This document shows, piece after piece, positions 1-64,000 of a DNA stretch of 64,000 nucleotides. The translations under genes and the position numbers were made by a program. Each line of letters begins with the position of its first letter. Positions within the stretch are counted from its first letter, which is position 1. A model generated the notes under the pieces. It was not told the origin of the DNA, did not search any database, and saw only the letters and a program-made list of their open reading frames with translations. The DNA lies in the NCBI GenBank assembly GCA_002392765.1, contig DGHT01000058.1, positions 9,326-73,325 of the forward strand. The letters are read 5' to 3'. The stretch is from Verrucomicrobia bacterium UBA3841 (GTDB lineage Bacteria; Verrucomicrobiota; Kiritimatiellia; RFP12; UBA1067).

Positions 1-789
1 AACAAGTGCGATCTCGTCGACGATCCCGAGATGCTCGACCTCGTCGAGATGGAAGTCCGCGAGCTTCTTTCCAAGTACGATTATGACGGCGACAACGCTC
101 CCGTGATCCGCGGCGCCGCCTATCCCGCCACGCAGGCCGCTTCCGCGGACGACGCCGCCTGCAAGTGCATCGACGAGCTCATGGACGCTCTCGACAGCTA
201 CATTCCCGAGCCGGTGCGCGAGCTCGACAAGCCGTTCCTCATGCCTATCGAGGACATCTTCTCGATCGAAGGCCGCGGCACGGTCGTCACCGGCCGTGTC
301 GAGCGCGGTGTCGTCAAGGTCGGCGACGAAGTCGAGATCGTCGGTCTCAAGCCGACGGCCAAGACCGCCGTCACGGGCGTCGAGATGTTCCGCAAGCTTC
401 TGGACCAGGGCCAGGCCGGCGACAACATCGGTACGCTTCTCCGCGGTACGAAGAAGGAAGATGTTGCCCGCGGCCAGGTTCTCGCGAAGCCGGGTTCTAT
501 CACCCCGCACACCGAGTTCAAGGGCCAGGTCTACGTCCTCACCAAGGAAGAGGGTGGCCGCCACACCGCGTTCATGAAGGGCTATCGTCCCCAGTTCTAC
601 ATCCGCACCACGGACGTGACGGGCGACATCCAGCTCCCCGAGGGCGTCGAGATGGTCATGCCTGGCGACAACGTCGAGATCACCGTCAAGCTGATCGCGC
701 CTGTCGCTCTTGAAGAGAAGATGCGTTTCGCAATCCGCGAAGGCGGCCGCACGGTCGGCGCCGGCACGGTTTCGACCGTCATCAAGTAA
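1..789 (+). CDS. tuf: Elongation factor Tu, C-terminal ~262 aa (5' end cut by window edge)
   Basis: Frame 1 is open from nt 1 ([23 protein letters not shown]...). EF-Tu domain 2/3 strings [13 protein letters not shown] and [20 protein letters not shown] are present, in the classic position upstream of rpmG-tRNATrp-secE-nusG. Confidence 0.97.
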
Positions 790-813
790 CAAAGATCAAG
801 TCTTCTGTGGGAT

Positions 814-863
814 ATCCGCCCGTCCTGCCCGGCCGAAGTGGTCGGCAGGGGCGGCGGGCGGAT
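814..863 (+). terminator. GC-rich stem-loop between tuf and rpmG (possible attenuator/terminator, no U-tract)
   Basis: ATCCGCCCG..CCTGCC pairs with GGCAGG..CGGGCGGAT (9 bp + 6 bp with an internal loop). It is followed by tctaaaa rather than a T-run. Confidence 0.3.
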
Positions 864-891
864 TCTAAAACGGAAGACGGAGGATTAGGAA

Positions 892-1047
892 ATGCGTGAA
901 CTTGCCATACTCGCCTGCTCGGAATGCAAGCGCAGGAACTACACGACTACGCGTAACAAAAAGACGATGGCGGACCGCCTCGAAAAGGTGAAATTCTGCC
1001 CCTCCTGCCGCAAGCGCACGGAGCACAAAGAGACGAAGTCGAAGTAG
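892..1047 (+). CDS. rpmG: 50S ribosomal protein L33
   Basis: 51-aa ORF absent from the supplied track: [51 protein letters not shown]. It has the CxxC...CxxC zinc-ribbon L33 pattern, a GGAGG upstream, and conserved tuf-rpmG-secE synteny. Confidence 0.9.
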
Positions 1048-1066
1048 GGGAGCACGTTCTTCAATT

Positions 1067-1141
1067 TAGGGTAGTAGCACAATGGCAGTGCAGCGGTCTC
1101 CAAAACCGCCTATGGGGGTTCGATTCCCTCCTACCCTGCCA
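1067..1141 (+). tRNA. trnW: tRNA-Trp (anticodon CCA)
   Basis: Acceptor AGGGTAG/CTACCCT, anticodon stem GCGGT/ACCGC with loop CTCCAAA, T-loop GGTTCGATTCC, encoded 3' CCA. This is the conserved location before secE. Confidence 0.93.
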
Positions 1142-1158
1142 GACCGGGAGAATATACA

Positions 1159-1368
1159 GTGGAAGCGTTGAAAAAGACATCCGAATACCTGAGCGGTGTC
1201 GGCGCGGAGGCCAAGCGCGTGACATGGCCCGCAAAGCGCGAGCTTTGGGAATCCACGCTCGTGGTGATCGCCTTCATTTTCATCCTGGCCATCGCTACCG
1301 GAGTGTGCGACAGGGTGATACAGTTCGTCCTGGATATTGTGAAAGCGTTGGGTACTTCCCATGGATAA
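1159..1368 (+). CDS. secE: Preprotein translocase subunit SecE
   Basis: 69 aa with a GTG start, a KRVTWP motif and a single C-terminal TM (STLVVIAFIFILAIATGVC). It overlaps the nusG start by 8 nt. Confidence 0.85.
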   Translation: MEALKKTSEYLSGVGAEAKRVTWPAKRELWESTLVVIAFIFILAIATGVCDRVIQFVLDIVKALGTSHG

Positions 1369-1969
1369 GCAGTGGTTCGTCCTTCATACCTTGACCGGGC
1401 AGGAAAACAAGGTGCAGAAGTCGATCGAGGCGCGCGTTCGCCTCGAGCGCATGGAGGATTACATCGGACGCTGCGTCATTCCGACAGAGCGCGTGAGCGA
1501 AAAGAAGGATGGGAAAAAGCGCACGGTCACAAGGAAATTCTTCCCCGGATACGTACTTTGCGAACTGGCGCTGTACGACAATGCCAAAGGCGTGGACGAC
1601 CGCGGCCGCAAAGCCATTTACGAGCGCACATGGCAATTTCTCAGGGAAACGCCCGGAGTGATCGGTTTCGTCGGCGGCGACAGGCCGCCGCCGCTCAAGC
1701 AGTCCGAACTGGACGCGATATTCCTCGACAAGCCGCAGGGCGGCGCGACGGTCGAGCGTCCGAAAGTGAATTTCTCCGTCGACGAGACGGTGAAGATAAT
1801 CGATGGCGCGTTCATGGGTTTGACGGGCCTCGTTTCAATGGTTGATCCCGACAAGGGCAAACTCAAGGTTGAAGTCAACATCTTCAACCGCAAGGTCAAG
1901 GTCGATGTCGAATACTACCAGGTGGAGAAGGTTTCCGTGCAGGAGGCTTTCGAACCTGCGCAGGAATAG
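1361..1969 (+). CDS. nusG: Transcription termination/antitermination factor NusG
   Basis: NGN start WFVLHTLTGQENKV and a C-terminal KOW region (VKIIDGAFMGLTGLV...GKLKVEVNIF), in secE-nusG-rplK synteny. Confidence 0.95.
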   Translation: MDKQWFVLHTLTGQENKVQKSIEARVRLERMEDYIGRCVIPTERVSEKKDGKKRTVTRKFFPGYVLCELALYDNAKGVDDRGRKAIYERTWQFLRETPGVIGFVGGDRPPPLKQSELDAIFLDKPQGGATVERPKVNFSVDETVKIIDGAFMGLTGLVSMVDPDKGKLKVEVNIFNRKVKVDVEYYQVEKVSVQEAFEPAQE

Positions 1970-2043
1970 ACTGAAGTCGGCGGTTCGCTATCACCGGGCA
2001 AGGATCCCCGGGAGAATGCGCCAAACGTAAAGGCAAGGCAAAA

Positions 2044-2469
2044 ATGGCCAAGAAGGTAACTGGCGTGGTAAAGCTCCAGATTCCGGCCGGCGCGGCGAAT
2101 CCCGCGCCTCCCGTGGGTCCCGCGCTCGGTTCTGCAGGTGTGAACATCATGCAGTTCTGCAAGGAGTTCAATGCGAAGACGGCTAAGGACGCCGGTCTCG
2201 TCATTCCCGTGATCATTACGGTCTACCAGGACCGCAGTTTCTCGCTCCAGTTCAAATCGCCGCCTGCGAGCGTTCTCCTCAAGAAGGAGGCGGGTCTGGC
2301 GAAGGGCAGCGGAGTGCCCAACAAGAACAAGGTCGGCAAGGTCACCAAGGCCCAGCTTCTCAAGATTGTAGAGATGAAGAAGGCCGATCTCAACACGGAC
2401 GATCCCGAACAGGCCGTCAAGATGATTGCAGGCACCGCCCGCAACATGGGAATCGAGGTGGTCGAATGA
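2044..2469 (+). CDS. rplK: 50S ribosomal protein L11
   Basis: [44 protein letters not shown] is a canonical L11 N-terminus. Confidence 0.97.
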
Positions 2470-3158
2470 AGCATGGCAAGAAATACCGCAGCGCGCTGAA
2501 GAAAGCGCCGCAGAAACCCGTCAGCGTCGAAGAGGCCGTCAAGTTCGTCAAGGCGAACGCCGGCGCGAAGTTCGACGAGACCGTCGACGTCTATTTCAGG
2601 CTCGGCAAGGAGCTGACCAAGGGCGATACCGCGGTCCGCGGCATCGTGAAGCTTCCCAACGGATCGGGCAAGACCGTCAAGGTGGCGGTGTTCGCGGGCG
2701 GCGACGCGGCCGAGGCTGCGAAAAACGCCGGCGCCGATTATGTTGGCATGGCCGACCTCGTCGAGAAGGTCTCGAAGGAGGGATGGTGCGATTTCGACGT
2801 TGCCATCGCAACGGTCGAAGCGATGAAGGAAGTCCGCAAGTGCGCCCGCGTGCTCGGTCCCCGCGGCCTCATGCCCAACCCCAAGACCGGCACGGTCACG
2901 GACGATACCGCGACGGCCGTCAAGGAGGCCAAGGGCGGCAAGGTCGATTTCCGCATGGACAAGACGGGCAACGTCGCGGTGGTGGCGGGCAAGCGCAGTT
3001 TCGAAGAGGCGGCGCTCGTCCAGAACATCAAGGCCGTGATCTCCGCAGTCCAGTCCGCGAAGCCGGCGACCGTCAAGGGCGTCTTCATCAAGTCAATGAG
3101 CATCTCCTCCACCATGGGAGTAGGCGTGCCCGTCATAACGGCGACGGACGCCGAATAA
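2466..3158 (+). CDS. rplA: 50S ribosomal protein L1
   Basis: 230 aa with 4-nt ATGA coupling to rplK. L1-like strings are [22 protein letters not shown] and [10 protein letters not shown]. Confidence 0.96.
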
Positions 3159-3176
3159 GAGGAAGGAGAAACGCAA

Positions 3177-3734
3177 ATGAGAATTGAAAAGATAGCCATT
3201 CTGGACGAAGTCGTTTCCCGCATCAAGGATTCCGACTACTGCTTCATCCTCAACTACGGCGGCGCCGGCGTTGCCAAGATGTCGAAGCTCCGCGCGGATC
3301 TGCGCAAGCTCGACAGCCGTCTGCTCGTGGTGAAGAACACCTACCTTGCGAAAGTCGCCAAGGAGAAAGGCTGGTCCGACGAGGTCAACTCCATGCTCTC
3401 CGGCCCGACTGCGGTCGTGACCGGCCACGGCGAGCCTACGGCCGTCGCAAAGGCGGTCATGGAATTCGTCAACGACAAGGATCTCTCGGGCAAGGCCTCC
3501 GTCAAGGGTGCCGACTACGACTCCAAGATCGTCGACGCGGCAATGGTCGAGGCCCTCTCCAAGGTTCCCGGCAAGGATCAGCTCAGGGCGACGCTCCTCA
3601 TGCTCCTCAAGGAGCCTGCGACGCGTCTTGCGCGCGTCCTCTCCGAGAAGGCGAAGAAGGGCCCCTCCTCCGCCGAGGCCGCGGAAGGCAAGGGCGACGC
3701 GGCTCCCGCAGCCGAGGCGCCTGCGCAAGCATAA
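3177..3734 (+). CDS. rplJ: 50S ribosomal protein L10 (with Ala/Glu-rich C-terminal tail)
   Basis: 185 aa, placed between rplA and rplL, with a GGAGA RBS. L10-like strings are LRADLRK....LLVVKNT and GPTAVV. Confidence 0.92.
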
Positions 3735-3854
3735 AGGAAATGGCACGCTCCCGGAATTTCCGGAGATTCCGGATTTTCCGGGGGAGGTCGAAAAACCAAA
3801 AAATTTCCTTCAGATGAAAAACGCTGAAGGTTGAACTAAAAAGGAAAACAAAAA

Positions 3855-4220
3855 ATGACAAACGAAGAAATCATCAAGGAACTGTCGGGCAAGACCGTTC
3901 TCGAAATCAACGAACTCGTCAAGGCGCTCGAAGAGGCGTGGGGCGTTTCCGCCGCTGCGGCCGTCGCCGTCGCCGGACCTGCCGCCGGAGCCGCTCCCGC
4001 GGAAGAGAAGACCGAGTTCGACGTCATCCTCAAGGCCGCCGGTGCGAACAAGATCGCGGTCATCAAGGAGATCCGCGCCATTACCGGTCTCGGACTCAAG
4101 GATGCCAAGGACATGGTCGACGGCGCTCCCAAGAAGGTCAAGGAAGCCATCGCCAAGGAAGAGGCCGAGAAGATCGCCGAGCAGCTCAAGAAGGCTGGCG
4201 CGGAAGTCGAGGTCAAGTAA
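3855..4220 (+). CDS. rplL: 50S ribosomal protein L7/L12
   Basis: N-terminal dimerisation helix, an Ala/Pro hinge, then [32 protein letters not shown], which is canonical L12. Confidence 0.97.
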
Positions 4221-4244
4221 TCCCGGTTTCCCGGAATCAGACAA

Positions 4245-4278
4245 AACGCCGTTCCCTCGAGGGCGGCGTTTTCTTTTT
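4245..4278 (+). terminator. Rho-independent terminator after rplL
   Basis: AACGCCG..CCCTCGAGGG..CGGCGTT stem followed by TTCTTTTT. Confidence 0.8.
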
Positions 4279-4335
4279 GCATCATGGGAAGCGAAATTGC
4301 GATTATCGCCGCGGCGGTGTCGTTCGCCGCCGCAG

Positions 4336-4365
4336 TTGCAATCCACCGCGCAATTTTGCTATAAT
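4336..4365 (+). promoter_or_regulatory. Sigma70-like promoter (TTGCAA-18 nt-TGCTATAAT) for the symporter gene
   Basis: Hexamers read directly. The -10 box ends 10 nt before the ATG at 4376 and no Shine-Dalgarno lies between, so the leader is very short or absent. Confidence 0.5.
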
Positions 4366-4375
4366 ACCGCCCGAC

Positions 4376-5563
4376 ATGTTTGAATTTTTCCGCAAATCGT
4401 CGATAGCAAGACTTTTGGCGGCGATGGTCGCCGGAGGTCTTGTCGGCGCCTTCGCCCCGGGGTGGGCGATCCGCGCGCTCAACTCGTTCGCCGGGACGTT
4501 TTCGCAGCTGGTGAAGTTCATCGTCCCGCTCATCATCTTCGGACTTGTCACGCCTGCCATAGCGGAAGCGGGACGCAGCGCGGGCAGGATGCTTCTTCTG
4601 ACCATCACTCTCGCGTACGCATCCACGATACTCTCCGGAGCGTTCGGGTTCTGTCTTGCGGATGCGGTATTCCCCCGCATTCTTTCCGGTTCGGTTGCCG
4701 CGGCGGAGTCGGCGAAGTCGTATCCGGCCTACTTCACGCTGGCGATCCCGCCCGCAATGGGCGTGGTGACGGCGATGGCGCTCGCCTTCGTATTCGGGCT
4801 TGCAATGTCCGCCATGGAATGTCCCGCTCTTACGCGAGGCTTTGCGGAACTGAAGAAAGTCGTCGCGCGGGCGATAGGCAAGGTGGTCGTTCCGCTGCTT
4901 CCGCCGTACATCCTGACCGTAGTCGCCGATCTCGCCGCGAGGGACGTGCTCGCGAAGGTCGGAGGGCCTGCGCTCAAGATAATGCTGACGGCAGTCGCCG
5001 CGACCTGGGCCGTGCTTGTCGCGCAGTTCTGCATTGCCGGGGCGATAGCGCGGAAAAATCCGTTCAAGGCGCTCGCGACCATGCTTCCGGCATACTTCAC
5101 GGGGCTTGGATGCTGCTCTTCCGCGGCCACTATACCGACCACCCTCCGTCAGGTCAGGGAGAACGGCGTTTCGGAAGAAACGGCCGACATGGTGGTTCCT
5201 CTTTGCGCGAACATACATCTTGCCGGAAGCATTGCCAAGATCGTGGTGTTCAGTGCGGGATTCCTGATGCTTGCCGGAGGCGGAATCGAAGCGGGCGCCT
5301 TCTTGAAATACGTCTTGATGCTCAGCGTCCTGGCCGTCGCCGCGCCCGGCGTTCCGGGCGGCATGGTCATTGCCGCCGCGCCGATCGCCGAGGCCGCGAT
5401 AGGACTCGATCCGGAGCACTATGCGATGCTCATGGCCGCGTATCTCTCGATAGACGGAGTTGGAACGGCGTGCAATCTTACGGGCGACGGCGCAATCGCG
5501 CTTATAGTGGACAGGGCCAAAGGGAAGCGCGAAAGCGAAAGCGGAAGCAGAAATATTGACTAA
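4376..5563 (+). CDS. Dicarboxylate/amino acid:cation symporter (DAACS family, SstT/GltP-like)
   Basis: 395 aa and polytopic. Family-like strings are GLGCCSSAATIPTTL, VPLCANIHLAGS and NLTGDGAIALIV. The start is taken at MFEFFRK, because the longer ORF from 3938 overlaps rplL. Confidence 0.8.
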   Translation: MFEFFRKSSIARLLAAMVAGGLVGAFAPGWAIRALNSFAGTFSQLVKFIVPLIIFGLVTPAIAEAGRSAGRMLLLTITLAYASTILSGAFGFCLADAVFPRILSGSVAAAESAKSYPAYFTLAIPPAMGVVTAMALAFVFGLAMSAMECPALTRGFAELKKVVARAIGKVVVPLLPPYILTVVADLAARDVLAKVGGPALKIMLTAVAATWAVLVAQFCIAGAIARKNPFKALATMLPAYFTGLGCCSSAATIPTTLRQVRENGVSEETADMVVPLCANIHLAGSIAKIVVFSAGFLMLAGGGIEAGAFLKYVLMLSVLAVAAPGVPGGMVIAAAPIAEAAIGLDPEHYAMLMAAYLSIDGVGTACNLTGDGAIALIVDRAKGKRESESGSRNID

Positions 5564-5584
5564 TTCCGTGCCGTTTGATATGCT
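5556..5584 (+). promoter_or_regulatory. Sigma70-like promoter (TTGACT-17 nt-TGATATGCT) upstream of galE
   Basis: Hexamers and spacing read directly from the sequence, about 80 nt upstream of the galE ATG. Confidence 0.45.
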
Positions 5585-5664
5585 ATTTGTCGGCAGGCGG
5601 GCCACTCGCCGGACCGGAGGAATGAACATCAAGATTCTAAAACAACAGAAAGGCATCGAAAAAA

Positions 5665-6702
5665 ATGAATATTCTCGTGACAGGCGGCGCCGGATTCATC
5701 GGCAGCCATACGGTGGTTGAACTCCTCCAGAGCGGACACGACGTCACAATCGTCGACAATCTGTGCAATTCGTCCGAGGTGTCGCTCGAGCGCGTGAAGC
5801 AGATAACGGGGAAGGCTCCCAAGTTCCGCAAAGTCGACATCCGCGACGCCAAGGCTCTCTGCGAGGTTCTCGAAAAGGACGGGCCTTTTTCGGCGGCCAT
5901 CCATTTCGCCGCGCTCAAGGCCGTCGGCGAATCGGTCAAGATACCTCTCAAGTACTACGAGAACAATCTCGGCGGAACGTTCACGCTCCTCAAGTGCCTT
6001 GCGGAGCACGGATGCAAGAACATCGTCTTCTCGTCGTCCGCGACCGTCTACGGCCAGCCGAAGTCGGTGCCGATCCGCGAGGATTTCCCGACGCCCGGAT
6101 GCACGAATCCGTACGGGTGGACCAAACTGATGATGGAGCAGGTGTTCAAGGACGTCCAGAAGTCCGATCCCGAATGGAACGTAATTCTTCTCAGATACTT
6201 CAACCCGATCGGGGCGCATCCGTCGGGGCTTATCGGCGAGGATCCGGCGGGCATTCCCAACAATCTTCTTCCGTACGTGGCGCAGGTGGCCGTGGGGCGG
6301 CTTCCGGAACTCAATGTGTTCGGCGACGACTATCCCACGGTGGACGGCACGGGCGTAAGAGACTACATCCACGTCGTCGACCTTGCGAAGGGCCATCTGA
6401 AGGCCATTGAGAAACTCGAAGCGAATCCCAAACTCGGACTCAAGATATACAATCTCGGCACGGGCAACGGATACTCGGTTCTACAGATCGTCAAAGCGTT
6501 CGAAAAGGCGTCGGGCAAACCCGTGCCGTACAAGATCCGTCCCCGCCGCGAAGGCGATATCGCCGAATGCTGGGCGGATCCGTCGCTCGCGCTCGCCGAA
6601 CTGGGCTGGAAGGCGGAACGCGGAATCGAGGAAATGTGCCGCGACGCATGGAACTGGCAGAAGAACAATCCTTACGGATTCAATCCTCCGGCGAAAGCTT
6701 GA
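5665..6702 (+). CDS. galE: UDP-glucose 4-epimerase
   Basis: ILVTGGAGFIGSH Rossmann motif, SSSATVYG, PYGWTK (YxxxK), full-length 345 aa. Confidence 0.93.
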   Translation: MNILVTGGAGFIGSHTVVELLQSGHDVTIVDNLCNSSEVSLERVKQITGKAPKFRKVDIRDAKALCEVLEKDGPFSAAIHFAALKAVGESVKIPLKYYENNLGGTFTLLKCLAEHGCKNIVFSSSATVYGQPKSVPIREDFPTPGCTNPYGWTKLMMEQVFKDVQKSDPEWNVILLRYFNPIGAHPSGLIGEDPAGIPNNLLPYVAQVAVGRLPELNVFGDDYPTVDGTGVRDYIHVVDLAKGHLKAIEKLEANPKLGLKIYNLGTGNGYSVLQIVKAFEKASGKPVPYKIRPRREGDIAECWADPSLALAELGWKAERGIEEMCRDAWNWQKNNPYGFNPPAKA

Positions 6703-7334
6703 TCACGCTTGAGGACATACTTGACGGATTAGAGGAAGCGCTTGCGCTCGAACGCGAACTCGGCGCAAGCGCCTTCGAGGTGGATCGTGCGCTGCTGGTC
6801 GCGCCGCCGGCGGCCGAGAAGCGGGAGAATCAGGAGCGGCCGGAGAAACCGGAAAAGCCGGAAATCCCCGAGGAACCGGGGAAACCGGATAAGCCGGAGC
6901 AACCGGAAAAGCCGAAGCTTCCGGAAAAACCGGAGATTCCGGCAGAGCCGGAAAAACCGGCGAGTCCGGTGCGCGGTGAATACGAGTTCGCGTTTCTTGC
7001 GGATGGCGTCCTCTCGCCGTCCGCAAGAGTGATGATGGAGAAGGTCGCCGCGTACATGGGCAAGACGCTGGAGACCGCGCCGCTGGTGTGCGACGGCGGA
7101 CTGCCGCACGCCAAAATTCATATTGTGCTCGGCTCTACCGCCCTGAAAAAGTGGTTCCCGGGGAAAAGGGCGGCTCCGGGGCAGTGGTTCGACGCGGGCG
7201 GCGGGGCGGAGGCGGTCGTGACAAGATCGCCGGACAGGGTGTTGAAGGCGACGACAAAAGAGACTTTGCTCGATTTGAAAAAGGAGATGCAGGCAGTGTT
7301 CAAAACGGTTTTGCAAAGGATCAAACAGAAATGA
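6699..7334 (+). CDS. Hypothetical protein: helical N-terminus, PEKPE-type proline-rich repeat linker, C-terminal uracil-DNA-glycosylase-superfamily-like domain (degenerate)
   Basis: The proposed TTG start overlaps the galE stop (cTTGA). The C-terminal part (FLADGVL...KIHIVLGSTALKKWFPG...AVVTRSPDRVLK) resembles the UDG family 4/5 fold but I cannot see the catalytic GEAPG-type motif. Start and function are uncertain. Confidence 0.4.
   Translation: MITLEDILDGLEEALALERELGASAFEVDRALLVAPPAAEKRENQERPEKPEKPEIPEEPGKPDKPEQPEKPKLPEKPEIPAEPEKPASPVRGEYEFAFLADGVLSPSARVMMEKVAAYMGKTLETAPLVCDGGLPHAKIHIVLGSTALKKWFPGKRAAPGQWFDAGGGAEAVVTRSPDRVLKATTKETLLDLKKEMQAVFKTVLQRIKQK
6836..6968 (+). repeat. Degenerate tandem repeat CCGGA(R)AARCCGGA encoding (P-E/D-K/E-P)n
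   Basis: Encodes ERPEKPEKPEIPEEPGKPDKPEQPEKPKLPEKPEIPAEPEKPASP. The nucleotide periodicity is visible directly. Confidence 0.85.
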
Positions 7335-8107
7335 TACAGGAAAATTGCAAAGTGGCGTCCCACGTCGCCATATCCGGCGGGTACAGCTATCTTTCCCTCG
7401 AAGCGCCGGGGATGGCCGCATCGGCAGCGCCGGGCCAGTTCGTGCACGTAAGGGTGCCCGGCCTCGAGGAGACCGCGATAAGGCGTCCGTTTTCGATATT
7501 CGACGCCAGGGACGGAATTTTGACGCTGCTGTACAAGAACGTCGGACGCGGAACGGCCGCCCTGTCGAAAATCGCGCCGGGGGATGCGGTCGACGTTCTC
7601 GGACCGCTCGGACACGGCTTCCCGCTGAAGTGTTCCGGGACGGCGCTTCTCGTCGGAGGCGGATTCGGCGTGGCACCGCTCTATTTTCTCGCGCGACGCC
7701 TGAAAGAGGCGGGACACGCGGACATCGTCCTGTTCGCCGGCGGAAGGACCGCGCAGGATTTGCTGGCTCTCGACAGATTCGAGGCCCTCGGGGTGGAAGC
7801 GCGCGTTGCGACGAACGACGGGTCGGCCGGTGCGCAGGGGCTTGTGACGGTTCCTCTCGACGGTTGCACGGCGCAGCTCTCGAAGGATGGCAAAGCGTTC
7901 GAGTTTTTCGCCTGCGGACCCGATCCGATGCTGAAGGCCGTAGCGTCCAGGGCGGTCGAATCGGGCGCGAAAGGGTGGATTTCGATGGATCGCCACATGG
8001 TATGCGGCGTCGGCGCGTGCTACGCGTGCATACAGAAGACGGTGCGCGGCAATTCGCGCTGCTGCATCGAGGGGCCGGTTTTCTCCGCGGCGGATCTTGT
8101 ATGGTGA
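7331..8107 (+). CDS. pyrK: Dihydroorotate dehydrogenase electron-transfer subunit-like FAD/NAD(P) oxidoreductase with C-terminal 2Fe-2S motif
   Basis: RRPFSI FAD motif, GPLG, LLVGGGFGVAP NAD motif, and a C-terminal CGVGACYAC...CCIEGPVF cluster. The ATG at 7331 overlaps the preceding stop. Confidence 0.78.
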   Translation: MIQENCKVASHVAISGGYSYLSLEAPGMAASAAPGQFVHVRVPGLEETAIRRPFSIFDARDGILTLLYKNVGRGTAALSKIAPGDAVDVLGPLGHGFPLKCSGTALLVGGGFGVAPLYFLARRLKEAGHADIVLFAGGRTAQDLLALDRFEALGVEARVATNDGSAGAQGLVTVPLDGCTAQLSKDGKAFEFFACGPDPMLKAVASRAVESGAKGWISMDRHMVCGVGACYACIQKTVRGNSRCCIEGPVFSAADLVW

Positions 8108-8120
8108 AAGGAAGTTTGCG

Positions 8121-8798
8121 ATGATCTATTTCGTGATAGCGATGGAGTGCGAAGCGCGCACCGTGATTGACAACATGAAAGACGCCGCAGCGGGGCGCGA
8201 GCACGGGTTCGACGTCGTGCGCGGGACGCTCTGCGGGACGCCTGTCGCCGTAGTGACGTCCGGAGTCGGCAAAGTGCCCGCCGCCGCGGCTGCGCAGATG
8301 GCGGTGGAGGCGGGCGCGGAGGCCGTTGTGAACGTCGGGGTCGCGGGCGGACTGCCGTCCGGAATGAAACCCGGCGACTTCTTCGAGGCGGACGCGGCGA
8401 TCCAGTACGATTTCGACCTTTCCGCGCTGACCGGCATGCCGGTCGGCACGCTCAACGGACGGACGGACCCCAGGCTGCCTCTCGACACGGTCGGACACTG
8501 CGCCGCGTGCACGGTCGCCACGGGCGACAGGTTCAACGACAGCCCGGAAGACCACGCATTGATAACGGACACGATGAAATGCGGCGTACGGGACATGGAA
8601 CTCGGCGCCGTCGCGCAGATTTGCGAGCGGAATTCCGTTCCGCTGTATTCCCTCAAATGCGTATCGGACGTCTACGGCAGCGGCGCCACGACAAGCCAGT
8701 TCGAAGAGAATCTGTCAATGTGCCTGAAGCGCCTGACGGCCGAAATCCCGGCTTATTTCGAAAAAGTGAAAGCGAAAAGGAGCCGCAAAGATGTCTGA
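8121..8798 (+). CDS. MTA/SAH nucleosidase-like (PNP_UDP_1 phosphorylase superfamily)
   Basis: MIYFVIAMECEA start, VVTSGVGKVPAAAAA, VNVGVAGGL, ATGDRF and MELGAVAQIC, which follow the MtnN/Pfs pattern. Confidence 0.72.
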   Translation: MIYFVIAMECEARTVIDNMKDAAAGREHGFDVVRGTLCGTPVAVVTSGVGKVPAAAAAQMAVEAGAEAVVNVGVAGGLPSGMKPGDFFEADAAIQYDFDLSALTGMPVGTLNGRTDPRLPLDTVGHCAACTVATGDRFNDSPEDHALITDTMKCGVRDMELGAVAQICERNSVPLYSLKCVSDVYGSGATTSQFEENLSMCLKRLTAEIPAYFEKVKAKRSRKDV

Positions 8799-9168
8799 AG
8801 AGCAGGAACGCGAAACGCAGGAATACCTTGCGCGCATCCGCCGGACGATAGCGGAATCCAACCGCGTCATGGAGGCGGCGAAGTTGCGCATGGACGAAAC
8901 GGACCGGATGCTCGAATCGCACGGACTCACGCGCGATCAGGTGCTGGGGATGCATTTCTCCCAGGCGCAGCGCGAGGCGGTCGACGGCGAATTGAGGCGG
9001 CGCGGAATGGAGCCGGTGGACTGGGAGGATGTGGACGGCGGTGCCGAAAGCGCGGACAATTCCGGCTATCCCGTCTTTCCGGACGCCAGCGACGCGCCCT
9101 CTTCCTCCGACGAACTGGCCGAGCGCCAGAGAAAATTCGGCATGATGATGAAACCTTTTCAGATTTGA
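8791..9168 (+). CDS. Small acidic helical protein, first gene of the translocon cluster (function unknown)
   Basis: 125 aa with an AAGGAG RBS. Its ATG overlaps the upstream stop by 8 nt. The N-terminus is helical and the C-terminus acidic and disordered, with no recognisable motif. Confidence 0.55.
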   Translation: MSEEQERETQEYLARIRRTIAESNRVMEAAKLRMDETDRMLESHGLTRDQVLGMHFSQAQREAVDGELRRRGMEPVDWEDVDGGAESADNSGYPVFPDASDAPSSSDELAERQRKFGMMMKPFQI

Positions 9169-9202
9169 AGTGTAATGATGTCAGAAAGAAAGGAGCAAGA
9201 CT

Positions 9203-17152: not shown

Positions 17153-18001
17153 TTGAAATACCGCAGCGTCATATTCAAGGCGGTGCTGACCGCGTCTGCG
17201 GCCGCGGCGCTGGCGCCGCAGCCGTCTTTCGCCGCCGGCGAAGCGGGATTCGGGGAATTGCGCGGAAAGGCGAAAGCCGAGTTCGCATCGGCATACCGTT
17301 CCACCTCCAGCGGCCTGCTCGACACCTGTCCGGTGGCGACGCAGTCGCTTGACTGGAATCTTTCCCTCGCCGGCTGCGGATATCTCGAAGGATACTTTTG
17401 GACCATCAGCTCCCTCCACAACAGACAAAGGGAGCAGCACCGTGTGCTTTTCTACGATTTCGAGACGTCGATCCGGTACGGATACCCCGTTCGCATCGCT
17501 GAAGGCGTGAAACTTTCCACAAGCGTCGGGCCGTACTTCGACCTTCCTTTCGGATACCCGCGTGCACACATGAAATGCTGGGGGACGTACGCCGTGCAGA
17601 GGCTTGACAATCCATGGCTCGTGCCGTACTGGAAGGGGCTGTGGATCGTCGAGCCGACGCGCCGCGGCCGCGTCTGCTTCGGCGTCGAGAAGAAATTCGG
17701 GCTTCCCGGAGGTCTGTCGCTCACTCCGTTCGCGGAGACGACGTGGATGGACAAGCGCCGGTTCGACAGGCGCTACGGCGCCGAACCCGAGAAAGGCGGG
17801 CTGCTGGGCGGCGCATTTGCGGTCACGCTAATCGGCGTCCAGGCGAAATGGGCGGTCGGCGACAATGTTTCCATAACCGCGATGGCGGCCATGTGCGACA
17901 CTGTCAACCGGCAGGCGCGCCAGGCGACCAGAAGGTCGGACGCCTATTACGCAAAAAACGACTGGCCGGTTTTCCGGCTCGGCGTCGAATACGGCTTTTG
18001 A
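17153..18001 (+). CDS. Putative outer-membrane beta-barrel protein
   Basis: TTG start and signal peptide (AVLTASAAAALAPQPSFA). It has alternating hydrophobic strands rich in Y/W/G and the C-terminal OMP signature ...FRLGVEYGF. Confidence 0.55.
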   Translation: MKYRSVIFKAVLTASAAAALAPQPSFAAGEAGFGELRGKAKAEFASAYRSTSSGLLDTCPVATQSLDWNLSLAGCGYLEGYFWTISSLHNRQREQHRVLFYDFETSIRYGYPVRIAEGVKLSTSVGPYFDLPFGYPRAHMKCWGTYAVQRLDNPWLVPYWKGLWIVEPTRRGRVCFGVEKKFGLPGGLSLTPFAETTWMDKRRFDRRYGAEPEKGGLLGGAFAVTLIGVQAKWAVGDNVSITAMAAMCDTVNRQARQATRRSDAYYAKNDWPVFRLGVEYGF

Positions 18002-18031
18002 ATTTTCCGTATGGACTAATTCCTGCGATTA

Positions 18032-18040
18032 TGGTATAAT
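18032..18040 (+). promoter_or_regulatory. Extended -10 box TGGTATAAT upstream of the ankyrin-lipoprotein gene
   Basis: Read directly. About 77 nt of leader with a GGAGAG RBS lies before the ATG at 18118. Confidence 0.4.
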
Positions 18041-18117
18041 CAATAATCAAATCTGCGGCGGATCAAGGGGCGACTGCCGCGGACTTAAATAAACGCCCCG
18101 TTTCAGGAGAGAAGCAA

Positions 18118-21100
18118 ATGCACAGGACTATGTTGGCTTGGTCCGCGCTGGTGGCTGTTTGTATTGCGGCCGGGTGTAAGACCGAGATGAAAGATTCGAG
18201 CGGCAATCCCGTGGTGGACCGGTCGGGGAATACGGTTATGGTGTCGGGTTCGACGCAGGAAAGGATCGAGAAGGTCGCTCCCGCCATCCGCTCCGGGATT
18301 CGCACTGAGATCGAAGCGATCGTGAAGAACGATGGCGTTTCCGCCGCCGCGTCAGCCGGAATCCCGGAGGAGAAGCTGAAATCGCTCGCAGGGCCCGACG
18401 CGACCCCCGAAGACATCGAGGCGTTGAAGACCCTCGTCGGGGCCGAGGCCGACAAGTACCTCAAGGAGACTGTCTATCCCGAAACCGTCGCGGCGACCAA
18501 GAAGGCGATGGAGAGCGCCGTCGACAAGTATATCGCCGCGTCCCAGTTCAAGCAGGCGACCGCGGTGGTGTCCAACGTCAAGAAGACCGGGATCGCCGAA
18601 ATCGACGGTCCCGTCCTCGCTTGCGCCGAGGAGCTGAACAAGGCGAAAATCGTCAAAGCCTATTCCGATTCGATAATCGCCAAGGTCGATCCCTACGTGG
18701 ACAAGTGCATCTCGTCCGGCAAGTACGACAAGGCGCGTGAAGCGCTGTGGCGCTCCGCCACGACCGGCAACTCCGATGTGGACGCGGCGGTGCGCACCCG
18801 CGCCATCGAACGGATGCACACTGTCGTCAACCCCGCCGAGTGGACCTTGATCGAGACCGAACTCAAGGACAAGGTCGCGTCCCTCGCGGCCGAGAACGAA
18901 TATGACGCCGCCATCGACTGGCTCAAGGCCTATCGCCGCGTCCGCACGTATTCGTTCATACTCGACGAGAAGCTCAATGCGGTCAAGGACGAACTCGTCA
19001 AGATCGGCATCGCCGACGAGAACGTCCAGCCGATTCTCGAAGCGACCGGCAAGCTCGTCGGCGAGGCGGCCAGGATTCTCGACATGACCGACGTGACGAC
19101 CAATTCGGTCACGACGATCTCCGGCGCCGAGACTTCCGGTTTCGAGCCCGACATCGAAGCCTACAAGGCGAAACTCGAGGAATACCGCAAGATGCTCGTG
19201 CGCTACGATTGCACCGAGGCCAACGCCGACGCGATCGCCGGAAAGTTCGACCGCGACGTTGCCCCGCTTATCGCTTCGCTCAGCAAGCCCGGCACCAAGG
19301 AGAACGACACGGTCGAGACGAAAGCGTTCCTCCAGCTCGGCACTGGCGCGCTGAACGCCCGCATCGACAAGCTTGTCGCCGCGCTGATCGCCGATATCGA
19401 GCAGAAGAAGGCGGCCTACCTCAAGGCGATGCGCGAAGCGCAGATCCAGGCCGCGATAGACGATCTCGTCGCAAAGGTCAAGCAGCTTGTCGCCGACGGC
19501 GAGTACGCCCAGGCGCGCGAAGCCGTCTGGGAAGCGACTTCCACCGAGGATGTCGAATTGAACGCCAAGGTGCGCGAGACAGGCATGGAACTGCTGCTCA
19601 CTCTCGTCAACCCCTCCAACTGGAATGCGATCGAGAAGGAGTTCGCGGACAAGGTCGCCGAGGCTGCGGAAAGCGCCGCGTACGACGAGGCCATCGAGTG
19701 GGTCGAACAGTATCCCTGCATCCGCACGTACACGTCCGTCATCGACGCGAAGCTCGACAGCGTCAAGGATGAACTCGTCAAGCTCGGCGTCGCCGCCGAC
19801 AAGGTCGATCCCGTCGCCGAGGAAACATGCAGGGCCACGGTCGAGGCCGAGCGCCTGGCGAGCCACGTGGACACTCTGCGCACGCTTCCCGCCGGCGAGA
19901 AGGTCGCCGTTCCCCTGGACGACTACGAGAAACTCCTCGCCGGCTATCGCAAGGCTCTCGTTCTGAACGACTGCACCGAGGCCAATGCCGATGCGCTCGC
20001 GTCCGGTTTCGACGCGAAAGTCCGTCCCTTGATCAATCTCCTTTCGGCCACCGAGGAGAAGACGGTTCTTCTGCTCGGCTCCAATGCCGTCAACGACCGC
20101 CTTGCGGCTCTGCGTGCAAAGACGGTCGAGGTTCTCAAGAGCGCCAAGTACAAGCACGTGTTCACCGACCTCATCGCGAAGGTCTCCGCCGCCGTGGAGG
20201 AATCCCGCTTCGGCGACGCGCGCAACATCATCCGCGACGTCGGGCTTGTCGGAGACGCCGACTGGGACGCCCGCATCTACGCCACGCGCGTCGGTCTTCT
20301 GAACAGCATCGTCAACCCCGCCCAGTTCGCTTCGCTAGCGGCGGAAATCGACGCCAAGAAGGAGGAGCTGTTCTCCGAAAAACGCTATGAGGAGTTCTGC
20401 GAGTACGCCGAAAACTACGAGTACGTGCACGATACGTACGAGCAGATCGCCCAGGCGCTCGAGCAGATCAAGGTCGCGATGGTCGGTTTGACGATCGCCG
20501 GGGAAGATGCCGCTGTCTACATCGATTCGCTCTCCGCCCGCATCCGCGAGGCCATGGAGAAGCGCACCGGAGTATACAAGGTCGACACCGACAAGGATCT
20601 CACGGAGCTTGAAAAGGCTCTCGCCGAACTTGAAAAGGGAATTGTCGCGCAGTACTGCCGTCCCGACGAGGTCAAGAAGTTCTGCGAGGTTGTGAAGGCG
20701 GAAATTCTCGCGCTGATCTCCAAGACCCCCGATCCGATGACGACCTGGGAGATGAACGAAGCCCTCGCCGCGCGCCTGCGCGGGTATGCCGAAGCGACCG
20801 CCGCGCTTGTCGTGGAACGCGATGCGGAAAACGCGGCTGCGGCGTACGCCAGACTTCTCGAGGAGATAGACGCCGAGGTTTCGTTCGATTCGCAGATTGC
20901 AATGGCCGAGGACGCCATCGCCAAGCAGCTCGGAATCAAGTGCCCCGATGCGCACCTCAAGGTCAACGCGCTTCTCGGCGAGTACGCCCGCACGATGAGG
21001 CTGCTCAAGCTTGGCAAGGCGCTTGACGCCGGCCAGAAGACGGTCATGCTTCTCGGAGGCGCCTACCTGGATCAGCCGGCCGTCATCGACCGCGCGCTCG

Positions 21101-21789
21101 AACTCGGAGCCGACATCAACGGTACGTCGTCGCGCGATCCGCTTGCGCGCACTGCGGTGCTTGTCGCGATCCAGCAGGGACACAACTCGCTCTTGAAGCA
21201 TCTTGCCTCCGCAAATGCGGCGCTCGGCGTTTCCGACGCGAACGGCGACACCGCGCTCCACTATGCCGTCACGCGCGGCAACCTCGCCGTAGTCAAGGCG
21301 ATGCTGGCCAAGAACGACGTGAACGCGGCGAACAAAGCCGGCGAGACCGCGCTCTTCATCGCTGCGCGCAAGAACCAGGCCGCTCTCGTTGAAGCGCTGA
21401 TCGCGGCGAAGGCCGACGTCAACGCCGTCAACGCGGCCAAGGCGTCCGTCATGGACGCCGCCTGCCTCGCCGGCAGCCGGGACGTTCTCGATGCGCTTGA
21501 CGCCGCCGGAGCAGCGTACGGTCCCGCGCAACTCGCCATCGCCGCCGCCAAAGACCATATCGCAGTCGCGCAGTGGCTCGTCGGCAAGGGTGTCGATGTC
21601 AATGCACCCGGCGTGATGCAGGCTGCGGTCTGCAAGTCCGCAACCAAGCGCTACCTCGTCCACGAGGGCGGATTGCCAGTTCCGTGCGGCGAGGGATGCG
21701 CCTGCGCCGTGACCGCCGGATGCTGCGGCGACAACTGCAAATGCGCTGCGGCCGCCGGAAGCTGCGGCGGCAAGGTTTCCGAAAAGTAA
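18118..21789 (+). CDS. Large lipoprotein with three ~240-260-aa internal helical modules, C-terminal ankyrin repeats and a Cys-rich tail
   Basis: Lipobox VCIAAGC. Modules start near nt 18673, 19459 and 20164 (..AKV....GxYxxAREAxW...VNPxxW...YDxAIxW...RTY..). ANK consensus GDTALHYAVTRGNLAVVKAMLAKNDVNAANKAGETALFIAARKNQ is present. The tail is CGEGCACAVTAGCCGDNCKCAAAAGSCGG. Confidence 0.8.
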   Translation: MHRTMLAWSALVAVCIAAGCKTEMKDSSGNPVVDRSGNTVMVSGSTQERIEKVAPAIRSGIRTEIEAIVKNDGVSAAASAGIPEEKLKSLAGPDATPEDIEALKTLVGAEADKYLKETVYPETVAATKKAMESAVDKYIAASQFKQATAVVSNVKKTGIAEIDGPVLACAEELNKAKIVKAYSDSIIAKVDPYVDKCISSGKYDKAREALWRSATTGNSDVDAAVRTRAIERMHTVVNPAEWTLIETELKDKVASLAAENEYDAAIDWLKAYRRVRTYSFILDEKLNAVKDELVKIGIADENVQPILEATGKLVGEAARILDMTDVTTNSVTTISGAETSGFEPDIEAYKAKLEEYRKMLVRYDCTEANADAIAGKFDRDVAPLIASLSKPGTKENDTVETKAFLQLGTGALNARIDKLVAALIADIEQKKAAYLKAMREAQIQAAIDDLVAKVKQLVADGEYAQAREAVWEATSTEDVELNAKVRETGMELLLTLVNPSNWNAIEKEFADKVAEAAESAAYDEAIEWVEQYPCIRTYTSVIDAKLDSVKDELVKLGVAADKVDPVAEETCRATVEAERLASHVDTLRTLPAGEKVAVPLDDYEKLLAGYRKALVLNDCTEANADALASGFDAKVRPLINLLSATEEKTVLLLGSNAVNDRLAALRAKTVEVLKSAKYKHVFTDLIAKVSAAVEESRFGDARNIIRDVGLVGDADWDARIYATRVGLLNSIVNPAQFASLAAEIDAKKEELFSEKRYEEFCEYAENYEYVHDTYEQIAQALEQIKVAMVGLTIAGEDAAVYIDSLSARIREAMEKRTGVYKVDTDKDLTELEKALAELEKGIVAQYCRPDEVKKFCEVVKAEILALISKTPDPMTTWEMNEALAARLRGYAEATAALVVERDAENAAAAYARLLEEIDAEVSFDSQIAMAEDAIAKQLGIKCPDAHLKVNALLGEYARTMRLLKLGKALDAGQKTVMLLGGAYLDQPAVIDRALELGADINGTSSRDPLARTAVLVAIQQGHNSLLKHLASANAALGVSDANGDTALHYAVTRGNLAVVKAMLAKNDVNAANKAGETALFIAARKNQAALVEALIAAKADVNAVNAAKASVMDAACLAGSRDVLDALDAAGAAYGPAQLAIAAAKDHIAVAQWLVGKGVDVNAPGVMQAAVCKSATKRYLVHEGGLPVPCGEGCACAVTAGCCGDNCKCAAAAGSCGGKVSEK

Positions 21790-21815
21790 ACGGCAGTCTG
21801 TCAGATAAGAAAAAC

Positions 21816-21852
21816 TCCGCCGCCCGGGAAGCCCCGGACGGCGGAATTTTTT
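21816..21852 (+). terminator. Rho-independent terminator
   Basis: TCCGCCG...CGGCGGA stem followed by ATTTTTT. Confidence 0.8.
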
Positions 21853-21879
21853 CTTAGGCGAAATTTCACAAATCTTTGC

Positions 21880-21908
21880 TTGCATGTATGCGCATTTTTT
21901 GTTAGAAT
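21880..21908 (+). promoter_or_regulatory. Sigma70-like promoter TTGCAT-17 nt-TGTTAGAAT upstream of the giant surface protein gene
   Basis: Hexamers and spacing read directly, with an ~85-nt leader. Confidence 0.45.
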
Positions 21909-21993
21909 TAAAGCGATGCACTGCGGGCGGGTTCCCCCGTGCAGGTGAAGATTGCTGCAAATAAGGGAAAAACAGTAAAAAAGGAAAACCTAC

Positions 21994-24900
21994 ATGAGTA
22001 CGCTTACAACGAAAATCACGCGAGCCGCACTCGCGCTGTGCTTTGCGACGCCACTGGTGTCATGGGCAGACGCGATTACCGCCGTCAACCCGGTAACGGG
22101 CGAAACGGAGACGTATACTTATAAGTTCACAGGGACCGACATATGGAACGGGACCGAATATTGGCAGGATTCAAATGGTGACAATCCCTCCGCCGTTCCT
22201 GCCAAGTCGGGCGATAATATCTGGGCCCCAATCCTTTTTGCCGGTGATACCATCAACATCAATGCGTCCATGTCGGTAGAGGGCTGGAACCTGCGAATGG
22301 GCCTCTACAACGGCGCGAGCGTCACGCTGAAAAATCTCCAAAAGCTGCAGGGCGGCCTCGGCATGTGGATCACAGTCGATAGTTCCTCACACTGCACAAT
22401 TGAGGCCATGGCGAACAAGAAACTGGCGAATGCAAATCCACTGTGCCTCTATTCCGCCAACGAGGGCGGCATTGCGTGGACGCAGGAGCTTTCAAGTTCC
22501 GGCAATGAAAGCGGCGATACGGCCATGCCGTTTCACTATTATCTCGCCGGCAACGGCACCGTCGCCTACAACGGCGGCATCGCGGCGGCCGCGGGCGGCG
22601 CGCATGTAATCAAGCAGGCCGACGTCACGCTCTCCGGCAACTCTGAAGTCGTTTCGAAGACCCTCGTTTCATTCACTTCTTCTTCCACGACCTTTACGGC
22701 CGACGCCGCTATCAAGGTCAAGAATGGTGACAACGTTCTCAAGACCGTTTATCTTACAAGCGTGACGACTGCCGATGACACAACTCTTACGGCAGAAGAT
22801 GATGTCGGCGCGTGCGAACTCGTTCAGACACCCACAGGCATCGTCCTTTACTATGTTGACGGCGATCCCGCCGATGTGAATGTAGAAGAAAAGACATACA
22901 AGCCCTCCATCAACATCAACTTCACAAACGGTGCGAGCAACGGCCTTACGACACAATCCGATGTCGGACTTTCCGGCTATGAGGTTCCCGGCACTTCTTG
23001 GAACAATTATGTGGTTGCGAACAGCACTTTCAGCACTGTCAACGCTGTCGATTCCACGGGCGCGGCCTCCGCAATGTCTGGTGTGAGCGTCACGATTTCC
23101 GGCACGCGCGGCAGCTATAGCTGTGGCAACCTCACGCCATCGAGCAACCCGCTTCACGGCTATATTGACGAGAATGGAAACAATCCCACACCGACGGTCA
23201 CTGTTACTGGCATTCCTTACTACAAGTATCGCGTCCTCGTTTATCATTCGACGGACTCGGGAAGCGTCCCGTTTGGCTATGACACCATCAATGGCAAGAA
23301 CTACACGTATGAAAACGACGCCTTGTCGGAAGGCACGACGGCTTGGGGCAATGCAGGTGCACAGGATAGCGCCAACGCGATTGCTGAAGGCGGCAATGTT
23401 CTCGTGACAGAAGCGCTTTCCGGCTCTACCCTTACGGTTGTTGGACACCGCGCAGGTGGAGCTTCTAATGCGAGAGGCTGCATTGCGGCTATCCAGATCA
23501 TCGAGGTCAAGGCTGATGTCGGCGAGAACGACCTTGAGATTCCCGTCTCCGGCGATACCCAATATACGGTCGAAGAAACAAAAGAGCTTTCCGGCACGGT
23601 TTACTTGACCGGTTTGGGTACGCTTACGCTCGCTGGCGAGAACAAGATTTCCGCAGCCACCATTGAAATTGGCGGAGGAGTAACACTGGTTGTCAACGCC
23701 GACCGTCTTGACGCCACCACCTTTACCGGCGCTGGCACGGTTGTGTATGATGGTTTGCAGCCGGAAACAACCAAGGGTTTCGATAATTCTGCCTGGACAG
23801 GCACCGTTTGGGTGAAGAATGTCGGCGATACGTTAAAGGGCGAAGCCACAGACGCAAAAGTCACCACTCGTCTTGGTAGCGATACAACGGACGCTACAAG
23901 CAACGAATTGAACAAGTGGGGCAATGCCAACTCCTTCGTCAAGTTCACGAATGTCCGCGCTTTCATGGCCAAAGCCGATGTTCCCTGGACGCTCGTCCTC
24001 GAAGACGATGACACGAACTACGCCTGGTACAACAACGAGGGCTGGACGGCTCGCTCTATCACAATTGCCGCGCTGAAGGGCGACGGCACTTTCTGGGATA
24101 TCAACGACGGCGGCTGCCGCCCGTACCTGAACTTTGGCGACGCCTCGCAGTTCACGGGCACCATCAAGGCGCTGGGCAAGCAAGTGTTCCTCAATGACAC
24201 AACCAATATTGGTGATGCGTCGTCTGGTCTCGCCGGGCGCATTACAGTTCCCGCAAACCAGACGTTGACCGTCGCATCTGGCAAGACATGGCACACCAGC
24301 AACGGTCTCGTGGTCAATGGCACGCTCAATGTCAATGGCACTCTTGCGAGCGACAGCACTACCGCCGCAGTTTCCGGCTCCGGCACGGTCGTCTTCACCG
24401 GCTCTGCTCCCTCGCCCACCGGCGACGCCTGGTGGAAGAACGCCAGCTGGACGGGCACCGTGCAGATGAAGGATGTCACAAATCTGGTTGGCGGAACAAA
24501 TTGGACTGGCACGAATTTCCTGCCGAACGATTACGGCAATACGGGTTCCGTCCTCGAACTTTACAACTGCTCCGGCTGGTTGCCGAATAATAACAACTAT
24601 CAGTGCACTGTTCCGCTGAAAGTCACCGGCACGCTCACCATCAACGACGGTATATCCGGCAACAAATTCGTCATTAGCCATTTGAGCGGAAGCGGTGCAA
24701 TTCACACGACGAGTAATGGTGCTACCACTACTTTGCAGATTCTGGAGGCGGACGGGTTCACCGGCTATGTGCAGCTCAACTCCAAGCGCGTTGTATTTGG
24801 CAATATGCTGCCTTCCGAATACACCGTTGGCAACATTTATGTTGGCGAAGGATTCTCGTTCACCGTACCCAATTCCAACGTGGCATGGTACGGCACCGGC

Positions 24901-27900
24901 GGCATAACGCTCGCCGGCGAGCTTAAGGCGGCGGCGCTGAGCAATTTCGGCGGCGGCACCACCATAACGACAACAGACGATGGCGTATTCACGCTTGTTT
25001 CCAATAGCGATACGGATGACTTGAATGTCGATTACACTCGCATTCAAGGAACAGGCACTTTGAAGTTCGAGGGGTCAAAATACCGCACAATCTCCACGAA
25101 CAACTTCCCGACTGCGATGATAGTTGAGAATAACATCAGCAATGGCCTTATCCATCGTCTTCCGGGAGAGGAAGTTGCGATTGGAAGCCTCTCCGGTACC
25201 GGCCAGATGCGCAGCGACTGGGGTGGTAGCGGCAGCACGGGCGATCGCGATCTTCGCATCCTCCAGGCGAAAGATACGACGTATTCGGGTCTTTTCGCCA
25301 GCAACAACGACCGTATCGATGAAGTGTACGTCGCACCTGGCGCATCCACGGCAGGTACGCTTACGCTCTCCGGGACGCAGACGGCATCGAACGGTTTGAT
25401 TGTCGAGACTGGTGCATCCGTCAACCTCACCGGCACGTGGGTAGGCGCGACGACGGTCGCTGGCACGTTCGGCGGCACCGGCACGCTCACGGGCAACCTG
25501 ACCTTCAGCGACGGCGCGACGTTCAAGGCAAACGCCTCCGCTCTCACCGTTTCTGGCACTGTCACGATTCCAGCCGGCGAAGGGGAGTCGCTCACGATTG
25601 ATGCGGCCAACCTTGACGCAGACGAAGTCACCATCCTCTCCTCCGAATCGATTACCACGGAAACCGATGTCTCCAAGGTGACCGTTGACGGACTTTACAC
25701 CGTCGAGGCTGTTGCTGGTGCCCTCAAGCTCGTTAGCACAAGGGTTGAGGTTACTGTCCCTGCAATTAACAATGCGACAGTAACGGTTTCCGTTGGCGGC
25801 GAGACGATTGGAACCGAGGCGGGAACCTACAAGGTCGCCCCTGACGCTGTAGTCATTGCGACATACGCTGCCGAGGCAGGCTATGAGATCTCTGGCCAGA
25901 CGGTGTACACGATCGATGTCTCGAATAGCGAGACGACGTTCAATCCTGCCGGGACGACCGAGGTCAAGCAGTATGTGGCGCAGATTTACGGCGGCGAGAA
26001 GTACACAACGCTCCAGGCGGCGGTGGATGCCGCAGTGCGCAACTCCAAAATCATCGTTCTCGCAAATGAAACAGATGGCGCGACGATTCCATCGAAAGAC
26101 ATTTCGTTCTACATCTACACAGGCGCGTTTACGACCGGCGAAATACTGGATGCGACGGGCGATTTCATCACGACCAGGACGACAGAGAATATTTCGATTT
26201 CCGACGATATTCATGCCGACAAGGTGACTGCCACAAAGTACAGTGTTGCAGCGGCGTTCATGGCGGTGACGATCGACGGCACGCGCACCCTCTACGGACA
26301 GGCAAATGCTAACGACGCTTTGACTGCCGCCAACGCCGGCCCGATCGGCACGACGGTAGAGTTTCTTTCCGGCGATCCGGCAAGCTATGCCGAGTATCTG
26401 CCTATGTTTGACTACGACTCCAAAACGGGCGTATATACAAAGGTGGCCAATCCTGTCGCCGCCGTCTATAGCGGCGTCCAGCAGTTGAGCGTCCACAGAA
26501 CGCTCGCCGAAGCCGTCGCGGCGGCGGAGAACGGCCAGACGGTCAAGCTGTTGGACGGCATTGAGCTTGAAAGCGCGGCAGAGATCGCCTCCGGCAAGTC
26601 CATCACAATCGATTTGAACGGCAAGACGGTTGCGGGGCCGGCGGGTGGATATGCGTTCTCCAACGCAGGCGGCGTGACGATTGTCGGCAATGGCACGGTC
26701 ACGGGAGCGGGCGGCATCGTCTCCAACACGGCGAGCGGCGCCACGGTCGCCATCTCGAACGGAACGTACACCGTGACAGGCGATCTCTTCGGCAACGTCG
26801 AGGGCGGAACGATTGCAGTCAGCGGCGGCACGTACAACCAGTCCGTGGCAGACGAGTATCTTGCCGAGGGCTATGAAGTCACGGACAACGATGACGGCAC
26901 GTACGGCGTCCGCGAGGACAAGGGCTGGATCTATGCGGCGCCGGGGTACTGGAACTACACCGGTGCGTGGACTGGCGTGACGCCCGACGATGACGATCAG
27001 AAGGTCACCATCGAGTCCGGAGCGGCCTATACCGCGAGCAATGCGTCCGACGGTCGGCTGGTCACGGTTGAAATGACCGCCAGCTTCGCCGATGTGAACG
27101 AGGACGAACCCGACGCGACACTTGCAAACGCCAAGGGAGCGGTCAGGCTCGGCAAGGGCGAGACGGACGGCACATACACGTTCCAGCTCCTCACTTCCGA
27201 GAACTCGACTCCGGCGTGGAAAGATGCGGCAGGCTTCGCTCCTGCGAAGGAGACGGACTACACCTTCGTATTCGTGTTCGATCTCACGAACAAGACATAT
27301 ACGGCAGGTGTCGTAGTCGGATCAACGACGAATGAGCTCTCCGTCGGCGGCGGGACGGCGATTCCGTTTGCCGCGCAGAACGACAACCCGGTACAGACGA
27401 TCAACTTCGTCGGCGAAGGCACGGTATCGTCGATCAAGGGCGGCTACGAGACGCCGGAGCCTCCCCCTGCGGGATTTGTCGAGGACGAAGAGGTAACGCT
27501 CGACGACGGCACGGCGACGCTTACCGAGGATCAGGCCAAGTGGCTCAACGCCTGCGGAGACAAGGCCGCTGTTGCCGCGAAGATCGCGACGATGGATTCG
27601 ACGGCGTTCAACAACGCGTATCTCCTTAACCTCAATATCACCGGCGAATTCAGCTACGAGTTCAAGGTGACCGCGATTGAGGTCGGTGATGACGACGTGA
27701 CGCTGACCGTCTCGCTGACGCGCACGGGAGCGCTTGACGAAACTACCAAGATTAACGGTACGGTCGCGCTTACGGGTACCGACGAGCTTGGCAAGACGTT
27801 CGAGACGATCGACGAGGCAACTGTAGTCGACGAGGACTTCAGCGAAGACGCCACCACAACGATCACGCTCGACAAGGGCGATGCAAAGTTCTTCCTGCCG

Positions 27901-27912
27901 GTGATCCGGTAA
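21994..27912 (+). CDS. Giant secreted adhesin-like protein (1972 aa) with autotransporter-associated beta-strand-type repeats
   Basis: Signal peptide (ALALCFATPLVSWADA). It is T/G/N/S-rich, with repeated G(T/A)GTLTL(A/S)G...N.Y.G.T.V-like strings (GLGTLTLAGENKISAATIEIGGG, AGTLTLSGTQTASNGLIVETGASV). No membrane anchor or beta-barrel is evident at the C-terminus. Confidence 0.75.
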   Translation: MSTLTTKITRAALALCFATPLVSWADAITAVNPVTGETETYTYKFTGTDIWNGTEYWQDSNGDNPSAVPAKSGDNIWAPILFAGDTININASMSVEGWNLRMGLYNGASVTLKNLQKLQGGLGMWITVDSSSHCTIEAMANKKLANANPLCLYSANEGGIAWTQELSSSGNESGDTAMPFHYYLAGNGTVAYNGGIAAAAGGAHVIKQADVTLSGNSEVVSKTLVSFTSSSTTFTADAAIKVKNGDNVLKTVYLTSVTTADDTTLTAEDDVGACELVQTPTGIVLYYVDGDPADVNVEEKTYKPSININFTNGASNGLTTQSDVGLSGYEVPGTSWNNYVVANSTFSTVNAVDSTGAASAMSGVSVTISGTRGSYSCGNLTPSSNPLHGYIDENGNNPTPTVTVTGIPYYKYRVLVYHSTDSGSVPFGYDTINGKNYTYENDALSEGTTAWGNAGAQDSANAIAEGGNVLVTEALSGSTLTVVGHRAGGASNARGCIAAIQIIEVKADVGENDLEIPVSGDTQYTVEETKELSGTVYLTGLGTLTLAGENKISAATIEIGGGVTLVVNADRLDATTFTGAGTVVYDGLQPETTKGFDNSAWTGTVWVKNVGDTLKGEATDAKVTTRLGSDTTDATSNELNKWGNANSFVKFTNVRAFMAKADVPWTLVLEDDDTNYAWYNNEGWTARSITIAALKGDGTFWDINDGGCRPYLNFGDASQFTGTIKALGKQVFLNDTTNIGDASSGLAGRITVPANQTLTVASGKTWHTSNGLVVNGTLNVNGTLASDSTTAAVSGSGTVVFTGSAPSPTGDAWWKNASWTGTVQMKDVTNLVGGTNWTGTNFLPNDYGNTGSVLELYNCSGWLPNNNNYQCTVPLKVTGTLTINDGISGNKFVISHLSGSGAIHTTSNGATTTLQILEADGFTGYVQLNSKRVVFGNMLPSEYTVGNIYVGEGFSFTVPNSNVAWYGTGGITLAGELKAAALSNFGGGTTITTTDDGVFTLVSNSDTDDLNVDYTRIQGTGTLKFEGSKYRTISTNNFPTAMIVENNISNGLIHRLPGEEVAIGSLSGTGQMRSDWGGSGSTGDRDLRILQAKDTTYSGLFASNNDRIDEVYVAPGASTAGTLTLSGTQTASNGLIVETGASVNLTGTWVGATTVAGTFGGTGTLTGNLTFSDGATFKANASALTVSGTVTIPAGEGESLTIDAANLDADEVTILSSESITTETDVSKVTVDGLYTVEAVAGALKLVSTRVEVTVPAINNATVTVSVGGETIGTEAGTYKVAPDAVVIATYAAEAGYEISGQTVYTIDVSNSETTFNPAGTTEVKQYVAQIYGGEKYTTLQAAVDAAVRNSKIIVLANETDGATIPSKDISFYIYTGAFTTGEILDATGDFITTRTTENISISDDIHADKVTATKYSVAAAFMAVTIDGTRTLYGQANANDALTAANAGPIGTTVEFLSGDPASYAEYLPMFDYDSKTGVYTKVANPVAAVYSGVQQLSVHRTLAEAVAAAENGQTVKLLDGIELESAAEIASGKSITIDLNGKTVAGPAGGYAFSNAGGVTIVGNGTVTGAGGIVSNTASGATVAISNGTYTVTGDLFGNVEGGTIAVSGGTYNQSVADEYLAEGYEVTDNDDGTYGVREDKGWIYAAPGYWNYTGAWTGVTPDDDDQKVTIESGAAYTASNASDGRLVTVEMTASFADVNEDEPDATLANAKGAVRLGKGETDGTYTFQLLTSENSTPAWKDAAGFAPAKETDYTFVFVFDLTNKTYTAGVVVGSTTNELSVGGGTAIPFAAQNDNPVQTINFVGEGTVSSIKGGYETPEPPPAGFVEDEEVTLDDGTATLTEDQAKWLNACGDKAAVAAKIATMDSTAFNNAYLLNLNITGEFSYEFKVTAIEVGDDDVTLTVSLTRTGALDETTKINGTVALTGTDELGKTFETIDEATVVDEDFSEDATTTITLDKGDAKFFLPVIR

Positions 27913-27931
27913 TCGCGCGGCGATAGAACGG

Positions 27932-27965
27932 ACAGAAAGGCGCGGAGAAATCCGCGCCTTTCTGT
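27932..27965 (+). terminator. Perfect 15-bp hairpin after the giant gene
   Basis: ACAGAAAGGCGCGGA-gaaa-TCCGCGCCTTTCTGT, followed by TGGTG with only a weak U-tract. Confidence 0.6.
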
Positions 27966-27985
27966 TGGTGACGGAGCAGAGAAAT

Positions 27986-28156
27986 CAAGGAGATGCGGCA
28001 TCTTGCCGCGTAGAAAAGTTGAAAAGTTGAAAGGTTGAAAAGTTGAAAGGTCAAGGAGATGCGGCATCTTGCCGCGTTTTACTATAGGACGGCGCGGGAC
28101 GCGCCATCTCCTTGTGACGGCGTGGAGAAATCAAGGAGATGCGGCATCTTGCCGCG
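27986..28156 (+). repeat. Composite REP cluster (left): three copies of the 25-nt unit CAAGGAGATGCGGCATCTTGCCGCG, (GTTGAAAR)x4 tandem spacer, one inverted variant unit
   Basis: Units lie at 27986-28010, 28052-28076 and 28132-28156, each with a GCGGCA-tct-TGCCGC hairpin. The inverted variant ggacGGCGCGggacGCGCCATCTCCTTG lies at 28087-28114. Confidence 0.9.
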
Positions 28157-28177
28157 TCGATATGAAAATGCTATAAT
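28149..28177 (+). promoter_or_regulatory. Promoter TTGCCG-17 nt-TGCTATAAT; the -35 hexamer lies inside a REP unit; the ATG is 6 nt downstream (leaderless)
   Basis: Read directly, with no Shine-Dalgarno before the ATG at 28184. Confidence 0.5.
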
Positions 28178-28183
28178 ATTTCC

Positions 28184-28810
28184 ATGCAATATCCAACTTT
28201 TCTTTCAGACGTCAAACCAGTAGATAAAACTAATCACAATCTCCCACATTGGGACCAGGTCGGAACGTGTGTTTTCGTCACATTCCGGCTAGCCGATTCG
28301 CTTCCAAAGGAAAGACTTGCGCAGTGGAAGTATGAACGGGAGGAATGGATGAAATTCCATCCGAAGCCGTGGGACGAGGGAACAGCAGCGGAATACGGGC
28401 GTGAATTCGGAGCGCGTCTTGATAATTGGCTTGATTCGGGATATGGTTCATGCGTACTGGAGGATAGTGAGAACCGGCAAATAGTCTGGGACGCCATTCT
28501 GCATTTTGACGGGGAAAGATATGATGTTTATACGTTTGTCGTAATGCCCAATCATGTGCATGTGATGTTTAGCCCTTTTGTGGAATATACTCGCGCCGGG
28601 ATATTGCACAGTTGGAAAAGTTTTTCTTCTAAGATGATAAACAAGCGAACGGGGAGTACGGGCGTTGTATGGCAGAATGAAAGTTGGGATCGGCTTGTTC
28701 GCGATGCTGGACATTTTGCAAGAATCGCGCGATACATATCTCGCAACCCTGGAGAAAGGGATATCCCAGTATATTTGAAGACGGGATACGAGGATTTGCT
28801 TCGTGTTTGA
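28184..28810 (+). CDS. REP-associated tyrosine transposase (RAYT; IS200/IS605-like Y1 HUH transposase family)
   Basis: 208 aa with VFVTFRLADSLP, HUH motif VMPNHVHVMFSP, WQNESWDRLVRD and the Tyr motif ARYISRNP. It is flanked by REP hairpins. Confidence 0.85.
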   Translation: MQYPTFLSDVKPVDKTNHNLPHWDQVGTCVFVTFRLADSLPKERLAQWKYEREEWMKFHPKPWDEGTAAEYGREFGARLDNWLDSGYGSCVLEDSENRQIVWDAILHFDGERYDVYTFVVMPNHVHVMFSPFVEYTRAGILHSWKSFSSKMINKRTGSTGVVWQNESWDRLVRDAGHFARIARYISRNPGERDIPVYLKTGYEDLLRV

Positions 28811-28824
28811 GATAGATTTGAAAT

Positions 28825-28953
28825 CAAGGAGATGCGGCATCTTGCCGCGTAGAAAAGTTGAAAGGTTGAAAAGTTGAAAGGTTGAAAAGTCAAGGAGATG
28901 CGGCATCTTGCCGCGTTTTACTATTGGACGGCGCGGGACGCGCCATCTCCTTG
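28825..28953 (+). repeat. Composite REP cluster (right copy)
   Basis: Units lie at 28825-28849 and 28891-28915, with a (GTTGAAAR)x4 spacer and the inverted variant unit at 28926-28953. Confidence 0.9.
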
Positions 28954-28978
28954 TCAAGCATGAAAATTATGATATAAT
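28951..28978 (+). promoter_or_regulatory. Promoter TTGTCA-16 nt-TGATATAAT; the -35 overlaps the REP end; the ATG is 7 nt downstream (leaderless)
   Basis: Read directly, with no Shine-Dalgarno before the ATG at 28986. Confidence 0.5.
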
Positions 28979-28985
28979 ATCTTCA

Positions 28986-30383
28986 ATGAAAATCGGCATA
29001 TACGAGGTCGTGCGCCTTTTGGGAAAAGGCGGAATGAGCGAGGTGTACGAGGTTGCAGACCCGAGATTGGGTTCGCGTCTTGCACTTAAGATATACAACT
29101 ACCCCAAAGACGATCCCGAGGTTCGGCGCAGATTCGAAATCGAAGGCAGGCTTCTGGCGAGGCTTTCGCATCCCGGCATCGTCAAGGTTTTCGATATCGG
29201 CGAGGACGGGGACAGGCCGTATTTCGTAATGGATCTTGTTCTCAATCCGGAGGGTGAATGCCAGACGCTCGCCGACGTGCCGGACGGGTCCGTCGATGAA
29301 AAGACGATCGGAATGTGGTACGACGGCATACGCGACGCGTTGGGCTACATACACTCCCAGGGAGTGGTGCACAGGGATCTCAAACTGCAGAATGTCATGG
29401 TGGGTCCGGACGGTCGCGCCATCCTCGCCGATTTCGGCGTTTCGAAGATATTCGAGCCGCCGGACGGATCCGAGCGCAGGGTCGATGCTGTCAGCACTCT
29501 GGTCAGAATCCGCGACGGAAGCAAGCCTGTGATGGGCTCGCTCGGATACATGGCCCCGGAACTGGAGATGGGGGTGGAAGCCACCGCCAAATCCGACTGG
29601 TACGCGCTTGGCGTGATAGTATACAAACTTCTGACGGGTACGTGGTGCGATTCGAGGACCGACATCGTGTCGACGCTCGAGACGTACGATCCCGTCTGGC
29701 TTGAAATAATTCCCAAGCTCCTGCATTCGAATCCCGAGGGCCGGGAATGTCCGTCGTGGGCCGACACGAAAGAAGAGCTGCGCGAAAAGGCCGAATTCAA
29801 GGCCGAAAAGCGTCTTGACCGCGAAAGGCGCCGTTTCAGAAGCGCCCGCCGCTTTGCAAGGGCCGCGTCGCTTGCCGCGCTTGCCATATCCGCCGTGTGC
29901 GTATTTTCCACCGTCAAGTACACGCAGACGAGGAAGCGTCTCAAGCAGACGGAGATCCGGCTGCTGTATCCTACATTCGACAGGCTTTTCAAGATCCCCT
30001 CGGCGGGAAGGGCGGGAACAGACGAGGATGGCCGGCGCGGACAGGTTCCGGTGTCCGAGTGGGAGATGGCCCAGGTCGACGCCTGGTTCCTCACCCACAA
30101 GTATTTCGACGCGCTCTTCGACGGCAAGATGACTTTCAACGAGATGAGCGAGGCCGTGCGGCTCCTCAACAGAAAGATCCAGAGAGGCGAGTTCGACGAT
30201 ATCTGGGGCGACGAATACACCGAACAGGGAGAGGACGACGAACCGCTCAAGGAGATTTTCACATTGGCCATGAAGCGGCTGGCCAAAGCCGAAAAGAAAC
30301 TGCACGCCCGCGGGGTGGACGATTCCGCCGCGCCGGCCGGCAACACCGATACGGGGACGGATGAAAATGGGAAACTCCACTAA
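28986..30383 (+). CDS. Membrane-anchored Hanks-type Ser/Thr protein kinase
   Basis: GKGGMSEVYEV...LALK, catalytic HRDLKLQNVMV, DFGVSK and GSLGYMAPE. A TM segment (AASLAALAISAVCVFSTV) and a ~140-aa C-terminal domain follow. The ORF-track start at 28908 reads through REP and is rejected. Confidence 0.85.
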   Translation: MKIGIYEVVRLLGKGGMSEVYEVADPRLGSRLALKIYNYPKDDPEVRRRFEIEGRLLARLSHPGIVKVFDIGEDGDRPYFVMDLVLNPEGECQTLADVPDGSVDEKTIGMWYDGIRDALGYIHSQGVVHRDLKLQNVMVGPDGRAILADFGVSKIFEPPDGSERRVDAVSTLVRIRDGSKPVMGSLGYMAPELEMGVEATAKSDWYALGVIVYKLLTGTWCDSRTDIVSTLETYDPVWLEIIPKLLHSNPEGRECPSWADTKEELREKAEFKAEKRLDRERRRFRSARRFARAASLAALAISAVCVFSTVKYTQTRKRLKQTEIRLLYPTFDRLFKIPSAGRAGTDEDGRRGQVPVSEWEMAQVDAWFLTHKYFDALFDGKMTFNEMSEAVRLLNRKIQRGEFDDIWGDEYTEQGEDDEPLKEIFTLAMKRLAKAEKKLHARGVDDSAAPAGNTDTGTDENGKLH

Positions 30384-31023
30384 AAAAACATTGTTCATTG
30401 CAGCGGCGGGGGCTCTGTTCCTGATCGCAGCCCTTTTGTATATGCTCCTGGGGAAAAAGCAGGCTGCGGAGTCCGCCGCGGGCGAGGGCGCGGACCGGAC
30501 GGAAGTCCGGGCGGAAACCGTCCTTCCGGAGCCGGCGGCGGCATCTTCGCCGGACGGAGCGGACGGCGAAACCGCGAACGCGGAGGAAGAGGAGGATGAC
30601 GACGGATCCGCGTCCGGCGAGACGCCGGAAGAGCGGGCCGACCGCGAAAAGGTCGACGCCTTCGACGCGCTTGTGGACAAGTGGCGCGAGGAAGAGTCCC
30701 CGGACGGCGTTCCCATGGAGAAGATAGGCGAATTTACGCAGATGTTTCTGGGGCTTCCGGAAAAAGACAAGGAAGACTGTCTGCGCCGCGCGCTCAATCT
30801 CGTTTCCGACGCAAATTTCGAAGTGCTTGTCGGCCTGCTTGTCGATAGAAGAACGGGCGACGAATTCATCCAGCTGATTTTCGACGACATGGTAAACAGG
30901 TCGGACGAAGTCAAAATGACGCTCCTGCGTGAAATTTTCAAGGACAAGACCCACCCCTGCTGGGCGGAGGCCGCCTGGATGCTCGACGCCATGGACGAGC
31001 TGGGCAAGGAGAAAAACGATTGA
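30361..31023 (+). CDS. Membrane-anchored acidic protein of unknown function, overlapping the kinase 3' end
   Basis: 220 aa with an N-terminal TM (LFIAAAGALFLIAALLYMLL), a D/E-rich low-complexity region and then a helical domain. The 23-nt overlap suggests co-expression with the kinase. Confidence 0.55.
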   Translation: MKMGNSTKKTLFIAAAGALFLIAALLYMLLGKKQAAESAAGEGADRTEVRAETVLPEPAAASSPDGADGETANAEEEEDDDGSASGETPEERADREKVDAFDALVDKWREEESPDGVPMEKIGEFTQMFLGLPEKDKEDCLRRALNLVSDANFEVLVGLLVDRRTGDEFIQLIFDDMVNRSDEVKMTLLREIFKDKTHPCWAEAAWMLDAMDELGKEKND

Positions 31024-31050
31024 CGGGGAGCGGCGGCGCTTTCCCGTTTC

Positions 31051-31079
31051 TTGCCGAAAACGGAAAAAATTGATATAAT
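31051..31079 (+). promoter_or_regulatory. Promoter TTGCCG-17 nt-TGATATAAT; the ATG is 8 nt downstream (leaderless-type)
   Basis: Read directly, with no Shine-Dalgarno before the ATG at 31088. Confidence 0.5.
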
Positions 31080-31087
31080 CTGTACAG

Positions 31088-32968
31088 ATGCAAGGTTATT
31101 CATATTCCGTATTCTCCATAGTTGCGATAGTAATCCACTTGGTGATTAACTACGACCTGAGGGCGGGCCGCGGACTGGATGTGTTGCGCGTGCAACGCTA
31201 CCGCGGATTCCTCTTCGGCGTGCTCGTCTACTACCTTGCGGACGGCGCGTGGGGCGTTTTTGCCGGATTGCGGTGGATGGCCGCGTGGTACGTCGACACG
31301 ATTTTTTTCTTCCTCTCGCTCGTCGTTTTCTCGCTGATGTGGTGCCGGTTTCTGGCCGTATATCTCAATTTCGGCAAAACCGCCGCGAAAGCGCTGATAT
31401 GGCCGTGGTATGCCATCCTCGGCGCCAACATCCTCCTCCTTGCCGCCAATCCCTTTTACAGATGCGTGTTCTACTTCGACGAGAGCGGAACATACCGTCC
31501 AGGTCCGATGCGGGACCTCCTCGTCTACCTGCAGATAGCGTTCAACCTGCTGATGTCGGTATGCGTTCTCGCCAAGACGCTGCGCGGACACGGACCCGCG
31601 CGCGGAAGAAACATGATGGTTTTCGCGAACGGCGTGCTGTTTACGGCGGCGATGGTCCTGCAGGTCGTATGGCCGCTCACGCCCTTCACTTCGCTTGGAT
31701 GCCTCGTAGGTACGTGCTTCCTCCATATTTTCGTCATCAGGTGCGAACAGACCGAAATGCACATGGCCGAACTCGAATCCGCGCTGGAGAGGGCGCGCGC
31801 GGCCGAGAAATCGAGGAGCATGTTTTTCAGCATCGTAAGCCACGACATACGCACTCCGCTCAACGCGATCCTCGGCTACGCGGAACTGCTCCGCCACGAC
31901 GCGCTTTCGGGCGAGGAAAAATCCGAGGCTCTCGAATCCATACGCTCGAGCGCCGGGGCGCTGATGCAGCTGGTGAACGACATTCTTGACATTGCGAGGA
32001 TGGACGCGGGCAGGATGAAACTCCGCGAAGAGCCCGTGGACATCGGAAAAATGGCGGACGATGTGCTGGCGTCTTTCAAACTGGACGCCGCCAAGAAAAT
32101 GATTTCGCTCGTAAACCGGACGGCGGGCGTGCCGCTGCTGGCGCTGGACAAACAGCGCTCCCGCCAGGTCCTTTTCATTCTCGTCGGCAATGCCGTGAAG
32201 TTCACAGGCAAGGGCGTCGTGGCCGTCGACGCGTCGCTTGAGGGCGATAATCTGCGCCTTTCCGTTTCCGATACCGGTTGCGGCATCGCCGCCGACATGC
32301 TGACGCGGATTTTCGACCCTTGCGCCCTGGAGCACGATCTGAGCCACTCCACCTACAAGGAGATCGGAACGGGATTGGGCCTGTCGATATGCAAACGCCT
32401 GGCCGAGATGGCGGGCGGCGGAATTTCCGTGGAGAGCGAGGTCGGGAAAGGATCGGTGTTCACGCTGCGGATACCGGCGGCGATTTCGACCGTCGGCGCG
32501 GCCGCCCCGGCGGCGGGCGCGGCAACCGTTGCCGCGCGACCCGGACCGCCGCGGCGCGTTCTCGTCGTCGACGACACGCCGATCAACCGCTCGGTCCTCA
32601 AAGCCTTCCTCAAGAAGGCCGGCGTCGCCGAGGTGGATTGCGCAGGGGACGGCTCGGAGGAGTTCGCGCGGCTTGATTCCCGGGCCGGCGCGGGCAGTCC
32701 GTACGATTTCGTTTTTTCGGATCTCTGGATGCCGGAGATGAACGGGCTGGAGCTGATCGAAAAACTGCGCTCCGACGGACGTTTCGCGCATCTTGCGGTA
32801 TACGCGGTTACCGCGGACACGGAGTACCGCAACGACGACAGGTGGCGTCTTTTCAACGGAGTGTTCCTCAAGCCGCTGTCGTACGCCAACGTCGCGGATG
32901 CGCTGAAGCGGAGTCTGCCGCATGGCGCCGCAACCGCAGATGCCGCGGCGGGGCGCGCGGACGTTTGA
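31088..32968 (+). CDS. Hybrid sensor histidine kinase / response regulator with polytopic N-terminal sensor
   Basis: About 6 TM helices, then H-box FFSIVSHDIRTPLNAILGY, N-box LVGNAVKFT, G-boxes DTGCGI and GTGLGLSICKRL, and a receiver domain (VLVVDDTPINR...FSDLWMPEMNG). Confidence 0.9.
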   Translation: MQGYSYSVFSIVAIVIHLVINYDLRAGRGLDVLRVQRYRGFLFGVLVYYLADGAWGVFAGLRWMAAWYVDTIFFFLSLVVFSLMWCRFLAVYLNFGKTAAKALIWPWYAILGANILLLAANPFYRCVFYFDESGTYRPGPMRDLLVYLQIAFNLLMSVCVLAKTLRGHGPARGRNMMVFANGVLFTAAMVLQVVWPLTPFTSLGCLVGTCFLHIFVIRCEQTEMHMAELESALERARAAEKSRSMFFSIVSHDIRTPLNAILGYAELLRHDALSGEEKSEALESIRSSAGALMQLVNDILDIARMDAGRMKLREEPVDIGKMADDVLASFKLDAAKKMISLVNRTAGVPLLALDKQRSRQVLFILVGNAVKFTGKGVVAVDASLEGDNLRLSVSDTGCGIAADMLTRIFDPCALEHDLSHSTYKEIGTGLGLSICKRLAEMAGGGISVESEVGKGSVFTLRIPAAISTVGAAAPAAGAATVAARPGPPRRVLVVDDTPINRSVLKAFLKKAGVAEVDCAGDGSEEFARLDSRAGAGSPYDFVFSDLWMPEMNGLELIEKLRSDGRFAHLAVYAVTADTEYRNDDRWRLFNGVFLKPLSYANVADALKRSLPHGAATADAAAGRADV

Positions 32969-32996
32969 TTTACACAGGAGAAAACAAGGAATCGCG

Positions 32997-33290
32997 ATGA
33001 CAATAGAAAAGAAACAGTCGGACGGAGAGCTTACGATCGAAGTGGGCGGGCGTCTTGACACCAACACGGCCCCCGAGCTCGAGGCGGCGGTCAAACTCGA
33101 CGGCGTGACATCGCTCGTTTTCGATTTCGCAGGGCTCGAGTACATTTCGTCGGCCGGGCTGAGAGTCCTTCTTGCGGCGAAGAAAACCCTGATGGCGACC
33201 GGCGGCGAAATGTCTGTCGTCAACGCCAACAATTCCGTCCGCAGCGTATTCGAGATAACGGGATGCAGCGAAATATTCGGTTTATCCTGA
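32997..33290 (+). CDS. STAS-domain anti-sigma-factor antagonist (RsbV/SpoIIAA-like)
   Basis: 97 aa: ELTIEVGGRLDTNTAPELE...LVFDFAGLEYISSAGLRVLL, with the conserved phosphorylatable Ser in YISSAGL. Confidence 0.85.
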   Translation: MTIEKKQSDGELTIEVGGRLDTNTAPELEAAVKLDGVTSLVFDFAGLEYISSAGLRVLLAAKKTLMATGGEMSVVNANNSVRSVFEITGCSEIFGLS

Positions 33291-34012
33291 CGGCGGCCGC
33301 AGCGCTCGCCGCCGCCGCGCTCGCCGGTTGCGGAGACGGAGGGACGGAGATATCCGCCCCGGCCCCCGTTGCGGCGGACCGCCCGGGCGGCGTTCTGATC
33401 GTCGTTACGCCCGCAGACACTCCGCCGTACTGCTACCGAGACGCGAACAGCGGCGAGATAATCGGCCTTGAAATCGAAATCATACGCGCCGCCGCGAAAG
33501 CGCTCGGACGAGAAGTCGAGATCCGCGAGTGCGAATTCAATTCGCTCCTTCCAAAACTCAAATCCGGCGAGGCGGACATGGCGGCCTCGTCGCTTTCGAT
33601 CGTCCCCGTAAGGCTTGAGGATGTCGATTTCACCATCCCGTACGTGACGGAAGGCGGCATGTTCCTGTACCGCGCCGGCGAGAAGATGCCGACGATGATC
33701 GTCGCCGAGACGATACGCGTTGGAACCGTCGATTCCATGACGCACGATTTCTACCTTTCCGGGCACGGCATCGACCCCGTGCGCTTCCCGTTCTATTCTG
33801 ACGCCGTGGAGGCGCTCAAATCGTACAGGATCGACGCCGTTTATTTCGACAGCAGCGCTGTGCGCCTGTCGGTCGAGGAGTCCGGCGGAAGGCTGGCGGC
33901 CTCGCGTCTCGAGACGCGCGAGCTCTTCGGAATCGCCATACGCAAGGGCATGCCCTGGCTGAAAGCCGCGCTTGACGCGGAGATAGAGCGCAGGAAGGGA
34001 GGCGGACGGTGA
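33263..34012 (+). CDS. Periplasmic solute-binding lipoprotein (SBP_bac_3, amino-acid-type)
   Basis: Lipobox AALAGCG, with TPPYCYRD..GEIIGLEIEI, LKSGEADMAASSLSI and AVYFDS. It overlaps both neighbouring genes. Confidence 0.75.
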   Translation: MQRNIRFILTAAAALAAAALAGCGDGGTEISAPAPVAADRPGGVLIVVTPADTPPYCYRDANSGEIIGLEIEIIRAAAKALGREVEIRECEFNSLLPKLKSGEADMAASSLSIVPVRLEDVDFTIPYVTEGGMFLYRAGEKMPTMIVAETIRVGTVDSMTHDFYLSGHGIDPVRFPFYSDAVEALKSYRIDAVYFDSSAVRLSVEESGGRLAASRLETRELFGIAIRKGMPWLKAALDAEIERRKGGGR

Positions 34013-36075
34013 AAGTGCAGCAGCGGATACTCATCCAGCGTCTCCTTTTCGCGGTCCTGGCCGCGTTCGGCGCGTCGATGGCGCTGACCTGGCTGCTGCA
34101 CGCGCACATCATGGATATCGAGCGCAGAAAGCTTTTCGACAAGGTATTCCACGACGTGGGCGCGGACATCCGCGAGCGCGTGGACAGCCGCATGATCCGC
34201 CAGGCGATGATTGCGCGCGACCGCTACTACGCCATGCGCGACGAACCGTGGTGGAACGATCCGGACGAATCAAGCCGCCGCCTGCGCGCCCTGGCGGACG
34301 AACTGGGCGTGGACGAGGTGTGCATCGCCGACGCGTCAGGAATGCTGACGCACAGCGCCCGCCGCGAGGAAGTCGGCGCGCTCGATTTCACGAAGGCCGA
34401 GGGCCAGGCGCGGGAATTCGCCGCGCTTCTGGACACGGAGACGGAGCTGGCGCAGCCGCTCCTGCCCAATTCGCTGCGCGGCGAAATGGTGAAGTACGTG
34501 GGGGTGTGGCTGCCCGACGGCGGTTTCATACAGGTCGGCGGACGGGAGAAGAGCGTGCGCAACGTGTCGAGAACCGCCATTACCGGTCTCACGAACGACT
34601 GGCCCGTCAGCGGCGACGAAGGCGGCATATACGTCACGACGGGAAAGGGGATGATCATCTCGCATCCCGTCGCGGGCAGGGAGGGGAGTCTCTGGGTGGA
34701 GCCGGGCGACGACTTTTTCTGCGAGAAGCGCGTAATTGAAGGATTCCCCGTATACATAGTCGTGCCGAAGCGCACTGCGATCGCCAACCGCCGCGTACTT
34801 GTCCTGACCTCGGCCTTCCTCAACGGCGCCGCTCTCGTGCTTGCCGCGATTCTCGTGGGGTTCGTGATCGCCGCCTACGTGAAAGACCGCATGCGCGAAC
34901 GCCAGTCCAAGGACATGGCCATGGCGAAAAGCATACAGGAAAGCGCCATCCCGCGCGTGTTTCCGCCATTCTCGGAAGAGCCGCGCATGGATATTTTCGC
35001 GGGGATGACCCCGGCGAGGGAGATCGGGGGCGACTTCTACGATTTCTTCATCGTCAGTCCGTCGCGCTTCATGTTCATCGTGGCAGACGTCAGCGGCAAG
35101 GGCATCCCGGCCGCGCTGTACATGATGCGCGCGAAGGCGACGTTCAAGGGAACGGCGCAGACGGGCATGCCGCTGACGGATGTCGCGCAATATGCGAACG
35201 ACGCGCTCAGCCGCGACAACGACGCGAACATGTTCGTAACGGCGTGGATAGGCGAATTGAATCTCGAGACGGGCGTCGTTACTTTCATCAACGCCGGACA
35301 CAACCCGCCTCTCCGCATCGGCAAAGACAATTCCGCGGTGTTCGTCCGGGAACGTTCCGGAATGATGTTCGGCGCCATGCCGGGCGTCAAGTACAAAGCG
35401 CACGAACTGAGACTCAGTCCGGGCGAGTCCCTCTACATCTACACCGACGGGATAACCGAGCAGCCCGACGCGAAAGGCGAACTCTTCGGCGAGGAGCGTC
35501 TGCGCTTTTCCGTCGAAACACTGCTCAAAACCGGCTGCAGCGCCATAGAACGCGGATCGTCGCCGCTTCTGGGCGCGCTCCAGGCCGCAGTGCTGGCGCA
35601 CGGCGGAATCGTGGAGCAGGCGGACGACTGCACTCAGCTTGTCATCCGCTGGAACGGCAGCGGCGAGGGGACCGGCTGGTTCGTCAAAAACTTCCCCGCG
35701 ACCCAGGAAGGCATCGCAATGGCATCGGACTGGCTCGATGAAACGCTGGAGCATCTGGAGGCCGCGCGAAAAAAAAGCCCGGCGCTGCATGTCATTCTCG
35801 ACGAAATCGCCTCCAACATAGTCAAGCATTCAGGCGGAACTGGTTTCGATTTCCATGTTTGCCGCACCGACGACCCCGCAGGCGTCAGGCTCGTGTTCCA
35901 GGACGACGGCACGCCGTACGATCCGCTCGGACACGCCGATCCCGACACCACGCTTCCTGCAATGGAGCGTCCGATAGGCGGTCTGGGCATAATGATGGTG
36001 AAGAAGATGTCCGAATCCATGACGTATGAACGCAAAGGAGGATGCAACATCCTGTCGATCCAGGTCAAATGCTGA
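34009..36075 (+). CDS. Membrane sensor fused to a PP2C (SpoIIE/RsbU-type) phosphatase and a C-terminal RsbW-like HATPase domain
   Basis: Two TM segments flank a ~250-aa periplasmic domain. PP2C strings are REIGGDFYDFF, VADVSGKGIPAALYM and YIYTDGITE. The C-terminal part has LHVILDEIASNIVKHSG...GGLGIMMVKKM. GTG start overlapping the SBP stop. Confidence 0.8.
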   Translation: MKVQQRILIQRLLFAVLAAFGASMALTWLLHAHIMDIERRKLFDKVFHDVGADIRERVDSRMIRQAMIARDRYYAMRDEPWWNDPDESSRRLRALADELGVDEVCIADASGMLTHSARREEVGALDFTKAEGQAREFAALLDTETELAQPLLPNSLRGEMVKYVGVWLPDGGFIQVGGREKSVRNVSRTAITGLTNDWPVSGDEGGIYVTTGKGMIISHPVAGREGSLWVEPGDDFFCEKRVIEGFPVYIVVPKRTAIANRRVLVLTSAFLNGAALVLAAILVGFVIAAYVKDRMRERQSKDMAMAKSIQESAIPRVFPPFSEEPRMDIFAGMTPAREIGGDFYDFFIVSPSRFMFIVADVSGKGIPAALYMMRAKATFKGTAQTGMPLTDVAQYANDALSRDNDANMFVTAWIGELNLETGVVTFINAGHNPPLRIGKDNSAVFVRERSGMMFGAMPGVKYKAHELRLSPGESLYIYTDGITEQPDAKGELFGEERLRFSVETLLKTGCSAIERGSSPLLGALQAAVLAHGGIVEQADDCTQLVIRWNGSGEGTGWFVKNFPATQEGIAMASDWLDETLEHLEAARKKSPALHVILDEIASNIVKHSGGTGFDFHVCRTDDPAGVRLVFQDDGTPYDPLGHADPDTTLPAMERPIGGLGIMMVKKMSESMTYERKGGCNILSIQVKC

Positions 36076-36142
36076 CAGTCTGCACCGCATATAAAGTAAA
36101 ATTCAAACGGAAGGGGCGACCCTTTCAGCAAAGGAGGAAACA

Positions 36143-36526
36143 ATGAAAAAAAGAATGCTATATCTGCTGTCTGCGCTCGCTGTGTGCGCAGGATGCGTTT
36201 CGTACCGCACGCCGCCCGAAGACCGCCGCGTCACCGTGTCGCCGGACCTCGGCGCAAGCGTATGGGTGACGGATGTGCGGCTCGCAAAGGCGCAGTCGCA
36301 GCACTGCACGCTCCAGGCAAACGTTGCGAACAACACCGGCGGAGTGGTCCGCATGGAGTACAAGGTCGTCTGGCTGGATTCCGACGGTGCGGAGATCCCG
36401 TCGGTCGTCTCCACATGGCAGCCGATGTCGGCCGCCGCGCGCAACGTGGTCGGCCTCACGGCCACGGCTCCTTCGCCGGAGGCGGTCGACTTCCGCCTGT
36501 ACGTGCAGGAAGCAAAGGGATATTGA
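36143..36526 (+). CDS. YcfL-like lipoprotein (DUF1425 family)
   Basis: 127 aa with lipobox LAVCAGC, L.ANVANNTGGVVRMEYKVVWLDSDGAEI and AVDFRLYV, which follow the YcfL pattern. It lies adjacent to an lpoB-like gene, as in enterobacteria. Confidence 0.65.
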   Translation: MKKRMLYLLSALAVCAGCVSYRTPPEDRRVTVSPDLGASVWVTDVRLAKAQSQHCTLQANVANNTGGVVRMEYKVVWLDSDGAEIPSVVSTWQPMSAAARNVVGLTATAPSPEAVDFRLYVQEAKGY

Positions 36527-36551
36527 GACTTTACAACGAAAGGAACAAGCG

Positions 36552-37166
36552 ATGAACAGAACCGTACCAGCCATAGCCGCCGCCGCGATTGCGGTGGTAC
36601 TCGCCGGGTGTACAACGCCCACGACGAGGATCGACATGTACAACGACCACGGTCCGCAGGTTGCCGGACTCGACTACCGCGACCTGCAGGAGGCTGCGTC
36701 CGCCACGCTCCAGTCCCTGTTTGCCAGCGGCCGGCTCGACCGCACGGACGGGCAGGCCTACGTGCTGACAGTCGGCAGGGTTGCGAACGACACTCCGCAG
36801 CATTTCGACACCGACACGCTCACCTCGTACATCACCGAGGAGCTGATGAACAGCGGCAAGGTCATGGTGACATCGGCGATGGCGGCGAGCGAATCCAACC
36901 GCGACGAGATGATACAGGCCGCCCGCAGCGTGCGCGGCGACGCCGAGTTCAACCAGGCGACGGTCGCGAAGACCGGACAGCTGGTCGCGCCGACGCACAG
37001 TCTCTACGGCAAGATCGTCCAGCGCGAGGTCCGCATGGACAACGGCGACAAGCAGATAGAATACTACTTCCAGCTGCGCATCACCGAGATCGCCACCGGT
37101 CTGCAGTGGTGGCAGAAGCAGTACGTAATAGGCAAGCGGGCCGACGCCAAGACGCCTACCTGGTGA
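36552..37166 (+). CDS. LpoB-like lipoprotein (penicillin-binding protein activator family, COG3417)
   Basis: Lipobox VLAGCT. VLTVGRVANDTPQHFDTDTLTSYITEELMNSGKVMVTS and YYFQLRITEIATGLQWWQK parallel the E. coli LpoB C-domain as I recall it. Confidence 0.68.
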   Translation: MNRTVPAIAAAAIAVVLAGCTTPTTRIDMYNDHGPQVAGLDYRDLQEAASATLQSLFASGRLDRTDGQAYVLTVGRVANDTPQHFDTDTLTSYITEELMNSGKVMVTSAMAASESNRDEMIQAARSVRGDAEFNQATVAKTGQLVAPTHSLYGKIVQREVRMDNGDKQIEYYFQLRITEIATGLQWWQKQYVIGKRADAKTPTW

Positions 37167-37205
37167 TTCCGCACGGCGCAAAAAGAACAGACCGGAGGAG
37201 AGAAT

Positions 37206-38489
37206 ATGAAGAAAACCGTTATGTCGTTCGCGGCGGCCCTGTGTGCGGCTGCGTTCGCGCAGCTTCAGCAGTCGAACAGCATCAAGACCGCGCACGGGCG
37301 GGGGCGCAACGCCGACTACCGCACCGCCGTCTACGAAGCGCTGGTGCAGGCCGCATCGCAGGTGCAGGGAGTTTCCCTGCAGGATTCCCGCGACGCATTC
37401 ATGGACTCCACGGCCCAGCTGCGGAAGACGAATGCCGGAGAAAGCGACATCAGCGAAATCCGCGAGTCGCTGAAGCAGACCGTGAGCGCCAAGACGAGCG
37501 GACGCGTGCTTAGCTACGAGACGACCGAGGAGCGGTTCGACAAGGAGACGAACCTCTGGTATATCGAGCTTGACGCCAAGATTCCGGGGCAGTATGTCGT
37601 AGGGCCGCATCCCGACAACAGGCGTCGGCTCGTCGTCATGCCGTTCCGCGTTCTCACCGGGAAGGTGAATATTTTCGGACAGGAAGCGGTGCCCGCTCCG
37701 TCGTGCGAAGAATTCGCCCGCCGCCTGAACGAGAACCTGACGCAGACGCGCCGTTTCACAATGCTCGACCGCGAGTTCAACAGCGAGACGCAGGCGGAAC
37801 TGGACCGCCTGAACCTCGAAAATGCGTCGGCAGGCGACTTCGGACGTTTCCAGCAGCTTCTTGTGACCGACTACATGGTCATCGGCAACGTGAGGTTCTA
37901 CGATTCTCCGGCGGCCGTCCAAAACCCGTACACCGGCACGGCGTCAATGCCGGACGGACCGTTCCTGGAAGTCGGATACAAGGTCATTCTGGTCCCCACG
38001 ACCCAGCTCAAGTGGGCCGGCACGGTGGTCGTCCCATATTCGGCCGCGGGCGGTACGAGTCCGGACGCCGCGCTTCAGGGTGCGTACACTGCCGCGGCGC
38101 AGGAGGTCTGCCATGAAATCATAGACAACATCTATCCGCCGCGTATCACGGCCAAGACGACGTTCGAGCTCGTGCTGAACCAGGGAGGAAAGAACTTTGC
38201 GCCCGGACAGGTTCTCGACGTGTTCCGCCGGGGCGAGGAGATACTGGACGTTGCGAGCGGGGAGACGCTGGGGGCGCCGGAGGAGCTGATCGCCCGCATC
38301 CGCATTACGCGCGTGACGCCGAAGATGAGCTACGCCGTCGTCGCGGAGGGAACGCCCATCGACCAGATCGAGATCGGTTCCGTGGTGCGCCGCCCCCAGG
38401 CGGTCGGCTCCTTTGGCGAGGAACCGGGCGCCACTTCGCCGGTGCAGGTTTCGCCGGCGGGAACTGTCGCGCCCCCGTGGAAGAAGTAA
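37206..38489 (+). CDS. Secreted two-domain protein, possibly LPP20-like N-domain plus CsgG/FlgO-like domain (function unverified)
   Basis: Signal peptide. The N-domain is GRGRNADYRTAVYEALVQAASQVQGVSL. The middle region RRLVVMPFR...LTQTRRFTMLDRE...YMVIGNV resembles CsgG-family lipoproteins. Assigned by pattern only. Confidence 0.45.
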   Translation: MKKTVMSFAAALCAAAFAQLQQSNSIKTAHGRGRNADYRTAVYEALVQAASQVQGVSLQDSRDAFMDSTAQLRKTNAGESDISEIRESLKQTVSAKTSGRVLSYETTEERFDKETNLWYIELDAKIPGQYVVGPHPDNRRRLVVMPFRVLTGKVNIFGQEAVPAPSCEEFARRLNENLTQTRRFTMLDREFNSETQAELDRLNLENASAGDFGRFQQLLVTDYMVIGNVRFYDSPAAVQNPYTGTASMPDGPFLEVGYKVILVPTTQLKWAGTVVVPYSAAGGTSPDAALQGAYTAAAQEVCHEIIDNIYPPRITAKTTFELVLNQGGKNFAPGQVLDVFRRGEEILDVASGETLGAPEELIARIRITRVTPKMSYAVVAEGTPIDQIEIGSVVRRPQAVGSFGEEPGATSPVQVSPAGTVAPPWKK

Positions 38490-38650
38490 ACTCCCAATAA
38501 GGGAACGCGCACGCGAAACGTCCTTGAACCGAAAATCGAAAATTTCAGTGTCACACTGTCGCGCCGTGTGCGTATAGATAGTAATGGGGTGTTGGCAACT
38601 AAAATCCCCACGAGGAGAAAAACGAGAAAAACAAAAAAGGAGAAAAACAA

Positions 38651-40378
38651 ATGACAATGAAAACAATGAAACTCGCCCTGGCGGCCGTCGCCGTCTTCGG
38701 CGTCGGCGCCGCCACGGCGCAGGAGATGGGGGCTGCGCCGACGGATTCTACGCCAGCGACCACAACGGCAGATGCTCAACAGAATGAATCTGTTGTCGAT
38801 ACCCCCCTGATGGTGAACGAAATTGTCTCCAAGGATGACGGAGAGAAGATAGTCGAGGAAGCCCAACAGACGCCTCCTGCCGAGGTTTCTCCGAAGAACG
38901 CCAGTGACGCAATGGTCAAATGGGTGACGGACAACGGTTATGCGGAGGGGTTTAACGACGAGCGCGGATATTTCCTTCAGATTGGTGTCGCCCGGGACAA
39001 TTCCTTGGATCCGCTTGACGAGGACTTCATGACGAAGCGTGAAATGCTGTATCGCGAGGCGCAGCTGCGCGCCAAGGTCAATATCAGCGGTTTAGTCGAC
39101 CGCGAGATCAGCGGCAGCAACTGGAAGAACGGCCTTAGCGCGAATGACGTAAAGAAATTCGAGGCCAAGTATGCGCGTGAGATCAATGAAATGAACGAAA
39201 TGAAGCGCAAGGTCGCCAACTTGATGCTCGCGATGGAGGCCGCCGAGACGGAATGCCTAAAAGGGGTTACCGCCACAGATCGGCTCAATGCTCTTGTCGA
39301 CAAGGTCATTAAAAAACTGGATAGGTCTTATGACGCAGGCCATATCGTCGCGGAGAAAAAGGCCCGCTACGATGCCATCAAGGCGGCCTATGATGATGCG
39401 AAGGCTGCAGCAGACGAGCTGGAGCAGAAGAAAATCGACATGTTCCCAAGCCAGACCATGAACGCAAGGGTTGATTCGGCTGTCAGAATCAAATTGCACG
39501 GCGCCATCCCCCTGCATCAGATTGAATCTTTTGTCAACGATGAATTCCAGGTGGCGGTTGCCATGATATGGAGCCCTAAGCTTGAGGATCGCGCTGCAAA
39601 AATGCTTGCCCGTAAAGATGTCGGAAAAGGTAAAGCCACGGAGAATCGCACGCTTAGCGAATATCTTAATTCAAACCGAGAAGCATTGAGAGCAATGGTC
39701 GGCGCTCGCCAGTATATAGACAAGAACGGGAAGCTGTATTTCATCGGCATTTCTGCGCAAGAGCTGTCGAAGGATGCGGTGGAAAAGGATGAGGCGATAA
39801 CTTTTGCGGATCAGATGGCGATGCAGGCTGTTGTCATGTCGCTGTTCACGGAAGGTAAAGGCGTCTCGTCGGCGCAGGCTGCTCTCGCAAAACGCAAAGG
39901 CCGCAGTGGAGATGTGATGAAATCGCTTGCAGAGGATATGGAAGAGAACACTCCGAAAGATTTGAGTGTTGGGGGCCTGGGCAAGGTGTATAGCTTGGAG
40001 ACGACATATCCAATCACGGGAAAACCCATTTACATTTCTGTTGCAGCAATTGATTCGACGCTTGCAGCACGTTCGGCTGCCATCAAGCGCGCTTGGGATG
40101 AGAGGGCGAATGACACGGTAAGGACCCTTCATGCTATCGCAGGAGAACGTCAGGGAGCCGAAGATGCATTCGAAGCCGCAAAGAATTCAAAAACGGAGTT
40201 TGACGCCGCGCGTGCCAAGGCTCGCGGAGAAATTGAGGAAGAGGTCAATCGCATTCGTGGTAAGCAAGGGGGCGTGAATGTTACCCCTGTCGCACCTGTT
40301 GGTACGTCAACGCCCGAAAGACAAGGTGCGCGCCAGGGAATCTTTGGTGGAAATGCGGGTCACAGTGATGATTTTTAA
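38651..40378 (+). CDS. Secreted protein, lower-G+C island paralog family member 1 (575 aa, unknown function)
   Basis: Signal peptide (LALAAVAVFGVGAATAQ). It shares the blocks FQVAVAMIWSPK, NGKLYFIGISAQELS and PITGKPIYISVAAID with the proteins at 41729 and 42765, and carries a coiled-coil insertion. Confidence 0.7.
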   Translation: MTMKTMKLALAAVAVFGVGAATAQEMGAAPTDSTPATTTADAQQNESVVDTPLMVNEIVSKDDGEKIVEEAQQTPPAEVSPKNASDAMVKWVTDNGYAEGFNDERGYFLQIGVARDNSLDPLDEDFMTKREMLYREAQLRAKVNISGLVDREISGSNWKNGLSANDVKKFEAKYAREINEMNEMKRKVANLMLAMEAAETECLKGVTATDRLNALVDKVIKKLDRSYDAGHIVAEKKARYDAIKAAYDDAKAAADELEQKKIDMFPSQTMNARVDSAVRIKLHGAIPLHQIESFVNDEFQVAVAMIWSPKLEDRAAKMLARKDVGKGKATENRTLSEYLNSNREALRAMVGARQYIDKNGKLYFIGISAQELSKDAVEKDEAITFADQMAMQAVVMSLFTEGKGVSSAQAALAKRKGRSGDVMKSLAEDMEENTPKDLSVGGLGKVYSLETTYPITGKPIYISVAAIDSTLAARSAAIKRAWDERANDTVRTLHAIAGERQGAEDAFEAAKNSKTEFDAARAKARGEIEEEVNRIRGKQGGVNVTPVAPVGTSTPERQGARQGIFGGNAGHSDDF

Positions 40379-41732
40379 GAAAATCAGTTTTGTAGCACTG
40401 GCGATGCTTTCGTTGGTGCGTACAGCCATGGCGGGGGAAGCTCCCCCCGCCATGGTAACAAGCTACTACAACATGCGCGTCAAGAACGAGCCTTCAGGGG
40501 TCTATGAATGGGCTGAGCAGGACCTTCTTTTCGTACAGGTACGAATACCAGAGGCGACGGGGGATGCAGCTGAGGAGATGGAAGGGCGAGTCCTTTTGGC
40601 GGAGCACAAGGAGTTGTTTGCATGGCTTGCTCAGCATGCCGCAAAGGACCGTAAAGATCCGCAACTGAGTCCGGGCATGGAACGTATGCGGAGATTCGTA
40701 CGCGAAGAACTTCCGCTCTGGGAGTACGATGCGAATTGGAAATATTCTTTCAATGGGCCGCATCTCACGCGACATGAAATTGGAGAGAGAGTTTGCTGTG
40801 CTGTATGTAAGAAGAGTGAGGTGCTGGCAACGATGCCGTCGGCATTCCTAAAACCAGTAGGGGAAGACACATGGATTCGTGGTGGAAAAGGAATTGTGCG
40901 CGACAAATATCCTGGAAAGGCTGACCGACTATTCATGTGGCAAATAGGGCTTTTGGATGCATTGGCTCTCTCACTTGAAAATGGGAAAAGCCTGGATGCA
41001 TGGGTAAATGAGTTCGGAACGAGTGACAATGCTGCGTATCTTGAATTCAAGAAGGTGGGTAAGGACTGTGAGAGGTATCTCGCGGAATCGGAGACGGCAC
41101 GATTCTTTGCATCAGAGAAATTGCGTCTGGAAACTTTACCGGACAAGATTTCATACGAATGGGACAAGCGGCGACCGACAATGGAGAAGAGCGTTGAGGC
41201 TCATACTGTTACGAACAAGATAAACGAAACGGAATTTGAAGTTGTCGTCACCGAACGCGAAGTCCGTAGAAATGCCCGCATTCTTCACAAGGTGGTGACC
41301 AAGATGGCTGTCGACCCGAAATTTGAGAAGCTCTTCCTTTCAGGCGGATCAATGGAGAATGTCGCTTCCGAGAGAACTGCCCTGGGGCTGGCGGCAGAGA
41401 AGCAGTTCTATGAGAATGGCGGCAAGACATTTGAACAACGGGAAAAATTTTTGATTGACGCATTGCGGGAAAACCCGGGCGACAAGGTTCTTTGGAATCT
41501 GCTGGGTCGGATGATGATGATCCGTCAGGATTGGCATGGCGGGCTCGTCTGCATGCGAAATGCTCTTCGGCTTGATCGAGAATATGCATTCGCCTTGACA
41601 AACGTTGCAATCATCTACCATAGTCTTGGCTTTGATGAACTGGCATTTGGCGCAGCCATTGCCGTGATGGGGGTGACGGATGACGCATGGTGCAAGAAAG
41701 AGGCGGAAAAGTTGATCAGGGGAGACAAGTGA
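40368..41732 (+). CDS. Secreted TPR-containing protein of the island operon
   Basis: Signal peptide MIFKKISFVALAMLSLVRTAMA and a C-terminal TPR-like region (NPGDKVLWNLLGRMMMIRQDWHGGLVCMRNALRLDREYAFALTNVAIIYHSLG). The start overlaps the upstream gene by 11 nt. Confidence 0.65.
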   Translation: MIFKKISFVALAMLSLVRTAMAGEAPPAMVTSYYNMRVKNEPSGVYEWAEQDLLFVQVRIPEATGDAAEEMEGRVLLAEHKELFAWLAQHAAKDRKDPQLSPGMERMRRFVREELPLWEYDANWKYSFNGPHLTRHEIGERVCCAVCKKSEVLATMPSAFLKPVGEDTWIRGGKGIVRDKYPGKADRLFMWQIGLLDALALSLENGKSLDAWVNEFGTSDNAAYLEFKKVGKDCERYLAESETARFFASEKLRLETLPDKISYEWDKRRPTMEKSVEAHTVTNKINETEFEVVVTEREVRRNARILHKVVTKMAVDPKFEKLFLSGGSMENVASERTALGLAAEKQFYENGGKTFEQREKFLIDALRENPGDKVLWNLLGRMMMIRQDWHGGLVCMRNALRLDREYAFALTNVAIIYHSLGFDELAFGAAIAVMGVTDDAWCKKEAEKLIRGDK

Positions 41733-42751
41733 AGTACATTATTCTGTTATGTGTGCTTTTATTGTCTGCTGTTGTGCTTGCCGAGTCAGCGGTTGATGTT
41801 TGTGACCGTATGGTCGTCACAAAATTGGAAGAGGGGGGGCTACATCTAGGGCACAACGAAGAGAGTGGCGAGTTCATTGTTGTAGCTCACTCTCAAACAA
41901 GATGCGCAGATCCGTCCATTGACATTGCGACGTGGGCGTTTTGCCGGGACGCTTTTCTGAAGGCGCATGTCAAGGCCAGGCGTGAAATAGCCAACATGGT
42001 CAAAGGGACGCTGAAGGCGTCGAATACAGTCTCCAGAAGATCCGTTGATCGGAAAAGAAGCCGGACGCAGACTGCCGTTATTGCGATGAATGCCGAAGAG
42101 TTGCAGTTGGGGGTGATTGTGCTGGCGACAGAAGATGCATGGCGAGATGGTGTTTATGCCGTCTCTGTCGCAATGGCGTGGAGCGAGAAGCGGGATAGCC
42201 AGGCCCGTAAATCAATGGCCGGATTGATTGATCCGGCAGTAGACTGGAAATCGCAATTACGCAGTTTGGTTGCGGCGGCGAGGATCGAGTTGTTGCCGCC
42301 TTTCGGGGAATTTGTTGATTCGAATGGATTTGTTCATTTTTTTGGGACTGATGTGTCAGATGTGCTTTCTTGCCCTGTGAAGGGACGAAGTGCTGCGCTC
42401 CTGTCTATGGAGGTACGAGCGTTGGCACGGCTTCAATCAGTGCGCGATGGGGCGGGGGTGTCCGCATTGGAAACGCAAATTCACGCGAAAAAAGATGAGA
42501 AGTCGGAGGCGGTCATCAAAGCATCTGTTGGTGGGTTAGGAGTTTCTGCGACAGGAGCAGAGCCTGTTAATACGTGTGTGTTTGAGGGAAATGTTAACTC
42601 AGAAGCCTTTAAAAGATCGCTTTATGCAATTGTCTATGCAACCGATTGTATGAAGCCATCGCTCCAGCGAGAGAAAATAGAATCATCAAACTCGGTAAAT
42701 CCCGGCGTCATGATCTGGAACCCCAACTCAGGCAAATTCGAGAAGCAATAG
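41729..42751 (+). CDS. Secreted protein, island paralog family member 2 (340 aa)
   Basis: GTG start overlapping the upstream stop (GTGA), then signal peptide YIILLCVLLLSAVVLA. Shared blocks are YAVSVAMAWSEK, NGFVHFFGTDVSDVLS and RSLYAIVYATD. Confidence 0.62.
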   Translation: MKYIILLCVLLLSAVVLAESAVDVCDRMVVTKLEEGGLHLGHNEESGEFIVVAHSQTRCADPSIDIATWAFCRDAFLKAHVKARREIANMVKGTLKASNTVSRRSVDRKRSRTQTAVIAMNAEELQLGVIVLATEDAWRDGVYAVSVAMAWSEKRDSQARKSMAGLIDPAVDWKSQLRSLVAAARIELLPPFGEFVDSNGFVHFFGTDVSDVLSCPVKGRSAALLSMEVRALARLQSVRDGAGVSALETQIHAKKDEKSEAVIKASVGGLGVSATGAEPVNTCVFEGNVNSEAFKRSLYAIVYATDCMKPSLQREKIESSNSVNPGVMIWNPNSGKFEKQ

Positions 42752-42764
42752 GAATAGGCAGATT

Positions 42765-43955
42765 ATGAAGAAGGTACTTAAGTTCTTTTCTTTAGCGGTT
42801 CTTGCGGCTTTCGCCGGATGCGGCAAAGATGACACGGAAGTTGCGGTAAAAGAAGAATCTGGCCCGCAGCCGCAATCGGCTGCAGCGTCATCGGCTTCCA
42901 ATGATGTAACGCGGCAATCATCGCGTGAAGTGATGGAAGAGTTACTTGCGACCAGAGGAATTTGCCAGGGCGTGGATGTTGATAAAGGGAGGATCCTGGC
43001 TGTAGAATCGCGTGCCTTCTCCTTGAAAAAAGAAAAAAACAATTCTGTTGAGGAGACGTACGATTTTTCTGATGATTCAGAAGATGATTTTGAAACACTC
43101 CGATTCAAAACAGCTTGGAAGGCGTATGCCGACGGACTCGCTGAAATTGCACAAATGCTCGGTACTCAGATTTACGGCGAAACGGTAGAGAATAAAACGA
43201 ATCGAACAGTAGAGGACGCGTCGAACAGGGCTGAGATTCAGCACTCAATTGCTGACATAAGGCTTGATGGCATCGTGACGGTTGCAGCTACAGAATCATA
43301 CGACAAACAGGAAGAAGAATACGAATTTACAGTGGCTGTCTGCCAAAGTAGCAAACGGCAGAAACTATACAAGGATGGATTGCTGGGCGATGGTTCCAGT
43401 CCGCCAGGTCATTTTTCGTTGAAAGAATGGATTGACGAAAATTCTTCAATGGGCATAATCTGCCCGCAATCGTTTGTCGACAATGATGGTGTTTGGTGGC
43501 GTGTTGCCGGTGTGCCGATTGATCTCAGCGCTGGGCGCAACTCAAAGAAAGTAGCATTATTGTCCGAGAAGGCGAAGCGTTATGCCTACGAAGCGGCAAT
43601 CCGCACGATCTGGGTTGACGTATCCGCTTCCATGTCGCTCATGTCGACATTGTCTGTTTCTGCTGGCGGCGAATCTGAATGCAAGGAGAAGATTTCAAGG
43701 AAAGTCTGCATAAAGCCACTTCGCGACATTTTGCCGAGCGATCCATTCCGCGTCAAATGGCTGGAGTTTGACAAGGTTAACCCCATCACGGGCAAGCCGA
43801 TTCGCCTGATTGTTTGTGCAATTCGTGATGATGCCGGCGCCAGAGACGCAGAGAGGAAATTCTTTGCGGAGCGGCTTATAAAAGAGCGGCAAGAGGCTTA
43901 TGAGCGTGGCCGCAGAGATGCTGAACGGCTGATGCCTAAAAAGGAAAGTGATTAA
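42765..43955 (+). CDS. Lipoprotein, island paralog family member 3 (396 aa)
   Basis: Lipobox LAAFAGCG. Shared blocks are YEFTVAVCQSSK, DGVWWRVAGVPIDLS and PITGKPIRLIVCAIRD. Confidence 0.68.
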   Translation: MKKVLKFFSLAVLAAFAGCGKDDTEVAVKEESGPQPQSAAASSASNDVTRQSSREVMEELLATRGICQGVDVDKGRILAVESRAFSLKKEKNNSVEETYDFSDDSEDDFETLRFKTAWKAYADGLAEIAQMLGTQIYGETVENKTNRTVEDASNRAEIQHSIADIRLDGIVTVAATESYDKQEEEYEFTVAVCQSSKRQKLYKDGLLGDGSSPPGHFSLKEWIDENSSMGIICPQSFVDNDGVWWRVAGVPIDLSAGRNSKKVALLSEKAKRYAYEAAIRTIWVDVSASMSLMSTLSVSAGGESECKEKISRKVCIKPLRDILPSDPFRVKWLEFDKVNPITGKPIRLIVCAIRDDAGARDAERKFFAERLIKERQEAYERGRRDAERLMPKKESD

Positions 43956-43960
43956 ACTCT

Positions 43961-44947
43961 ATGAATCCGCTGCGCAATCAGAACATCAACTATCGGAAGG
44001 GGTGGTTCTTCGTCACCTTCCAGGTTGCGCACAACAAGACTGCGCTCGGCGTGGTGGCCGACAAGAAACTGACCCTCAACGCCCTTGGGCGCATGGTCGA
44101 TGAAAATCTGCGGAAGCTGGGCGCGCTGTTTCCCGAACTCGTCATCGACACCGCCATAGTGATGCCAAACCACGTGCATTTCGTTGTGAAGATCGAAAGC
44201 GCGGAGCATGATCTTTCATGGTTCATCGGCCGGTTCAAGTCTTTTACGGCCAACCAATACCAGAAGATGGCCAAGGCCGGGGAGTGCGTGGACATAGGGC
44301 CGAGCCTCTGGCAGGGCAGCTACTACGACAACCTCGTGAGCAGTCATGACGAGCTGGAGAATATTCGACGCTACATCCTGCGCAATCCGGAGCGCTGGGA
44401 AGACGACCGCTTCGGTCCGGTGACAGCGAACGTATTTGGCAACGTGGAGCTGTTGAACGGCAGTCTGGCGGCTTTCGTGGCCTCCGATACGCGAGACAAC
44501 TGGCGGGCGGAGAAGCCGCACTTGCGCTCCGTGCGCGAACTGCTTGGCCGCGAGCCAATCGGGCGGGAGGCGCCGCTCGTCTCGACTTTCACAAGCTTTG
44601 AGGAGCAAGGCGCGCTTGCGCGGCGGCTGTCGGAACGGTTGCCGTTTATTTGGGTTGATCCGGCGGGAATCAAGGCAAATCTGCCTGCTGCCGTGCGAGC
44701 GGCGTGCGCGGAAGGCTGGGGGCTGGTGATCTCGCCGGTACCTTCAGGAACCGGCGTAAACAAGCAGCGGGCGGTATGGTGCAACCGCTGGGTGCTGAAG
44801 GTGGCGTTGCGGATTTATGTGGGGAGTATCAAGAAGGGGGGGACGCTGGAGACTCTCCTGTCCCCGGCACGGAGGCCGGGGACCCACGATATTGGGAATC
44901 CCCGGCACGGAGGCCGGGGACCACGATATTGGGAAAGTTCAGCCTAA
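43961..44947 (+). CDS. RAYT-like HUH/Y1 transposase with a ~170-aa C-terminal extension of unknown function
   Basis: WFFVTFQVAH, HUH motif VMPNHVHFVVKI, LWQGSYYDNLV and the Tyr motif RRYILRNPERW, followed by an unmatched C-terminal region. The last ~30 codons read through REP hairpins, so the true stop is uncertain. The start lies 5 nt after the island's last gene. Confidence 0.7.
   Translation: MNPLRNQNINYRKGWFFVTFQVAHNKTALGVVADKKLTLNALGRMVDENLRKLGALFPELVIDTAIVMPNHVHFVVKIESAEHDLSWFIGRFKSFTANQYQKMAKAGECVDIGPSLWQGSYYDNLVSSHDELENIRRYILRNPERWEDDRFGPVTANVFGNVELLNGSLAAFVASDTRDNWRAEKPHLRSVRELLGREPIGREAPLVSTFTSFEEQGALARRLSERLPFIWVDPAGIKANLPAAVRAACAEGWGLVISPVPSGTGVNKQRAVWCNRWVLKVALRIYVGSIKKGGTLETLLSPARRPGTHDIGNPRHGGRGPRYWESSA
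44862..44934 (+). repeat. Second REP family: two tandem ~36-nt units CCCCGGCACGGAGGCCGGGGACC(C)ACGATATTGGGAA
   Basis: Each unit has a CCCCGGC-acggag-GCCGGGG hairpin. The units start at 44862 and 44900. A further GGGGTGGGC-ctcagt-GCCCGCCCC hairpin lies at about 44964-44987. Confidence 0.85.
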
Positions 44948-45006
44948 AATTTATAATATCGTAGGGGTGGGCCTCAGTGCCCGCCCCAAGGAAAGGAGAA
45001 ATAAAG

Positions 45007-45534
45007 ATGAAAAAAATCACTATGATGGCGGCGATTGCCGCTTCCATCGCGGCAATGGCGCAGCCGGTCACGCCCGAGACAGGGGTCGCGAACGACCACA
45101 CCGGAACCGCAGGGGGCGCCACGGGCGTGGTGTTCGTTCCGCGCACGGCGGAGACCGGGTACGGCTACGACGACGGCATGACCGTCATCGGATTGACATT
45201 CCTCCCGTGGGCGGCGCCGAACTCGTCCTGGGATGTCACGGGCGTTCGCATGAACCTCGGCTGGGGCGCATACCGCGACACGTCTGCGTTTGACTTTGGG
45301 GTGTTCTCCGCCAGCCGCAGCGCAAGCGGAATCTTTTTCAACCTCTTCGGGAACTATGCGACGGCCGGGGCGACGGGCTGGCAGACGGGTCTCGTAAACG
45401 TGGTCGACGACCGGATGAGCGGGCTTCAGATCGGTCTCGTCAACTACGCGGAGCGGCTGTGCGGCGTACAGATCGGCCTGCTGAACTTTGCGCATTCGCA
45501 GCATTTCTTCCCGATCGTCAACATCGCCTGGTAG
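45007..45534 (+). CDS. Secreted surface-repeat protein with G-x-Q-I/T-G-L-V/L-N repeats
   Basis: Signal peptide MKKITMMAAIAASIAAMA and a C-terminal WQTGLVNVV..SGLQIGLVNYA..CGVQIGLLNFA. AAGGAG RBS. Confidence 0.6.
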   Translation: MKKITMMAAIAASIAAMAQPVTPETGVANDHTGTAGGATGVVFVPRTAETGYGYDDGMTVIGLTFLPWAAPNSSWDVTGVRMNLGWGAYRDTSAFDFGVFSASRSASGIFFNLFGNYATAGATGWQTGLVNVVDDRMSGLQIGLVNYAERLCGVQIGLLNFAHSQHFFPIVNIAW

Positions 45535-45540
45535 AAGGCA

Positions 45541-46992
45541 ATGGCGATGAATACCTGGAGAATATCCGCCGTCGCGTTCGCGCTTGCGTGCGCAGCCGGG
45601 TGCCGCACGGTGAAGGATGTAATCAACGACTACGATGCAGCCATCGCGTCCGGCGATTATGTCAAGCCGATAGCCGAGACGTCGGAGCTGGCCGGCAAGA
45701 GCGGCGATACGCAGCTGCTGTGGCAGCTTCTCGCCGGTTCTGCGATGTACATGGCCGACGACAAGGACGGCGCGCGCCGGATGTTCGACGCGGCGGAGGC
45801 GTCCTTCGCAAGGAACGACACCGTCTCGGTGTTCGCCCAAGGCGGCGAAGGGGCGCTTGCGATGATGACGAACGACCGGGTGTTCTCGTATGACGGCGGC
45901 GGACAGGACCGCATATTCACCTGCCTGTACAAGTCGATCGACATGATGGCATCCGGGGACGCCGCCGGTGCGCGCGTGGAACTCAACCGCGCTTCGAGAT
46001 ACCAGGCGAACTGGCTATACGACCGCCGGAAGGACATCGACGCCGCGGCGAAGAAGATGGAGGAAGACGCCAATGCGTACGCAAAACAGCAGAAAGCGGG
46101 GTCCCAGGAAGACCGTTCGCGCCATGTGGCTGCGGCGATGAAGGATTCGTCCTTCTGCGCCGACATCAAGGAGAAGTGCAACTTCGACCCGGCGACGTCC
46201 GGCGACTTGAACGTCCTTGCGCCCAAGGATTACATGAACGTCTACGCGGCGCACCTGACCGGGGTGTTCCGCTGGCTGAACGGCGACAGCGACCAGAACC
46301 ACCTCCGCGACGCAGCCGCGCTGGCGCCCGGCTGCGCGACGGCCGCGCGCGACCGCAAAGAGCTGGCCGCCGGTGTCCGTCCGTCCAACCAGGTCTGGAT
46401 ATACGTCGAGGACGGCTTGTGTCCGTGCCGCGAGGAGTGGCGGCTGGACCTGCCGCTCGTCCTTATACCGTACTTGAACAAATACATAATGTACGCGGGG
46501 ATGGCGCTTCCGTATCTGCGCTTCCGCGAGCACGGCGCCGTCTCCTGGTCGGTGCGGTCGGGCGGAGAAGCCGTGCAGATGGAGCGGCTGGCGGATGTCG
46601 ACGCCCTGATGAAGACCGAATACGACGTCTACATGCGCGGGGCGCTGGCGCGCGAGATAACGCGCGTCATCGTAAAAGCCAGCGTCCAGGTGGCGCTCGG
46701 AGTGACGGCCGAGAACGTGTCCGACAACTACACAAAGATAGCTCTCCGGGCCTCGCAGGCGGGGGCTGCCGTATGGGCGGCGTCGGTGACTGCGGCGGAC
46801 ATGCGCTGCTGGACTTCCCTTCCCAAGACCGTGAAGGTGGCGCGCGTGGACCGTCCGGACGACGGACATCTGGAGATACTCGCCGATGCGCAGCGCATCG
46901 AGCTTGACCTTCCGCCCGGCAACGCGATCGTGTTTGTCCGCAAGCCCGGCCCCCTGGCCGTCCCTTCCGTGAAGACTGCGGTTTTCAAGTGA
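45541..46992 (+). CDS. Conserved hypothetical lipoprotein (483 aa)
   Basis: Lipobox FALACAAGC. The N-terminal half is helical and TPR-like, and there is no catalytic motif I can name. Confidence 0.55.
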   Translation: MAMNTWRISAVAFALACAAGCRTVKDVINDYDAAIASGDYVKPIAETSELAGKSGDTQLLWQLLAGSAMYMADDKDGARRMFDAAEASFARNDTVSVFAQGGEGALAMMTNDRVFSYDGGGQDRIFTCLYKSIDMMASGDAAGARVELNRASRYQANWLYDRRKDIDAAAKKMEEDANAYAKQQKAGSQEDRSRHVAAAMKDSSFCADIKEKCNFDPATSGDLNVLAPKDYMNVYAAHLTGVFRWLNGDSDQNHLRDAAALAPGCATAARDRKELAAGVRPSNQVWIYVEDGLCPCREEWRLDLPLVLIPYLNKYIMYAGMALPYLRFREHGAVSWSVRSGGEAVQMERLADVDALMKTEYDVYMRGALAREITRVIVKASVQVALGVTAENVSDNYTKIALRASQAGAAVWAASVTAADMRCWTSLPKTVKVARVDRPDDGHLEILADAQRIELDLPPGNAIVFVRKPGPLAVPSVKTAVFK

Positions 46993-47047
46993 GGCCTTTG
47001 CCGCGAGGAATTTGCGAAAATTCCCTATTGCGCGCAGGCGTGTTTTT

Positions 47048-47056
47048 TGATATAAT
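47048..47056 (+). promoter_or_regulatory. Extended -10 box TGATATAAT upstream of rpsB
   Basis: Read directly, with an ~100-nt leader before the rpsB ATG. Confidence 0.45.
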
Positions 47057-47163
47057 TTTATCTATTCCGTCCGAGTGGGCGGGATGAAGTGAATGATCCG
47101 GGGTAGTCCATCCCCGGACAAAACGGATTGAGTCAACCTCTGAAAGACCAAGGAGAAAACAAA

Positions 47164-48216
47164 ATGGAAATGCCGACATCCGCCCTTACGGGCATCACGC
47201 TCAAAGACATGTTCGATGCAGGACTGCACTTCGGACACCAGACCAAGCGCTGGAATCCCAAGATGAGGGATTATATTTTCGACAAGCGCAACGGAATCCA
47301 CATCATCGACCTTACGCAGACGGTCGCCATGCTCGACGAAGCGGCGCAGTTCCTGCGCGACACCGTCCTCGCCGGAAAGCACATCCTTTTCGTCGCCACC
47401 AAGAAGCAGGTTTCCGAAATGGTCAAGGACGCCGCGACGTCCGTCGGCGAATTCTACATCACCGAGCGCTGGCTCGGCGGCACGCTCACCAACTCCAAGA
47501 CGATCCGTTCTTCCGTCAAGCGCATGATGCAGCTCCAGGCGACGGCCAAGGCCAACGGCGGCGAGCTTTCCGAGCACAAGCAGGAGGCTTCTATGCTCAG
47601 GCGCGAACTCAACAAGCTTGAAAAGAACCTGACCGGCATCGCCGAGATGGCCGAGCAGCCCGGCGCGGTCGTCATCATCGACGTGGTCCGCGAGGCCAAT
47701 GCCGTCAAGGAGGCGATCAAGCTGGGAATCCCGGTCGTCGCCATCGTCGACACGAACGCCAACCCCGAGCCGATCGACTACGTGATCCCCGGCAACGACG
47801 ATTCCGTGCGCGGCGTCGAACTCATCCTCAACGGGCTTGTCAAGGTTATCAAGACCGCTTCCGACGAATACGGCGCGAAAGTCGCCGAGGACAACCGCAA
47901 GCGCGAGGCCGAGAGGGCGAAGCGCGAAGAGGCGGAGAAGGCCGCGCGCGCCGAGCGCAAGGCGAAATCCTCGTCCGCGAAGGAGACGAAGCGCGCTCCC
48001 CAGAAGAAGGCCCAGGTCGCGATGAACGTGAAGGCGGCGGCCCGCGCGGCGAAGGAAGCCGCCGAGGCGAAGGCGAAGGCCGAACTCGAAGCGAAGCGCC
48101 AGGCGGCGGTCCAGGAAGCCGCGGCTGCGGCAGCGGCCGCAACCGCAGCGCCTGCGGCAGTCGAGGCGGCTCCCGCCGCCGAGGCTCCTGCAGCGGAGGC
48201 TCCCAAGGCCGAGTAA
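47164..48216 (+). CDS. rpsB: 30S ribosomal protein S2 with a ~110-aa Ala/Glu/Lys-rich C-terminal extension
   Basis: LKDMFDAGLHFGHQTKRWNPKM and WLGGTLTN are canonical S2 strings. AAGGAG RBS. The tail is EDNRKREAERAKREEAEKAARAERKAK....AAEAPKAE. Confidence 0.95.
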   Translation: MEMPTSALTGITLKDMFDAGLHFGHQTKRWNPKMRDYIFDKRNGIHIIDLTQTVAMLDEAAQFLRDTVLAGKHILFVATKKQVSEMVKDAATSVGEFYITERWLGGTLTNSKTIRSSVKRMMQLQATAKANGGELSEHKQEASMLRRELNKLEKNLTGIAEMAEQPGAVVIIDVVREANAVKEAIKLGIPVVAIVDTNANPEPIDYVIPGNDDSVRGVELILNGLVKVIKTASDEYGAKVAEDNRKREAERAKREEAEKAARAERKAKSSSAKETKRAPQKKAQVAMNVKAAARAAKEAAEAKAKAELEAKRQAAVQEAAAAAAAATAAPAAVEAAPAAEAPAAEAPKAE

Positions 48217-48250
48217 AGCAGGACAACAAGGAAAAGAAAGGTTTAGAACA

Positions 48251-49099
48251 ATGGCTATCACCATTCAGATGATCAAGGAGCTGCGCGAAGCGACCGCAGC
48301 GGGCATGGGCGCGTGCAAGGAGGCGCTGACCGCCACGGGCGGCAACATGGAAGAGGCCGTCAAGTACCTTCGCGAGAAGGGCCTTGCGGTCGCGGCCAAG
48401 CGCGTCGACAAGGAGTCCAAGCAGGGAATCGTCCAGCTCGCGAAGGCGGCCGACGGCAAGAGCATGGCTCTCGCCGAGATCAATTGCGAGACCGACTTCG
48501 TCGCCAAGACGGAGGCTTTCATCAAGTTCGTCGACGATGCGGCGAAGGTCGCCCTCGAAGGCAAGGACATCGAGCAGACGCTCAACGACGACTACAAGAT
48601 GCTCCTCACCAAGACGGGCGAGAACGTCAAGATCCGCCGCGCCGAGAGATACGTCCTGGAGGGTACGGGCGTTCTTTCCGGCTATATCCACATGGGCGGC
48701 AAGATCGGCGTCCTCGTCGAGCTCTCCACGCCGTGCGAGAAGTGCGCGGCGTCGCCGGAACTTGCGGAGGCCGCCCACATGATCTGCCTGCAGATCGCCG
48801 CCAACGCGCCCAAGTACGTCAATCCCGAAGACGTTCCCCAGGCCGAGATCGACGCGGAGCTCGAGATCAAGCTCAACGCCCTCAAAGAGCAGAAGGGCAA
48901 GCTTCCTCCCGAGCAGGCGCTCGTCGGAATCAAGAAGGGCATGGCCGCCAAGTACTGCACGCAGATATGCCTTATGAAGCAGGACTACGTGGCCGACGGG
49001 GAAATGACGGTCGAGGCGTATCTCGCCTCCGTGTCCAAGGCCTGCGGCGGCGCACCGATTACGGTGAAGCGTTTCTGCCGCATGCAGCTTGGCGCCTGA
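48251..49099 (+). CDS. tsf: Elongation factor Ts
   Basis: IKELREATAAGMGACKEALTATGGNMEEAVKYLREKG, a UBA-like N-terminus, in rpsB-tsf synteny. Confidence 0.95.
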   Translation: MAITIQMIKELREATAAGMGACKEALTATGGNMEEAVKYLREKGLAVAAKRVDKESKQGIVQLAKAADGKSMALAEINCETDFVAKTEAFIKFVDDAAKVALEGKDIEQTLNDDYKMLLTKTGENVKIRRAERYVLEGTGVLSGYIHMGGKIGVLVELSTPCEKCAASPELAEAAHMICLQIAANAPKYVNPEDVPQAEIDAELEIKLNALKEQKGKLPPEQALVGIKKGMAAKYCTQICLMKQDYVADGEMTVEAYLASVSKACGGAPITVKRFCRMQLGA

Positions 49100-49193
49100 C
49101 CGCCGATCCCATCGCGAGACCGCCCTGCTGCAGTCCGGTGCCAAGGCCGGCGCGGCGGGGCGTTTTCGCTTTCACGGGGGGATGGAGAGAAAT

Positions 49194-49700
49194 ATGGCGG
49201 GCGGGAAACGCGTCATAGCCGTAAGACCGGCGACTCTGAAGGATGCCGAAAGCATATTCGCGCTGATCCACCTGAACCGGGACATGCTTGTCCAGCGTTC
49301 GCTGGGGAACATTGTCGAAAACATCGACAGGTTCACCGTGGCGTCGAGAGGCGGGGACGTGATAGGATGCGCGACCTACCAGATCCATCCGGAGATCGGG
49401 AAAAGCGATGTCGCCTCCGTTGAGATACAGTCCGTCGCCGTCCGCCGCCCCTACAGGCGCTCCGGCGTGGGGACGCGTCTCGTGGAAGCCGTGATCTCGC
49501 GCGCTTCGGCGGCGGAACCGGCCGAGTTCGTCGTGCTCACGTTCGCGCCGGAGTTCTTCGCGGCGCTCGGTTTTTCGGAAATCCCGAAGACGAAAGTGAT
49601 GCACAAGCTCTACACGGGCTGCATAAACTGCACCAGGCACCGCGATCCTTTCACCTGCCCCGAAATCGCCATGGTCAGGAAATCCGCCGGCCGGCGGTGA
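49194..49700 (+). CDS. GNAT-family N-acetyltransferase
   Basis: IQSVAVRRPYRRSGVGTRLVEAV is the acetyl-CoA motif A (R/Q-x-x-G-x-G/A). The ATG at 49194 follows GGAGAG. The longer ORF overlaps tsf. Confidence 0.75.
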   Translation: MAGGKRVIAVRPATLKDAESIFALIHLNRDMLVQRSLGNIVENIDRFTVASRGGDVIGCATYQIHPEIGKSDVASVEIQSVAVRRPYRRSGVGTRLVEAVISRASAAEPAEFVVLTFAPEFFAALGFSEIPKTKVMHKLYTGCINCTRHRDPFTCPEIAMVRKSAGRR

Positions 49701-49740
49701 CCGGTACGGCAGCATGTACAGAATCGAAACAAAGGGACAC

Positions 49741-52700
49741 ATGACTGTGAAGCACTTTATCTCATTGATGTTTGCGGCGTTTTGCGCGACGGCGCTTGCC
49801 GCGCGCGATTTCTCCGGAATATTCCTCGGGGCGTGCCCCAGCGTTTCGGCGGACGGATCCAGGTTCGTCTTTGAATGGAACGACTCCATCTGGGTCGCAT
49901 CGACGTCCGGCGGAACGGCGCGCTGCCTCACGCCGGCGGAGACGCAGGAGTCGCGTCCGATGATTTCCCCCGACGGCAAACGCGTCTATTTCGTGTCCAA
50001 CCGCGACGGCGGCGGAAAGCTTTTCGCGCTCGACATGGAAACGTCGTCCGTGCGCCAGATCACACGCCATTCCGAGCTTACCGTGCCGTATTCCGTCGCT
50101 CCCGACCGCGAAAGCATTGTCTGCGTCGTCCTGCGCGACGCGGGGCGCGTCGAGACGGCCTACCGGGCCGCCCTCGTCACTCCGGACGGAAGCGAAAGGA
50201 TTCTCATGGAGAACGTCAACGCCTTCGAGCCGGTGGTGTCGCCCGACGGTTCCAGGCTCGCCTTCACATGGAGGGAGGATTCCATATACCGCAAGCGCCG
50301 GCACGGCAGGTCCTCCAAGGACCGCGAGATCTGGATATACGACTTCGTCACCGGAACGTATTCGAAGCTTCCGACGGCGGCGTACAGCGCCTTTTCCGCA
50401 AGGTGGCGTCCCGACGGAAGGGCGCTCTACTATCTGGGAAGGGCGGAAGGCGAATCAGTGGCGTCCGTGCGCGAGTATTCGTTCGAGACGGGCAAGGACA
50501 GGAAGGTCGTCTCGTTCGGCGACGACGCCGCGTTCCAGCCGACGCTGTCGGTCGACGGCAAGACGATGGTCGTCAGGGCCGGTTTCGATTTCTGGCGTCT
50601 CGATCCCACGCAGGAGAACCCGCTGCCGCGCGTGATACCGCTGAAGCCGGACTCCTATCCTCCGCGCCTGTCCGGCACGTACCGCAGGTTCTACGACAGG
50701 GCGTGGAACGGCGACGGATACGGCGACATGAACTTCACCAGCGAAGGCAGGGAAGTCGCCTTCACATGCGGCGGCGCGCTTTACGTCATGGATACGGTAG
50801 TCAGGAACCCGCGGCTCGTCGCCGAGGAGAGCGTCGCGTGGATAAGGGAATGCTACTTCACCCCGGACGCCAGGCGTCTCTACTATCTCGTGAACCGCGG
50901 CGACGGCTCCGCGATATGCTACGCCGAACGCGAGGACGGATCGCTGCCTTGGTGGGAGAATACGGCTTTCAGGAAAACGAAACTGGTCGACGACGATACC
51001 GTGCGCTCCGGTCTTACCGTATCGCCCGACGGCACCCGTCTGGCGTGGGCCGACGCGCTCGGGACGTACACGTTCTGCGGCATCGACGGGGGGGATGTCG
51101 CATACGGTCCCAAGGCGACGGGAGCGGGCGGATATTCGTGGAGCCCGGACTCGAAGTACATCGCCACCGAACTGATCGACGCCAACGGCAATTCCGACGT
51201 CTGGATTCTCGCGACGGACGGTGCGCGCGAACCGTTCAACCTGTCGCGCAACTGCCGCTGGGACGGGACGCCGGCGTGGAGTCCCGACGGCAAGATAATA
51301 GCCTGGTCCGGGGACCGCATAGGAAGCGATCTGCATGAAATCTCGTACGTCTATCTCGATCCGGCGGACGAAGTCGCGGACAAGCAGGGGGACATAACGC
51401 GCTCGCGCAGGCAGATATGCCCCGTCGACGCGGCGGACGGCGCGCCTGCGGACGGCGTGCGGTACAATATCGATTTCGACACGCTCCAGTCCCGCATAAG
51501 GCGCACGGGAATCAAGGGGGTCCTCCCGTTTTTCTCCCACGACTCCAGGACGCTCGCGTACAACAGCGGTTCGCAGACGGACTGCGTCACGATACCTTCG
51601 TCGATGACGCCGCGCAAACTTTCCTCAAACACCGGCACGTTCCCGAAATGGTTCGCAAGCAACGACTGCCTTACATGGTCCGTCGACGGCCGCCCGGCCC
51701 ATCTTGACAACATATTCCACTTCAAGGTCTACCGCGAGGACAACCTTGCCGACTTCCGGCTTCTCGCGTTCAGAATCGCATGGGGCAGGCTCCGCGACAG
51801 GTTCTACGACACCCGGTTCCGCGGACTCGACTGGAAGGCCGTCGAACGCAAGTACGAGGACGCCGCGAGAAATGCTTCGAGCTATTCCGTCTTCCAGCGC
51901 GTGATGAACATGATGCTCGGCGAGATGGACGCCTCCCACACCGGTTTCTACAAATCGGCCGATGTGGAGAAAGAGTGGATCAGAAATCCGCCCGTGCACC
52001 GCTGGGAGAAGGTGACGTGCCATCTCGGTCTCGTTTTCGAACCCGGAACGTTCAAGGTCGCACGCGTTATCGAAGGGTCTCCTGCGGAGAACATCGTATT
52101 CCCGGGCGAAACGGTGCTTTCCATCGACGGAGCGCCGCTCGTTCCCGGCCAGACGCGGATCGAAGACCTGCTCGAGTCGGTCGCCGGACATGTATTCCAG
52201 CTCGCGGTCGAAGGGCGCGGCGAGCCCGTCCACGTCAAAGGGTCGACCTACTCGTCGATCCGCGGTCTCGTGGCGGCGGAAAAGGAGCGCGGGCGGCGCA
52301 AACGCGTCCACGAAGCGACCGGCGGCAGAATCGGATACGTGGCCGTCAGCCAGATGGACGTGGCGAACTACAACAAGTTCGAAGAGGAGATTTTCTCCGA
52401 GGCGTGGGGCAAGGACGCTCTCGTGATAGACCTTCGCGGAAACCTCGGCGGTTTCACGGGCGACAGGCTCCTTTCCATCGTGTGCGGCCCCGACCACTCG
52501 TTCGCCAGAAGCCCCAACGGCCTGACGGGATATCTTTTCTCCTACTGGACGAAGCCGATATTCTCGAAGCCGATATGCGTGATCGTCGACGAGAGGACGC
52601 AGTCGAACGGGGAAATATTCACCCACGCGATCAAAACGCTCGGGCGCGGCAAGGTCGTCGGACGCCAGACGGCCGGCGAAGTGATTGCCACGTACGAGAA

Positions 52701-52908
52701 GAAAATACTCGATTTCGGCATACTGCGCGAGCCATTCTGGGGATGGTTCCTTCCCGACGGGACCGACATGGACATGCAGGGCGCCGTGCCCGACGTGGAA
52801 GTCGACTTCACTCCCGCCGACGCGGCGGCTGGAAGGGATGTGCAGCTTGACGCGGCGATCGACATCCTTCTGAAGGAGACCGCTGCCGGGTCTGCGGCCT
52901 GCGGCTGA
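49741..52908 (+). CDS. Tricorn-protease-like secreted peptidase (PD40 beta-propellers + PDZ + S41 C-terminal peptidase domain)
   Basis: It has multiple SPDG(K/S)R(V/L)xF propeller repeats, a PDZ-like region (KVARVIEGSPAENIVFPGETVLSIDG) and an S41-like tail (LVIDLRGNLGG...DERTQSNGEIF). The alternative start at 49714 is possible. Confidence 0.8.
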   Translation: MTVKHFISLMFAAFCATALAARDFSGIFLGACPSVSADGSRFVFEWNDSIWVASTSGGTARCLTPAETQESRPMISPDGKRVYFVSNRDGGGKLFALDMETSSVRQITRHSELTVPYSVAPDRESIVCVVLRDAGRVETAYRAALVTPDGSERILMENVNAFEPVVSPDGSRLAFTWREDSIYRKRRHGRSSKDREIWIYDFVTGTYSKLPTAAYSAFSARWRPDGRALYYLGRAEGESVASVREYSFETGKDRKVVSFGDDAAFQPTLSVDGKTMVVRAGFDFWRLDPTQENPLPRVIPLKPDSYPPRLSGTYRRFYDRAWNGDGYGDMNFTSEGREVAFTCGGALYVMDTVVRNPRLVAEESVAWIRECYFTPDARRLYYLVNRGDGSAICYAEREDGSLPWWENTAFRKTKLVDDDTVRSGLTVSPDGTRLAWADALGTYTFCGIDGGDVAYGPKATGAGGYSWSPDSKYIATELIDANGNSDVWILATDGAREPFNLSRNCRWDGTPAWSPDGKIIAWSGDRIGSDLHEISYVYLDPADEVADKQGDITRSRRQICPVDAADGAPADGVRYNIDFDTLQSRIRRTGIKGVLPFFSHDSRTLAYNSGSQTDCVTIPSSMTPRKLSSNTGTFPKWFASNDCLTWSVDGRPAHLDNIFHFKVYREDNLADFRLLAFRIAWGRLRDRFYDTRFRGLDWKAVERKYEDAARNASSYSVFQRVMNMMLGEMDASHTGFYKSADVEKEWIRNPPVHRWEKVTCHLGLVFEPGTFKVARVIEGSPAENIVFPGETVLSIDGAPLVPGQTRIEDLLESVAGHVFQLAVEGRGEPVHVKGSTYSSIRGLVAAEKERGRRKRVHEATGGRIGYVAVSQMDVANYNKFEEEIFSEAWGKDALVIDLRGNLGGFTGDRLLSIVCGPDHSFARSPNGLTGYLFSYWTKPIFSKPICVIVDERTQSNGEIFTHAIKTLGRGKVVGRQTAGEVIATYEKKILDFGILREPFWGWFLPDGTDMDMQGAVPDVEVDFTPADAAAGRDVQLDAAIDILLKETAAGSAACG

Positions 52909-52914
52909 TCCGCC

Positions 52915-53604
52915 ATGGGTTCGAACGGCACGCCAGTCGGGCGGGAGAACGTCCCGCAGTCCATTTTCGGGTACGCCTTCAAAAACAAGGCGCTCCTTGA
53001 AGAGGCGCTGACCACGCCCTCGTACAAGATGACCCGCCCCGGCGCCAGAGACAACCAGAGACTCGAATTTCTCGGCGATGCGGTTCTCGGCCTGATCGCG
53101 TCCGACTGGCTGTACGCGAGAAACCCCGGCGACGAGGAGGGCGCGTTGACGTCGCGCCGCCAGAAGATGGTTTCCTCGTCCGCCCTTTGCGAAGCGGCGG
53201 AAAGGGCGGATCTTAAGGCGGTTCTCAAAAGAAACCGCGGCGCGGAGCCGCTGCCGGCGCATTCCAAGACGTTCGCCGACGCGGTGGAGGCCGTCATAGG
53301 CGCGGCCTGGCTCGACGGAGGGCTCGAAGCCGCGCGCAAAGTGTTCGACGGGCTCGGAGTTGCGCTGGAACCGTCGAAGGCCGAAACAAACCCCAAATCC
53401 GTGCTTCAGCACATCACGCAGGCGATGCGTCCGGCGAAGACCCCCTCGTACAGGGTCTTGTCCGCCCGCGGCACGTGCGACAAGCCCGTTTTCACCGTCG
53501 AGGCGGAGGTTGAGGGCGTAGGCAGGGCGACCGGCTCCGCCGGGAGCATAAAAGAGGCGGAAACAAAAGCCGCCGCTAAACTTATTTCTGTTTTTTTTCC
53601 GTAA
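52915..53604 (+). CDS. rnc: Ribonuclease III
   Basis: NQRLEFLGDAVLGL signature, FADAVEAVIGA, and a C-terminal dsRBD (GSAGSIKEAETKAAAKL). Confidence 0.93.
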   Translation: MGSNGTPVGRENVPQSIFGYAFKNKALLEEALTTPSYKMTRPGARDNQRLEFLGDAVLGLIASDWLYARNPGDEEGALTSRRQKMVSSSALCEAAERADLKAVLKRNRGAEPLPAHSKTFADAVEAVIGAAWLDGGLEAARKVFDGLGVALEPSKAETNPKSVLQHITQAMRPAKTPSYRVLSARGTCDKPVFTVEAEVEGVGRATGSAGSIKEAETKAAAKLISVFFP

Positions 53605-53607
53605 TTT

Positions 53608-53616
53608 TGATATAAT
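53608..53616 (+). promoter_or_regulatory. Extended -10 box TGATATAAT 12 nt upstream of the lptC-like ATG
   Basis: Read directly, with no clear Shine-Dalgarno in between. Confidence 0.4.
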
Positions 53617-53628
53617 TGTTGCCGGCAG

Positions 53629-54162
53629 ATGAATATATTTTCAACTAAAATACAGCGTTTCGCGATCCGTTTCGCGATTCTTTCCGTCATTGCGGCGGGA
53701 AGCATGCCGCTTTCTGCCGGCGGCGGCGAATCTGAAAACGTCCAGGCGGGCGACGAGGCGAGGCTGAAAAACATGTACGGCGAAATCGTCGCGCGCGTGG
53801 ACCGTCCGGCGGAAGATGTGATCGTCCCGATAGAATGCTACGACGACGGTGCGGTCAAAACGGATGTGACGGCCGCGCGCGCGCAGTTTTTCGACCGCGA
53901 GGGTCTCGTATGGTGCGGCGACGTCACCGTGAGGCAGTACGATACTGACGGATCCGTCAAACTCGAACTGGCCGCGAAAGGCTGTCTGTTCGACCGCAAG
54001 ACGAGGACGGGGTGGCTGGACGGGCAGGCCGCCGGCAGGTTCGGTTCGACCGTCATGTCCGGCAACGGCATATTTTTCTCGTATAAAGACGAACTCGTGC
54101 GCATCACGTCGGACGTCTCCATAGTCTCAACCGACATCAAATTCGAAGGAGTCAAGCTGTGA
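53629..54162 (+). CDS. LptC-like membrane-anchored protein
   Basis: 177 aa with an N-terminal TM anchor and an OstA-like beta-jellyroll-sized body. It lies immediately upstream of, and overlapping, the lptA-like and lptB genes. The assignment is mostly positional. Confidence 0.55.
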   Translation: MNIFSTKIQRFAIRFAILSVIAAGSMPLSAGGGESENVQAGDEARLKNMYGEIVARVDRPAEDVIVPIECYDDGAVKTDVTAARAQFFDREGLVWCGDVTVRQYDTDGSVKLELAAKGCLFDRKTRTGWLDGQAAGRFGSTVMSGNGIFFSYKDELVRITSDVSIVSTDIKFEGVKL

Positions 54163-54755
54163 AATTCCAGACGGTAGTGTTTTTGGCGTCAGTGGCGGGC
54201 GCGGCGGTTCTGGCGCCGGCGTCCGGTACGGAGTCTCCCGGCGCCGCGCCGGCTCCGTCGGAGATACTGATAGAGGCCGCTCCGCCCAAAGCGGGCAAGG
54301 GTACGAACGCCGCGCCGCGCACGGTCAAGATAACGAGCGACAGAGCCTCGTATCTCAAGAAAGAAGGCATTGTAGCGTTCGAAGGACACGTGTTCGTGGA
54401 CGATGTCGAGTTCAAGATGCACGCCGACGAGGTAAGTCTGTTCCTGGACGGAACGAACAGCCTCAAGAGACTTGTGGCGATAGGCGGCGTGGCGGTGACC
54501 AACGGCACGCGGTACGGCTCCTGCGCAAAGGCGACGTACAACAAGGCGCTGTCGAAGGTCGTGCTGTACGCGGACGCGGAGCGCGGGATCCCCGCGCGGC
54601 TCGTCGACGCCGGAAAGCGCCAGAGCGAACTTGAAGGGCGCAAGATATCGTACTGGATAGACACCGAGCAGGTCGAGGTGGAGGGATCCACGGTTACGGT
54701 GGACGCCGGAGGTTTCGGCGGCAAGCAGGGAGCGAAAGGCTTTCTCGGAAAATAG
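54159..54755 (+). CDS. lptA: LptA-like periplasmic LPS transport protein (OstA_N domain)
   Basis: Signal peptide, then ITSDRASYLKKEGIVAFEGHVFVDDVEFKMHADEVSLF...AIGGVAVTNG...ATYNKALSKVVLY, the OstA pattern. Confidence 0.75.
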   Translation: MKFQTVVFLASVAGAAVLAPASGTESPGAAPAPSEILIEAAPPKAGKGTNAAPRTVKITSDRASYLKKEGIVAFEGHVFVDDVEFKMHADEVSLFLDGTNSLKRLVAIGGVAVTNGTRYGSCAKATYNKALSKVVLYADAERGIPARLVDAGKRQSELEGRKISYWIDTEQVEVEGSTVTVDAGGFGGKQGAKGFLGK

Positions 54756-54776
54756 CATGGAGGTCGGGACTGCCGG

Positions 54777-55589
54777 ATGATCGAGAGCGATGACATAGTT
54801 TCGAAGGCCATGAAGGCCATGGCCGAGGGACGCGCCGCAGGCGCGCCGCCGGTCGCGCGCGCGACCGCCCCGGATCTCGCGGCGACGAGGCTTGTCAAGA
54901 TATACGGCGACAGAACCGTCGTCAACGGCATGGATTTCGCTTGTTCGTGCGGGGAGATCGTCGGACTTCTGGGACCGAACGGAGCGGGCAAGACCACCAC
55001 TTTCTACATGGTCGTAGGTCTTGTGCGACCGGACGGCGGGAAGGTCGTATTCAAGGGCGAGGACGTCACCTCGCTTCCCGTCTACATGCGCGCGCGCAAG
55101 GGCATAGGATACCTCGCGCAGGAGCCGAGCATATTCAGGAAGCTGTCTGTCTGGAACAACGTCATGGCGATCCTGGAGACCCTGCCGCTCGATTACGCGC
55201 ATCGCAAGAAGCGCGCAGAAGAGCTTCTTGAACCGTTCGATCTGATGAAGGTGGCCAGACAGCCCGCCTACACGCTTTCCGGCGGCGAGAGGCGCAAGCT
55301 CGAAATAGCCCGCGCGCTGGTGAGGAACCCTTCGATCCTGATGCTGGACGAGCCGTTCGCCGGCGTCGATCCGCTTTCCGTGAGCGAGATACAGGAAATC
55401 GTCAAACGGCTTGCGAAGTCGGGTCTCGGGATAGTGATAACGGACCACAACGTGCGCGAGACGCTGTCCGTGGTCGACCGCGCGTACATGGTCTACGACG
55501 GGCGGCTGCTGAAGGAGGGCACCGCGGCCGAGCTGGTGCGCGACGACACCGTGCGCGCCAGGTATCTCGGCGACGGGTTCAGGATGTAG
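54777..55589 (+). CDS. lptB: LPS export ABC transporter ATP-binding protein LptB
   Basis: Walker A GLLGPNGAGKTT, signature LSGGERRKLEIARAL, Walker B LMLDEPFAGVDP and the C-terminal ...VRARYLGDGFRM typical of LptB. The true start may be an internal Met. Confidence 0.9.
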   Translation: MIESDDIVSKAMKAMAEGRAAGAPPVARATAPDLAATRLVKIYGDRTVVNGMDFACSCGEIVGLLGPNGAGKTTTFYMVVGLVRPDGGKVVFKGEDVTSLPVYMRARKGIGYLAQEPSIFRKLSVWNNVMAILETLPLDYAHRKKRAEELLEPFDLMKVARQPAYTLSGGERRKLEIARALVRNPSILMLDEPFAGVDPLSVSEIQEIVKRLAKSGLGIVITDHNVRETLSVVDRAYMVYDGRLLKEGTAAELVRDDTVRARYLGDGFRM

Positions 55590-55698
55590 GGGTTGAAAAG
55601 TTGAAAAGTCAAGGAGATGCGGCATCCTGCCGCGTAGAAAGGTTGAAAAGTTGAAAAGTCAAGGAGATGCGGCATCTTGCCGCGTTGAAAAGTTGAAA
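55590..55698 (+). repeat. REP cluster of the same family as at 27986/28825: two 25-nt units separated and flanked by GTTGAAAR tandem repeats
   Basis: The units lie at 55610-55634 (loop variant tcc) and 55660-55684. GGTTGAAAAGTTGAAAAGTC precedes each unit and GTTGAAAAGTTGAAAC trails. Confidence 0.9.
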
Positions 55699-55731
55699 CA
55701 AACAAGCAAGACAAAGACAAGGAGGTAAAGA

Positions 55732-56067
55732 ATGAGCATAGAAGTAACGATGAGGCACAGCGATGTGAGAATCGAGGCTCTCAAAGAGTATGCCGAGCAG
55801 AGGATGCAGCGGCTCGCGGAGAAATTTCCAAAGGTGACGACCATAAACATCGTCATCGACGTCGATGTGAAGAAGCACATGTACATGGCGGAAGTCGTGG
55901 CGAACCGTCTCGGCGAGACCGCAGTCGGCGCGAAGGAGTTTTCCGAGAGCGCCAAGAGCGTGATCGACACCGCGGCCGCGCGTGCGGAGCGCCAGCTTCT
56001 CAAAATGCGCGTGAAGGCGCGCAAGGGAACGGTCCGCAAGCAGCGCGCCGCGTCCGCGAAGAACTGA
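55732..56067 (+). CDS. hpf: Ribosome hibernation promoting factor / RaiA family (short form)
   Basis: 111 aa, MSIEVTMRHSDVRIEALKEYAEQRMQRLAEKFPKVTTINIVIDV, the sigma54-modulation-protein fold pattern. AAGGAGG RBS. Confidence 0.85.
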   Translation: MSIEVTMRHSDVRIEALKEYAEQRMQRLAEKFPKVTTINIVIDVDVKKHMYMAEVVANRLGETAVGAKEFSESAKSVIDTAAARAERQLLKMRVKARKGTVRKQRAASAKN

Positions 56068-56088
56068 TAACGGGGGAAGACGCGGTCC

Positions 56089-57099
56089 ATGCCCGGCAGA
56101 AAGAAAGCAGGCGACTTTTCCAAAGGGGTTCGCTTCACGGTGGGGGATTTCGTGAAATCCTCCGCCGGGCGCATCGACCTCAAGGTCGTCGCCGGCGCCG
56201 GGCGCATGGACATGGTCATCGCCGAGCCTATCGTAAACAGACTGGGCCTTGCGCTGACCGGATTCTACGACTGTTTCGCCTGGAGGCGCGTGCAGCTCAT
56301 AGGCAACGCCGAGTGTTCGTATCTTGCGTCGCTCGGCGAAGCCGAGAGCGAGAAGCGCTTCAAGGGTCTGCTGGAGCGCAAGGCCCGGCTTTTCGTGTTC
56401 ACCGGCGGACACCACGCCAAACCTTCGATAAAGCGCCTGGCCGAGGAATCGGGCGCGGTCATAATGGAGACGCCCCTCACGACGCGCGTTTTTTCGCGTC
56501 TTGCCACGTTCGTTCTGGAAAGGCTCGGCGCGCCGCGCGTGCAGCTGTACGGAACGATGGTGGAGGTGTTCGGAGTCGGCGTGCTGTTCGAGGGGGACGC
56601 GGGGCTGGGCAAGAGCGAGACGGCCCTGGGGCTCATAAAGCGCGGCTCGTCTCTCATCGCCGACGATGTCACGCTCATCCGGAAGGATGTCGCCAACAAC
56701 ATCCTGTACGGAAGGGCGAGCAAGGCGACCGAAGGCTTCATCGAAATACGCGGTATCGGAATAATGAAGATATCGCGCGTTTTCGGCGTGAACGCCGTCG
56801 CCGGGGAGAGGCAGTTGAAACTTGTCGTGACTTTCAAACGGCTCGGGGACGTCGTTGCGGACATCGACCGCGTCGGATTGAGGGACGTAAAGCGGAACAT
56901 ACTCGGCGTGGAGCTGCCGAACATAATCGTGCCGGTTTCGGAGGGGCGGGATCTCGTGAATCTTGTAGAAACGGCCGTGCAGCAGCAGAAACTTATATCG
57001 TCGGGATACGATCCCGTGGACGAACTTTCAGAACACCTCCGAAAGCGCGCCGATGCGCCGCTGGAGGATAAAAAAAGGAGGATAAAGAATGGCCGATAA
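56089..57099 (+). CDS. hprK: HPr kinase/phosphorylase
   Basis: Walker A GDAGLGKSETALGLIKRG, LIADDV, and IEIRGIGIM, the HprK signature. Confidence 0.92.
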   Translation: MPGRKKAGDFSKGVRFTVGDFVKSSAGRIDLKVVAGAGRMDMVIAEPIVNRLGLALTGFYDCFAWRRVQLIGNAECSYLASLGEAESEKRFKGLLERKARLFVFTGGHHAKPSIKRLAEESGAVIMETPLTTRVFSRLATFVLERLGAPRVQLYGTMVEVFGVGVLFEGDAGLGKSETALGLIKRGSSLIADDVTLIRKDVANNILYGRASKATEGFIEIRGIGIMKISRVFGVNAVAGERQLKLVVTFKRLGDVVADIDRVGLRDVKRNILGVELPNIIVPVSEGRDLVNLVETAVQQQKLISSGYDPVDELSEHLRKRADAPLEDKKRRIKNGR

Positions 57100-57373
57100 G
57101 ATTACCAGGGAGTTCACGCTGTTGAACAGGTACGGGATGCATGTGCGCCCGGCCGGCCTTTTTGCAAAGACTGCGAGCAGATTCGACGCCGACGTCGAGG
57201 TCGAGAAAGACGGCAATGTAGTCTCCGGCAAGTCGATCATGGCTCTCATGACGCTCGAAGCCACCTGCGGAACGGTTCTCAAGGTAACCGCGTCCGGACC
57301 GGAGGCCGCCGAGGTGCTCGAAGAGCTCGAGGCGCTCATCGCGCGCAAGTTCGACATACCGGATGAGCAGTAA
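57089..57373 (+). CDS. ptsH: Phosphocarrier protein HPr
   Basis: GMHVRPA (His15 site) and VSGKSIMALM (Ser46 site). 94 aa. Confidence 0.93.
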   Translation: MADKITREFTLLNRYGMHVRPAGLFAKTASRFDADVEVEKDGNVVSGKSIMALMTLEATCGTVLKVTASGPEAAEVLEELEALIARKFDIPDEQ

Positions 57374-59150
57374 CCGGAACATTTCCGCGACCGGGCTTCC
57401 GGTCTCGTCCGGTTTCGCCGCCGGGAAGGCTTTTGTCTTCCGGGGTGACGGCGAACTGCCGGTTCCGGAGTATATTGTCGAGAAGGGGCGCGAGCAGGAG
57501 GAGATCGACCGCTACAGGAAGGCTCTGGACAACATCCGGCGCGACTTGCACGCATTGATAGGCGTTCTGCGGGAAAGGACTGGGCGCGAGGATATACGCG
57601 TTTTCGAATGCCATCTGATGATTCTCGAAGATGAAGTCCTGCAGGAGGAGATCGAGGGGTATGTAAAGAAGGACGGCGTCAACATCGAATGCGCGATCAA
57701 GAGGGCGATGGGCGCCGCGCGGGCTCTTTTCGGCAGAATGAACGATCCGTATTTCCGCGAGCGCGTCAGGGACATCGACGATGTCGAGAGGCGGATATTG
57801 AAGGAATTGACCGGATACGACCGCAAGCCGCATCTCGAACTCAAAGAGCCGTCGGTCGTTATCGCAAACGATCTCACGCCTTCGGAAACGGTGCAGCTTC
57901 CCCGGGAATACGTTCTGGGATTTGCGATGAACGGGGGATCGGCCACCAGCCACGTCGCGCTTCTCGCGCGGGCGCTTTCCATTCCGGCGGTGTGCGGTCT
58001 GGGCAATATCACGTCGCTCGTCGAGCCCGGGACGATGATTCTTCTCGACGGATCCACGGGGAATATAGTGGTCGATCCCGACGAAGACGCAAAAGCCAGA
58101 TTCGCCGAACTGTCGGACTCCCGCAAGGGCGGCACTCCGTCCGCCGCGCCCTCCGACCGTCCGGCCGGAATGCTTAAAGACGGCGGAGACGTAATGCTTC
58201 TGGCGAACGTCCATCCGGGAGCGCCGGTCGCCGGAATAAAAGAATACGGAGCGCGGGGAGTGGGCCTCTACAGAAGCGAGTATCTGTGGCTCAACCGCGG
58301 CCTCGAGCCGTCGGAGGACGAGCAGTTCGAGGCATACAGGGACATTGCGGCGTTCACGTCGACGCTCGCCCCGGGCGCGGTCGCGACCATACGCGCGCTT
58401 GACATAGGCGGGGACAAGACCGTGCGCGGCATTTCCTCCAAGGAATCTAATCCATTTCTCGGCAACCGTTCCATCCGCTATCTTCTTTCCGAACGTGGCG
58501 TTTTCAGACGACAGCTGCGCGCCATCCTGCGCGCATCCGCCTACGGCAAGGTCGCCGTGATGTATCCGATGGTCTCCTGCATAGAAGAGATATTCGCCGC
58601 GGCGGAGGAGCTTGACGCGGCGAAGGAGTCGTTGAGGAAAGACGGAATCGCTTTCGATGAATCTATACAGTCTGGCGTGATGATAGAAGTGCCGAGCGCG
58701 GCGCTCAATGCCGGAATATTCGCCAAGCACGTGGATTTCTTCTCGATAGGGACGAACGACCTCGTCCAGTACACGCTTGCCGCCGACCGCGGCAACGAAT
58801 CGGTAAGCCACCTTTACCAACCTCTCAATCCGGCCGTCGTGAAACTGGTGAAAATGACGATCGACGCGGCGAAAAAAGAGGGAAAGAAAGTCGCCGTATG
58901 CGGCGAAAGCGCCGCAGATCCAGTGCTGGGTCCGTTCTGGGCGGCAATGGGCGCGGACATGCTTTCGATGAGCGCATCCTACATTCCGGTCATATCGCGC
59001 GTACTTTCGTCCCTCACGCGCGCGGATCTGGACGAATACGCCGGGATACCGTCCACGCTTCCCGAAACCGCGACGGCCGCCGAAATCTTCGAAGCGTGCC
59101 GCAGATGGATGTCTGCGAAGATGCCTTTGATTGAAGGCGGCCGGGCATGA
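57363..59150 (+). CDS. ptsI: Phosphoenolpyruvate-protein phosphotransferase (PTS Enzyme I)
   Basis: GGSATSHVALLARALSIPAV (active-site His), FFSIGTNDLVQYTLAADR and VCGESAADP. Confidence 0.93.
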   Translation: MSSNRNISATGLPVSSGFAAGKAFVFRGDGELPVPEYIVEKGREQEEIDRYRKALDNIRRDLHALIGVLRERTGREDIRVFECHLMILEDEVLQEEIEGYVKKDGVNIECAIKRAMGAARALFGRMNDPYFRERVRDIDDVERRILKELTGYDRKPHLELKEPSVVIANDLTPSETVQLPREYVLGFAMNGGSATSHVALLARALSIPAVCGLGNITSLVEPGTMILLDGSTGNIVVDPDEDAKARFAELSDSRKGGTPSAAPSDRPAGMLKDGGDVMLLANVHPGAPVAGIKEYGARGVGLYRSEYLWLNRGLEPSEDEQFEAYRDIAAFTSTLAPGAVATIRALDIGGDKTVRGISSKESNPFLGNRSIRYLLSERGVFRRQLRAILRASAYGKVAVMYPMVSCIEEIFAAAEELDAAKESLRKDGIAFDESIQSGVMIEVPSAALNAGIFAKHVDFFSIGTNDLVQYTLAADRGNESVSHLYQPLNPAVVKLVKMTIDAAKKEGKKVAVCGESAADPVLGPFWAAMGADMLSMSASYIPVISRVLSSLTRADLDEYAGIPSTLPETATAAEIFEACRRWMSAKMPLIEGGRA

Positions 59151-60019
59151 TTTCCACCGGCGAGATCGTTCTCGAGCGTATCGAATACGCCCTCGGGGAG
59201 CGCGAGGTGGACAACGAAGGACGCCTTTCCCGGGCTGCGATAGAGGCGACGGGATTCAAGAAACGCTACGAGGCGGCGCCGGGCACCGGCGTGTTCGAGC
59301 TTGCCATGTCCGCCGCCGCGAAGATCCCGGCGGACGCGATCGCCGGAACGGGTGGCGTGGTCGCGGCGACTTTTTCGTACGCCGACAGGTTCCCGTCCCT
59401 TGCAGTCCGCATCGGCAGCGCGCTCGGGATGGATCCCTCCGCGCCGATGCTCGATCTGCAGATGGCGTGCAGCGCCTATCCCTACGCTTTGTATGTCGCC
59501 GGCTGTCTTTGCGCCGCGACGGGGAAAAAGATTCTCGTCGTCGACGGCGACGTGCAGACTCCTCTGGCCAGGCCGGGAGAGGGGACGCTGGAGCTTTTCT
59601 CGGATGCGGCGACCGCGACGGTCGTGTCCGTCCGCAGCGGCGGACGGAGCCATTTCGCTTTTCTATCGAAGTACGGCAGGGAGCTTTCCTGTCCGTCCGC
59701 CGGGCCCCTGTCCATGGACGGCTTCGGCGTGTTTTCGTTCGTCGCGGCGGAAGTCGCGCCGTTTCTGTCGCGCTTTGCCGCGGAGGCGGGTGAAATCGAC
59801 CGTTTCGTCCCGCACCAGGCGAACATGTACATGGTAAGGCGTCTGGCGGAGGATGCGGGGCTTGCGGACAAAATGCTTTCGAGCGAAGGCAGGTTCGCGA
59901 ATCCTGGATCCGCTTCGATCCCCCTTACGATAGCGGCAAGCGGGGAAAAGGGCCGTTTTCTTCTGGCCGGCTTCGGGGCCGGTCTTTCAGCGGCCGCCGC
60001 GGCGGTCACGGTGTCGTAG
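59147..60019 (+). CDS. FabH-like 3-oxoacyl-ACP synthase III family protein (short, 290 aa)
   Basis: The Cys-His-Asn triad context is present (LQMACSAYPYAL, VPHQANMYM, FANPGSASIP). ATGA overlap with the ptsI stop. Confidence 0.7.
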   Translation: MISTGEIVLERIEYALGEREVDNEGRLSRAAIEATGFKKRYEAAPGTGVFELAMSAAAKIPADAIAGTGGVVAATFSYADRFPSLAVRIGSALGMDPSAPMLDLQMACSAYPYALYVAGCLCAATGKKILVVDGDVQTPLARPGEGTLELFSDAATATVVSVRSGGRSHFAFLSKYGRELSCPSAGPLSMDGFGVFSFVAAEVAPFLSRFAAEAGEIDRFVPHQANMYMVRRLAEDAGLADKMLSSEGRFANPGSASIPLTIAASGEKGRFLLAGFGAGLSAAAAAVTVS

Positions 60020-60052
60020 TATGACATATTGCGCAGTATACAGCAGACAATC

Positions 60053-61030
60053 ATGAAAGCAATCGTTATTTTGCAGGCAGTTTCTTCGTGGCTTTCCAAG
60101 TGGACGCCGCTTTTCGTCGCCGGCGTCGCGGTCGGGACGTATTTTCTGCCGGAGGCGTTCTCGTGGGTCCGCGGCGACACGCAGACCGCCGTCCTTGGCG
60201 TAATAATGCTGACGATGGGCATGACGCTGAAAGGGGACGACTTCCGCATCCTCATGTCGCGCCCTCTTGACATGGCGATAGGAACGGTCGCCCAGTTCAC
60301 GTTCATGCCGCTCATAGCCTGGGCCCTCGTACACGGGATGGGGCTTCCGAGGGCGGTAGGCGCGGGGCTGATACTCGTCGGGTGCTGTCCGGGGGGAGTC
60401 TCTTCCAATATCATGAGCTTTCTGTGCAAAGGAGACGTCGCGTTCTCCGTTGGGATGACGACCGTGTCCACCCTTCTCGCGCCCGTGGCAACGCCGGCTC
60501 TTATGCTCTGGCTGGCCGGCGAGAATGTGGATGTCGATGCGGCGGGCATGTTCAAATCGATCTTGTTCGTGACCATTCTGCCTGTCGTCGTCGGCTTTTT
60601 CGCGAACAGCGCGTTCGGGCGCCGGCCCGCCTACCTCGAGGCGATGAAGGTGATGCCGGGTGTGGCGGTTTTGGGTCTGGCATGCATAGTCGGCGGAGTC
60701 GTTTCCGCGCACGGCGGCAAATTCCTGTCGTCGGGAATCATTGTATTCGCCGCGGTGCTGCTGCACAATTCGCTCGGCTACCTTCTGGGATACTTGACAG
60801 GCGTCGCGGCGCGCTTCTCCCGCGCGAAGCGCCGGACCGTGTCGATCGAGGTCGGAATGCAGAACGCCGGGCTTGCGACGGTCCTCGCCGGCCGCCATTT
60901 CCCCGCTCTGCCGGAAGCGGCGGTCGCCTCCGCTGTATCCTGCGTATGGCATTCCGTTTCCGGAGCGCTGCTGGCCGGCGTATTCAACGCCGCGGACTCG
61001 CTTCTCTCCTCCAGACGGCGCCGGGACTGA
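60053..61030 (+). CDS. Bile acid:sodium symporter (BASS/SBF) family transporter
   Basis: Polytopic, with GLILVGCCPGGVSSNIMSFL and IEVGMQNAGLA, both SBF family signatures. Confidence 0.85.
   Translation: MKAIVILQAVSSWLSKWTPLFVAGVAVGTYFLPEAFSWVRGDTQTAVLGVIMLTMGMTLKGDDFRILMSRPLDMAIGTVAQFTFMPLIAWALVHGMGLPRAVGAGLILVGCCPGGVSSNIMSFLCKGDVAFSVGMTTVSTLLAPVATPALMLWLAGENVDVDAAGMFKSILFVTILPVVVGFFANSAFGRRPAYLEAMKVMPGVAVLGLACIVGGVVSAHGGKFLSSGIIVFAAVLLHNSLGYLLGYLTGVAARFSRAKRRTVSIEVGMQNAGLATVLAGRHFPALPEAAVASAVSCVWHSVSGALLAGVFNAADSLLSSRRRRD

Positions 61031-64000: not shown

Follow-up and report, generated by a model that had tools for sequence, protein, structure and literature searches.

The 64,000-nucleotide stretch of DNA analyzed here (the window) contains a locus of co-directional genes whose features are given in Table 1. 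Its order is YcfL-like, LpoB-domain, FlgT-like 427-aa, then a cassette of P1, P2, P3, with or without a P4-type gene and with or without a Y1 transposase or LpoB-like gene, followed by the LA_2272-repeat gene and the 483-aa lipoprotein gene, and this order is common to the related loci L001-L012, L014-L017 and L019-L024. An earlier note on this DNA had described P1 to P4 as a four-gene operon. Comparison with the relatives, many of them Kiritimatiellae MAGs, shows neither an autonomous operon nor an inserted island: 38651-43955 forms the variable central section, exchanged horizontally, of a 9-10-gene envelope operon that is conserved in gut and rumen Kiritimatiellae. The cassette core is P1-P2-P3, to which P4 and the RAYT-like gene are optional additions; P4 is missing from L008, L010 and L012 and occurs in multiple copies in L016 and L019, and the number of paralogs per locus varies from 0 to 6 (L007, L016, L019). 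Two distant low-G+C loci (L018, L026) retain the fusion, DUF1425, a P1-like protein (...DDDF) and the TPR protein.

Table 1. Features of the envelope locus, with positions in the window
Feature	Position	Strand	Description
YcfL-like lipoprotein (DUF1425)	36143-36526	+	First locus gene; Pfam DUF1425 E 4e-18; same position in all related loci
LpoB-domain lipoprotein	36555-37166	+	Pfam LpoB E 4e-35; 76-95% identity to relatives
FlgT-like three-domain periplasmic protein	37206-38489	+	427 aa; Sec signal AFA|QLQQ; proposed scaffold core
Intergenic leader	38490-38650	+	Palindrome CAGTGTCACACTG (38546-38558), then purine-rich run ahead of P1 ATG
P1	38651-40378	+	575 aa; exported paralog; coiled-coil insertion; conserved C-terminal ...DDF tail
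P2	40368-41732	+	454 aa; exported; C-terminal TPR; overlaps P1 by 11 nt
P3	41729-42751	+	340 aa; exported minimal paralog (two-domain body); GTG start, GTGA overlap
P4	42765-43955	+	396 aa; lipoprotein paralog, lipobox ...AFAG-C; 13-nt gap before; optional cassette member
Y1 (HUH) transposase-like gene, RAYT-like	43961-44947	+	Starts 5 nt after P4 stop; Pfam Y1_Tnp 39.9 bits (cut-off 23); optional passenger
Two tandem 38-nt hairpin repeats	44861-44935	+	TCCCCGGC-ACGGAG-GCCGGGGA...; 3' end of Y1 ORF
LA_2272-repeat protein	45007-45534	+	175 aa; right flank; NCBIfam LA_2272_repeat 50.6 bits (cut-off 25); 57-88% identity to relatives
483-aa lipoprotein	45541-46992	+	Last locus gene; lipobox ...CAAGC; 52-83% identity to relatives

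The G+C content is 0.479-0.521 in 1-kb windows over 39001-44000, against about 0.61 in the flanks and 0.58-0.65 in most of the remaining 64,000 nucleotides, and GC3 is 0.49-0.59 in P1-P4 versus 0.78-0.83 in the flanking genes. The drop noticed earlier by eye is real, but it runs from the P1 start codon (38651) to the P4 stop (43955), and 38490 is too early a start. Relatives have the cassette at the corresponding position whether or not they show the dip; L008 and L010 carry it with none. Further dips in the window lie at 28-29 kb (0.463) and 22-26 kb (0.545-0.574).

The coupling described for the four genes (11-nt overlap, GTGA overlap and 13-nt gap) was recovered in every part from the ORF coordinates, and the GTG start of P3 is supported by an orthologous ATGA junction in L005. 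Likewise present in the leader are the perfect 13-bp palindrome, a 6-1-6 inverted repeat (CAGTGT-C-ACACTG) for which a search of the window found no second copy (0 expected), and the purine-rich run located before the P1 ATG. L005 has the identical palindrome, and L001 a half-conserved form of it. No Rfam match was found in 38490-38650; this leader is possibly an internal promoter or operator. All four cassette proteins have Sec or lipoprotein signals and their neighbours include lipoproteins, in agreement with the export and envelope location proposed before. Only P4 has a lipobox, and P1-P3 could be purely periplasmic. Neither Pfam nor NCBIfam matched P1-P4 to a catalytic family, in line with the earlier note, which could name no catalytic motif.

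P1, P3 and P4 belong, as paralogs, to a rare family of exported proteins with two domains. BLASTP detects the relationship at E values of 5e-7 (P1-P4), 4e-6 (P1-P3) and 0.02 (P3-P4), and profile-profile alignment with hhalign bears out the claimed paralogy: P3 against P1 gave a probability of 100 (E 2e-45) spanning the entire two-domain body, P3 against P4 99.7 (E 8e-27), and P4 against P1 99.4 (E 8e-22). In the P3-P1 alignment the coiled-coil insertion noted in P1 comprises ~110 aa (residues about 157-270). When 1.84 billion proteins were searched exhaustively, 192 clusters of the family were obtained, and no curated family was matched, consistent with its description as new. The bodies vary while short termini stay constant, namely AQE-G at the P1 N-terminus, ...G-D-x-D-x-DDF at the P1 C-terminus and GVMIWNPNTGKFEKQ at the P3 C-terminus. 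P1 ends in xDF in 42 of 45 homologs, and the DF end is also found in 38 remote representatives; the P3 tail GVMIWNPNSGKFEKQ is conserved in eight loci, in seven of which the bodies are 20-35% identical (75% in L005).

The sole fold match for the family came from a Foldseek search with a monomer model of P4, which hit Francisella FTT1539c (4QVR; probability 0.99, E 3.8e-3, 375 aligned columns, TM-scores 0.37-0.45). The same search found no LPP20 or FlgP structure, and a profile search of the PDB with the family gave no matches. Sequence matches to LPP20 and DUF6844, the latter weak Pfam matches in a few members, were all under curated cut-offs. An LPP20/FlgP-type identity of the paralogs was thus not demonstrable. 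The paralog body is fused to a CsgG/FlgT-like domain in P0305 and P0297 (CsgG Pfam score 28-35 bits) and in P0283 (20.5 bits, just under the 20.8 cut-off). Long N-terminal extensions precede a P4-type body in P0203, P0207 and P0210; of these, P0203 and P0210 were scanned individually with Pfam and have Sel1/TPR repeats there. P2 consists of a variable N-terminal part of ~330 aa and a conserved C-terminal TPR. In P2 of the window alone the TPR scores under the Pfam cut-offs (E 0.004-0.008), but TPR_17 is matched in eight of nine orthologs (best E 6.5e-9), always within the C-terminal ~100 residues, which together with the export signal upholds its reading as a signal-peptide TPR protein.

The AF2 monomer model of the 427-aa protein directly upstream (pLDDT 71, pTM 0.55) matched FlgT, the Vibrio H-ring protein, in Foldseek (3W1E, E 3.4e-15 over 405 columns; the FlgT chain of the LPHT ring, 8Z5N, E 1.2e-14), with TolB, CsgG and PelC among the lower matches. 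Global TM-scores are low (0.25-0.31), and the match is therefore domain-wise. The Pfam FlgT model had no match on this protein and Pfam CsgG fell below its cut-off (E 0.0046). On this predicted structure, the protein appears to be a structural homolog of the Vibrio H-ring FlgT, a non-flagellar look-alike; no flagellar genes lie near the cassette or in any of the related loci, and no Pfam FlgT, FlgP or FlgO match was found at the locus. The comparison with rings of FlgP/LPP20-type proteins and TPR partners, offered earlier as a loose analogy, gains from the adjacent FlgT-like gene and from the CsgG/FlgT-like and Sel1/TPR fusions, but not in respect of the paralogs, which lack an LPP20/FlgP fold match.

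Synonymous divergence of cassette and flanks was calculated against relatives. With L020, five flank genes have dS values of 0.77-1.46, whereas P1 reaches only 0.050 and P3 0.034, with P4 at 0.19 and P2 at 0.33. The opposite is seen with L012, where flank dS is 0.30-0.44 and cassette dS is saturated. In the relatives with the closest flanks (L012, L007) the cassette is 20-28% identical or absent, and in one relative flanks of about 90% identity enclose a cassette of 20-28%. These comparisons sustain the earlier suggestion of horizontal acquisition and indicate that the low-G+C cassette is swapped between species of gut Kiritimatiellae. Across flank and cassette comparisons dN/dS is 0.15-0.29 throughout, and the pairwise averages give no sign of positive selection.

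We tentatively propose that the conserved locus proteins build an outer-membrane-associated scaffold, after the manner of the Vibrio H ring, in which variable subunits attach to a FlgT-like core and cassettes are exchanged through the flanks. The paralogs would be the docked subunits, with bodies free to diverge to 20-30% identity while the constant terminal peptides of P1 and P3 bind the FlgT-like core and/or the TPR of P2, and P4-type lipoproteins would tether the assembly to the outer membrane. In the Vibrio H ring, FlgT makes up a ring into which the lipoprotein FlgP inserts its C-terminal tail (to F143), the binding site being a groove or clefts (bioRxiv 10.64898/2025.12.04.692373, 10.64898/2025.12.02.691832). 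Homologous recombination via the conserved flanks would replace whole cassettes and keep several deeply diverged allelic classes in circulation. Such a pattern might suit an externally visible structure facing phage, predators or host immunity, each allele being under purifying selection; surface exposure of the cassette proteins would fit, judged from variability alone.

A curli-like (CsgG-type) secretion system is possible but improbable. The 427-aa protein would then be the outer-membrane channel, P1, P3 and P4 exported substrates or adaptors acting as surface adhesins or fibres, and P2 a chaperone or cap in the periplasm. The 427-aa protein has a CsgG/TolB-N-like fold in its middle domain (E 5e-5 to 1e-3 to 4UV2, 4UV3 and 6L7C), the weak Pfam CsgG match becomes one above cut-off in some orthologs and in fusion proteins, and several small exported partners are encoded alongside, as in type VIII secretion. 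Hypervariable partners suit surface-exposed substrates, and the conserved P1 termini might be secretion signals. However, FlgT is matched over the full length and all three domains, ten orders of magnitude better than CsgG. CsgG is a lipoprotein, whereas the 427-aa protein has no lipobox, and its invariant cleavage site, AFA|Q, suggests that it is soluble in the periplasm. Amphipathic transmembrane hairpins are not evident in it, and the three paralogs P1, P3 and P4 have a globular alpha/beta build instead of amyloid-like repeats.

It also seems unlikely that the locus is a housekeeping module that maintains peptidoglycan or envelope entirely from within the periplasm, of the LpoB, YcfL or Cj0089-HP0018 operon kind, with accessory paralogs whose diversity reflects neutral drift and hitch-hiking recombination. 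LpoB and DUF1425 domains are present, and dN/dS is far under 1. The Campylobacter Cj0089-Cj0091 and Helicobacter HP0018 and HP1457-Lpp20 operons similarly combine LpoB-domain, YcfL/DUF1425-type and TPR lipoproteins and have been associated with adhesion, vesiculation or the upkeep and integrity of the envelope (PMC3100323, PMC11394524). Those operons, however, lack a FlgT-like gene and a variable paralog cassette, and both wholesale replacement between species while the flanks stay and loss or expansion from 0 to 6 paralogs would be abnormal for housekeeping modules. The 483-aa lipoprotein, which has no Pfam or NCBIfam match, may be a homolog of Cj0089/HP0018.

That the neighbouring Y1 (RAYT/IS200-like) transposase moves the cassette as cargo of a mobile element is very improbable. 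The RAYT-like gene reported 5 nt past the last stop does begin there, has intact HUH (HVH) and YY motifs besides its Pfam match (NCBIfam REP_Tyr_transpos, at 56.8 bits, is below the cut-off of 80), bears hairpin repeats at its 3' end and occurs as a 79% identical copy at the same junction in L001-L004. Nevertheless, it is absent from L020, L005 and L011, and L020-L022 have a cassette of 97/91/98/89% identity and no Y1 gene. Since L020 has a 97%-identical P1 without such a gene, the gene is not the vehicle. Its position is held by an LpoB-like gene in L005, L011 and L023, and its composition is host-like (G+C 0.604, GC3 0.75), which that of the cassette is not. The cassette has no terminal repeats, the hairpin repeat has no further copies in the 64-kb window, and the exchange breakpoints fall within conserved flank genes, as expected of homologous recombination. 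An anti-phage defence island or prophage remnant, to which the low G+C, the variable slot and an AAA-ATPase_like/PDDEXK_9 gene adjoining in relatives might point, is most unlikely, as P1-P4 have no PADLOC or PHROG match, no BFVD fold match was found, and all four products are exported and lack effector domains such as a nuclease or ATPase.

The proposed scaffold resembles the Vibrio H ring (FlgT with the lipoproteins FlgP and FlgO) in having a FlgT-fold three-domain periplasmic protein beside small exported or lipidated alpha/beta proteins, and in that FlgP docks via a C-terminal tail ending in Phe while P1 proteins end in ...DDF. In related motors, such as that of Campylobacter with PflA and PflB, TPR proteins are part of such scaffolds. 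It differs in the missing flagellar genes and Pfam FlgT/FlgP/FlgO matches, in the larger, 4QVR-like two-domain fold of the partners, and in partner genes that are hypervariable and horizontally exchanged; horizontal exchange is not known for H-ring genes. FTT1539c of Francisella tularensis, the single structure hit by the P4 model, is also exported and is an immunoreactive protein of outer-membrane vesicles (PMC10963506), although the likeness has no significance at the sequence level (empty PDB profile search, Pfam below cut-off) and the TM-scores are modest. By locus-tag order in two papers, rather than by a sequence test, 4QVR probably belongs to DUF6844. O-antigen and capsule loci and pilin islands swapped by flank recombination share with this locus the conserved flanks round a lower-G+C, deeply diverged cassette and a cassette phylogeny in conflict with that of the flanks; unlike O-antigen and capsule-type loci, the cassette here encodes putative structural proteins rather than enzymes of glycan synthesis.

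Reanalysis of the window reproduced the four coupled, co-directional genes (P1 to P4) of the earlier note, with the overlaps and gaps described there (coordinates in the table below). Their lower G+C content, previously judged by eye, was borne out in 1-kb windows, where it was 0.479-0.521 across 39001-44000 compared with about 0.60-0.65 on both sides, and GC3 was 0.49-0.59 in P1-P4 compared with 0.78-0.83 in the surrounding genes. However, the four genes are not a free-standing operon but the variable middle of a larger conserved locus. On the upstream side are genes for two lipoproteins, one DUF1425/YcfL-like and one with an LpoB domain, and for a secreted 427-aa protein (the FlgT-like protein), and downstream those for an LA_2272-repeat protein and then a 483-aa lipoprotein. 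The same gene order recurs on contigs that encode a homolog of P4, of P1 or of the 427-aa protein, from MAGs whose labels include Kiritimatiellae/Kiritimatiellia, Lentisphaerae and Verrucomicrobia and which derive from rumen and gut samples. A first scan of GTDB genomes using P4 patterns found no relative; a second, using the FlgT-like protein as query, yielded loci L007-L012. The cassette forms the core, open to exchange, of a larger conserved envelope locus that is non-flagellar and contains a FlgT-like gene; the overall interpretation of the earlier note, largely right, is re-framed accordingly.

The invariant part of the cassette is P1-P2-P3, while the number of P4-type paralogs per locus ranged from zero (L008, L010, L012) to as many as three, with doubles fused in tandem among them (L016, L019). 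The final position is occupied by a Y1-transposase-like gene in the window and L001-L004, by an LpoB-like gene in L005, L011, L016, L019 and L023, and is otherwise empty. The entire cassette is missing from L007, where an AAA-ATPase_like/PDDEXK_9 gene is found instead. Several relatives have this gene, or fragments of it, exactly where the FlgT-like gene and P1 adjoin, and its recurrence at that junction suggests that the left cassette border is a hot spot of insertion or recombination. A Ser/Thr protein kinase gene, frequently together with one for an ECF-type sigma factor (Sigma70_r2), adjoins the locus in several differing genomic contexts, and may encode a dedicated regulator. Two further dips in G+C were seen in the window, one sharper than that of the cassette (0.463) just upstream of the kinase gene and one milder (0.545-0.574) within a 1972-aa ORF lacking a Pfam match. 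The LA_2272-repeat protein ends in ...FFPIVNIAW; since an aromatic C-terminus is typical of outer-membrane beta-barrel proteins, it may, judging from this sequence, be a membrane-embedded anchor of the system.

Coordinates of features in the window and in related loci
Locus	Feature	Coordinates	Remarks
Window	tRNA	1068-1141	sole tRNA of the window
Window	1972-aa ORF	21994-27912
Window	Milder G+C dip	22001-26000
Window	Sharper G+C dip	28001-29000
Window	Ser/Thr kinase	28908-30383
Window	FlgT-like protein	37206-38489	427 aa
Window	Leader before P1	38490-38650
Window	Palindrome	38546-38558	6-1-6 inverted repeat
Window	P1	38651-40378
Window	P2	40368-41732	11-nt overlap with P1
Window	P3	41729-42751	GTG start within GTGA overlap
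Window	P4	42765-43955	13-nt gap before; lipobox
Window	Y1-transposase-like gene	from 43961
Window	Hairpin region	44861-44981
Window	LA_2272-repeat protein	45007-45534
L001	AAA-ATPase_like/PDDEXK_9 gene or fragment	5912-6000
L007	AAA-ATPase_like/PDDEXK_9 gene or fragment	11324-13003
L016	AAA-ATPase_like/PDDEXK_9 gene or fragment	5157-5462
L019	AAA-ATPase_like/PDDEXK_9 gene or fragment	9672-10004
L023	AAA-ATPase_like/PDDEXK_9 gene or fragment	1259-2938
L014	Ser/Thr kinase	15729-17761
L018	Ser/Thr kinase	1874-3809
L018	75-aa lipoprotein	14480-14707
L026	Ser/Thr kinase	1900-3845

Using Foldseek, the FlgT-like protein matched Vibrio FlgT (3W1E; E 3.4e-15) over 405 columns and all three domains (N-M-C), as well as the FlgT chain of an LPHT-ring cryo-EM structure (8Z5N_0; E 1.2e-14); the global TM score of this fold match was just 0.25-0.31 and the pLDDT of the model 71. 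TolB, CsgG, PelC and HpaA matched through the middle domain only. The Pfam families FlgT_N and FlgT_M, as well as FlgT_C, were absent from a scan at E<=0.1, which listed only CsgG and AbrB-like, and none of the loci retrieved had a called gene matching a flagellar Pfam family. For Pfam CsgG the window protein reached 16.7 bits, short of the 20.8-bit cut-off, which several orthologs and the fusion proteins exceeded. The main rival explanation is a CsgG-type channel, with the paralogs P1, P3 and P4 as its substrates. Such a channel is less likely: the match to FlgT is far better than that to CsgG, and the lipobox is missing; the signal is of the Sec type, with an invariant cleavage site between AFA and Q in the conserved ...AAFA-QLQQSNS, and no lipobox cysteine is present at that site. 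Periplasmic FlgT likewise has a Sec signal without a lipobox. Two further features of this FlgT-type protein are an invariant C-terminal tail, SPVQVSP-GTV-PPWKK, shared with its orthologs (alignments A2 and A4), and a strictly conserved loop at residues ~203-223, NASAGDFGRFQQLLVTDY, of low model confidence; both are candidates for partner contacts.

The paralogy proposed for P1, P3 and P4 was confirmed by profile-profile comparison (P3 vs P1, 2e-45; P3 vs P4, 8e-27; P4 vs P1, 8e-22), with BLASTP E values among them of 5e-7, 4e-6 and 0.02, and the three sequence blocks quoted as shared are present. Residues ~157-270 of P1, a predicted coiled coil, remain unaligned when the whole P3 body aligns, in keeping with the insertion described in the earlier note. 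Using hhalign, kinship with this family was rejected for the FlgT-like protein (probability 1%) and for P2 (4%). None of the four proteins has a curated family match in Pfam or NCBIfam. The matches were all sub-threshold, and those to Tup_N, Adhesin_Dr, DUF1281_C and NrfG, though not those to TPR, were taken as chance or coiled-coil similarity. A word-indexed search of 5.8 billion proteins found 28 clusters for P4 and 45 for P1, and an exhaustive HMMER search with the P4 profile against 1.84 billion representatives gave 192 matches, consisting of P1-, P3- and P4-like proteins. These hits outline a rare and undescribed family of proteins, with about 190 clusters (50% identity) in 1.84 billion proteins.

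In the AlphaFold model (pLDDT 78, pTM 0.77), P4 folds into two alpha/beta domains followed by a helix at the C-terminus. The model's sole credible match in the PDB was 4QVR, Francisella FTT1539c (probability 0.99, 375 columns, TMt 0.45), an immunoreactive protein of outer-membrane vesicles (PMC10963506). The fold search gave no viral match (BFVD) and no LPP20 or FlgP chain among the Foldseek PDB matches at E<1. Of 23 members of the P4 family, two matched LPP20, below the cut-off and at E 0.0036 at best; placing P1, P3 and P4 in LPP20/FlgP is not supported. PDB sequence searches with the P4- and P1-family profiles returned nothing, or coiled-coil noise only. A handful of family members showed similarity to Pfam DUF6844 (E 0.003-0.03; best 16 bits, below the 27-bit gathering score), and precomputed PF20891 matches covered four clusters. 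The sole mention of DUF6844 in the literature concerns Francisella FTL_0572, which, from the order of locus tags across papers, appears to correspond to FTT1539c, so that the two leads probably converge.

The family offers clear clues to interaction in its fusions and conserved tails. In P0305, P0297 and P0283 the paralog body is fused to a CsgG/FlgT-like domain, while P0203, P0207 and P0210 have long N-terminal extensions before a P4-type body, with Sel1/TPR repeats (Pfam) in those of P0203 and P0210. In two distant low-G+C loci, L018 (G+C 0.38) and L026, a fusion protein, DUF1425, a P1-like protein and a TPR protein recur together. P1 proteins end in ...DF in 42 of 45 homologs and in 38 remote representatives, usually as G-D-x-D-x-D-D-F, and all begin with AQE-G after the signal peptide; P3 orthologs have bodies mostly 20-35% identical, and share GVMIWNPNTGKFEKQ. 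A 75-aa lipoprotein of L018 ends in ...VDDDF, as does the adjacent P1-like protein, and by its sequence looks like a minimal, tail-only version of a docking subunit. The assignment of P2 as a TPR protein holds for the C-terminal ~100 residues across orthologs (TPR_17 in 8 of 9, best E 6.5e-9; TPR_1 in 5 of 9), where its conservation mainly lies, although the window copy alone was sub-threshold.

Nei-Gojobori distances were calculated gene by gene in order to compare the cassette with its flanks. Between the window and L020, which has a different chromosomal neighbourhood, dS was 1.26 for YcfL, 1.00 for LpoB, 0.77 for FlgT-like, 1.13 for LA_2272 and 1.46 for the 483-aa lipoprotein, but only 0.050 for P1, 0.034 for P3, 0.19 for P4 and 0.33 for P2. 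Between the window and L012, dS was 0.30-0.44 for four flanking genes and 1.40 for FlgT-like, while dS for P1-P3 was saturated, at 20-28% amino-acid identity. The discordance shows that cassette and flanks have separate histories. The breakpoints, within or beside conserved flanking genes, are a signature of replacement by homologous recombination, and the intermediate dS of P2 and P4 indicates further mosaicism. Pairwise dN/dS was 0.05-0.29 throughout, so each allele is under purifying selection, and no positive selection was seen at this pairwise resolution. The low G+C of the cassette is consistent with a donor whose own G+C was lower; overall G+C is 0.53-0.55 in carriers that include L011 and L023, and in L008 and L010 the cassette matches its surroundings with no dip. 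The claim of horizontal acquisition therefore stands for composition and dS, but the acquisition brought in an allele of a module already resident, not a new system. Housekeeping confined to the periplasm, of the kind considered for Cj0089-91 and HP0018/HP1457 (PMC3100323, PMC11394524), would fit the LpoB and YcfL genes but not these cassette dynamics.

Carriage as transposon cargo, which the Y1 gene starting 5 nt after the P4 stop might bring to mind, is poorly supported, as that gene is dispensable and absent in L020. Nor does the cassette resemble a classical genomic island or mobile element, whose hallmarks are a bordering integrase or transposase, tRNA or direct-repeat ends and a variable insertion site: it always occupies one slot between the same genes, and the only tRNA lies at 1068-1141. 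The Y1 gene belongs to the Y1/HUH transposase superfamily (Pfam Y1_Tnp, 39.9 bits; cut-off 23), but its assignment to the REP-associated tyrosine transposases (RAYT) was not supported, with REP_Tyr_transpos (NCBIfam) at 56.8 bits against a cut-off of 80 and just two local hairpin copies in the 64 kb. The hairpin element, TCCCCGGC-ACGGAG-GCCGGGGA then CCACGATATTGGGAA, occurs as two 38-nt copies in tandem inside the final ~90 nt of the ORF, which is 328 aa long. A partial inverted copy follows shortly after the ORF, and there are no others in the 64 kb. Since the L001 ortholog is just 236 aa, the ORF in the window may extend across the repeats. The palindrome before P1 was verified and occurs once in the window. 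An RNA element in the leader was rejected, as Rfam gave no match at E<=1, and a promoter and terminator scan gave counts not above the shuffled expectation, with none on the + strand of the leader. Defence and phage readings, also poorly supported, found nothing in PADLOC, PHROG or BFVD.

The H ring of Vibrio includes a 26-mer ring of FlgT, to which the lipoprotein FlgP is attached by its C-terminal tail (to F143), laid in a groove or inter-subunit clefts of that ring (cryo-EM; bioRxiv 10.64898/2025.12.04.692373, 10.64898/2025.12.02.691832). By analogy, a conserved outer-membrane-associated core would be formed by the FlgT-like protein and the lipoproteins resembling YcfL and LpoB, into which P1, P3 and P4-type lipoproteins would plug as variable subunits by their conserved tails, with the TPR protein P2 perhaps serving as adaptor or chaperone for the tails. 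The homologies, the shared gene order, the fusions, the tails and the exchange are shown by the data, whereas the oligomeric state, the docking and the exposure to the outside are inferred; such exposure would account for the maintenance and exchange of alleles that have diverged deeply. Our tentative and still rather doubtful reading is that the locus encodes a non-flagellar, H-ring-like organelle of PVC bacteria, unseen before, in which interchangeable 'face' proteins of the P1/P3/P4 family would be plugged, by conserved terminal peptides, into a ring of FlgT type beneath the outer membrane. It would be a living relative of the envelope scaffold that was recruited into flagellar disks of the Vibrio and Campylobacter types, and its swappable cassette would help to evade phage or host recognition.

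High-torque flagellar motors are believed to have drawn their FlgT, FlgP and disk proteins from envelope proteins without a flagellar role, and to our knowledge hardly any relatives are known that stand alone with a defined set of partners. This locus provides such a relative, of FlgT type, in a phylum of almost unexplored cell-surface biology. The system is sharply delimited, leads to specific and testable predictions of interaction, and is relevant to how the periplasmic scaffolds of flagella arose. The kinds of system behind it, H-ring-like scaffolds and surface loci swapped by recombination, are known, while the protein family itself is new. These protein-encoding cassettes are exchanged between rumen and gut species much like O-antigen loci, and such exchange points to strong outside selection, for instance by phage or host, on a putative envelope structure.
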